Positions 1-64,000 of a DNA stretch of 64,000 nucleotides are shown here, in pieces. The notes under the pieces are model-generated. The model did not search any database. It worked only from the letters and a program-made list of their open reading frames with translations, and was not told where the DNA came from. The translations under genes and the position numbers were made by a program. The first letter of the stretch is position 1. The number at the start of each line of letters is the position of its first letter. This stretch comes from Gammaproteobacteria bacterium (GTDB lineage Bacteria; Pseudomonadota; Gammaproteobacteria; Eutrophobiales; Eutrophobiaceae): assembly GCA_965243115.1 (NCBI GenBank), contig CBDEUD010000003.1, positions 1,748,007-1,812,006 of the forward strand. Direction: 5' to 3'.

Positions 1-464
1 TGTACGCGGAAAACGGTGATGTTCTCGGCGGGGTGGAAGACGGTAACCGGCTGGCTTCAGTACCGGATCTCCAGCTATCCGGCAATGCAACTTACACGGT
101 TCCCACCGGGTGGTTCAACGGCGCAGACTTCTTCGTGCAAGCCACGGTACAACACGTTGGTGAGCGCATCACCCAACCCAGTGATCAAGTCGCCGGGGCC
201 GGGGCTTTTGTCAGCGGTCTGAGTTTTGCCGGTGCCTCCGGCACGGAGGCCACCCATCTCGACCTGGAACTGGACTCTTATACCCTGGCCAACCTGAATG
301 CCGGTTTTACCGGTGAAAACTGGGAAGCTGTGCTTTACGTTACCAACGTTACCGATGAAAACGTAAACCTGTCTTTCGACCGCGAGCGGGGCGGACGTGC
401 ACGTTTGGGTTTTCGCACCAATCAGCCACGCACGGCAGGGTTTACCTATCGAAAGTTTTATTAA
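1..464 (+). CDS. TonB-dependent receptor, C-terminal fragment (N-terminus lies upstream of the window)
   Basis: The ORF runs in from the window edge. The translation has beta-barrel-like alternating residues and the typical terminal aromatic end ...GFTYRKFY. Confidence 0.55.
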   Translation, partial: YAENGDVLGGVEDGNRLASVPDLQLSGNATYTVPTGWFNGADFFVQATVQHVGERITQPSDQVAGAGAFVSGLSFAGASGTEATHLDLELDSYTLANLNAGFTGENWEAVLYVTNVTDENVNLSFDRERGGRARLGFRTNQPRTAGFTYRKFY

Positions 465-695
465 CACGAAAAGCGCAAGTTAAATATCTTTCTCAAAAAC
501 TGGCTGCTGCAACGAATGATCAGGTGGGACTTGCGTTGGAAGAAGAGAATTTGCCGCGCAGTATACATATGGCTTACGTTTTCCGTTCTGAAGCAACCCC
601 GTAAGAGTTTTGAGTGGTCGGAACAAACAGGGATGAAACCAATCTAACTTGATAGTTCAAATCTGGGAAGAGAAACCAAAACGCGGGAGTTAGCG

Positions 696-923
696 ATGCA
701 ACAGAATTGGGCAAGGATACTACTGACGATCCTTAAACACGCAGCAGTGCTGTTCACACTCTTCATTGCTTTTCACTTCGCTTTATTTCTTGGTCTGCAA
801 GTTCATCCCATACTCGGAAATCTCGGGATCATTACGGTAATGTTGCTGGCAGTGTTGTACGTCTATATCGGCTGGGTCAAGCCGATAAGACGCGCAATAA
901 CTGCATCAAAAGACCAGAACTAG
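696..923 (+). CDS. small hypothetical membrane protein (two predicted TM helices)
   Basis: 75-aa ORF with two hydrophobic stretches. No recognisable family. Confidence 0.3.
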   Translation: MQQNWARILLTILKHAAVLFTLFIAFHFALFLGLQVHPILGNLGIITVMLLAVLYVYIGWVKPIRRAITASKDQN

Positions 924-1157
924 ACGCGCAACGTAAAAAAAACCTCAGTATCGGGTTCTACGGGTCCGAAACAACTCATCCGGGGATATCCGGCACCTCG
1001 ATCGGACAGTCCGGTTGAGACTCGCGTCGCCGGCAAGCGCAGCCTCGCACGGGAACAGCAGCCCGGCGATAAAAAGAACGGGGCCCGGATGCAAACCAAG
1101 GCCAATTTTCATAAACTGTTCGCGCTGTGTAACAAGTGATGGGGTCAATAGCAATAA

Positions 1158-1925
1158 ATGGATATATTAATTTTTGGCATGTTGTTTCTGACCGGAGTAC
1201 TGGCCGGAGTCTTTAATGCCATTGCCGGGGGTGGCGCGTTTTTCACGTTCCCGGCATTTTTGGCTGCCGGGCTTCCGCCGATTGTGGCCAATGCTTCCAA
1301 CTGCATCGCGGTCTGGCCTGCTAATGCATTGGCTGTCGTCGGCTATAGAAGTGAATTACGCAAACATACCCGCGGATTAGGCAAGTCAATATTGATAGCT
1401 CTTCTCGGGGGTGGGCTCGGCGCGTTCATGCTCATTTTTACCGGCAATGCGGCATTCGTAAAACTGATCCCGTTTCTCATACTGTTCGCAACCCTGCTGT
1501 TCACTTTGGGCAGACGCTTCAGCGGCTTGCTTGCCGCATATACCGATAACCAGTCATTTACCAGCCCCGGGTTGTTTACCAGGTTCCTGGTGTTTATTTT
1601 TGCGTTCTACGGCGGTTATTTCGGCGCCGGGCTGGGGGTTATGCTCATGGCAGGATTACACATGCTGGGCGTTCATGATATTCAGGCGAACAATGCGTTA
1701 AAAAACCTGCTGGCTTCAGCGTGCACGGGCGTTGCTTTGGTTATATTTACATTTTCAGGGATCGTTGCCTGGCCGTATGCCCTGGTTGCATTTACCGGCG
1801 CCGTCCTGGGAGGTTTGCTTGGCGCACGTATTGCCCAGTGGTTGCCTGCCGTGTACTTCCGCGGAGTTGTAATTGTCATCGGCATGTTTTTGAGTGCCTA
1901 TTATTTCATCAAGTATTATGGCTGA
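1158..1925 (+). CDS. TSUP/TauE-SafE family (DUF81) anion exporter-like permease
   Basis: 255 aa, polytopic. N-terminal LTGVLAGVFNAIAGGGAFFTFPAFLAAGLPP and a repeated GGxxG-rich half are typical of TauE/SafE permeases. Confidence 0.7.
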   Translation: MDILIFGMLFLTGVLAGVFNAIAGGGAFFTFPAFLAAGLPPIVANASNCIAVWPANALAVVGYRSELRKHTRGLGKSILIALLGGGLGAFMLIFTGNAAFVKLIPFLILFATLLFTLGRRFSGLLAAYTDNQSFTSPGLFTRFLVFIFAFYGGYFGAGLGVMLMAGLHMLGVHDIQANNALKNLLASACTGVALVIFTFSGIVAWPYALVAFTGAVLGGLLGARIAQWLPAVYFRGVVIVIGMFLSAYYFIKYYG

Positions 1926-1964
1926 GCCTGCGCCGACAACTCTGTTCACTGCCTGGCAGTCCCG

Positions 1965-2693
1965 TCAGACAGACCACCCGCCGTCGATGGGGATGACCGC
2001 GCCGGTGGTATAGGAAGATTCGTCCGAGGCCAGGTACAAAGCGAGGTTGGCGATCTCATCGGCTGAGCCAAGCCGTCCCATGGGCTGGCGGTTTTCGAAA
2101 TCCCTGCGCGCCTGTACCGGATCGGCGAACGCGTTCAGGCGATCCTGCAACGACGGCGTGTCGACCGTCCCGGGACAGATCGCGTTGCAGCGGATGCCCT
2201 GCTTCACGTAGTCCAGGGCAACGGATTTGGTCATACCGATGACCGCCGCCTTGGTGGCGCCGTAGACAAAACGGTCCGGCGCCGCGGTCAGGGTACTGAC
2301 GACGGAGGACATGTTGATGATGGCGCCGCCGCCCGCGGCCAGCATAGCGGGAAGAAACGCTTTTATCATGCGGTACATGGACTTGACGTTAAGCTCGAAA
2401 GAATAATCCCAGTCATCTTCCGCGCAATCCAGGATGGGGCCGTTGGCGACGTAGCCGGCGCAGTTGAACAGGATGTCGACGGCGCCCAGTTCGGCGGCAA
2501 GGTCCTCGATGGCAGCCTGGTCGGTGACGTCCAGCCGCCGTGTCCTGCACCCGGCCAGGTTCCGTAGCGCGGCCTCGTTGATATCGGTGGTGATAACCTC
2601 GGCGCCTTCCCTGGAAAAAAGCTCGGCGGTGGCTTTGCCGATTCCCTGACCGGCAGCCGTAATTAGCGCGGTTTTGTTTTTTAAACGGGGCAT
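1965..2693 (-). CDS. short-chain dehydrogenase/reductase (SDR)
   Basis: TALITAAGQGIGKATA Rossmann motif, NAG motif and a YxxxK-like catalytic region. The start was chosen at the internal MPRLKNK (243 aa) rather than the longest ORF. Confidence 0.8.
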   Translation of the reverse strand: MPRLKNKTALITAAGQGIGKATAELFSREGAEVITTDINEAALRNLAGCRTRRLDVTDQAAIEDLAAELGAVDILFNCAGYVANGPILDCAEDDWDYSFELNVKSMYRMIKAFLPAMLAAGGGAIINMSSVVSTLTAAPDRFVYGATKAAVIGMTKSVALDYVKQGIRCNAICPGTVDTPSLQDRLNAFADPVQARRDFENRQPMGRLGSADEIANLALYLASDESSYTTGAVIPIDGGWSV

Positions 2694-2706
2694 GGAACTG
2701 ACCCTG

Positions 2707-2976
2707 TCAGGGATGAAAGACAAACCCGGAACCGTCCGCGAAACGCTCGTAACGGTAAGGCGAGATATCGAATTTCGGCGCTTCACCGGCAACCACGCCT
2801 TTTTCACACAGGACGGTACTGACGCCTCTCTCCGACAGGTTCAGCGCGGTGATGACACCGAGCAGGCCGCCACCGATGACCACGGCGTCCGCCTCGGGCG
2901 GCAGCTCCCGGTCGCTGTCCACGGCCTGCGCACGGGTAACGCCCGGCACGATGCCGCAACCACTGAATTCAATCAT
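2707..2976 (-). pseudogene. N-terminal remnant of an FAD-dependent oxidoreductase (DAO-like Rossmann fold only)
   Basis: 89-aa ORF with DAVVIGGGLLGVITALNLSERG dinucleotide-binding motif. It ends abruptly 14 bp before the SDR start and is far shorter than the ~400 aa typical for the family. Confidence 0.35.
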
Positions 2977-3033
2977 TGTATTGCTTCAACCTGGGATTCC
3001 AGCATCTGTTCATAATAACCCGTATTCCATATA

Positions 3034-4425
3034 TTAGGCCGGCAGGATGTTGGCGTTCAACCTGAACAGGTTGCCGGGGTCATATTTGCGCTTGACCTCG
3101 CGCAGGCGCCGGTAATTGACACCGTAGGTTTCCCTGACCAGGCCTTCGCCGTCTTCGTTGTAACAGGTCATGTTGAGGTAGCCGCTGTTGCCGGACGAGA
3201 AGCGGGCCGCCATGTCCTCCCATACCCTGCGGGTCCAGGCGATGTTGGCGTCCGTATCCCCGGCATCCGTCCACGATGAGTTGAACTCCATGAGGTACGG
3301 CATGGCGCGGCTGCCGAACGCGGTTGCCCCGGCGTCGACCCGGGCGCTGGCGCCGCGCAGGTCGTGCAATACGAACGGCGTGCGTTTGGCGGGGCGTTCA
3401 TTGAAGACCGTTATCAGGGCGTCGAACACCGCGTCCGTCATACGGTCCAGGTACAGCGATTTCCAGTAGTTCAGCAGTTCACCCTTCGGCAGGTACACGT
3501 CGAACATCTGCTGCACGGCCGTGAACGGCCGCGGCGCGCTGAGGTCGGCGAGCGGCGTCGCCAGTTCCCGCAACGGCTGTACGTAACGCTCGCCTTCAGC
3601 GGCCGGTCCGGCGTAGACGCCGGCCGGGATCACCACATCCTCGCCGCGCAGGTGCGGCGGGAAGGTGTCGTGGTCCGGGATCGTCCAGAAAAAGAATTCG
3701 GTCGTGAATTCGTCGGGCGCGGTCCGCATGAATTCCCGCCAGCCCTGCAGGATTTCGCGCGCCTGCGTCCCGGCGTATACCGGCGCGCAATGCATGACGA
3801 CGGGTCCCAGCGGGTGCAGGCGGAATTCGAAGGTCGTGACGATGCCGAAATTGCCCCCGCCGCCGCGTACCGCCCAGAACAGGTCCGGGTGCTCCGCTGC
3901 GTTTGCGCGGCGCAGCTCGCCGTCGGCAGTGACGATGTCGACACCGATGATGTTATCGACTGTCATGCCGTACTTGCCGCGCACCCAGCCGAAGCCGCCG
4001 CCGAGCGCAAGTCCGGCAATGCCCGTTTCCGACACCACGCCGGCCGGCGCCACCAGGCCGAACTGCTGGGTTTCGTGGTCGATGTCGCCCAGGGTGGCGC
4101 CGCCGCTGACCCAGGCAACCCGCTGCCCGGCATCGACGCGGACGCCGCGCATCAGGGACAGGTCGATCATCAAACCGCCATCACAACTGGCATTGCCCGC
4201 CACCCCGTGACCGCCGCCGCGCACGGCCGCCGGCAGGTTGTTTTCCCGCGCCGTATTCACGCAATGGCGCACGTCGGCAACGCCGGTGCAGCGCACGATT
4301 GCCGCCGGGCGCTTGTCGATCATGCCGTTGTGCAGGCCCCGTGCTGAGTCGTAACCTGCGTCCCCCGGACATAACACCGCGCCGCGCACGTTGTCCTTTA
4401 GCGACTGGATGTTGGAATCGTGCAT
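3034..4425 (-). CDS. FAD-linked oxidase (PCMH-type FAD-binding domain, BBE-like C-terminus)
   Basis: GGGHGVAGNA...GGGFGWVRGKYG...RGGGGNFGIVTTFEFRLH motifs of the FAD_binding_4 family. C-terminal YDPGNLFRLNANI resembles a BBE domain. Confidence 0.8.
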   Translation of the reverse strand: MHDSNIQSLKDNVRGAVLCPGDAGYDSARGLHNGMIDKRPAAIVRCTGVADVRHCVNTARENNLPAAVRGGGHGVAGNASCDGGLMIDLSLMRGVRVDAGQRVAWVSGGATLGDIDHETQQFGLVAPAGVVSETGIAGLALGGGFGWVRGKYGMTVDNIIGVDIVTADGELRRANAAEHPDLFWAVRGGGGNFGIVTTFEFRLHPLGPVVMHCAPVYAGTQAREILQGWREFMRTAPDEFTTEFFFWTIPDHDTFPPHLRGEDVVIPAGVYAGPAAEGERYVQPLRELATPLADLSAPRPFTAVQQMFDVYLPKGELLNYWKSLYLDRMTDAVFDALITVFNERPAKRTPFVLHDLRGASARVDAGATAFGSRAMPYLMEFNSSWTDAGDTDANIAWTRRVWEDMAARFSSGNSGYLNMTCYNEDGEGLVRETYGVNYRRLREVKRKYDPGNLFRLNANILPA

Positions 4426-4566
4426 ATAGTTGAGTTTTACGGGTGGTGGCTGCTGCAGGCTTACTCCAGGATACTCTTGCCTGGTTGTTCCCGGGTCACA
4501 AACCGGCTGTGTGTCTGGGTCATGTGCTGTTTCTCGCGGCTGCTTTCCAAATGAACACGGTTGTAT

Positions 4567-5433
4567 TCACAGAAACTCACGCAGTTCCGCAACGAACTGC
4601 TCAAGTTGATCATGGTGCGGCCAGTGGCCGGCATTCCCGTACAGGGAAACCTCCGCATTACTGAAATAAGCCAGCCTGCCGTCTTCTGCCGGGTTGGATG
4701 CCCAGCTGTCCTTGCCGTAGATCAGGCGGGTAGGGCAGGTGATCGAACCCCAGAGCTGCCTGATGATCTCCGGTTCCAGGTCAACCGGCGGAAATACGCG
4801 CACGCAGTTATCGAATTTCCAGCTGTAGGTGCCGTCTTCGTTCTGGATGATGCCGTGATGGGTGAGGTGGCGGGCCTGCTCATCCGCCAGGTAGCTGTTT
4901 GCCGTCTTCATGCGCCGGTACGCTTCCTCCAGCGTTTCGTAGCGCTTCGGTTGCCTGCCCGCCAGTTGCCGCCTTTCTTCTATCCAGTTACGCAGGCGCT
5001 GCGGCATGGTCATGGATTCCAGTTGCGCGATGTGTTCCGGTCCCAGCGCCATGCCCTCGACAACGACGAGTTTGCGCACCGCATCCGGATACAGGCCCGT
5101 GTAGCGCAATGAGATCGACCCGCCCAGGGAATGTCCGACTATCGTGACCGGCTGCAATTCGAGCTGGTGTACCAGTTGCGCCAGGTCGTAGACGTAAGCA
5201 GACATGGAATAGGTGCCGTCCGGCGACCAGTCACTGTCGCCGTGACCCCTGAGGTCGGGCGCAAGCACGTGCCAGTCCCGGGCCAGGGCCCGCGCGGTCC
5301 AGTCCCAGCTTCTGCAGTGATCCCTGCTGCCGTGTACCAGCAACAGGGGCGGCGCGCCGGGATTGCCCCAATCGACATAGTGCAGGCGCAGGCGCTGGGA
5401 AATATAGATATGGGAAGTGGGCCCGGTAATCAT
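4567..5433 (-). CDS. alpha/beta hydrolase (epoxide-hydrolase/haloalkane-dehalogenase-like fold)
   Basis: HGSRDHCRSWD ... GHSLGGSI nucleophile elbow, C-terminal His. Confidence 0.75.
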   Translation of the reverse strand: MITGPTSHIYISQRLRLHYVDWGNPGAPPLLLVHGSRDHCRSWDWTARALARDWHVLAPDLRGHGDSDWSPDGTYSMSAYVYDLAQLVHQLELQPVTIVGHSLGGSISLRYTGLYPDAVRKLVVVEGMALGPEHIAQLESMTMPQRLRNWIEERRQLAGRQPKRYETLEEAYRRMKTANSYLADEQARHLTHHGIIQNEDGTYSWKFDNCVRVFPPVDLEPEIIRQLWGSITCPTRLIYGKDSWASNPAEDGRLAYFSNAEVSLYGNAGHWPHHDQLEQFVAELREFL

Positions 5434-5538
5434 GACCAGTTCGGGATGAGGGGCCGCTCGCAGCTGTTCATGACTTTAACCATGTTGAGAACCGACCTGT
5501 CAGCCCCGGGAACGGAACAGCGGACGCTGTTCTGGCCG

Positions 5539-6009
5539 CTAACCCTTGTCAGGCGCAGAAACGGCGATGCATTCAACTTCCACCCGGGCGTCAAGCGCCA
5601 GGCCGCTTGAGCCGAAAGCACTGCGCGCGGGATAGGGTCCGGTAAAATAGGTGATGTAGACCTCGTTGAATTTTTCCCATTCCGCAATATCCGCGAGCAT
5701 CACGGTACACTTGACCAGGTCTTTCAGTTCATAGCCGTGTGCCTTGAGAGTTTGCCGGATGTTGTCCATCGTCTGGCGCGTCTCCGCCGCAATGCCGCCG
5801 GGTTTCAGCTCGAGTGTTCCGGGAATCACGCCTACCTGCCCGGACAGGTACAGGGTATCGCCGACTTTAACTGCTTCCGAGAACGGAAAACCGGGGGGAA
5901 GTATGGTATTTGAATTTAAAAATTCAGGCATTTCTTCAACTATTGCATCAAATGTTGCAAATAGCAAGATAAGGAAGGTCAGGGCTGATTTCATATCGAC
6001 TCTCAACAT
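5539..6009 (-). CDS. RidA/YjgF family protein with N-terminal signal peptide
   Basis: TLYLSGQVG...AETRQTMDNI...ARSAFG...RVEVECIAV matches the RidA fold. The N-terminus is a hydrophobic signal-like segment. Confidence 0.7.
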   Translation of the reverse strand: MLRVDMKSALTFLILLFATFDAIVEEMPEFLNSNTILPPGFPFSEAVKVGDTLYLSGQVGVIPGTLELKPGGIAAETRQTMDNIRQTLKAHGYELKDLVKCTVMLADIAEWEKFNEVYITYFTGPYPARSAFGSSGLALDARVEVECIAVSAPDKG

Positions 6010-6038
6010 GGTGCAATTTTTAAACTATACTGTCCCGC

Positions 6039-6386
6039 ATGGGTAAATATAAACATTATTTACTGCCGCTGGTGTTATTTTCATTCACTTCCCAGGGTTT
6101 GGCAAACGCCTTTCAGGTCTGCACGGAAACAGTTCGCACCCCTGTTGAAAGTCAGCCTGGCGTTATTGAGACGGCGACCGACTGCCACCAGACCGAAGCC
6201 GGAACAAACAATAGTCCCGATGCCTGTAATGCCCAGCATTGCTGTCCCGGCGCCACGTTCTCTGCCGTGTACTCTTCCGGTCAATCACCGGTGAACATGG
6301 GCAAGGCGCGTGCCGGCAATCCTGAGCAGGTCTATATTTATTCCACCCTGAACGATATCTATCATCCCCCCAAACTATCTCTGTAA
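6039..6386 (+). CDS. secreted Cys-containing hypothetical protein
   Basis: Signal peptide MGKYKHYLLPLVLFSFTSQGLANA, several Cys. Lies directly upstream of the copper oxidase. Confidence 0.35.
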   Translation: MGKYKHYLLPLVLFSFTSQGLANAFQVCTETVRTPVESQPGVIETATDCHQTEAGTNNSPDACNAQHCCPGATFSAVYSSGQSPVNMGKARAGNPEQVYIYSTLNDIYHPPKLSL

Positions 6387-6513
6387 CCCGTATCTCCCGA
6401 CCGGGAATACGGGCTGATCTTTGTTGAACTCACAGCTGTTGCAGGGTAACCGGGTTGATCCCGGGAACCTGTTGAAGCAACGGTAAGCCAAATGATTAAC
6501 CTGGTCATGATAG

Positions 6514-8532
6514 ATGCGCAAGTCTGTCTTATACGTGTTATGCCTGATTGTCCTGTCCGTGCCGGACCGGGCCGCGGCCGTTACGGTCAGTTATGAATTT
6601 GATATTGATTACCGCGCAATAAACATTACGGGGGAAGCGGTAACCGCGCTGGTCATCGACGGCAACATTCCCGGACCGACTATCGAGGCGGACCTGAACG
6701 ACACGCTCAGGATCACGTTCAACAACCGCATGGACGTGGATACCTCGATCCACTGGCACGGCGTGCTGCTGCCGAATGACCAGGACGGCGTGCCTTACCT
6801 GACCACACCGCCCATCGCCGCCGGGAGTTCGCTGACGTTTGAGTATCCGGTCACCCATAGCGGCACCTACTGGTACCATGCCCATACGGGTTTGCAGGAG
6901 CAGCGGGGACTCTACGGCGCGCTGGTGTTCCGCGACCCGGATGAGACCTACCGCTATGACAAGGACCTGGTCCTGGTATTGTCGGACTGGACCGATGAAC
7001 ACCCGCATACGGTGCTGAGAAACCTCAAGCGCGAGGATGACTACTATGCGCTGAAAAAGGACACCGTCCAGTCCTGGCAGGGCGTCCTGAAAAACGGGAA
7101 ACAGGCGATCAGGAACAGGATCGACGGCGCGCTCATACGCATGGGACCCATGGACCTGTCCGATGTGGGCTATGATGCGTTCCTGATTAACGGCAAGCAA
7201 AGTCTGCATGATACGGAAATTAAACAGGGAGAAACGATCAGGCTCAGGGTCATCAATGCCTCGGCCTCGAGTTATTTCCATGTCGAGTTCAGCGGCGGCG
7301 ACATGCTCCTGATCGAAGCGGATGGCGTCCCCGTTGTCGAGAGAACCGTGGAGCGGTTGCGCCTGGCTACAGCGGAAACATACGATGTGCTGGTGCATAT
7401 CCGCGACAGTAAACGCTACGAACTGCGGGCCACGGCGGAAGATGTATCGGGGCATGCTTCCTTTTATCTTGGCGCCGGTGAGGCGGTTCCGGTGCTGCCC
7501 GCGATCAAGCCCAATTTGTACCTGGTCGGCCATGGCAGCCACGGCCGCAGACGCGGCAGGATGGTGCACGACGACCGGCATGGCCACATGCATCATACGA
7601 GTGAGTATGCCGCCTTGAAGGCGAAAAAGAGGACTGCTTTTGATGCCTCCCGGAAAACCAGGGAAATCGACCTGAGATTGACCGGAAGCATGGAAAGGTA
7701 CACCTGGTCGTTCGATAACAGGACCCTGACCGAGGTCGACAAGATCAGGATCAACCGGGGTGAGATCGTCCGTTTCAACCTGATCAACGAAACGATGATG
7801 CATCACCCCATCCACCTGCACGGCCATTTCTTCCGGGTGCTGAACGGTCAGGGAGAATATGCGCCGCTGAAACACACGGTGAACGTGCCGCCACTGGATA
7901 CGGTCACGATAGAATTTGCCGCCAGCGAGGAGAAAGACTGGTTCTTCCATTGCCATAATCTCTACCACATGAAGAGCGGCATGGCACGGGTGGTGAGTTA
8001 CACGCCCGCGGGGGAAGATGATTATTTCAACTCGAAATTCTACCGGTACCACGTAGAAAACGACGATCCCTGGTATCGCTTTGCGGACACGGCATTCCTG
8101 TCGCAGATGCTGGCCGGACGGCTGTGGGCCTACAACAGGTATAACGGCTTTGAGGTGGAATATGATTATGACTACGGGGACGAATACGATGTCGACGTTA
8201 CCTACCACAGGCAGCTGACCCGGTTCCTGGCCCTGTATGCCGGCGCAGGCTTTGAACGCGAGGACAGCGCGCAGAACAAGGGGATAGCCGGTGTGAGCTA
8301 CGTGTTGCCGTTGTTGATCGACTCGGAGTTGCGCATCGATACCGGCGGCCACTTGCGCCTGGAACTGGAAAGCCATCTGCAGTTGACGCAGCGCACGCGC
8401 TTTCACTGGAACTGGAATACCGATGATGAATATCGAGCACAGTTCAGCTATGAAATCAACAAGAAGACCGTTGTAACGGGCGGGTATGATTCTGATTTCA
8501 AGCTGGGGGCGGGATTTGAATACAGGTATTGA
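6514..8532 (+). CDS. copA: multicopper oxidase (CopA-like) fused to a CopB-like outer-membrane domain
   Basis: Signal peptide. Copper-site motifs HWHG, HAH, HPIHLHGH and HCHNLYHMKSGM. The C-terminal ~170 aa (LRLELESHLQLTQRTRF ... GAGFEYRY) resembles CopB/PcoB barrel sequence. Confidence 0.8.
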   Translation: MRKSVLYVLCLIVLSVPDRAAAVTVSYEFDIDYRAINITGEAVTALVIDGNIPGPTIEADLNDTLRITFNNRMDVDTSIHWHGVLLPNDQDGVPYLTTPPIAAGSSLTFEYPVTHSGTYWYHAHTGLQEQRGLYGALVFRDPDETYRYDKDLVLVLSDWTDEHPHTVLRNLKREDDYYALKKDTVQSWQGVLKNGKQAIRNRIDGALIRMGPMDLSDVGYDAFLINGKQSLHDTEIKQGETIRLRVINASASSYFHVEFSGGDMLLIEADGVPVVERTVERLRLATAETYDVLVHIRDSKRYELRATAEDVSGHASFYLGAGEAVPVLPAIKPNLYLVGHGSHGRRRGRMVHDDRHGHMHHTSEYAALKAKKRTAFDASRKTREIDLRLTGSMERYTWSFDNRTLTEVDKIRINRGEIVRFNLINETMMHHPIHLHGHFFRVLNGQGEYAPLKHTVNVPPLDTVTIEFAASEEKDWFFHCHNLYHMKSGMARVVSYTPAGEDDYFNSKFYRYHVENDDPWYRFADTAFLSQMLAGRLWAYNRYNGFEVEYDYDYGDEYDVDVTYHRQLTRFLALYAGAGFEREDSAQNKGIAGVSYVLPLLIDSELRIDTGGHLRLELESHLQLTQRTRFHWNWNTDDEYRAQFSYEINKKTVVTGGYDSDFKLGAGFEYRY

Positions 8533-8616
8533 GCCGGTACTGCGCGCCCGGCACATGGAAACAGCTTACCGGCTGGTTAAACCGGTTCTATCACGAGATG
8601 TAATGATGCGCGCTTA

Positions 8617-9447
8617 TCAGGTATCCATGTAGGTCCGGAGAAAACGTTTGATGCCTGCGATATAGGCTTCTTTACTCAATAAAAACCCGTTGTTGTGATC
8701 CCCGGCAATAGGGAGGAACATCTTCGGTTCCGGCGCGTACTCAAACAAACGTTGTCCCAACCTGACCGGCACTACGTCATCCTGCTGGCTATGGATAACC
8801 AGGACCGGGCACGTGAACGAGGAAATATATTCATCCACCGGGTAATGTATCCGTGCGATCCAGGAAACAGGCAGGTAGGGATAATAGTGTTTTCCCAGGT
8901 CCTTGATGGACGTGAACGTGGATTCCAGTATCACCGCTGCGGGCGCGACCTTTGCCGTCAACCAGGCGGCCACCGCGCCGCCCAGGGAGCGGCCGAACAC
9001 GATGATCTCATGCGGGCGTAACCGGCGTTCATCAACCAGGTAATTCCAGGCAGCCATTGCATCCCGGTAGGTGCCGTGTTCGGACGGCCGCCCGCCGCTC
9101 CTGCCGTAGCCGCGGTAATCGATGATGAAAACCGCCAAACCGATGTCGTGGAATATGGAAATTGATTCAAGACGGTGGGACAGGTTTCCGGCGTTGCCGT
9201 GAAAAAACAGCAGGGTTGCTTTTGCATCCGGGTGAGGAACATACCAGCCGTGGATCCTGATGTTGTCGTCCGTGAGCAGGTAAACATCCTCATAATGCAA
9301 TCCGGCAGTTTCAGGCGTGTCGCCGATCCTCTTGCCGGGAAAAAAGACCATTTTTTCCTGGAACACAAAGAGCAGGACCATCAAACCAAGAAAAAGCGCA
9401 GAAATGACAAGGACAAGGGAACTCAGCATACGCAGTAATGGCGGCAT
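8617..9447 (-). CDS. alpha/beta hydrolase (membrane-anchored, ABHD13/BEM46-like)
   Basis: N-terminal TM segment, HGNAGN and GRSLGG nucleophile motif, C-terminal D/H. Start placed at the internal Met MPPLLRML. Confidence 0.65.
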   Translation of the reverse strand: MPPLLRMLSSLVLVISALFLGLMVLLFVFQEKMVFFPGKRIGDTPETAGLHYEDVYLLTDDNIRIHGWYVPHPDAKATLLFFHGNAGNLSHRLESISIFHDIGLAVFIIDYRGYGRSGGRPSEHGTYRDAMAAWNYLVDERRLRPHEIIVFGRSLGGAVAAWLTAKVAPAAVILESTFTSIKDLGKHYYPYLPVSWIARIHYPVDEYISSFTCPVLVIHSQQDDVVPVRLGQRLFEYAPEPKMFLPIAGDHNNGFLLSKEAYIAGIKRFLRTYMDT

Positions 9448-9533
9448 CAGGAAAGTGTAAGACCTGGAAGTCCGGGTATGATACGTTAACCGGCAAGTGT
9501 AACAAAGGGGAAGCACTGTTAATACCTGCCATT

Positions 9534-18162: not shown

Positions 18163-19575
18163 ATGGTTGACTATAAAACTCCGGATGTCTACACGCTAGA
18201 GAAATCCATTCTCCCCCCCGCAATCGCAACGGGCGCATCGGCCGTGCCTGCGTTCGTCGGTTATACAGAGAAAGCGCAGCATAACGACGGCAACAGCCTG
18301 GTCAATGTGCCGACCCGTATCAGCTCGCTGCGCGAGTTTGAAAGCCGCTTCGGCCTGGCGGAACAAACCAGGTTCAGCGTTGAAATTGATGCCGGGACGG
18401 AGGCCGTGGCAATCAAGACCAATCCCGGGTTGTCCTACCTGATGTATCACTCACTGCAGATTTACTTCGCCAACGGCGGCGGCGCCTGTTACATCGTCTC
18501 CGTCGGCGCCTACGGAACCGCCCGCCCGAGTTACGCAGCATTGAAGTCCGGCCTGGATCTGCTGGAAAAAGAAGATGAACCGACGTTGCTGCTGCCGTGC
18601 GATGCCGTCAACTCATCCTCTTATCATGATTATGTGGCCGACCTGCTCGCGCAGTGCAGCAGGATGCAGGACCGTTTCGCCGTTATCGATATGGACGGAC
18701 GGGACGCGGAGGTATTCAGGACGGCAATCGGTTCGGAATCCCTGGATTACGGTGCAGCCTATTATCCCTATCTGCATACGAACCTGCCGTACCGTTACGT
18801 TGATGGCGGCGCAAATGCCGTGCAGGTCACAATCCATGACAGTGCCGCACCGGCGCAGGCATCCCGGAACGGACAGGAACAGCAGGCCCGGGCGCCGGAA
18901 GCGTTCGACCTGGCTGCCCTGAATGACCCGGATAATACGAATTACAGTGTAGCCAGGTATCATGCCGTCACGGAATTGCTGGACAGGCAGAGGGTTACGC
19001 TTCCTCCCAGCGCGGCAATCGCCGGGGTGATCGCCAGGAGCGACAGTGAATACGGTGTCTGGAAGGCTCCGGCCAACCTCAGCCTGAATGCGGTAACCGC
19101 GCCTGTCGTAAAACTGGACAACGACCGCCAGGCTACCCTGAATGTCGATGCCACGGCAGGTAAATCGATCAACGCCATACGTTCCTTCAACGGCAAGGGC
19201 ACCCTGGTCTGGGGCGCCCGCACCCTGGCGGGAAACAGCAACGAATGGCGTTATGTCCCAGTCAGGCGGCTGTTTCTGCAGATGGAGACCGATATCAAGC
19301 GCGCTACGTCTTATGCCGTATTTGAACCGAATAACGCCACACTCTGGACCCGGCTGCGCACCCAGGTCGAGAGTTACCTGACGCAATTATGGCAGGACGG
19401 GGGTCTGGCAGGCGCCACGGCTGACGAGGCCTTCTTTGTCCGGGTAGGCCTGGGCGAAACCATGGATGAGCAGGATATCCTGGAAGGCCGCCTGAACATC
19501 ACGGTGGGCGCGGCGGCGGTACGGCCCGCGGAATTCGTCGTCTTCACTTTCACCCATACATTACAGGATGCGTAG
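18163..19575 (+). CDS. contractile tail sheath protein, paralog 1 (Afp2/3/4-like)
   Basis: Conserved sheath C-terminal region GTLVWGARTLAGNSNEWRYVPVRRLF...AEFVVFTF. Confidence 0.9.
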   Translation: MVDYKTPDVYTLEKSILPPAIATGASAVPAFVGYTEKAQHNDGNSLVNVPTRISSLREFESRFGLAEQTRFSVEIDAGTEAVAIKTNPGLSYLMYHSLQIYFANGGGACYIVSVGAYGTARPSYAALKSGLDLLEKEDEPTLLLPCDAVNSSSYHDYVADLLAQCSRMQDRFAVIDMDGRDAEVFRTAIGSESLDYGAAYYPYLHTNLPYRYVDGGANAVQVTIHDSAAPAQASRNGQEQQARAPEAFDLAALNDPDNTNYSVARYHAVTELLDRQRVTLPPSAAIAGVIARSDSEYGVWKAPANLSLNAVTAPVVKLDNDRQATLNVDATAGKSINAIRSFNGKGTLVWGARTLAGNSNEWRYVPVRRLFLQMETDIKRATSYAVFEPNNATLWTRLRTQVESYLTQLWQDGGLAGATADEAFFVRVGLGETMDEQDILEGRLNITVGAAAVRPAEFVVFTFTHTLQDA

Positions 19576-19627
19576 CTGCTCATAACGCCAACCCATCATT
19601 TCTATTGTTCAACCAGAGGACACCACT

Positions 19628-21013
19628 ATGACTTTTAAGACACCTGACGTATATATTCGGGAAAAATCCGTTTTTCCCCCCTCGGTCGTTACTGCCGATA
19701 CGGCCGTACCGGCTTTCATCGGCTATACCGGCAAGGCCATGGACGCTGATGGGAATGATTTGACCAACGTGCCGACACGGATTCGTTCCATGCATGAATA
19801 TGAAAGCCTGTTCGGCCTCGCGGAGATAACGGAATTCAATGTCGCTGCGGATGGCGACGGTAACTATTCGGTCGATGCTCCCGGACTGAACTACCTGATG
19901 TACCACAGCATGCAACTGTTCTACGCCAACGGCGGCGGCGCCTGTTATATCGTATCCGTCGGCAGCAACGGTGCTGCCACTGCTGCCGCAAACAAGTCGG
20001 CGGCAGCTATCCAGGCAGGTATGGATCAATTAAAAGCCGAGGACGGACCGACCCTGCTCGTACCCGTCGACGCGGTCGGACTGGTAGCAAACAACGCCGA
20101 TCCCGCAAAGGCGTATGCCGATTACAAATCGGTATGTGACCACGCCCTGGCGCATTGTGCCGCCATGCAGGACCGTTTCACGTTGTTTGATGTTTTTCAG
20201 AAGCCGGCAGGCAGCAAGATCAAGAAGACGGACGCTGCCAACTTCCGCACCGATGGCGTCGGTATCAACAACCTCAATTACGGCGCGGCATACTACCCTT
20301 ACCTGGATACCAACCTGCGTTACCGCTATTCGGACGGTTCCGTAACGGTCACCGGCGCAGGATTGAGCGGTACCCTGGATGCCCAGACCTCGGACCATTA
20401 CCATGCCATCAGCGCGCTGTTGTCCCGGCAGACCGTAACGTTGCCGCCCAGCGCAGGGATAGCCGGGGTAATTGCCGGCATCGATCATACCATCGGTTCC
20501 TGGAAGGCGCCGGCAAATGTCAGCCTGAATGCAGTCAGCGGTCCGGCAGTGAAAATCAGCAGTAACGAACAGGGCGCGCTGAATGTCGATGCGTCGGGAA
20601 AATCGATAAATGCGATCCGTACCTTCAACGGCAAAGGCACCCTGGTCTGGGGCGCCCGTACCCTGGCGGGGAACAGTAACGAATGGCGCTACATACCGGT
20701 CAGACGGCTGTTCCTGCAGATGGAGAGTGATATCAAACGCGCTACATCGTACGCCGTGTTTGAACCGAATACCGCAGTTACCTGGACCCGGTTACGGACC
20801 CAGGTACAGGGCTACCTTACCCAACTGTGGCGCGACGGAGGCCTGGCAGGCGCAACCGAGGACGAGGCCTTCTTTGTCCGTGTCGGCCTGGGCGAGACCA
20901 TGGACGATCAGGATATCCTCGAAGGCCGCCTGAATATAACGGTCGGCGCAGCCGCGGTGCGTCCCGCCGAATTCGTGGTCTTCACTTTTACCCACAAACT
21001 GCAGGAGTCGTAA
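19628..21013 (+). CDS. contractile tail sheath protein, paralog 2
   Basis: Very similar to paralog 1. Long identical C-terminal stretches indicate a recent duplication. Confidence 0.9.
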   Translation: MTFKTPDVYIREKSVFPPSVVTADTAVPAFIGYTGKAMDADGNDLTNVPTRIRSMHEYESLFGLAEITEFNVAADGDGNYSVDAPGLNYLMYHSMQLFYANGGGACYIVSVGSNGAATAAANKSAAAIQAGMDQLKAEDGPTLLVPVDAVGLVANNADPAKAYADYKSVCDHALAHCAAMQDRFTLFDVFQKPAGSKIKKTDAANFRTDGVGINNLNYGAAYYPYLDTNLRYRYSDGSVTVTGAGLSGTLDAQTSDHYHAISALLSRQTVTLPPSAGIAGVIAGIDHTIGSWKAPANVSLNAVSGPAVKISSNEQGALNVDASGKSINAIRTFNGKGTLVWGARTLAGNSNEWRYIPVRRLFLQMESDIKRATSYAVFEPNTAVTWTRLRTQVQGYLTQLWRDGGLAGATEDEAFFVRVGLGETMDDQDILEGRLNITVGAAAVRPAEFVVFTFTHKLQES

Positions 21014-21019
21014 ACATCC

Positions 21020-22645
21020 ATGTCTTTCAGTACTCCGGATAGCTACCTGGAAGAGCAGACTGTCCGGCCCCTGTCAATCAGTCCCGGGGCGACAGCGCTG
21101 GCAGTGTTCATCGGCTACACCCAGAAAGCGATTGATTCGAACGGCAATGATTTGACCGACGTGCTGACACCGATCGGTTCGCTGCTTGATTATGAAGCGT
21201 ATTTCGGCAGTGTCGAACCGGCCGGCCGGGATGTACAAATCGATGCGCACGGCAATGCCTCGAGTGTGGGCGCTGCGATAACCCGCCACTATTTATTTCA
21301 TAGTGTTGATCTGTACTTCAGGAACGGCGGCGGCAGCTGCTTTATCCTGTCGATAGGAAGATACTCGGACCCGGTGGCATGGAAGGATTTTGACAGGGGC
21401 CTGGGCATTCTGAAACAGGATGACCGGCCGACGCTGATGGTGCTGGCGGATGCCGTCAACCTGGGCGGCGCCGACTACTATATGCTCGCCAGGTCGGCGT
21501 TGGAGCAATGCAGCGAATTAAAGGACCGGTTTGCCATCCTGGACGTAAAGGATAACGATGTTGCAACTTTCAGGAACAGTATCGGCGGCGCCGGTCTCGG
21601 CTATGGCGCGGCCTATTATCCCTATCTCAATACTACGTCCTTCCATCCCTATGACGAGTCCCGGGTGCCGGTAAAACATGGGTACGGGTTGTTCGAAATA
21701 CAGAACTGCATCCGCATCAGCTATGACGGCAGACCCGGAGAGGGCGCGACGATCAGCATCGCCGAAGCGGCGCCGGACCAGGCGGACGTTCCCCGGGTGC
21801 GCGTGGCCGGTAACGGCATCTCCCTGGTTGTCGGCGCCGCAACGGGGTCGCCGCCCGCCGCGATCCTCGATGCGTGGAACAGCATCCCCGACCCGGGAAA
21901 GTTTGACATGACCGTTGCGGGCACCGGCCAGGTGTTACTGGCGCAACAGCAGGCAGAGTTCGCTTTCGATGAAGAGATCGCCCGGCTGGGTGACGGCAGG
22001 ATTAAAATCGATAATCCTTCGGTTTACGACAGTGTCGTCAGCGTACTGGAGCAGCAGAAAATTTCGCTTCCGCCCGGCGGCGCAGTCGCGGCGGCCTACT
22101 CGAAGACGGACCTCGTTTCGGGGCCCTGGAAAGCGCCGGCCAATATCGCCATCAACGACGTCACCGGCCCGGTGGCGGATATCAACAACACCGGCCAGGA
22201 ATACCTGAACAATTCGCCGGACGGCAAGTCCATCAACGCGCTGCGCAGTTTCGTTAACCAGGGAACCCTTATCTGGGGAGCGAGGACACTTGACGGTCAC
22301 AGCAACGAATGGCGCTATATTCCGGTCCGGCGCTTGTTCATAAAGGTGGAAAGCGATATCAGGAGGGCGACCGCGTTCTCCGTTTTTGAACCGAACAACG
22401 CGTTCACCTGGTTGAAAATCAGGACCATGCTCATCGGCTACCTGGATGAACTCTGGTCCGCCGGCGCGTTGAACGGCGCGAGCGCCGAGGAAGCCTATTT
22501 CATCAGGCTCGGCCTTGGTGAAACGATGGACGATGAGGATATCCGCGCAGGCCGCCTGCATATTTCCGTAGGAATTGCCGCGGCAAGACCGGCGGAATTC
22601 GTAGTCATGACCATCACCCATATCCTGCAGGGTCCTGACGGCTGA
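21020..22645 (+). CDS. contractile tail sheath protein, paralog 3 (larger, with insertion domain)
   Basis: Same conserved C-terminal sheath region (GTLIWGARTLDGHSNEWRYIPVRRLF). Confidence 0.9.
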   Translation: MSFSTPDSYLEEQTVRPLSISPGATALAVFIGYTQKAIDSNGNDLTDVLTPIGSLLDYEAYFGSVEPAGRDVQIDAHGNASSVGAAITRHYLFHSVDLYFRNGGGSCFILSIGRYSDPVAWKDFDRGLGILKQDDRPTLMVLADAVNLGGADYYMLARSALEQCSELKDRFAILDVKDNDVATFRNSIGGAGLGYGAAYYPYLNTTSFHPYDESRVPVKHGYGLFEIQNCIRISYDGRPGEGATISIAEAAPDQADVPRVRVAGNGISLVVGAATGSPPAAILDAWNSIPDPGKFDMTVAGTGQVLLAQQQAEFAFDEEIARLGDGRIKIDNPSVYDSVVSVLEQQKISLPPGGAVAAAYSKTDLVSGPWKAPANIAINDVTGPVADINNTGQEYLNNSPDGKSINALRSFVNQGTLIWGARTLDGHSNEWRYIPVRRLFIKVESDIRRATAFSVFEPNNAFTWLKIRTMLIGYLDELWSAGALNGASAEEAYFIRLGLGETMDDEDIRAGRLHISVGIAAARPAEFVVMTITHILQGPDG

Positions 22646-22805
22646 GGAGCAGGGCGAAACCATCCCGCGAAGCCTGATATTTCGCTGAACGCTGCCGGTA
22701 ACCTGCGGCGGCAAACGGGCATCCCGGCTTCTCATTTTTTTATCGGACGGGCGCTTCTTGCAAGGCGTCCTTGTTTTTTTACAGTTAAATCAAGAGGAAC
22801 AAACC

Positions 22806-23252
22806 ATGGCAACTACTGCACAAGCTATTATCAATGACTTTCCCGTACCAAGTTACCGATACACCGTTGACCTGGGCGGCGAACAGTATCGTTTCCAGGA
22901 CGTCAACATAGGCGACTACGGTGTACAAAACATTACCTACTATGACGGTTCGGGCATCATCCGTATGCCGGGCAGGCAGGTAGATGAAATTTCCGTCACC
23001 TTGAGCAGGGGCGTCGTCAGGCAGGCCAGCCAGTTGTACGACTGGCTCAAGAGCATCAATCTCAACGTCGTCGAGAAGAAAGACCTGACGATAAGCCTCA
23101 CCGATGACTCCGGAGAAAACCCCATCGTTACCTGGCGGGTATTCAACTGTTTTCCGACGACGATGACAGTCCCGGATTTCAGCGGTCAGGGCAATGACAT
23201 CAGCATCGAAACGATCAACATTATCGCCGACCAGGTAACGGTCGAATTCTGA
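22806..23252 (+). CDS. tail tube protein (Afp1/gp19-like)
   Basis: About 148 aa. PSYRYTVDLGG...QDV motif typical of T6SS Hcp / phage-tube-like inner tube proteins. RBS AAGAGGA upstream. Confidence 0.8.
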   Translation: MATTAQAIINDFPVPSYRYTVDLGGEQYRFQDVNIGDYGVQNITYYDGSGIIRMPGRQVDEISVTLSRGVVRQASQLYDWLKSINLNVVEKKDLTISLTDDSGENPIVTWRVFNCFPTTMTVPDFSGQGNDISIETINIIADQVTVEF

Positions 23253-23393
23253 TCGGGTTGATGTCACTGCATCATGCCGGGTGAGTAGCAGGAACCCGAA
23301 AGTCCTGCTACCCGCCCGCGCAACGTAACGCAACCAGGCATATCCCCGGTTTCGAATACGCGCAATTGCAACCCATACCAACAGGAGCAGACC

Positions 23394-23852
23394 ATGTTCG
23401 AGCCCAAACTCCACGTCGATTATCGATTCAGCGTGTTTTTCCTTATCGGCGGTGTGCTGCCCAACCCGCTGGACATGCGTTTTCAAAGCGTATCCGGCAT
23501 CAGCGCGGATATTTCAACATCTGATGTGAGAGAGGGTGGGCAGAATTTGTACACCCACCGGCTGCCGGACCGGGCCAACTACGGCAACCTGGTGTTGACC
23601 CGGGGCCTGGTGGTCGGTTCGCCGCTAAACATTGAATTCAATGTCGCGTTGACTTCGTTGACATTCGCTCCCTCCAACGTGGTGGTGACCCTGCTGGATG
23701 CCAATGGTTTTCCCACCCTGGGCGCCAGCTGGTTGTTCCTGAAGGCCTATCCTGTCAAATGGGCGACCTCCGACCTGAGCGGCGGCAACAATGATGTGGT
23801 CGTCGATACCATGGAACTGGCATACACCCGCTTTCAAAGCGTGAGGGTCTGA
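23394..23852 (+). CDS. tail tube protein, second paralog (Afp5-like)
   Basis: 152 aa with the same tube-family pattern (DYRFSVFF...RFQSV). Confidence 0.8.
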   Translation: MFEPKLHVDYRFSVFFLIGGVLPNPLDMRFQSVSGISADISTSDVREGGQNLYTHRLPDRANYGNLVLTRGLVVGSPLNIEFNVALTSLTFAPSNVVVTLLDANGFPTLGASWLFLKAYPVKWATSDLSGGNNDVVVDTMELAYTRFQSVRV

Positions 23853-23854
23853 TC

Positions 23855-24007
23855 ATGGCTGTAATCGTCAGGGAATTGATCATCAAGGCGGTCATAGACA
23901 ACAGGAACGATGAACTGATCCCTCCCGTCATAAAGAACGAAATTGTCCAGGAAGCCGTTGAACAGGTAATGAATATCGTCCAGACGAACGAAGACGATAT
24001 CAGGTAA
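23855..24007 (+). CDS. small Afp6-like protein (50 aa)
   Basis: Unlisted short ORF MAVIVRELIIKAVIDNRNDELIPPVIKNEIVQEAVEQVMNIVQTNEDDIR. Tightly packed between tube 2 and the LysM gene. Confidence 0.35.
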   Translation: MAVIVRELIIKAVIDNRNDELIPPVIKNEIVQEAVEQVMNIVQTNEDDIR

Positions 24008-24013
24008 ATCACT

Positions 24014-24778
24014 ATGGCATTAGCTAATCCCTTTAAACTCCAGAAGCTGTTGATCGAGGCATTTGACAACCAGGACCGGACCAAACTTGCGGGGCAGTTC
24101 GAAGCGATGTTCAACCCCGATTCGCTCTCGCAGAATTACCGGAACGTCAATTCCAGCCTGCAGGGACTGGTTACCAGCGGCCGCGCCAACAAGTATATCC
24201 TGTCCAGCCCTACGACGTTGGACCTGACCCTGATCCTGGATGATACCGGTGTCACCAGTTATGGTTTGACAAAACTTGCCGGGGCGGGTGTTTCCGCCCT
24301 GGGCCTGTCCACCGGGGCCGCTGCCCTGGATGATACGCTTGCCGATGCCGCCATGAGCCTGAACGACAGGCTCGCCGAGTTGTTGACCCTGGTCCAGGAG
24401 TACGATGGCGACTTGCACCAGTCCCACTTTCTGAAGGTGACCTGGGGCAGCCGGATAAACGGATTTGAGTGTTTCCTGGAGTCGCTGGATATTACCTACA
24501 CACTGTTTGCCCGCAACGGGGACCCGTTACGGGCAGAGGTGCACCTCAGCCTGATAGAGGACAAGTCGGCGAAAAAACGCAAGGCGGAAGAGGGCACCTC
24601 CTCACCGGACCTGACCCGGTTCCTGGTGGTAAAAAGCAGCGATACCCTGCCGCAACTGGCGCAGAACATATACGGCGATGCCGCGTATTACATTCAACTG
24701 GCGGCGCTGAACGGTTATGACAATTTCAGGAAATTGCGTGCAGGCAGCACCATCCAGATACCACCATTGAAAAATTAA
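24014..24778 (+). CDS. tube-initiator/baseplate-hub protein with C-terminal LysM (Afp7-like)
   Basis: Tube-like N-terminal region. The C-terminus DTLPQLAQNIYGDAAYYIQLAALNGYDNFRKLRAGSTIQIP is a LysM motif. Confidence 0.75.
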   Translation: MALANPFKLQKLLIEAFDNQDRTKLAGQFEAMFNPDSLSQNYRNVNSSLQGLVTSGRANKYILSSPTTLDLTLILDDTGVTSYGLTKLAGAGVSALGLSTGAAALDDTLADAAMSLNDRLAELLTLVQEYDGDLHQSHFLKVTWGSRINGFECFLESLDITYTLFARNGDPLRAEVHLSLIEDKSAKKRKAEEGTSSPDLTRFLVVKSSDTLPQLAQNIYGDAAYYIQLAALNGYDNFRKLRAGSTIQIPPLKN

Positions 24779-24783
24779 CCAGT

Positions 24784-26559
24784 ATGTCCGGACAATTTGT
24801 TATCACCATCCTGAGCAATGGCGAAGAGATGGACTTTCGCTACGAGGTCATGTCGGTCGTCACGGACAACCCGGCCAACAGGATCGCCTCGGCGCAGGTC
24901 ACCATACTGGATACCGGCAACCCGGCTACCAACCTCCGCTTTCTCGATATCAGCGATGCGGAGTTTTTCCGGCCGGGGAATGAGTTTGAGATCAAACTGG
25001 GTTACCTGGAGCAACCTCGCGGCAATGACGCACAGGTGTTTACGGGAATCCTGGTCAAGCACCGTATCAGGATCTCCAGTAAGGGAGCTTACCTGGTGCT
25101 CAGCCTCAAAGCACCGGCCATCGGCATGACGAGGGTGCGGCGCAACGTCGTGTTCCCGCAAGGCATGACCGATTCCCGGATCGTTGAAAAAATCATCAGT
25201 GAGTACGACAGGGTCGCGGCCGGTTCCATCGATGCAGGTGGTTATGCGCATAGCGGCGAAACCGTCCAGCATTATTGCATGGACTGGGATTTCATCCTGT
25301 CCAGGGCTGCGGCTAACGGGCGCTGGGTGCTCTGTGACGGCAACAGGATATCCGTCGTTGCGCCGACCGTGAAACCGGCAGCGGATCTCCTCATGGATTT
25401 TTCCATTGAGGATTGTTATTCGGCAGATATGGAAATCAGCATCCTGGACCAGGTTGCTTCGGTTACGGCCGGCGCCTGGGACCTGGCTGAACAGGCATTG
25501 CTGGAAACGCAACAAACCCAGGCAGGGCAGACGGATCAAGGTGATCTGTCCCCCGGCGACCTGGCCCGGGCCCTGGGTATCCCGGATGTCAGGCTGCAGT
25601 CACTGGTGGATGCCGATGCCGAAGAGGTTGAATCCTGGGCCGGCGCCAGGCTGTTGCAATGCCTGCTGTCTCTGTACCGGGGCACGCTGGCGCTTCCCGG
25701 TACGACGGCCCTGAAAACGGGAGACACCATCGAGTTTTCCGGTCTGAACGAGCGTTTTAACGGGAAAACGATCATTTCCGCAATCCGCCAGGAGGTCAGC
25801 GTGGAAGGAGGCTGGCAAACCCATGTCCAGTTCGGACTGTCGGCGGGCTGGATACAACACGCCCGCATGATGACGGACGCGGATGCGGCCGGCCTGGTGC
25901 CGGGCATCCACGGCCTCCAGGTCGGGATAGTCCAGAAATTCAGCAAGGACCAGGCGGGCAAGTACCGGATTCCGGTATTGATACCCGCGTTTTCACCGGC
26001 GCCCGGGACCGCTCAGGAGACGGATGGCATTGTCCTGGCCAGGCTCGGCAAGCTCGATGCGGGCGCCGGTCGCGGCGCCTTTTTTCATCCGGAATCCGGC
26101 GATGAGGTCATACTGGGATTCGTCAATAACGACCCCCGCCAGGCGGTCATCCTGGGGTCGCTGCACAGCCCGAAGAACAAGCCCCCGGACGACGTGCTCG
26201 ACGACCGCGCCGGGTACCGGTACAAGGGCTTCGTGATCGATGAAAATATCGGTCTGCGCTTCGACAAGTCCGGCGCCCCCGCGCTGATCGAGTTGACGGC
26301 ATCCGACGGCAACCGGATTTCGCTGACTGCCGATGATCAGGGCAGTCTGCTGGTTGAGGCCAAAAAAGACATCTTCATGAAACCTGCGGAGTCCCTGGAA
26401 GTGGCCACCAGAAAAACCAGACTTGATGCCACGGAGTCCCTGGAGGTGAGCACCAACAAGACCAGTCTCGACAGCACGGCCTCGCTGGGCGTGGATACCA
26501 AGGCGACGGACATGAAAAGCCGGACCGTTTCGGTAACCGGCAAGATGGATGTGAAGTAA
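24784..26559 (+). CDS. VgrG-like spike protein (gp27/gp5-like, Afp8-like)
   Basis: 591 aa. Hub and OB-fold-like regions. C-terminal beta-helix-like repeats (SLEVATRKTRLDATESLEVSTNKTSLDSTASL). Confidence 0.8.
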   Translation: MSGQFVITILSNGEEMDFRYEVMSVVTDNPANRIASAQVTILDTGNPATNLRFLDISDAEFFRPGNEFEIKLGYLEQPRGNDAQVFTGILVKHRIRISSKGAYLVLSLKAPAIGMTRVRRNVVFPQGMTDSRIVEKIISEYDRVAAGSIDAGGYAHSGETVQHYCMDWDFILSRAAANGRWVLCDGNRISVVAPTVKPAADLLMDFSIEDCYSADMEISILDQVASVTAGAWDLAEQALLETQQTQAGQTDQGDLSPGDLARALGIPDVRLQSLVDADAEEVESWAGARLLQCLLSLYRGTLALPGTTALKTGDTIEFSGLNERFNGKTIISAIRQEVSVEGGWQTHVQFGLSAGWIQHARMMTDADAAGLVPGIHGLQVGIVQKFSKDQAGKYRIPVLIPAFSPAPGTAQETDGIVLARLGKLDAGAGRGAFFHPESGDEVILGFVNNDPRQAVILGSLHSPKNKPPDDVLDDRAGYRYKGFVIDENIGLRFDKSGAPALIELTASDGNRISLTADDQGSLLVEAKKDIFMKPAESLEVATRKTRLDATESLEVSTNKTSLDSTASLGVDTKATDMKSRTVSVTGKMDVK

Positions 26560-26615
26560 CGGACAGCACCTGGTTATCGGTATTCTTCGTAGAAAAAAAC
26601 TCAAGGGCTATTTTT

Positions 26616-27035
26616 ATGACAACTGAGAATAAATTTTCGGGGAGCGGATGGCAGTTTCCGCCGGAGTTCTGCAAGGGTGAACATTGTGCGATGACGCTGA
26701 TGGCGTCAGGCCCTGAAAATATCACCCAGAGCCTGAAAGTGCTGCTTGGCACGGACCTGGGCGAACGCCTGATGCACCCGCAGTACGGATGCGGAATATC
26801 CCGGCTGCTGTTTGAACCGGTTGACCAAAGGACGATAACGAAAATCCAGAACAGTGTCTCGGATGCGATCCTGTTATTCGAGCCGAGGGTCAGGCTGGTC
26901 CGCGTCGATGTTTTTCAGGACCGCAGTGAGACAGGCCTGCTGAAGATCAATATTGATTACGTCATCAAGGTGACCAACAGCAGGTTCAACCTGGTTTATC
27001 CGTTCTACATCAATGAAGCTACCTACGTGGCCTGA
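26616..27035 (+). CDS. baseplate wedge protein (gp25/GPW-like, Afp9-like)
   Basis: 139 aa. LLGTDLGERLMHPQYGCGISRLLFEP...AIL.FEPRV matches gp25/GPW. Confidence 0.85.
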   Translation: MTTENKFSGSGWQFPPEFCKGEHCAMTLMASGPENITQSLKVLLGTDLGERLMHPQYGCGISRLLFEPVDQRTITKIQNSVSDAILLFEPRVRLVRVDVFQDRSETGLLKINIDYVIKVTNSRFNLVYPFYINEATYVA

Positions 27036-27149
27036 CTGCAACGCCACGGCCGGCCACAACCCGCAATCCTGGTGATCCGGATTCCGTTCCGGGTACCGGA
27101 TCGCCGCTTTACAAGCTGCTTTTGACAAATAACAGTATAAGGTAACGCA

Positions 27150-30100
27150 GTGAATTTAAAAGAGAAAACATTTCGAGACGGCACCAGTCGCAAAAACAGG
27201 AAGAGTGCGGAACTGGATGTAAATTATGTCAGCATAGAGGAACGCTCAATCGCGGATTTGCTGAGGTTCATTCTCAGGTTTTCCGAACAACTGAAATATT
27301 ACAACAAGGCCAACCAGCCGGACGGAAACTGGAGGTTGTTTTTCGGGGGCGATGCGCTCCCCGGGCGGGCCCGTGACCAGGCCGGGTTGACGGATGCCGA
27401 GCAGACCCGTGTCGATGAAATGGTCGAATACCTGCAGGACCCGCGCCGGTTTGCAGACGACCCGAAGAAACTTGAACAGTACTCGGCTCCTCACCGGGCA
27501 TTGCTGCTGACCTGGTTAAAGCTGCTGGAATATGCCAGGCAGCAATTCAACGGCCTGACCGGCAGGCACCTGGATCATTATTACCGCCGTGTCCTGCAGT
27601 TCAGGGAAAAGCAGGCGGTCCCGGACCGGGTGAACCTGGTGTTCAGGCTTGCCGGCGGGGAAACGGATTACCTGCTGGCGCGGCACTCGCTGCTGGACGG
27701 CGGCCAGGACAGCGCAGGCAATCCCCGCCGTTACTCCCTGGATGATGACATTCTGCTCAACCGCGCGCAGGTGGCCAGGATTAACACGCTGTACGTACAA
27801 CGAAAGATCGTCGATCTGGAATCCATTCACGCTGCCGGCCGCGCCGCGGGCCTTGAGGTAAAATCGGACCAGGATTTTTTCAACATGCTGAAATGGGCCC
27901 TGGGTCACCCGAACCGGGGCGATGAGCTGCCGCTGTATCCGCATAATGATGCTGCGGCGAATGATAGTCCCGTCACTCTTGCCGAGCTGGCCAGGTTTCA
28001 CTCCAGTGTCAAAGGATTGGATTATTCAGCCGCCCTGGCTTCCCACCCGGACACATACGGTTACATCCTGGACCAGCTTGGTTTCAGGCGCCTGGAAGAT
28101 TTCACCTGTGTAATGGAGTTGCACGCAAGACAAAAGGATACCAACCGGTTTAACAGACCTGCCGATGCGGAATGGCAGCAGGCTTACGGCTATATCGAGA
28201 ATGCCTTTCTCAAGCGTCACGTCAGGACAAGACAGGGGTCGCTGAAGGAGATTCATGAAACCGGTGGTTTCATCGCCATGGTCGAATATGCCTGCGCTGG
28301 CGGAACCGGCAACCGGTTACCAGCGTTCATCCATGAGCCGGATGCCGGCAATGAACAGACCCTGGACCAGGTATTGCTGTTGCTGAGGAGTTCCATCCCC
28401 GGGCAGGCAGAGTATGAAAACGCCCGGAATTATGTGGACAGGGAGCTGCGCATGAGCACGGAAGATTTTCTGTTCATGATGGATACGCACAAGTCCGGCT
28501 CAAAGGATGATGCAGGGGCCTGGCAACGTGTTTTTGAGATCGTCGAACAGGCGCAAAGGGTACGGGAAGGCTATTCTCCTTCGTTGCAGGACGTACAGGT
28601 GCAACGCTTGTTTCCAAAAGTGCTGTACGTCCGTGACCACATCGAACTGCCCGACTGTTTCTCAACGTTCGGCGAGGCGAAACCGCTTTCCTCCGGCGTT
28701 GAAGCCGCTGAGAAGTCCCATTGCCTGGGATTTGCCGTCAGTTCTCCGTTGCTGGTGCTGAAACAAGGAAAGCGGGAGATAAACCTGGGTTTCACCTTCA
28801 ATCATCAACTTGACCGGGAGACGGCAGATGCGTTCATGCAAGGCCTGACCCTGGAATTCAGCGGTGGCGCGGACCTGCCCTGGTTTGACGCCGGGCGTGA
28901 TGATATCCGTGTTACAGGTTCAACCGGCGCAGACACCAGGACATTGCAGCTGCAGCTTATGCTGGGAGAATCCGCGCCGGCCATGAACGCACCCGCCAAC
29001 GACGGTTCAACGTTCTCTCCGGTCCAGCCGGTCACTTCGGCGTACCCGGTAATAAGGCTGTCGGTGAAGGAGATAATCGAAGACGGCAGCGCCGGGAACA
29101 ACCTGTATTACCAGCAGCTCAAAGACCTGCAACTGCAACAACTGCGCCTGCAAGTAAACGTGGGCGACGGGATTGGCACAGGTCTGAAAAATCTGGTGCT
29201 GCGCAATGACGAGCGCGTGTTGCATCCCGGCGGCACGCTGGCGCCTTTCGGCGAGGACCCGCATCACCTGGCCGGCTTCTCCATCGCCAATGAGGAAATC
29301 AGCAGCAAGCGCCTGGAGAACATCACTTTTCATATGGAGTGGGTCAACCTCCCGGGCAGTTTCAACTCCTCTTCCGGGCACTACACGGGGTACAAGGATA
29401 ACTATGGCGCGGCTATCGAGGTGGACGATGAGGATTTCCAGGCGGATTTGCAGGTATTCGACAAGCGCATGCTGGGTAATGTAGCTTCGGCAAGATTGTT
29501 CAACGAGGAGACGATTACGGGTACGGACGGTGAGCACACCCGTCTCAATCCGGTGAGCAGCCTGCACTACGAGTTCGACCCTGCAACAAGCGGCTATGCC
29601 AATATCGAGCCGGCGCAGACCGACGCGGGCGATCCGTTAGACTGGGATCGGTATTACGTTCTTGAATTGAGCGGGGAAAACTCCACGTTTCTCAAGGACG
29701 CCTACGTGAGCACACTGCAAAACGCCGGGGACGGACAGCACGTCAACCGGCCTTATGAGCCGCGCATCCGGCGGGTTACGGTGGATTATTCCTGCTCGGG
29801 CACGGTGGATTTTACCGCGTCGGACCCGTCCGCCGCCCCGGTGCAGGTGCTGCAGATACACCCGTTCGGCCAGGTTGATTTACTGAAAACCGATGCTTTG
29901 ACCGACAGCTATGGCGAACCTGCCGGATATCACCTGTTACCCCGGTACAAGGATAACGGCCATTTGTATATAGGCATAGAGGGCCTGGAGGATAAACAGG
30001 AAGTCGCGCTGCTGTTCCAGCTGGCGGCAGGCACGGAAAACTCACAGGTTGCGCCCCCCCGGGTTGGCTGGCGCTACCTGAGCGATGACAGCTGGAAGAA

Positions 30101-31217
30101 GTTCGGGGAGGATGAGCTGTTATCCGATACTACCGGAGGCATGCTGGATACGGGCATCATCCGCTACCATCCCCCGTCGTCACTCGATGCAACGGCGGCG
30201 CACCCCCGGGCCAGCGCGTCAAACCAGCTGTTACCGGACGGATATCACTGGTTCGAGGCGCGGGTGCCGGACCACTCCCATGCTTTCCCGAACGCGATCG
30301 CGATCCTCTCCCAGGCGGCGAGCGCCACGCGCATTATTCAGCCGCCTGATGCGGAATACCGCGGTGAGCCGGCGCCTGCCGAAGCCGTGGCAAAGACGCT
30401 CACGCCGGTCGCGGCCATCGACCGCGTGATGCAGCCGTTCAGTTCATACGGGGGCAAGGGACGAGAGGATAGCGGAGAGTTCGTAAAACGCGTCAGCGAA
30501 AGACTGCGGCACAAGGGGCGGGCGGTTTCAATCTGGGATTACGAACGTCTGGTGCTGGAACGGTTCCCCGGGATCTACCGGGTGAAATGCCTGAACCAGA
30601 CCGCCCTGAAAAACGATCCCGCCGAAGCCAGGGTAAAACTGGTGGTCATTCCGGACCTCCTGAACCGGACGCCGTTTTTCCCGCTGCAGCCCAAGGTCTC
30701 ACAAAAATTGCGCAGGCAGATTGCGGATTACCTGCAGCACAGGGTCTCGCCGTTTGTCAATTTTGAGGTGGTAAATGCCCGCTATGAAGAGATCAGGTAC
30801 CGGGTGACGCTGACATTCACGGAAAAGGAAAACGAAGGTTTCCATATCAGGCGCCTGAACCAGGATATCGTCAACTACCTGTCTCCCTGGGCATATGACA
30901 GCGAGGCGGAGTTGACTTTCGGCGGTTCCGTCCACCGGTCGTCATTGATCCGGTTTATTACCGGCCTGCCTTACGTGGATTTTGTCGGCAGCCTGGAACT
31001 CGTCGATCATTCCCTCATAGACCAGGACAGTGACGGTTTGACCACCAGGCAACTGCTGGCCCCGCTGACCCAGGATTTTGTTGAAACCCGTTTCCCCGAT
31101 TCGATTCTCATTTCGTCGCCAAACCATTACATCGGCCTGGTTACGGAGCAGTTTGAGGCCTTGCAGTTCAGTGGGCTCAGTTATATGGCGCTTGGCGCTG
31201 ATTTCATCATCAGCTGA
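27150..31217 (+). CDS. large baseplate protein (Afp11/Afp12-class)
   Basis: 1355-aa ORF (GTG start) inside the baseplate module. C-terminal region resembles baseplate-J-type proteins. Confidence 0.6.
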   Translation: MNLKEKTFRDGTSRKNRKSAELDVNYVSIEERSIADLLRFILRFSEQLKYYNKANQPDGNWRLFFGGDALPGRARDQAGLTDAEQTRVDEMVEYLQDPRRFADDPKKLEQYSAPHRALLLTWLKLLEYARQQFNGLTGRHLDHYYRRVLQFREKQAVPDRVNLVFRLAGGETDYLLARHSLLDGGQDSAGNPRRYSLDDDILLNRAQVARINTLYVQRKIVDLESIHAAGRAAGLEVKSDQDFFNMLKWALGHPNRGDELPLYPHNDAAANDSPVTLAELARFHSSVKGLDYSAALASHPDTYGYILDQLGFRRLEDFTCVMELHARQKDTNRFNRPADAEWQQAYGYIENAFLKRHVRTRQGSLKEIHETGGFIAMVEYACAGGTGNRLPAFIHEPDAGNEQTLDQVLLLLRSSIPGQAEYENARNYVDRELRMSTEDFLFMMDTHKSGSKDDAGAWQRVFEIVEQAQRVREGYSPSLQDVQVQRLFPKVLYVRDHIELPDCFSTFGEAKPLSSGVEAAEKSHCLGFAVSSPLLVLKQGKREINLGFTFNHQLDRETADAFMQGLTLEFSGGADLPWFDAGRDDIRVTGSTGADTRTLQLQLMLGESAPAMNAPANDGSTFSPVQPVTSAYPVIRLSVKEIIEDGSAGNNLYYQQLKDLQLQQLRLQVNVGDGIGTGLKNLVLRNDERVLHPGGTLAPFGEDPHHLAGFSIANEEISSKRLENITFHMEWVNLPGSFNSSSGHYTGYKDNYGAAIEVDDEDFQADLQVFDKRMLGNVASARLFNEETITGTDGEHTRLNPVSSLHYEFDPATSGYANIEPAQTDAGDPLDWDRYYVLELSGENSTFLKDAYVSTLQNAGDGQHVNRPYEPRIRRVTVDYSCSGTVDFTASDPSAAPVQVLQIHPFGQVDLLKTDALTDSYGEPAGYHLLPRYKDNGHLYIGIEGLEDKQEVALLFQLAAGTENSQVAPPRVGWRYLSDDSWKKFGEDELLSDTTGGMLDTGIIRYHPPSSLDATAAHPRASASNQLLPDGYHWFEARVPDHSHAFPNAIAILSQAASATRIIQPPDAEYRGEPAPAEAVAKTLTPVAAIDRVMQPFSSYGGKGREDSGEFVKRVSERLRHKGRAVSIWDYERLVLERFPGIYRVKCLNQTALKNDPAEARVKLVVIPDLLNRTPFFPLQPKVSQKLRRQIADYLQHRVSPFVNFEVVNARYEEIRYRVTLTFTEKENEGFHIRRLNQDIVNYLSPWAYDSEAELTFGGSVHRSSLIRFITGLPYVDFVGSLELVDHSLIDQDSDGLTTRQLLAPLTQDFVETRFPDSILISSPNHYIGLVTEQFEALQFSGLSYMALGADFIIS

Positions 31218-31322
31218 TCAAAAACCGGCCGGAGTTCAACAAAAATTACGGCGCGCAGGCTGTGCCTCCCGCGCGTTCCGGATGTAATTAAATCAATCGT
31301 TATTTCCCAGGAGTAATGCAAC

Positions 31323-32231
31323 ATGTCCCAACAGAACAGAACCACGTTAAAACACTACTTCAGGACCGGCAGCAGACCGACGCAGGGACAGTTCGCCGAC
31401 CTGATCGACTCATGTCTCAACCTGTCCGACGGCGATCTGTTCGAAGCCGGCGGCAGCCTGGGCCTGGGTCACGACCGGCCGCTTGCGACGTTGTCCGTCA
31501 ACGGCAACCTGAGCGTGTCGCCGAATAATGACGCTGCGCCCGATAACGGCTTGTTCGTTCATGGAAAAGTGGGGTTGGGCGCCGGTTTTGCCGATCCGGC
31601 GGCACAACTGGCCGTGAACGGCGGTGTGTATATCGGTGATACCGCCAATTCCGACCCCGGACCGAACGGCCTGCGGGTTGACGGTGATATAACGTCAGGC
31701 GGCAACCTCACCGTGGCAAACGACAAGCACGTCGCGGCCGACAAGGTGCGGGCACGGGACAACAGCGGGCTGAAATTATCCGAAGCAGGAGGGAAAGGAC
31801 TGAAGATCAATCACAGTTCCGGCGATATGGTAACTGACGGCCACCTGACCATTGCCAACAATAAATGCCTGAAAACGGACAAGGTGCAGGCGCGCGACAA
31901 TGGCGGTCTCAAGCTGGCCAAAAGAGACGGCGGCACTGCCGTGAAAATTCACGACAGCGGTCACTTGTCAATAGGGACCGAGGACAAGTCGGGGGCCTTG
32001 GTGAATGTCGCCGGCGGTTTGCAAGCCAGCGGAATTGTCAGGGCGGAATCCCTGCGACTCAGCGGGGATGTAACGGACACCGCATTTCATGGATCCAAGG
32101 GAGGAACGAAGTATGGAAACTGGATTATTGATGCCCCTGAAGGAAGGGTCGTTTGCGGCATCAAATTCGAGCGTTGGAGGACCAGTAATGACGACAAGGA
32201 TTTCTACAGAATCGCGCTGCGCTACAGGTAG
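31323..32231 (+). CDS. tail fibre protein (Afp13-like)
   Basis: N-terminal TLKHYFRTGSRPTQGQFADLIDSCLN is the conserved myovirus fibre N-terminal motif. Internal repeats of about 40 aa (KVRARDNSGLKLSEAGGKGLKINHS...). Confidence 0.7.
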   Translation: MSQQNRTTLKHYFRTGSRPTQGQFADLIDSCLNLSDGDLFEAGGSLGLGHDRPLATLSVNGNLSVSPNNDAAPDNGLFVHGKVGLGAGFADPAAQLAVNGGVYIGDTANSDPGPNGLRVDGDITSGGNLTVANDKHVAADKVRARDNSGLKLSEAGGKGLKINHSSGDMVTDGHLTIANNKCLKTDKVQARDNGGLKLAKRDGGTAVKIHDSGHLSIGTEDKSGALVNVAGGLQASGIVRAESLRLSGDVTDTAFHGSKGGTKYGNWIIDAPEGRVVCGIKFERWRTSNDDKDFYRIALRYR

Positions 32232-32279
32232 ACCCAAACGGTTGTTGCCGCCAACCACCCCGCGGAAATTGAAAGAATC

Positions 32280-32570
32280 ATGTATCGCCAGATACGGCAA
32301 CGCCTGGCAGAGCTCAACCAGGAACTCGAACAGGGCAATGCCCGGTTGCTGCGCCTGGAGCGGGAGCGGGCGCAACTGAGAGAGACCCTGTTCCGAATCC
32401 AGGGGGCGCTCCTGGCACTCAAAGACCTTGCGGCCGATGGCGGACGGCAGGACCCGGCGGAAACCTCGCCGGAGCAATCGGCTGAACTGTGTATCCCCGT
32501 TGCCGCGGGAGACGAAGCATGCGCAGCTGATATACACCCCCAATCGATCGAGGGAGATTCACATGATTGA
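32280..32570 (+). CDS. small coiled-coil protein, possible fibre assembly factor
   Basis: 96-aa ORF with a heptad-like N-terminus. Weak RBS. Its 3' end overlaps the next gene. Confidence 0.25.
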   Translation: MYRQIRQRLAELNQELEQGNARLLRLERERAQLRETLFRIQGALLALKDLAADGGRQDPAETSPEQSAELCIPVAAGDEACAADIHPQSIEGDSHD

Positions 32571-35004
32571 ACCATTGACCATCACCAATGAACCACTTGA
32601 GCCCGGAACGGACTATGCGCGGCTGCGCGCCGAAGGACAACAGCTCATAGCCGGCCTGGCCGGTCATGTCTGGACCGACTACAATACCACAGACCCCGGC
32701 ATCACCTTGCTGGAGAGCCTTTGTTACGCCATCACCGATCTGAGTTATCGCCTTGGCTTCGAGGTACAGGATTTGCTGGCGTCCGGCCCGGACGCCGGTT
32801 CCCCCGGCAAACAGTTCTTTTCCGCCAGGGAAATCCTGACAATCAACCCGCTGACCGTCCTGGATTACCGTAAGCTGCTGATCGATATAAAAGGTGTAAG
32901 GAACGCCTGGCTGGAAAAGGCGGTGTCTGCCGAAACACCGGTAGTCTATGAACCGGAAACCGCATCGCTGAAGTTTCCCTACCATGCGGCCGCAACCGGT
33001 CAACTGCACGGACTGAATGGTTTATACAGGGTCCTGCTCGAAACGGATGGAAATGAGCAGGATCACCGGCTTGTCGGCAAGGTATGGAAGCGGTTACGAA
33101 AATTCCGCAATGTAGGGGAGGATTTTGCAGAGGTGCGCGTACTCGCCGACGCGCAAGTGACCATCAAGGCGGATCTCGAGGTTGCCCGGAATGCCGATGT
33201 CAACCAGGTTCTTGCCGGCGTCTATGACAGCCTGAACAGGTATCTGTCACCGCGTCCGGCATTCCGCACGCTGCATGACCGGCAGGAGTCAGGCAGCGAA
33301 GTTGAGGAAATCTTCAACGGCCCGCCACTGGATCACGGTTTTCTGGATGATGCAGAACTGCAGGGTTCCCAGCGTAAAACGGAACTCTATACAGCGGATA
33401 TCATTGCTGCCCTGATGCAGGTTGAACGCGTGACCGCAGTCAGGAACGTACTGCTGTCCCAGGGCCGGGAAAGACCCGTAGAGTGGGTGCTGAAACTGCG
33501 GGATCCGCTCAATTCACGTCCGCTATTGAAACCGGTCCAACAGTTTATCTCGGACGCCGACATCACCCTGTACAGCCATGACGGCGCAAACACGGTAGCG
33601 CCCGACGGGAATATCGTGGTAAAGCAAGTGGAACGCCGGCAAATCCGGGAAAGCAAGGAGGCCGACGCCCGGGTAGTGTCTGCGGATCTCAAGGCGCCTG
33701 CGGGAACGCGCAGGAACCTGACCGATTTCGTCTCCATACAGGAAGAATTACCGAGTAACTTCGGGGTCGGCAGGCATGGCCTGACCGGTTCGGCGGGTGC
33801 CCTGCGCCAGGCCCAGGCAAAGCAACTGCAGGCGTACCTGCTGGTGTTCGATCAGCTGCTGGTGAATTACCTGGCGCAACTGGCTAACGCAACGGAGTTG
33901 TTCGCAGTCAGACCGGACCGGGTTGATGCCGCAACGGGCATGCCGGCGCCGACGTATTTTGCCGCCCCGCTGGCGGCGCAGGTGGCTGGGGTCGAAGATA
34001 TCGTTGCAAACCATGATAGCGGCTACCGTACCTGGCTGGATGAACTGGTTTCCGACCCTGAAGTCGATGCCGACCGCATGAACCGGTTCCTGGATCACCT
34101 GCTGGCGCGTCACGGGCAGGACTTTACGCCTGCATCGACGTTGTATCCGGTCCGGGAAACCGGCGCTTCGGGAGAACCGCTGCCGGACGCGGTCAAGGTC
34201 ATTCCGGCAAAACGGCAGTTCCTGCAGGATTACGCAGAGTTGAGCCGGAATCGCGCCAGGGGCTTCGATTACACGGACGGGAATACCTGGGATAGCGGCA
34301 ACGTGTCGGGCCTGGAGAGACGTATCAAGCGGTTGCTGGATATCAGGGATGACAAGCGCAGTACCATTCAGGGTGTCGAAGGGCTGCACATGATCGACCA
34401 TATCCTGTTGCGTCCCGCGCTGCCGAACGGGCATGTTACCTTCCAGGAGGCGGACGTGCCGGACAAGGTCCTGTGCGCCGCCAGGCGCAGGCACGAATTG
34501 CAGGACAATGATGAAGTAGGCTTCATGTATACGCCGGGGGGCAATTACCTGCAGTCCGTGTACACGGTGGAAGTTGTGGATGAATATGACTTTCTGATCA
34601 CGGAAACGTATGTACCGGCGGCGCACCCGGAGCAACCGGAAAGCGGAATCTGGGTGCCGGCATTACAGCGGCGGGACTCCGTGATTTCCTTCTCGAAAGA
34701 TAATCGCCGCCCGCGCTATCCCGACCCGTACTCCTGCCAGGTCAGCTTTATTTTCCCGGCCGCCGGAGCCAGGGCTGCAGCGGTTACCGGCGGGCAACAG
34801 TTTCGCGAGCTGGTGGCTGAAGTGATCAGGAACGAGACGCCGGCGCACATCACGCCGCACCTGTACTGGCTGGAAGATGATATGCTTGAACAGTTTGAGG
34901 TTGATTACCGCGCCTGGCTGGAGGAAAAGGCGGCGCTCCAGACCAACAGCCAGAAAATCCGCACGACAATAGCAGCGAACAAGCTACTCGGCTGGTTGAT
35001 CTGA
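32563..35004 (+). CDS. baseplate protein (baseplate-J/gp6-like, Afp11/12-class)
   Basis: 813 aa from the internal start MIEPLTIT after RBS AGGGAG. EPGTDYARLRAEG...ITLLESLCYAITDL resembles the baseplate-J family motif. Confidence 0.6.
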   Translation: MIEPLTITNEPLEPGTDYARLRAEGQQLIAGLAGHVWTDYNTTDPGITLLESLCYAITDLSYRLGFEVQDLLASGPDAGSPGKQFFSAREILTINPLTVLDYRKLLIDIKGVRNAWLEKAVSAETPVVYEPETASLKFPYHAAATGQLHGLNGLYRVLLETDGNEQDHRLVGKVWKRLRKFRNVGEDFAEVRVLADAQVTIKADLEVARNADVNQVLAGVYDSLNRYLSPRPAFRTLHDRQESGSEVEEIFNGPPLDHGFLDDAELQGSQRKTELYTADIIAALMQVERVTAVRNVLLSQGRERPVEWVLKLRDPLNSRPLLKPVQQFISDADITLYSHDGANTVAPDGNIVVKQVERRQIRESKEADARVVSADLKAPAGTRRNLTDFVSIQEELPSNFGVGRHGLTGSAGALRQAQAKQLQAYLLVFDQLLVNYLAQLANATELFAVRPDRVDAATGMPAPTYFAAPLAAQVAGVEDIVANHDSGYRTWLDELVSDPEVDADRMNRFLDHLLARHGQDFTPASTLYPVRETGASGEPLPDAVKVIPAKRQFLQDYAELSRNRARGFDYTDGNTWDSGNVSGLERRIKRLLDIRDDKRSTIQGVEGLHMIDHILLRPALPNGHVTFQEADVPDKVLCAARRRHELQDNDEVGFMYTPGGNYLQSVYTVEVVDEYDFLITETYVPAAHPEQPESGIWVPALQRRDSVISFSKDNRRPRYPDPYSCQVSFIFPAAGARAAAVTGGQQFRELVAEVIRNETPAHITPHLYWLEDDMLEQFEVDYRAWLEEKAALQTNSQKIRTTIAANKLLGWLI

Positions 35005-35026
35005 CCCGTTTGCAGCGGGTCCGGCC

Positions 35027-36670
35027 ATGCCGCAGCACGTCATCAAACAGCTGACTTTCCGGTTGCATTTCCCGGTGCGTGACCGGGCAGTGCAACTGGA
35101 ACATGAAATTGTCCGTATCTACCACCACAGGATTGAACGGTTGCTGGATGAGTGCTTTGCAAGGCTTGGTGGCGCGGATACGGAGTACCGCATCGAACGT
35201 CTTGAACTGGACCTGGGAAATCTGACGTCGGCAAACCTCGCTGCCGAAATGTCCCGGCGCATCTCGCAGGAACTGGCCAATGTTGCCGACAGCAGCGAGG
35301 TCCGCGCCGCGAAAACTGTCTCGCGGCGGGAAAGGCAGTTTGCGCTGTTCCGCTATTTCATCGAAACCGGCAGCTTGCCCTGGTGGGCAGGGAAGCTCGA
35401 TAGACGGGCGCTGGAACAACTGCTGGAGCAGCTTTGCATCCATAGCCCGGCTGAACTCGGAAGGGTAATGCCGGAATTGTTCAGGGAGGGAGATGCGGCC
35501 AGGCGCCTGGTAAAACAGTTTTCCGACACATGCCTGTCCCGTATCTGCCGGCTGTATCTGCCGGAAAACAAGGTCAGGCTGGCGCTGCTGTGGCTGCGGG
35601 ACGCGCAGGCGTTGTTTGCCGCATTGAACAGGCAGGAAAGCGTACGCAGTAACCGGCCTGCCGTGCGATCACCCGCCGGCGCACCGGTCTCCGGAGCAAT
35701 GCTTCCCGGAGATGAAGATACTTCATCAGCCGCATCGGACCGGCAGGGCAGCGGTTACGTGACCGGCGCCTCGAGGCGTTTGCATTGGCCCGTTCCCGGC
35801 ACGGACAGGTTGCGGGAGCAATACTGGCTGAATGTGTTATCCGGGCTCGTCCGGGGAACAGCCGGCGGGTTCAGCCCCGGGAGCGCGCTGCAGGAGACCC
35901 TGGTCGCGCTCGCGCACGGCAATTATGATGTTTATCGCCGCCTGCTTGCCGGTCTGGCCGAGGCCGCCGCGGCGCCGGGGCAACAGCCGCGCGGGTTCGG
36001 CACTCCTTTGCCGGATCTGCTTCATGAATTGATCACCGGCGCTGCCGCGGCAGCCGCGGAAGAGGGCACGGGAAATATTCCGGGGGCCCGTGCCCGGGAA
36101 AAAACGCCGGGTATTCAGGACGCGGCGTCAACCCGGCGCGCGCCGGCGCGGGACCCGTTCACCGACACGGACGAGGATTATATCCATAATGCCGGCCTGG
36201 TCATCCTCTGGCCGTACCTGCCGGGATTTTTCACCCGCCTGGGACTGGCGGACGGCAACGGCTTCATTGACGATGTTGCGGCTGAGCGCGCGGTGTTATT
36301 GCTGCAATACCTGGTCGCGCCGCATCCGGAAATACCGGAAGCGCTGTTGTCACTGAACAAGCTGCTGTGCGGACTGGAGTCGCAGCGTCCGCTGCCTGCT
36401 GAATATTCACCGACGGAAAGGGAACTGGATGAATGCGATGCGCTGTTCCGGGCGCTGAAGCTTCACTGGAACGTGTTGGCAAACATGTCCGTGGACCGGA
36501 TCAGGACGGACTTCCTGCAACGGGAGGGGATCCTTCGACCCTGCTCGGGGAACTGGCAGTTACGGGTGGAAAACCAGGTGCAGGATATCCTGGTAAAAAA
36601 ACTGCCCTGGCCGATAGGGGTCGTGAAACTGCCGTGGATGGACTATGCGATCCTGGTCCACTGGGGATGA
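35027..36670 (+). CDS. alpha-helical protein, candidate tail-length determinant (Afp14-like)
   Basis: 547 aa, predicted mostly helical. Positioned as Afp14/Pvc14 between the baseplate module and the ATPase. Confidence 0.4.
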   Translation: MPQHVIKQLTFRLHFPVRDRAVQLEHEIVRIYHHRIERLLDECFARLGGADTEYRIERLELDLGNLTSANLAAEMSRRISQELANVADSSEVRAAKTVSRRERQFALFRYFIETGSLPWWAGKLDRRALEQLLEQLCIHSPAELGRVMPELFREGDAARRLVKQFSDTCLSRICRLYLPENKVRLALLWLRDAQALFAALNRQESVRSNRPAVRSPAGAPVSGAMLPGDEDTSSAASDRQGSGYVTGASRRLHWPVPGTDRLREQYWLNVLSGLVRGTAGGFSPGSALQETLVALAHGNYDVYRRLLAGLAEAAAAPGQQPRGFGTPLPDLLHELITGAAAAAAEEGTGNIPGARAREKTPGIQDAASTRRAPARDPFTDTDEDYIHNAGLVILWPYLPGFFTRLGLADGNGFIDDVAAERAVLLLQYLVAPHPEIPEALLSLNKLLCGLESQRPLPAEYSPTERELDECDALFRALKLHWNVLANMSVDRIRTDFLQREGILRPCSGNWQLRVENQVQDILVKKLPWPIGVVKLPWMDYAILVHWG

Positions 36671-36701
36671 TATTCGTACTACTTTAACCAGAGGAATTAC
36701 C

Positions 36702-37988
36702 ATGCACTTAAACGCACCTGACACTTATATCACGGAACAAACGGGTTTGCGCACGCCGGAGTTGTCCGGTTCTGATACTGTTGCCGCATTTGTCGGATAC
36801 ACGGAGACAGGTCCGCTCATGAAGCCGGTCCTGGTCCGCTCGCTCAGGGAATACGAGAAGCTGTTCGGACAGGCGGAAGCAACCCCGTTTGACGTCGTCA
36901 TCAATACCGGCGCAGGGGAGGCTGCCGGCTGTGCCTTGTCTTCCCCGCCCGGGCTTGTTTATTGCATGTATCACAGCATCCGGCTGTATTTTGCCAATGG
37001 CGGCGCTGCATGCCGGGTGGTAGCGGTCGGCTCACACGCCGATGCGATAGATTTCGACCAGCTCCTGGCCGGGATGGAACTGCTGAAAGACGAACAAGTC
37101 GACTTGCTGCTGCCGTCCGATGCAGTTCAGTTGCCCGTTGACCGGTATTACCGTTATTGTCAGGCAATGCTGTCCCAGTGTGCCGGAGCAGGGGATCGTT
37201 TCGCGCTCATAGATCTGCATCATTCGGATACCATATCCAACTTCCGCAGCGGCCTGGGGAACAGCTTCCTGGATTATGGCGCAGCTTATTCTCCCTATCT
37301 GCAGTCGGCGCTGCATTACCGTTACACGGACGCTTCCGTCAGCATCGTCGTTGACGGCGCTGCTCCGGTTACCCTGGCTGATATGACTGTCGATGCCCAT
37401 GTCCAGGGTGTCAGAAGGTTGCTGGGCAAATCCACGGTTACCCTGCCGCCCAGTGCAGCGGTCGCCGGCGTCTATGCGAAAGCGGACCACCAGCGCGGCG
37501 TGTGGAGAGCTGTTTCCGATATCCACCTGCGGGCAGTGACAGGGCCTGTCATCAAATACAGCGGTCTCGACCAGGCGCCCATGAACGTGGATCCCGGGAC
37601 CGGTAAGTCGATCAATGCAATTCGCACATTCAGGGACAGGGGGACCGTGGTATGGGGAGCCCGGACCCTGGACGGCAACAGCGATGAGTGGCGCTACATC
37701 ACTACCAGGCGCTTGTTCCTCAAAATCGAACGTAATTTGAAGCAGATCGCAACGGCGGCGACCGGTGATGCAAATATGTCCCGGTCCTGGAACAGGCTGA
37801 AGACAGCCGTTGCATCCTACCTCGACAATTTATGGAAGGACGGCGCCCTGTCAGGGACAAAGGCAACTGATGCTTACTTCGTCCTGATCGGTCCGGACGC
37901 GGAAGCGTCTCAAACCAGTCTGAATATCAAGGTGGGCGTGGCGGTATTCCGTCCGGCAGAATTCATAACAGTTTCCTTTATTCTCTGA
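36702..37988 (+). CDS. fourth sheath-like paralog (428 aa)
   Basis: Shares sheath hallmarks (AFVGYTE, YHSIRLYFANGGAAC, TLPPSAAVAGVYA, GTVVWGARTLDGNSDEWRYITTRRLF) but is shorter and more divergent. Confidence 0.75.
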   Translation: MHLNAPDTYITEQTGLRTPELSGSDTVAAFVGYTETGPLMKPVLVRSLREYEKLFGQAEATPFDVVINTGAGEAAGCALSSPPGLVYCMYHSIRLYFANGGAACRVVAVGSHADAIDFDQLLAGMELLKDEQVDLLLPSDAVQLPVDRYYRYCQAMLSQCAGAGDRFALIDLHHSDTISNFRSGLGNSFLDYGAAYSPYLQSALHYRYTDASVSIVVDGAAPVTLADMTVDAHVQGVRRLLGKSTVTLPPSAAVAGVYAKADHQRGVWRAVSDIHLRAVTGPVIKYSGLDQAPMNVDPGTGKSINAIRTFRDRGTVVWGARTLDGNSDEWRYITTRRLFLKIERNLKQIATAATGDANMSRSWNRLKTAVASYLDNLWKDGALSGTKATDAYFVLIGPDAEASQTSLNIKVGVAVFRPAEFITVSFIL

Positions 37989-38055
37989 AACCTGGAGACG
38001 GGGTCGCGGTTTCGGCAGTCGAACAGGCTGCGCACCGGAATACCCGGAAACGGCT

Positions 38056-47340: not shown

Positions 47341-48318
47341 TTACAGTAATATATTCTGCCGTCGTTCACGCAGGATATGGCAAGCGCCGACTAATGCCGG
47401 GTAATCGGCCGTGACAAGCCATACAGGAATGTCATTCATAAAACCGTACAATTTCCGTTTCGACGTAAAACGTTTGCTGAATGTGCCGGCAATCAGTATC
47501 GGTACAATACGCGGCAGGATACCCCCTCCCAGATAAACACCACCTGAAGCGCTTACCGTCAGCGCCATGTCACCGGCGTATTCACCCAAAATCCCACAAA
47601 ATGTATCGACAGTCTCAATGCAAACCGCATCAATTCCCTGCAGGGCAAGCTCTGTAATCCGGTCTGCGGTCAGTTGTCGAGGCGTGAAATCATGGATAGC
47701 GCAAAGTGTATCGTATAGCAATACCAATCCACTGCCTGAAAGCAGATCCTCAATTACGATACGGCCAATGCGCTTATGCAGGATTTTCAGGATATCAATT
47801 TCCAGGGGCGTGCCGGGGGAGAAGCCTGTGTTTCCGCCTTCACTGGCCACTACACGCCAACTTGCACCAACCGGCACCAGTACAGCCATACCCATTCCGG
47901 TTCCCGGACCGAGAGCCAGCCTGGTTCCTGTACGGTCCGGACAACCTGCACGGACACTCACCAGTTCATTTTCACTGATATACGGCAGGTAAGCAGCGAA
48001 TGCGGCAAAATCATTTACCACCCCGATATCTTTTGTCCCGGTAATCCGCGCTATGGAATCCTTTTCAAATGACCAGGTGTTGTTTGTCAAGCGGTACTCC
48101 GGTCCCCTGGCAGGCCCGGCGATTGCCAGGCATACACTTTCAACAGAACATGAAGATGTCTTTGACAGATACCATTCGATAGCATCATTCACCGAATCGA
48201 AACGACTGGATGGAATAACGCAGACGCACTCCGGAACCGGTTCCGCGAGAGAGCGGCAGAGAGCAAATCTCGTATTCGTGCCGCCTAGTTCTACTAATAG
48301 ATGCATGAAAATTCGCAC
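47341..48318 (-). CDS. glk: glucokinase
   Basis: N-terminal LLVELGGTNTRFALC ATP-binding motif of the Glk family. 325 aa. Confidence 0.8.
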   Translation of the reverse strand: MRIFMHLLVELGGTNTRFALCRSLAEPVPECVCVIPSSRFDSVNDAIEWYLSKTSSCSVESVCLAIAGPARGPEYRLTNNTWSFEKDSIARITGTKDIGVVNDFAAFAAYLPYISENELVSVRAGCPDRTGTRLALGPGTGMGMAVLVPVGASWRVVASEGGNTGFSPGTPLEIDILKILHKRIGRIVIEDLLSGSGLVLLYDTLCAIHDFTPRQLTADRITELALQGIDAVCIETVDTFCGILGEYAGDMALTVSASGGVYLGGGILPRIVPILIAGTFSKRFTSKRKLYGFMNDIPVWLVTADYPALVGACHILRERRQNILL

Positions 48319-48535
48319 TCCGATAACTCATCATAGATCCCGACCGTCAAGTGGCCTGGCAGAGAGCCGGCCCGTAACACCGTCAGCCAGATTAACCCAC
48401 TGATTTATATGATATTCACGCATACGCTGTCGGGGTATCAATCCGCAAGATCATATACTGAATGAAATGCATTACAAATTGTTTTATAGGGCAGGTATAA
48501 TATTTATGCAATTATGTATATAAAAGTAACATAGC

Positions 48536-50902
48536 ATGCCGATATCGTTTGAACACGCTTTCCAGACAAGCGATTACAGGCTTCGCAGGAGTAATTCCGC
48601 ACCTGAGAATTTGCCGCAGGAGGCATCATTATTCAGTGTCGGCAACGGTTTCATCGGGATACGCGGATTGATGGAGCCGATCGGTTCGGGCGATGCCGGT
48701 AATGACAGGTCCGGCGTTTTCCTCAACGGTGTCTACGAGCGCCGCCCGGTCAGCTACCATGAAGAAGCTTATGGATTTCCAAAAGTCAGTGATGTCCGGG
48801 TCCCGGTTCTTGATTGCACCGGGTTGATTCTGGAAATCGAAGGACGGGATATATATGCCGCCGGCTGGCACAAAATCAGAGACAACCGCGAACTGGACTA
48901 CGGAACGGGCATACTCTTCAGGGATATTGTTTTTATTAAGGATACGGGTGAGAAACTGATGCTCGGACTTGAGCGTCTGGTCAGTTTGTCACGGCGTACC
49001 ATCGCCGCGGGCAGGATTCGTATCCGCGCGGAAGGTTTCAGCGGCTCAATCACGCTCCACGCAACGATAAGCCATCCTTTTGAGAATGTCCCTTTGCAGG
49101 AAAGTGTTGTTGCTGATGGCATGCACGATCCCCGGATAGGTCCGGTGATATCCGCTAATCCCTGGAAAATGGAAACGGAGTTCTACAAGGACAATACCTG
49201 GACTTTTCTTTACCGAAGCGACATCGCGGGCATCGGCGTTGCTACCATGGATAGGATCATAGTGGGGGACGGCAGCGCTGTTTGCCGGTTAACGCCCGCC
49301 TATACCGATGGTTTCCGTCAGACACTGACACTCGATATTTCCCCCGGTAAACCCGCGGACCTGTTCCGCTTGAGCTGTTACGAGACTGATCGCGGAAACA
49401 GCAATATTGACCTGCTTGACATTTGCCGCCGTGAATTGGACAGGGCCCAGGCTACCGGATACCAGGCGCTTTCGCAGGAGCAGGCAGGGGAGATGGTGCA
49501 ATTTTCCGCAAAAGCCTTTGTGAGGCTGCCTGAGGACAGCGACCTGGAGGGCGCAGTCAATTTCAATTCCACGCAGTTGTTTATGGCTGCCGGCAGGGAC
49601 GCGGCCAGTTCAATCAGTGCGAAAGGACAGACGGGCGCAGGCTATGAAGGGCATGTTTTCTGGGATGCGGAAATATTCGTATTGCCGTTTTTCGTATTTA
49701 CCTTGCCGGACATTGCCAGGGGGATGCTCGAATACCGGCATTCCATGCTCGACTATGCGCGTGAAATTGCTGCCACGATGGGGCATACGAATGCCGCGCT
49801 GTATCCATGGCGGACTATCAGTGGTACGGAATGCTCCTCGTTTTTTCCTGCCGGCACAGCCCAGTATCACATTAACGCAGATATCGCGTATGCGGTTCAG
49901 CAGTATGTTGAGGCGACGGATGATCTCGAGTTTCTCAGCGGGCCGGGAATTGAGATGTTGGTCGAGACCGCGAGAATCTGGCCGCAGGCAGGGTTTTTCA
50001 ATCACCGCAAGGGCGGCGCCTTTTGCCTGAACCGCGTCACCGGTCCCGATGAATACTCCGCCATCGTAGATAACAATCTCTACACCAACGTTATGGCAAA
50101 GGGTCATCTTGAATACACGCTTGCTGCCATTCAGGCAATAAAGCGTCAAAGCCGTGATTGTTATACCTCAATACTACGGACTATGAATATCACCGATGAG
50201 GAGATGTTGTTATGGAAGAAAATTGCGGCCAATTTCTTCCTGCCCTACAGTACTGAAGAGGAGATTTATCTGCAGGATGAGCATTTTCTCGAAAAAGAAT
50301 TGTGGGATTTCGGTGCGACACCTGCAGACAATTACCCCTTGCTGTTGCACTACCACCCCTTGACGATATACCGCTATCAGGTCTGCAAGCAGGCGGATGC
50401 GGTCCTGGCCATGTTTCTCAGGGGCAGCGAATTCCCCTGTGAAAGCAAAGCCGCCACGCTGAAATACTACGAAAGGATTACCACCCAGGATTCCACGCTC
50501 TCACCCGGCACCTTTGCGATCGTATCGGCTGAGTGCAACGAACTTGAAAAGGCGTATGAATATCTCAGCAAGACCTCATTTATTGATATCGACGACTTGT
50601 GCGACAACTCCAGTCAGGGCTTGCACATGGCTGCCCTTGCCAACTCCTGGAACAGTATAGTATTCGGGTTTGGCGGTATGCGCAGCCATGGCGGGGTACT
50701 GAGATTCAACCCCAGGTATTCAGCTTCTCCGGGCTCTTATTCATTTTGCGTCAACTTTCGCGGGCGCTTAATCCGTGTCGATGTTGCAAGTGACAAGGCG
50801 GATTATCATTTGCTGGAAGGTAAGGAAATTGATATTTATCACGGGGACACAGCCTTCAGGCTGAAAGAACGGGTTTCAATCGATAACCGGCAAAATTCAT
50901 AA
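48536..50902 (+). CDS. glycoside hydrolase family 65 disaccharide phosphorylase (trehalose/maltose/kojibiose phosphorylase-type)
   Basis: 788 aa with GH65 central catalytic-domain features (HVFWDAEIFVLPFF). Confidence 0.85.
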   Translation: MPISFEHAFQTSDYRLRRSNSAPENLPQEASLFSVGNGFIGIRGLMEPIGSGDAGNDRSGVFLNGVYERRPVSYHEEAYGFPKVSDVRVPVLDCTGLILEIEGRDIYAAGWHKIRDNRELDYGTGILFRDIVFIKDTGEKLMLGLERLVSLSRRTIAAGRIRIRAEGFSGSITLHATISHPFENVPLQESVVADGMHDPRIGPVISANPWKMETEFYKDNTWTFLYRSDIAGIGVATMDRIIVGDGSAVCRLTPAYTDGFRQTLTLDISPGKPADLFRLSCYETDRGNSNIDLLDICRRELDRAQATGYQALSQEQAGEMVQFSAKAFVRLPEDSDLEGAVNFNSTQLFMAAGRDAASSISAKGQTGAGYEGHVFWDAEIFVLPFFVFTLPDIARGMLEYRHSMLDYAREIAATMGHTNAALYPWRTISGTECSSFFPAGTAQYHINADIAYAVQQYVEATDDLEFLSGPGIEMLVETARIWPQAGFFNHRKGGAFCLNRVTGPDEYSAIVDNNLYTNVMAKGHLEYTLAAIQAIKRQSRDCYTSILRTMNITDEEMLLWKKIAANFFLPYSTEEEIYLQDEHFLEKELWDFGATPADNYPLLLHYHPLTIYRYQVCKQADAVLAMFLRGSEFPCESKAATLKYYERITTQDSTLSPGTFAIVSAECNELEKAYEYLSKTSFIDIDDLCDNSSQGLHMAALANSWNSIVFGFGGMRSHGGVLRFNPRYSASPGSYSFCVNFRGRLIRVDVASDKADYHLLEGKEIDIYHGDTAFRLKERVSIDNRQNS

Positions 50903-50926
50903 TCCCGCTTACTGTACAGTTGTCCG

Positions 50927-51574
50927 ATGCAAATTGCCGCTGCTATTTTTGATCTGGACGGTGTGCTCGCCGACACGACACAGGCCCATTATCACTCCTG
51001 GTTGCGCCTGGCAAAAGAGGAGGGGATATATTTCGACAAGCAAATCAATGAACGCCTCAAAGGTGTATCCAGGATGGCTTCTCTCGAAATTTTGCTTGAG
51101 CGGTGCGGGAAGGAGTTCTCTCCGGTTGAAAAAGCCTCCCTGGCAGCCAGAAAAAACAATTATTACCGGGAAATAATCAGTTCACTCACGCCCGAGGCCC
51201 TGCTGCCGGGAGCGTTTGCCGTGCTTGACGCCTGTCGTATCCGGGGAATGAAAACCGCGCTTGCCTCGGCCAGTGAAAATGCGCCGGCGGTAATCAATAA
51301 CCTCGGAATAGCGTCGCTGCTGGACTACGTCGTGGACGTAAAATATATTACGAACCACAAACCGCACCCGGAAATCTTCCTTTCTGCGGCAAAGGGGATC
51401 CATGCTGAACCGCGCTCCTGTGTCGCTTTCGAAGATGCGGAAGCCGGTATCCGGGCTATACGGGCGGCGGAAATGATGGCTATAGGAATTGGTTGCCGCA
51501 AGCGTCTTTGCCAGGCGGATATGGTAATCGAATCGCTCGCGGAGTTTTCCCTGGATATGCTGCCTTGCCCGTGA
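50927..51574 (+). CDS. pgmB: beta-phosphoglucomutase (HAD family)
   Basis: AAIFDLDGVLADT motif I, KGVS/K, EDAEAGIRA. Immediately downstream of the GH65 gene. Confidence 0.8.
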   Translation: MQIAAAIFDLDGVLADTTQAHYHSWLRLAKEEGIYFDKQINERLKGVSRMASLEILLERCGKEFSPVEKASLAARKNNYYREIISSLTPEALLPGAFAVLDACRIRGMKTALASASENAPAVINNLGIASLLDYVVDVKYITNHKPHPEIFLSAAKGIHAEPRSCVAFEDAEAGIRAIRAAEMMAIGIGCRKRLCQADMVIESLAEFSLDMLPCP

Positions 51575-51614
51575 AGAGCTGTTCCGGATAGTTTTGCCGC
51601 CAACAACACATCAC

Positions 51615-54380
51615 TCACGTTATAAAGTTTCTAAGTCTTCTAAATACGCTTTTTGCCCTCAGCCACATCCTGCCGGCACCGCGGCCGACAGCCGGCATGC
51701 GGTTTTGCCGGTATCCCTGCCTCCCCGGCGGGTTCGCCCCGGCCCGCCGGTGCGGATTGCGCGGTAGCAACGGGCGGGCGGCGAGCGCAGCCGTCGAAAT
51801 TTCATCGCTGCTACTGAATGTATAGGGATATGCTGATCCTGGAACGGCAGCGGATTCGGCGGTGTCACCCATATCTGATCCGGATGAAGGAGATTCATCG
51901 GTTGTATCAAAGCCCGGGCTGTCAAATTCGGCCCCGCTGTCCGCCGTGCGCGGCGCCAGCAATTGTTCCATGAAGTCCGCTGTCCATTTTGCAATCTCAT
52001 TCTCATGAACAAAGGCCTGCATCGACTTGTTTCCGGCTGCCAGCTTCTCCAGTTTTTCGGGGTCCTCCCTGGTTGCTATCACCTTATCGATCCCGCGTTT
52101 CAGTTGTTCCTTGATCATTTCTGGTTCCATGGTCCTCTCCAGCGTATATCCGTGTTTGACGAATTCATGGCGCCGTCCTATGCCTGCGCCTTCGCTCAAT
52201 ATAAACACGGCAGGACGGTGATCATGTCCTTCGTCCAGGTGTTTGGTGGAAATGACTTCAAGCGGCGTCAGGTTCATGCCGTCAGACAGCGCGGTGATGA
52301 CAAATACGTCATAGGCCGCGAACAAATCGGATTTTTCAGGATCAAAAACGGGCCCGGTCAAAACGACGGGCGCATAACCCAGTTTGCCCTGGTAGGTTTG
52401 ATTGACACGGTTGATTTTTCCATAAAGCGTATCTACGTATTTTTTGTATGAAGGAACGTTTTCCCTGCTTGGCGCCAGGGTAAGGACAAAAACAGGTTTG
52501 TAACCTGATTCCAGCAACTCTTCGATATTTTCCTTGAAATAAAGGTCAATGGCGTCCACCCTGTGGTGCAGGCCCTTGGTGTAATCAGCCCGTTCGATGC
52601 CGCCTATCCATATTGACTCCGGATCATCAATGGCTGCCTTCGTGGCCTCGATATCGTCAATATCGTAGCGCCGCTCCACGCCGCCTTTCTCTTGCGGGTA
52701 ACTTTGCACCTGCGCATCAAATTTCCGTTTCACCACTTCCCGTGCCTGCTGCAAGCTTCTCGAGGCGCCCGTTTCATGTTGTGCTTCGTAGTCTATGCTG
52801 ATTGGAAAATCCCTGACGGTCACAACCCTGCTGCCGACGGGAACCGAATAATGACCCCGGCCGATCCTTTCAATCCTTGATTTATCTATTCCAAGGGGAT
52901 CCGCCAGCTTTTCAACCAGTTCAATAAAATGCCCGGCATCGTCATACATCTGCACGCCTACCACGTCGGATTGAAGCAGGGAGTGCAGTATTTCAACTAC
53001 TTTTGCCTCACCCAACTGTTCTGTGAATGTATCCGGATTTGCAAAAGGAATATGAAGAAAAAATCCGATCCTGTCAGTATTCTTTGTCAGTTTCTCCCGT
53101 AGCATGCCGGGCGTCAGCAACAGCTGGTAATCCTGTATCCAGGCGACATTCTCCTTATCACCTGAAAAATCCGCAAACAACGCGTCGGCAAAAGCCTGGT
53201 TGGTTTCCCGGTATATTTCCCAGTCCTGTGGTGCCGGAGTTACAAATTCCGCCAGATCATGGAATACCGGCCACAGCCAGCCGTTTACCACGTTTTCATA
53301 AAATTTACTGAATACGGCTTTATCCATGCTGAAATGTGAAACGTCATAAGGTTCCCTGCTTTCGATATCGCCTGCGACATAACTTTTGTTCAGACCCGGT
53401 CGATATAATCTTGAAGCATGCAGACCCAGGGGGTTAATCAGGCTTTCAGTATGCTGTGTATCCGGACTGAACTGATCCACGGTATGACTGTATTGCTCCA
53501 TCCGCTCAGCCAGGTCATGTACAGGCGGATTAGTACCGGAATTACTGATCCAGATACCTCCGCTGTCCAGTGCGCCCCTCATGGCAGTAGCCAGTCCCCC
53601 TGCACTCAGGCTGAGTCTGTCTTTTTTAACGACCGGTCCGCGATTGGAGGCAACCAGGAAGTTTTTGCCTGTCAGCAGGGTATTTAATCTCGCCTGATCC
53701 TTTGATTTGGTGAATTGCACGGCATCTCCGCCCGGTGCGGGGCTGCCGGCTACCTTATCCAGCAACCCCTCTGCTGATTTTCCCCGCGCCACGGCATCCG
53801 CCACTGCATCCGCATTTTTCTCCCACCGGTCTCCTGCCTGACCTGTTCCGTTTTGCAATTGTGCGCCCGATACTCCCTGTACTGCATGGGCTGCCTCGTG
53901 GGCTGCAACTTTCAGGGTAGGTAATTCACCGAACGCGACGTGACGACCCTTGTAATATGCATCCGACCCTGCGTGAGTGTTGGCTTCCCTGGCCTCCGGT
54001 CCGGTATGTGCGGTCAAATCTCCGATATCGTGTTTGCCGAAGGAAGTTTGAATCCGTTCCATGAACGGGTATTCCATACCCGGGCCGCGCAATCCCCGGC
54101 CGGTGATTTCGTGGATGTATTCAGCCCGGCGTTTATCGTACAAGCCTTTAACAAACTTGAGCGTGCCACGCATACCGTAATAACTGTTCATGGTATCGAT
54201 GTGGCTGGATAACTGGTACGGTGATGCCCCGTACCGGATCCCGGTTTCTACATCGAACCGCGCGGCTTCGCCGTTGCGAGCATCAGTAAGACGTGAGGCT
54301 GTTCCCGTATCGGGGTTCCTGGCGTGATCCGGACTCCCGCCGGATTTATAACGATTATTAGTCCTGGAAAATATATTCAT
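51615..54380 (-). CDS. DUF4157 domain fused to trehalose-6-phosphate synthase (GT20, OtsA-like), candidate cargo
   Basis: N-terminus has DUF4157 (RIQTSFGKHDIGDLTAHTG...AAHEAAHAVQ). Then LVASNRGPV...GGLATAMRGAL...WPVFHD...IGFFLHIPF...ALSDGMNLTPLE matches OtsA. Confidence 0.8.
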   Translation of the reverse strand: MNIFSRTNNRYKSGGSPDHARNPDTGTASRLTDARNGEAARFDVETGIRYGASPYQLSSHIDTMNSYYGMRGTLKFVKGLYDKRRAEYIHEITGRGLRGPGMEYPFMERIQTSFGKHDIGDLTAHTGPEAREANTHAGSDAYYKGRHVAFGELPTLKVAAHEAAHAVQGVSGAQLQNGTGQAGDRWEKNADAVADAVARGKSAEGLLDKVAGSPAPGGDAVQFTKSKDQARLNTLLTGKNFLVASNRGPVVKKDRLSLSAGGLATAMRGALDSGGIWISNSGTNPPVHDLAERMEQYSHTVDQFSPDTQHTESLINPLGLHASRLYRPGLNKSYVAGDIESREPYDVSHFSMDKAVFSKFYENVVNGWLWPVFHDLAEFVTPAPQDWEIYRETNQAFADALFADFSGDKENVAWIQDYQLLLTPGMLREKLTKNTDRIGFFLHIPFANPDTFTEQLGEAKVVEILHSLLQSDVVGVQMYDDAGHFIELVEKLADPLGIDKSRIERIGRGHYSVPVGSRVVTVRDFPISIDYEAQHETGASRSLQQAREVVKRKFDAQVQSYPQEKGGVERRYDIDDIEATKAAIDDPESIWIGGIERADYTKGLHHRVDAIDLYFKENIEELLESGYKPVFVLTLAPSRENVPSYKKYVDTLYGKINRVNQTYQGKLGYAPVVLTGPVFDPEKSDLFAAYDVFVITALSDGMNLTPLEVISTKHLDEGHDHRPAVFILSEGAGIGRRHEFVKHGYTLERTMEPEMIKEQLKRGIDKVIATREDPEKLEKLAAGNKSMQAFVHENEIAKWTADFMEQLLAPRTADSGAEFDSPGFDTTDESPSSGSDMGDTAESAAVPGSAYPYTFSSSDEISTAALAARPLLPRNPHRRAGANPPGRQGYRQNRMPAVGRGAGRMWLRAKSVFRRLRNFIT

Positions 54381-54416
54381 CCGGGTTTTACAATAAATAA
54401 TGTAATTGATTACATC

Positions 54417-54505
54417 ATTTATAATTTATAAAGAAACCCTGTGGCAAGTAATAATTTACCAGGCCGGATAAGTAAAACTGCAGGCTGGTAAATTACCGGT
54501 TGTAA
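54417..54505. promoter_or_regulatory. divergent promoter region with two oppositely oriented CTGGTAAAT-N6-TTG boxes
   Basis: Minus-oriented CTGGTAAAT-N6-TTGCCA...TATAAAT. Plus-oriented CTGGTAAAT-N6-TTGTAA. Confidence 0.45.
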
Positions 54506-54519
54506 CTCCTCGGCCCGTC

Positions 54520-56067
54520 ATGCAACACTTCCGGGCAAGTATCTTTTTTATGGGTAATTTATTTGTGAAAAATATCACATACCTATTTTTAACGAATGCA
54601 CAATATACTTCTGAAGGAGCCAGGGATGAGCTACCGGCGCGGTATGGGCGGCAAACTTCCCGCGGGCATTCCCCGACCGGTTACGCGGGTTGCAAATACG
54701 GAATTGATCTGTTTGAAACGCTTGATCACGCGTTACAAAAAATTCGCCATTGCATAAATAACGATATCTCACCTGCCAATTACGCCGGAGCCATCTCTGA
54801 TGCCAATGGAAGGCTGGGTAATCGAACCTTCTTGCGCCACGTAGAGGGATTGCAGCAACGAAGGCGGCATACGCATGCCCATCATGTGGCGAACAAGGCG
54901 TTACGCGGAGCAGGGCGCCCCCTGACCCGCCTGGACGCTATCCAGGCATCCTTCGGACACCATGATGTGACCGGCATGCGGGAAGTTACCGGCAGTTCTG
55001 CCCGGCAGGCATTGACCTTGTTGCAGGCGGAGGGATTTACCGCTAATGGGCGCATGGCTGTCAGCGCTACGCCTGATCTGTTTACCCAGGCTCATGAAGC
55101 GGCCCACGGTGTGCAACAGGCAGCGCTTGGAAGTGACTTGAGGTTGAAGGACGGGGTTGGCGAGGCGGACGACAAATATGAACGTCATGCGGATGCGGTG
55201 GCGGAAAAGGTTCTGCGAGGCGAGTCTGCCCAGGAATTGCTGGACGCCATGGCAGGTGGAATGCAGACGCCAGTGGAAGCAAGCAATCATGCCGGGCCTG
55301 TGCAGTTTAATGAAGAAATCATCGACAAATTCAAAAGCAGCCAATCCCGATTGATCTTTCTGGATTATGACGGAACCCTGGTGGGCTTTCACGAGGACCC
55401 CATGCAGGCCGCTCCGGACGATGAACTGCATGAAATTATTGAGCGGTTGACCCGGTGTGAAAATACGAAAGTCGTCATCATTACCGGCAGGAAGAGGGAA
55501 GAAATATTCAGGTTTCTGGGCGGGCATGAAAACCTGGAATTCGTTGCCGAACATGGGATGTGGAGGAAAAAAGCGGAGCACAAGGATTGGCAACCGGCGA
55601 TGGAACTGGACCTTTCCTGGAAAGAAGAAATCAGGCCGGTCTTCCGGAGATATGTTAACATTATGCCGAATAGTTATATCGAGGAAAAAGTCTATTCATT
55701 GGGGTGGCACTATCGCCCGGTGCAGGACGCCGTGGCGGCGGCGCAGGCAGGCAGGCAACTGGAAGCGGAACTGAAAGAATATTTCAGACAGGCGGGCAGG
55801 GAGAAGGAATGGGTGGTTACGAATGACAAGATGGTGGTGGAAATAAATACTGCAGCGGTAGATAAAGGCACGTCGGCATCCGTAATTGCGGGCGAAGGAT
55901 CGTACGACTTGATTTTGGCCATGGGCGACAGCAGCACGGATGAATTTATGTTCAGGGCACTTTCCGATCATCAGACTGTCAAAGTAGGTACAGGTGTAAC
56001 TGCCGCCCGTCACACGGTGAAAGACGTCGCGGCAGTACGCAGCCTGTTGAAAAATTTAGTTGCATAG
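54520..56067 (+). CDS. DUF4157 domain fused to trehalose-6-phosphate phosphatase (HAD, OtsB-like), candidate cargo
   Basis: Leader GNRTFLRHV. DUF4157 (IQASFGHHDVTGMREVTG...AHEAAHGVQQ). Then HAD/OtsB motifs LIFLDYDGTL, ITGRK, GDSSTDE. The true start may be the downstream Met at 54550. Confidence 0.75.
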   Translation: MQHFRASIFFMGNLFVKNITYLFLTNAQYTSEGARDELPARYGRQTSRGHSPTGYAGCKYGIDLFETLDHALQKIRHCINNDISPANYAGAISDANGRLGNRTFLRHVEGLQQRRRHTHAHHVANKALRGAGRPLTRLDAIQASFGHHDVTGMREVTGSSARQALTLLQAEGFTANGRMAVSATPDLFTQAHEAAHGVQQAALGSDLRLKDGVGEADDKYERHADAVAEKVLRGESAQELLDAMAGGMQTPVEASNHAGPVQFNEEIIDKFKSSQSRLIFLDYDGTLVGFHEDPMQAAPDDELHEIIERLTRCENTKVVIITGRKREEIFRFLGGHENLEFVAEHGMWRKKAEHKDWQPAMELDLSWKEEIRPVFRRYVNIMPNSYIEEKVYSLGWHYRPVQDAVAAAQAGRQLEAELKEYFRQAGREKEWVVTNDKMVVEINTAAVDKGTSASVIAGEGSYDLILAMGDSSTDEFMFRALSDHQTVKVGTGVTAARHTVKDVAAVRSLLKNLVA

Positions 56068-56217
56068 TACGTGTCAGAGGCATGTAGGAAAGCTGGATAG
56101 TGTTTTCTATCACCTGATGAAGTGTTGTCCCGGAAACCGGGGCAGGGGGCTTCGGTGGCAAAGAGAGTAAAAAGAGGCAGTAAAACAAAAGTGGCGGTGC
56201 CTGATATAACCACTGCG

Positions 56218-57210
56218 ATGACGATGGACCACATTGCGCAACTGACAAACCTGTCCAAGGCGACCGTATCAAGGGCTTTGCGTGACAGCCCCCTGGTAAC
56301 CGTGGAGACCAAGACGCTTGTAGTTGAGGCAGCAAAAAAATGTGGCTATACCGTCAATAAAAATGCCAGGAAACTGAGAGATAAACGCACCAATACTATC
56401 GCGATTGCCCTGGATTTTCCCTCCTATCCCGGTCAGCGCATATCAGACCCGTTTATTTTTGAGCTGCTCACCGATATCGTTAATGCTCTCTCTGTTCGTG
56501 AACAGGATGTGCTTCTGTGTTCTCCGGTTGTAGATAATGCCCTTTCCTACCAGAATATTCTTGCGGCAAAAAGCGCGGATGGAATTATTTTTCTGGGCCA
56601 GGGAGAGAAGGAGCAAATTCTGGAAGACCTGGCGAAGCTGAAGGCGCCATTCGTCGTCTGGGGAGGGGTCACCGCCAATCCGAAGTACTGTACCGTGGGA
56701 AGTGATAATTTATACGGGGGGCATCTGGTCGGCAGCAGATTTGCCAGCCTTGGTTACAGTAATGTCCTGTTTATGGGAAATTCCCGGCATCTTGAATTCC
56801 GGTTGCGCAGGGAAGGTATGGAAACGGGATTGAAGGAAGGAGGAAAGCAAAGCAGAATAACGGATTTGACGATAACGGATTTTACCTACGAAGCCAGTTA
56901 CAGAGCAGCAAAACAATATCTGGAAAACTCAAAAGGGACCGTAGATGCGGTATTTGCCGTCAGCGATATTATGGCGATCGCTTTTGCCGTGGCGTTGAAA
57001 GAAACCGGGAGGACCCCGGGCAAGGATGTCGCCATTATCGGTTACAACGATATACCGGTCGCTTCTTATTTTTCACCTGCAATCAGCACCATTCGGCAGG
57101 ATACTGTCAAGGCGGGCGGATTACTGGTTGAAAAACTCATGCAGATACTGGACGGTTTCAACCCCCAATCGGTTATGCTGCCCACAAATCTTGTCTTGAG
57201 AGAAACCTGA
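56218..57210 (+). CDS. LacI-family transcriptional regulator
   Basis: N-terminal HTH (MDHIAQLTNLSKATVSRAL) and a periplasmic-binding-protein-like sugar-binding core. Confidence 0.8.
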   Translation: MTMDHIAQLTNLSKATVSRALRDSPLVTVETKTLVVEAAKKCGYTVNKNARKLRDKRTNTIAIALDFPSYPGQRISDPFIFELLTDIVNALSVREQDVLLCSPVVDNALSYQNILAAKSADGIIFLGQGEKEQILEDLAKLKAPFVVWGGVTANPKYCTVGSDNLYGGHLVGSRFASLGYSNVLFMGNSRHLEFRLRREGMETGLKEGGKQSRITDLTITDFTYEASYRAAKQYLENSKGTVDAVFAVSDIMAIAFAVALKETGRTPGKDVAIIGYNDIPVASYFSPAISTIRQDTVKAGGLLVEKLMQILDGFNPQSVMLPTNLVLRET

Positions 57211-57310
57211 CGTTTGCTGCCTGTCCCGTCCGGAAGGTGAAGGAATGGAGCAAAATTTATACGAATGTAATGCATTTCATGCTATGATATAACGCAACGC
57301 TGGCGGTTGA

Positions 57311-64000: not shown

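Follow-up and report, generated by a model that had tools for sequence, protein, structure and literature searches.

Two adjacent genes in the window (the whole stretch of 64,000 nucleotides analysed here) encode a trehalose-6-phosphate (T6P) synthase, OtsA, and a T6P phosphatase, OtsB, each joined to an N-terminal DUF4157 module and lying near the genes of an injection machine (eCIS). We cautiously favour the reading that both fusions are eCIS cargo, which would make T6P and trehalose in a target cell, probably a eukaryotic one. The in silico evidence as a whole agrees with this proposal and partly supports it, loading, delivery, substrate, target and effect being what we infer. If this holds, another cell may receive an entire two-step sugar pathway.

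Architecture of the two fusions

The synthase fusion (51615..54380, minus strand, 921 aa) consists, according to its open reading frame, Pfam, TIGR02400 and the alignment of 10 orthologues, of a variable N-terminus, a leader, DUF4157, a GT20 domain and a tail. The alignments place the leader (~45 aa, VETGIxxGxSPxQ..IDTMNSYYGMRxTLxF) and the DUF4157 core (HEAAHAVQ, WEKNADAVA) at residues 44-225 (53706..54251, minus strand), Pfam recognizing PF13699 (eCIS_core/DUF4157) with HEAAH at residues 106-169 (29.8 bits, cutoff 22). The GT20 domain, delimited by the orthologue alignment at residues 241-810 (51951..53660, minus strand), is complete (PF00982, E=1e-58). It is followed by a variable, disordered, Ser/Asp/Glu-rich tail at residues 811-921 (51618..51950, minus strand) with a basic, predicted-helical end (GRMWLRAKSVFRRLRNFIT); a helix at 902-920 appears in a low-confidence structure model, both models being of too low quality for use (pLDDT 39.6 and 49.2). 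Known TPS enzymes share only 27-31% identity with the GT20 domain, which contains two lineage-specific insertions (~aa 283-345 and ~548-590) and scores 227 bits with TIGR02400 (OtsA), i.e. below the equivalog cutoff of 565 bits, this being about twice the 105 bits obtained with the glucosylglycerol-phosphate synthase (GgpS) model. Residues R247, G261-G262, Y361, W368, D417, H443, R597, K602, R639, D700 and E708 are invariant in the 10 orthologues, and those which we take to be the acceptor-phosphate- and UDP-binding residues of E. coli OtsA are all conserved. In view of the low OtsA score and the two insertions, T6P synthesis by this domain is something we infer from its sequence.

Concerning the phosphatase fusion (54520..56067, plus strand; open reading frame, Pfam, TIGR00685 and orthologues), the longest frame has 515 aa. 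The start at 54520 given in the preliminary description should, however, probably be replaced by GTG 54565, yielding 500 aa, or by ATG 54550, because divergent orthologues begin at an aligned 'MK.I.Y' and because the geometry of the promoter box and -35 leaves no promoter space before 54520. The leader (ALQKIRHCINNDISPANYAGAISDANGRLGNRTFLRHV) and a DUF4157-like core (HEAAHGVQQ, YERHADAVA) occupy residues 71-245 (54730..55254, plus strand), as delineated from 12 orthologues (invariant) and a 254-aa paralogue, while residues 265-515 (55312..56064, plus strand) form a HAD-IIB T6P phosphatase domain, recognized by PF02358 (Trehalose_PPase, E=1e-39), by TIGR00685 (108 bits, over the 68-bit equivalog cutoff) and by PDB matches to fungal TPPs (9e-27). 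Its DYDGT, (T/S)GR, K449 and GDxSTDE motifs are invariant in the 12 orthologues. DUF4157 itself stays under the Pfam threshold in this protein (E=0.8), but HEAAHGVQQ is kept, and its N-terminus and the 254-aa DUF4157 protein share 51% identity over 198 aa (E=2e-60); judged from this alignment, the two modules are clearly homologous. Thus the ORF list agrees with both reading frames first described, the domains assigned to the synthase and the identity of the phosphatase hold, and DUF4157 on the latter stands by homology, not by its Pfam score.

In alignments the two fusions together tile one bifunctional TPS-TPP enzyme of the PRK14501 type, common in Bacteroidota, covering its residues 5-460 and 481-723 with the catalytic motifs intact. 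Since all GT20 and HAD catalytic positions are invariant among the 10 and 12 orthologues, both enzymes look active. The fusions differ from the bifunctional enzyme in being two genes, each with a leader/DUF4157 extension of ~230-260 aa, and in the divergence of the synthase half (27% identity, two insertions, 110-aa tail).

The ~45-aa leader ('GNRxFLxxV') was indeed found, as originally noticed, on other candidate cargo, being present on five window proteins, four of which have the leader and DUF4157 together. Besides the fusions—whose leaders represent different subtypes—these are the standalone 254-aa protein (44031..44795, plus strand), the closest paralogue of the phosphatase-fusion N-terminus; a 1281-aa protein with an unannotated C-terminal region (58330..62175, minus strand), the closest paralogue of the synthase-fusion N-terminus (48% identity, E=1e-47); and an ankyrin-repeat protein (9534..11864, minus strand) with the leader, without the DUF4157 core and with two NLS-like basic clusters. 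In other genomes, copies of the module at ~50% identity are joined to many unrelated C-terminal domains. An exhaustive search found no DUF4157-GT20 fusion outside this family, and among 1.84 billion representatives the leader/DUF4157 module was found on no ordinary OtsA or OtsB. Among orthologues, conservation reaches 75-77% in the DUF4157 core and 72-79% in the enzyme domains, and ~30% in the first 40-70 residues.

Promoter elements and gene neighbourhood

The nearby eCIS reported at the outset is complete in the window: its core operon (18163..41458, plus strand) encodes sheaths (four paralogues), tubes, a LysM tube protein, spike, baseplate J, tape measure, AAA ATPase (38056-40311) and Pvc16 (two copies), and the fusion genes sit 6-7 genes beyond its last core gene. 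A lysis cassette is located at 41525-43227.

The two regulon boxes initially recognized between the fusions are both there. One copy of CTGGTAAATTA (54452..54462, minus strand) belongs to the synthase-fusion promoter and is followed by -35 TTGCCA (54447-54442) and -10 TATAAAT (54423-54417); the other (54485..54495, plus strand) faces the phosphatase fusion, with -35 TTGTAA at 54500-54505 and a weak -10, the latter counting against the cargo reading. The composite CTGGTARMTWR-N4-TTG has six matches in the window versus none in 100 shuffles, all six pointing at a downstream gene: they precede the sheath operon (box and -35 of the eCIS structural-operon promoter before the first sheath gene, 18008..18025, plus strand), regulator genes, the 1281-aa DUF4157 protein (62215-62232) and both fusions, two of the matches lying at 12052 and 16057. 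The synthase-fusion box is conserved in the orthologous loci L001-L004 and L006, the one facing the phosphatase fusion in L003 and L004.

The disaccharide genes mentioned in the preliminary description were confirmed, but a candidate LacI-type operator had been overlooked. This palindrome, TGTAATTGATTACA (54401..54414), lies over the predicted transcription start of the synthase fusion and has orthologous copies in L001, L002, L003 and L006. A perfect palindrome, TGTAATGCATTACA (44850..44863), is found upstream of the TonB-dependent receptor gene (conserved in L001, L003, L005 and L007), another copy in the divergent glk/GH65 region (48463..48476; L001, L003, L004 and L006), and one more between the LacI and esterase genes (57266..57279; L001, L003, L004, L005 and L007). 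The candidate binder is a LacI-family repressor (56122..57210, plus strand; Pfam LacI and Peripla_BP), for which no NCBIfam equivalog was found. The catabolic set (44868..51574) comprises the TonB-dependent receptor (44868-47264, plus strand), glucokinase (glk; 47341-48318, minus strand), GH65 phosphorylase (48536-50902, plus strand) and beta-phosphoglucomutase (pgmB; 50927-51574, plus strand). At the sequence level, the palindrome in front of the TonB receptor, GH65-pgmB and esterase genes ties the enzyme pair to disaccharide catabolism; since the candidate operator is common to the synthase fusion and the catabolic genes, the metabolic neighbourhood would be a regulatory partner, more than a neighbour.

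The fusions are a narrow accessory family. Each has only ~14-16 close relatives, the next matches being ordinary TPS-TPP enzymes at ~30-45% identity. The two genes invariably stay together, arranged divergently or in tandem, and in seven of the eight loci the pair lies beside GH65/pgmB/glk. An eCIS adjoins it in L001 and L003, and none was found within 10 kb of L002 and L006, which over that range speaks against the cargo reading; a standalone DUF4157 gene is located at the edge of L007, and at least three further contigs (4125636, 93662 and 620820 long) were judged, from matching lengths, to hold a fusion and the eCIS ATPase. One orthologue is broken by a 5-kb insertion bearing an IS transposase; in L004 the synthase gene is disrupted and the phosphatase gene intact. 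L006 keeps the pair and the catabolic genes, neither a toxin nor an eCIS gene lying within 10 kb; this locus is rearranged and decaying, contains IS elements and retains a fragment of the TonB gene and a GH65 gene that is split.

The cargo reading and its alternatives

Under the cargo reading, an ancestral bifunctional T6P synthase/phosphatase would have been split in two and each half joined to a cargo module made of a variable N-terminus, the ~45-aa system-specific leader and the DUF4157 HExxH domain. Both genes would be read from activator-dependent promoters carrying the box of the eCIS structural operon, that of the synthase fusion being additionally gated by the LacI-type operator. By analogy with AlgoCIS Cgo1/Cgo2, the N-terminal region may feed the fusions into the tube lumen, the AAA ATPase helping; since DUF4157 itself is dispensable for AlgoCIS loading (bioRxiv 10.64898/2026.05.27.728243), its presence would be a marker, not the mechanism. 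Once injected into the target, probably eukaryotic, the pair would convert UDP-glucose and glucose-6-phosphate into T6P and then trehalose, perturbing the target's sugar signalling and diverting its carbon. It speaks against this reading that a phosphatase delivered along with the synthase would take away T6P, which among the intermediates is the strongest signal or toxin, so that a simple toxin model becomes less convincing. The TonB receptor, GH65, beta-phosphoglucomutase and glucokinase, having the same operator, could either harvest the disaccharide formed or recycle the enzymes' products inside the producer before loading.

It is rather unlikely, in our estimation, that the enzymes act in the producer instead, trehalose synthesis being coordinated with that of the eCIS—for example to provide a compatible solute or stabiliser ahead of programmed lysis, or within a regulated cycle with GH65/pgmB/glk—and DUF4157 serving as a regulatory or proteolytic pro-domain and no cargo tag. 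Such a purely metabolic role would equally predict the candidate LacI operator and the tight catabolic synteny, and it agrees with the lytic release implied by the lysis cassette and with AlgoCIS loading that does not need DUF4157. Yet a single operator over both synthesis and breakdown of trehalose would mean a futile cycle in one compartment and becomes sensible if synthesis occurs in another cell. L006, with the pair and catabolic genes at least 10 kb away from any toxin or eCIS, fits a role in the producer, but its decay weakens this example, and the disruption of one orthologue argues against core physiology. The leader is, moreover, present on the 1281-aa and ankyrin/NLS-like proteins, which would be senseless as cytoplasmic enzymes, and the module, absent from the ordinary OtsA and OtsB searched, occurs elsewhere on many unrelated domains.

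Accumulation of T6P is toxic where TPP is absent or lost, as in yeast tps2, Mycobacterium otsB2 and C. elegans gob-1. The synthase alone might therefore be the harmful agent, through T6P build-up and a drain of UDP-glucose and glucose-6-phosphate in targets unable to clear T6P, the phosphatase and GH65/pgmB/glk mainly shielding the producer before loading as a metabolic immunity. Strict pairing of the genes, the operator common to the catabolic genes and the different leader subtypes are compatible with this idea, which we nevertheless consider improbable: a complete conserved leader, a DUF4157 core conserved at 77% and a regulon box of its own are unexpected for an immunity protein, and in L004 the phosphatase gene is intact though its partner is disrupted. 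Very improbable, finally, is a different chemistry, in which the GT20 enzyme—still possibly cargo—would make another phosphorylated glycoside to be dephosphorylated by the HAD partner. The low identity to known TPS, the sub-cutoff OtsA score, the insertions and the presence of GgpS in the GT20 family leave room for it; against it stand the OtsA score twice that of GgpS, the retained residues presumed, after E. coli OtsA, to bind the substrates, the T6PP equivalog match of the partner and the tiling of a TPS-TPP enzyme by both halves.

Comparison with known systems

The association of DUF4157 with eCIS toxins, invoked from the beginning, agrees with published figures: 36% of known eCIS toxins carry the domain, versus 0.06% of other proteins (PMC11297309). 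AlgoCIS Cgo1/Cgo2, one of which has 1228 aa, are experimentally shown lumen cargo with a variable/disordered NTD, DUF4157 and a variable CTD (bioRxiv 10.64898/2026.05.27.728243). Like them and the DUF4157 EATs, the fusions combine a variable N-terminus, DUF4157 (HExxH) and a variable C-terminal domain, their genes lie few positions from the eCIS core and near the AAA ATPase, and the candidate cargo proteins of the system resemble each other N-terminally. Unlike in those systems, the payload would be a matched primary-sugar biosynthetic pair instead of nucleases, proteases, transglutaminases or unknown toxin domains, a fusion promoter also has a candidate sugar-repressor operator, and the fusions are so far putative cargo.

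The precedent of RipTPS had been cited correctly: in Ralstonia solanacearum, this type III effector represents a specialised second copy of TPS, extended at its N-terminus by a T3SS translocation domain, and makes T6P inside the host cell (PMC4278537). The synthase fusion resembles it in that a TPS has gained an N-terminal domain linked, here by prediction, to delivery; the machine, however, is an eCIS and not a T3SS, the N-terminal domains are unrelated and Ralstonia delivers no phosphatase partner. A further parallel, by analogy only and resting solely on the common operator and synteny, is the opine-type manipulation by Agrobacterium, in which the target makes a compound for which the bacterium has dedicated, co-regulated uptake and catabolism, although here protein and not DNA would be delivered and trehalose is a common, not a private, sugar. 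In line with the novelty claimed for such a pair as cargo, fusions of DUF4157 with trehalose enzymes were not described in the literature searched, including the supplements of two large eCIS-toxin surveys, which have no entry for PF00982 or PF02358. A WXG100-like protein with GT20, P0370, exists and hints at a similar payload in a type VII context.

The two fusion proteins and their enzyme domains

Both open reading frames of the preliminary description, 51615-54380 (-) and 54520-56067 (+), are present with the domains ascribed to them; the start of the latter is probably a GTG at 54565, which corrects 54520. The synthase fusion (OtsA fusion, 921 aa) matches PF13699—formerly DUF4157, now named "eCIS core domain"—at 29.8 bits against a cutoff of 22, and the GT20 family PF00982 at E = 1e-58 in Pfam. 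The phosphatase fusion (OtsB fusion) matches the trehalose-phosphatase family PF02358 at 1e-39 and passes the trehalose-6-phosphate phosphatase equivalog TIGR00685 with 108.3 bits over a cutoff of 68. As to the proposal that both proteins carry DUF4157, this holds by the Pfam cutoff for the OtsA fusion; the OtsB fusion stays below it (E = 0.8), yet its homology is clear, the N-terminus being 51% identical over 198 residues to the standalone 254-aa DUF4157 protein at 44031-44795 (E = 2e-60) and its HEAAHGVQQ stretch (HExxH) being invariant among orthologues. The N-terminus of the OtsA fusion is closest to the 1281-aa protein at 58330-62175 (48% identity, E = 1e-47).

Concerning the enzyme domains, the GT20 domain finds its best PDB matches in OtsA/Tps1 (4e-37), and residues R247, G261/G262, Y361, W368, D417, H443, R597, K602, R639, D700 and E708 are the same in all 10 orthologues aligned. 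By motif-based numbering, these presumably correspond to R9, G22, Y76, W85, D130 and H154, and further to R262, K267, R300, D361 and E369, of the E. coli OtsA. The GT20-defining motifs are retained in the same 10 sequences, i.e. the SNRxP arginine, GGL, the Y...LWP acceptor loop and QDYQL, as well as LHIPF, ERADYTKG, PSRE and DGMNL...E, and the four HAD motifs of the OtsB fusion—DYDGT, (T/S)GR, K449 and GDxSTDE—are invariant in 12 orthologues. Readings of the pair as pseudo-enzymes or decaying relics were rejected on the grounds of this invariance of every catalytic position across the orthologues. It should be noted that the OtsA fusion does not reach the cutoff of the OtsA equivalog TIGR02400 (227 bits vs 565), so that it is proposed, rather than assigned, as a synthase. 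Its GT20 domain is strongly diverged, with 27-31% identity to known enzymes and two insertions, and it is followed by a tail of 110 aa, the last part of which is a conserved basic peptide.

With the TPP halves of bifunctional enzymes, the phosphatase domain shares 37-45% identity. Aligned to one such bifunctional TPS-TPP (P0138), the synthase fusion spans residues 5-460 of it and the phosphatase fusion residues 481-723; in the NCBIfam bifunctional model, the matched positions are 72-466 and 454-725, respectively. The simplest history suggested by these alignments would be a bifunctional TPS-TPP that was split, each half then acquiring a cargo module, with the two modules differing in subtype. 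AlphaFold2 models of the fusions, built from alignments of only 8 and 12 close sequences, reached mean pLDDT values of 39.6 and 49.2, too poor for fold searches or for conclusions on domain contacts.

The N-terminal module and the other proteins bearing its leader

The alignment of the four DUF4157 proteins together with the orthologue sets of both fusions reveals three layers in the N-terminal module. The first 40-70 residues are variable, with about 30% pairwise identity among orthologues, and in the fusions they are modelled, at low confidence, with a pLDDT below 30. A leader of about 45 residues follows, roughly [AS]L..V..GI..G.SP.Q....ID.....GNR.FL..V, which is 55-65% conserved, and then the DUF4157 core with HEAAH and the downstream YE(R/K)(H/N)ADAVA. 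The conservation of this core (75-77%) is on par with that of the enzyme domains (72-79%). A poorly conserved and apparently disordered region thus precedes DUF4157 in both fusions, resembling that of the other candidate cargo of the same system.

The GNRxFLxxV leader had been said to occur on other candidate cargo proteins, too, and alignments and HMM searches bear this out, the leader of about 45 aa being common to five proteins of the window. One of them is an ankyrin-repeat protein of 776 aa at 9534-11864 (-), in which the module HMM detects the leader alone at the N-terminus, with no HExxH core in the protein. The presence of the leader without DUF4157 marks it as a separable, system-specific element. 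This fits the result obtained with the AlgoCIS, where loading into the tube lumen needs the N-terminal region of the cargo and DUF4157 is dispensable (bioRxiv 10.64898/2026.05.27.728243). The ankyrin-repeat protein also contains two SV40-like, NLS-like basic clusters (GPKKRKKKG and EKKKKKKSRG) and Pro-rich STPPSTPPP repeats, and it is a candidate for a nucleus-directed eCIS effector; this candidate hints at a eukaryotic target. The 1281-aa protein (58330-62175, -), which carries the leader and DUF4157 and lies behind a predicted box promoter, exhibits nothing past the module in Pfam or NCBIfam; it contains hydrophobic stretches and an internal direct repeat at 61157-61197/61250-61290 (88%). 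It is kept at 69-88% identity in seven related loci and probably starts near M29, because the orthologue alignments to it begin at residues 22-32.

The eCIS, its regulon box and the sugar-gene operator

The eCIS of the window is complete (18163-41458). Sheath proteins are encoded in four paralogous copies and gp19-type tube proteins in two; the rest is made up of a LysM tube protein, the spike, baseplate J, the CIS tape measure, a Pvc15-like AAA ATPase (38056-40311) and Pvc16. Downstream of this core, there are an M15 peptidase with small membrane proteins, a second Pvc16 and the 254-aa DUF4157 protein. The genes at 41525-43227 (+), sited between both Pvc16 genes and coding for the endolysin-like M15 peptidase and three small membrane/coiled-coil ORFs, are probably a lysis cassette for particle release; the same putative cassette is kept in two of the seven related loci from other assemblies (L001 and L003). 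The fusion genes are the sixth and seventh past Pvc16b, and the core containing the AAA ATPase lies within about 10 genes of them, as it also does in L001 and L003. Directly upstream of the eCIS regulatory region, a pair of an ECF sigma factor and a FecR-type anti-sigma factor is encoded (14230-15866, +).

With regard to the promoters, the two copies of the eCIS regulon box reported for the 139-bp divergent region were recovered, CTGGTAAATTA being found at 54452-54462 (-) ahead of the OtsA fusion and at 54485-54495 (+) ahead of the OtsB fusion. A first pattern, GGTAAATTACC with two mismatches allowed, gave 35 matches and was too loose; the composite CTGGTARMTWR-N4-TTG was used instead, which yields six matches in the window and none in 100 shuffles. 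The remaining four boxes are located at 12052 ahead of a 629-aa ORF, at 16057 ahead of two small regulator-like ORFs, at 18008 ahead of the first sheath gene and at 62222 ahead of the 1281-aa DUF4157 protein. At four of the six sites TATAAAT lies 17-18 nt past the TTGnnn hexamer; of the other two, the sheath operon has GATAAT and the OtsB side a poor -10 only. In this layout, the box takes the place of an activator site directly ahead of a predicted sigma-70-type promoter, and the arrangement is preserved upstream of OtsA-fusion orthologues down to 66% protein identity.

Two strong predicted terminators (hairpin and T-run; +), at 12149-12180 and 18103-18140, with dG of -27.8 and -23.1 kcal/mol and z of about -5.5, separate the box promoter from the start codon, the former at the 629-aa ORF and the latter at the first sheath gene; no such leader terminators are found at the effector promoters. 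This suggests that the structural operon would need antitermination or another readthrough mechanism. The two small ORFs behind the box promoter upstream of the eCIS (16434-17058, +; 81 and 125 aa) have no significant match in Pfam, the 125-aa one showing a weak sigma-70 region-4-like HTH (E = 0.02-0.2), and either the box regulon or the terminator readthrough may be under their control. A candidate for the sugar-sensing activator of the CTGGTAAATTA box is the MalT-like LAL regulator (TPR_MalT and GerE) at 62244-63884 (-), running off the end of the window, which adjoins the 1281-aa-type DUF4157 protein in L003, L004 and L007, being 910-919 aa long in the last. The 629-aa ORF (12189-14078, +), a member of the box regulon behind its leader terminator, has neither a family match nor the cargo leader.

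A second element is a 14-bp palindrome with the consensus TGTAATGCATTACA, the copy TGTAATTGATTACA of which, at 54401-54414, overlaps the predicted transcription start of the OtsA fusion. It occurs at four intergenic sites—at the OtsA fusion, ahead of the TonB-dependent receptor, in the glk/GH65 gap and ahead of an esterase—and is kept at the orthologous sites in L001 and L003-L007. The raw count of four vs 1.7 expected is not significant alone, the case resting on position and conservation. The palindrome is not the eCIS box; it is a separate element, found only at sugar-gene promoters and at the OtsA-fusion promoter. Given the nearby LacI-family gene (56122-57210), it is best read as a predicted operator, presumably bound by the product of that gene. 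With the box and the palindrome at one promoter, the OtsA fusion would belong to the eCIS regulon and to a disaccharide-utilisation regulon at once. The esterase behind the palindrome copy (Abhydrolase_3; 57311-58297, +) is conserved beside the fusion pair. L001, L002 and L005 have a second esterase and an MFS transporter next to it, and in L002 these remain with the fusions though GH65/pgmB/glk are absent.

Distribution and possible roles of the fusion pair

The relatives of the fusion pair come from uncultured Gammaproteobacteria (MAGs). Only about 14-16 close homologues of each fusion were found in a search of 5.8 billion clusters, and when 1.84 billion representatives were scanned exhaustively with HMMER, the best 150 held just one protein uniting the module and GT20, the family's own representative. 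In the comparison of eight loci, the window included, the two fusions occur together in all eight, divergent or tandem; in seven they adjoin GH65/pgmB/glk, and in seven the 1258-1281-aa DUF4157 protein and the esterase. An eCIS can be seen next to the pair in the window, in L001 and in L003, L007 has the standalone DUF4157 gene at its edge, and three further contigs appear to carry both a fusion and an eCIS ATPase, the tie being judged indirectly. L002, without catabolic genes and without an eCIS within 10 kb, still has box promoters ahead of the synthase fusion and of the large DUF4157 protein. L006 is rearranged, with IS elements, a TonB fragment and a split GH65, and has no eCIS within 10 kb and no toxin nearby. 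An insertion of about 5 kb (L004 11941-16946) interrupts the synthase fusion of L004 at residue 645 and contains an ISXO2-like transposase, a 717-aa serralysin/RTX-type metalloprotease with FG-GAP/VCBS-like repeats and two small ORFs; the gene is thus dispensable there. This is the only gene disruption accepted as real; the frame breaks of L003 and L005 were not taken as evidence of pseudogenes, since they may be assembly errors (3.3x long-read coverage in L005).

By domain, N-terminal region and gene position, the fusions are putative members of the DUF4157-class cargo of the Cgo1/Cgo2 type, the proven lumen cargo of AlgoCIS. It appears, with a chance slightly better than even, that both are eCIS cargo that would make T6P and then trehalose in a target cell. 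In favour of this are the architecture matching that of proven cargo, the leader found also on proteins with plainly no housekeeping role, the promoter box common to the eCIS and the fusions, the closeness of their genes to the eCIS core and their behaviour as an accessory gene family. The main rival, a role inside the producer coordinated with eCIS production, is rather unlikely; the LacI-type operator, the locus L006 and the tight linkage to the catabolic genes speak for it, and against it stands that one operator over both synthesis and catabolism of the same sugar would be futile within a single compartment, which points again to delivered cargo. It is improbable that the locus combines a toxin with a metabolic safeguard, and very improbable that a different sugar phosphate is involved.

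If the fusions are indeed delivered, the injected two-enzyme pathway might serve nutrient farming with feedback, opine-like but operating via delivered proteins, a proposal that is itself unlikely. The synthase and phosphatase would turn the UDP-glucose and G6P of the target into trehalose; the released sugar would enter through the TonB-dependent receptor and be split by GH65, beta-PGM and glucokinase; and it would relieve the LacI-type repressor on the catabolic and OtsA-fusion promoters, so that more effector would be made.

The DUF4157 cargo class itself is already known; new is the split, matched biosynthetic pair as a putative payload, and the predicted dual control by eCIS and sugar repressor is also new. 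The term "trehalose", PF00982 and PF02358 are absent from the supplements of two large eCIS toxin surveys, and among the papers searched none connects trehalose enzymes with DUF4157 or with contractile injection systems. The great majority of eCIS payloads, known or predicted, are toxins. A complete matched pathway carried as two cargo proteins would mean that an eCIS could reprogramme the metabolism of its target, not only kill it. The fusions, though not classed with the T3SS effectors, may work like RipTPS, the type III effector of Ralstonia solanacearum, whereas the delivery module here is unrelated and of the eCIS type, and no T3SS genes were seen within the window. The dual promoter would offer a testable link between nutrient sensing and effector expression, and two enzymes (921 and about 500 aa) with a defined leader of about 45 aa would be a natural case of use in engineering eCIS cargo loading. 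The pair would also add a second delivery system to the single T3SS precedent, and possibly a third is represented by a protein from outside the window (P0370, 881 aa), in which a WXG100-like N-terminus (PF25547, 4e-14) precedes a full GT20 domain (1e-133) and which may be an independent T6P synthase on a secretion-targeting module, of type VII.
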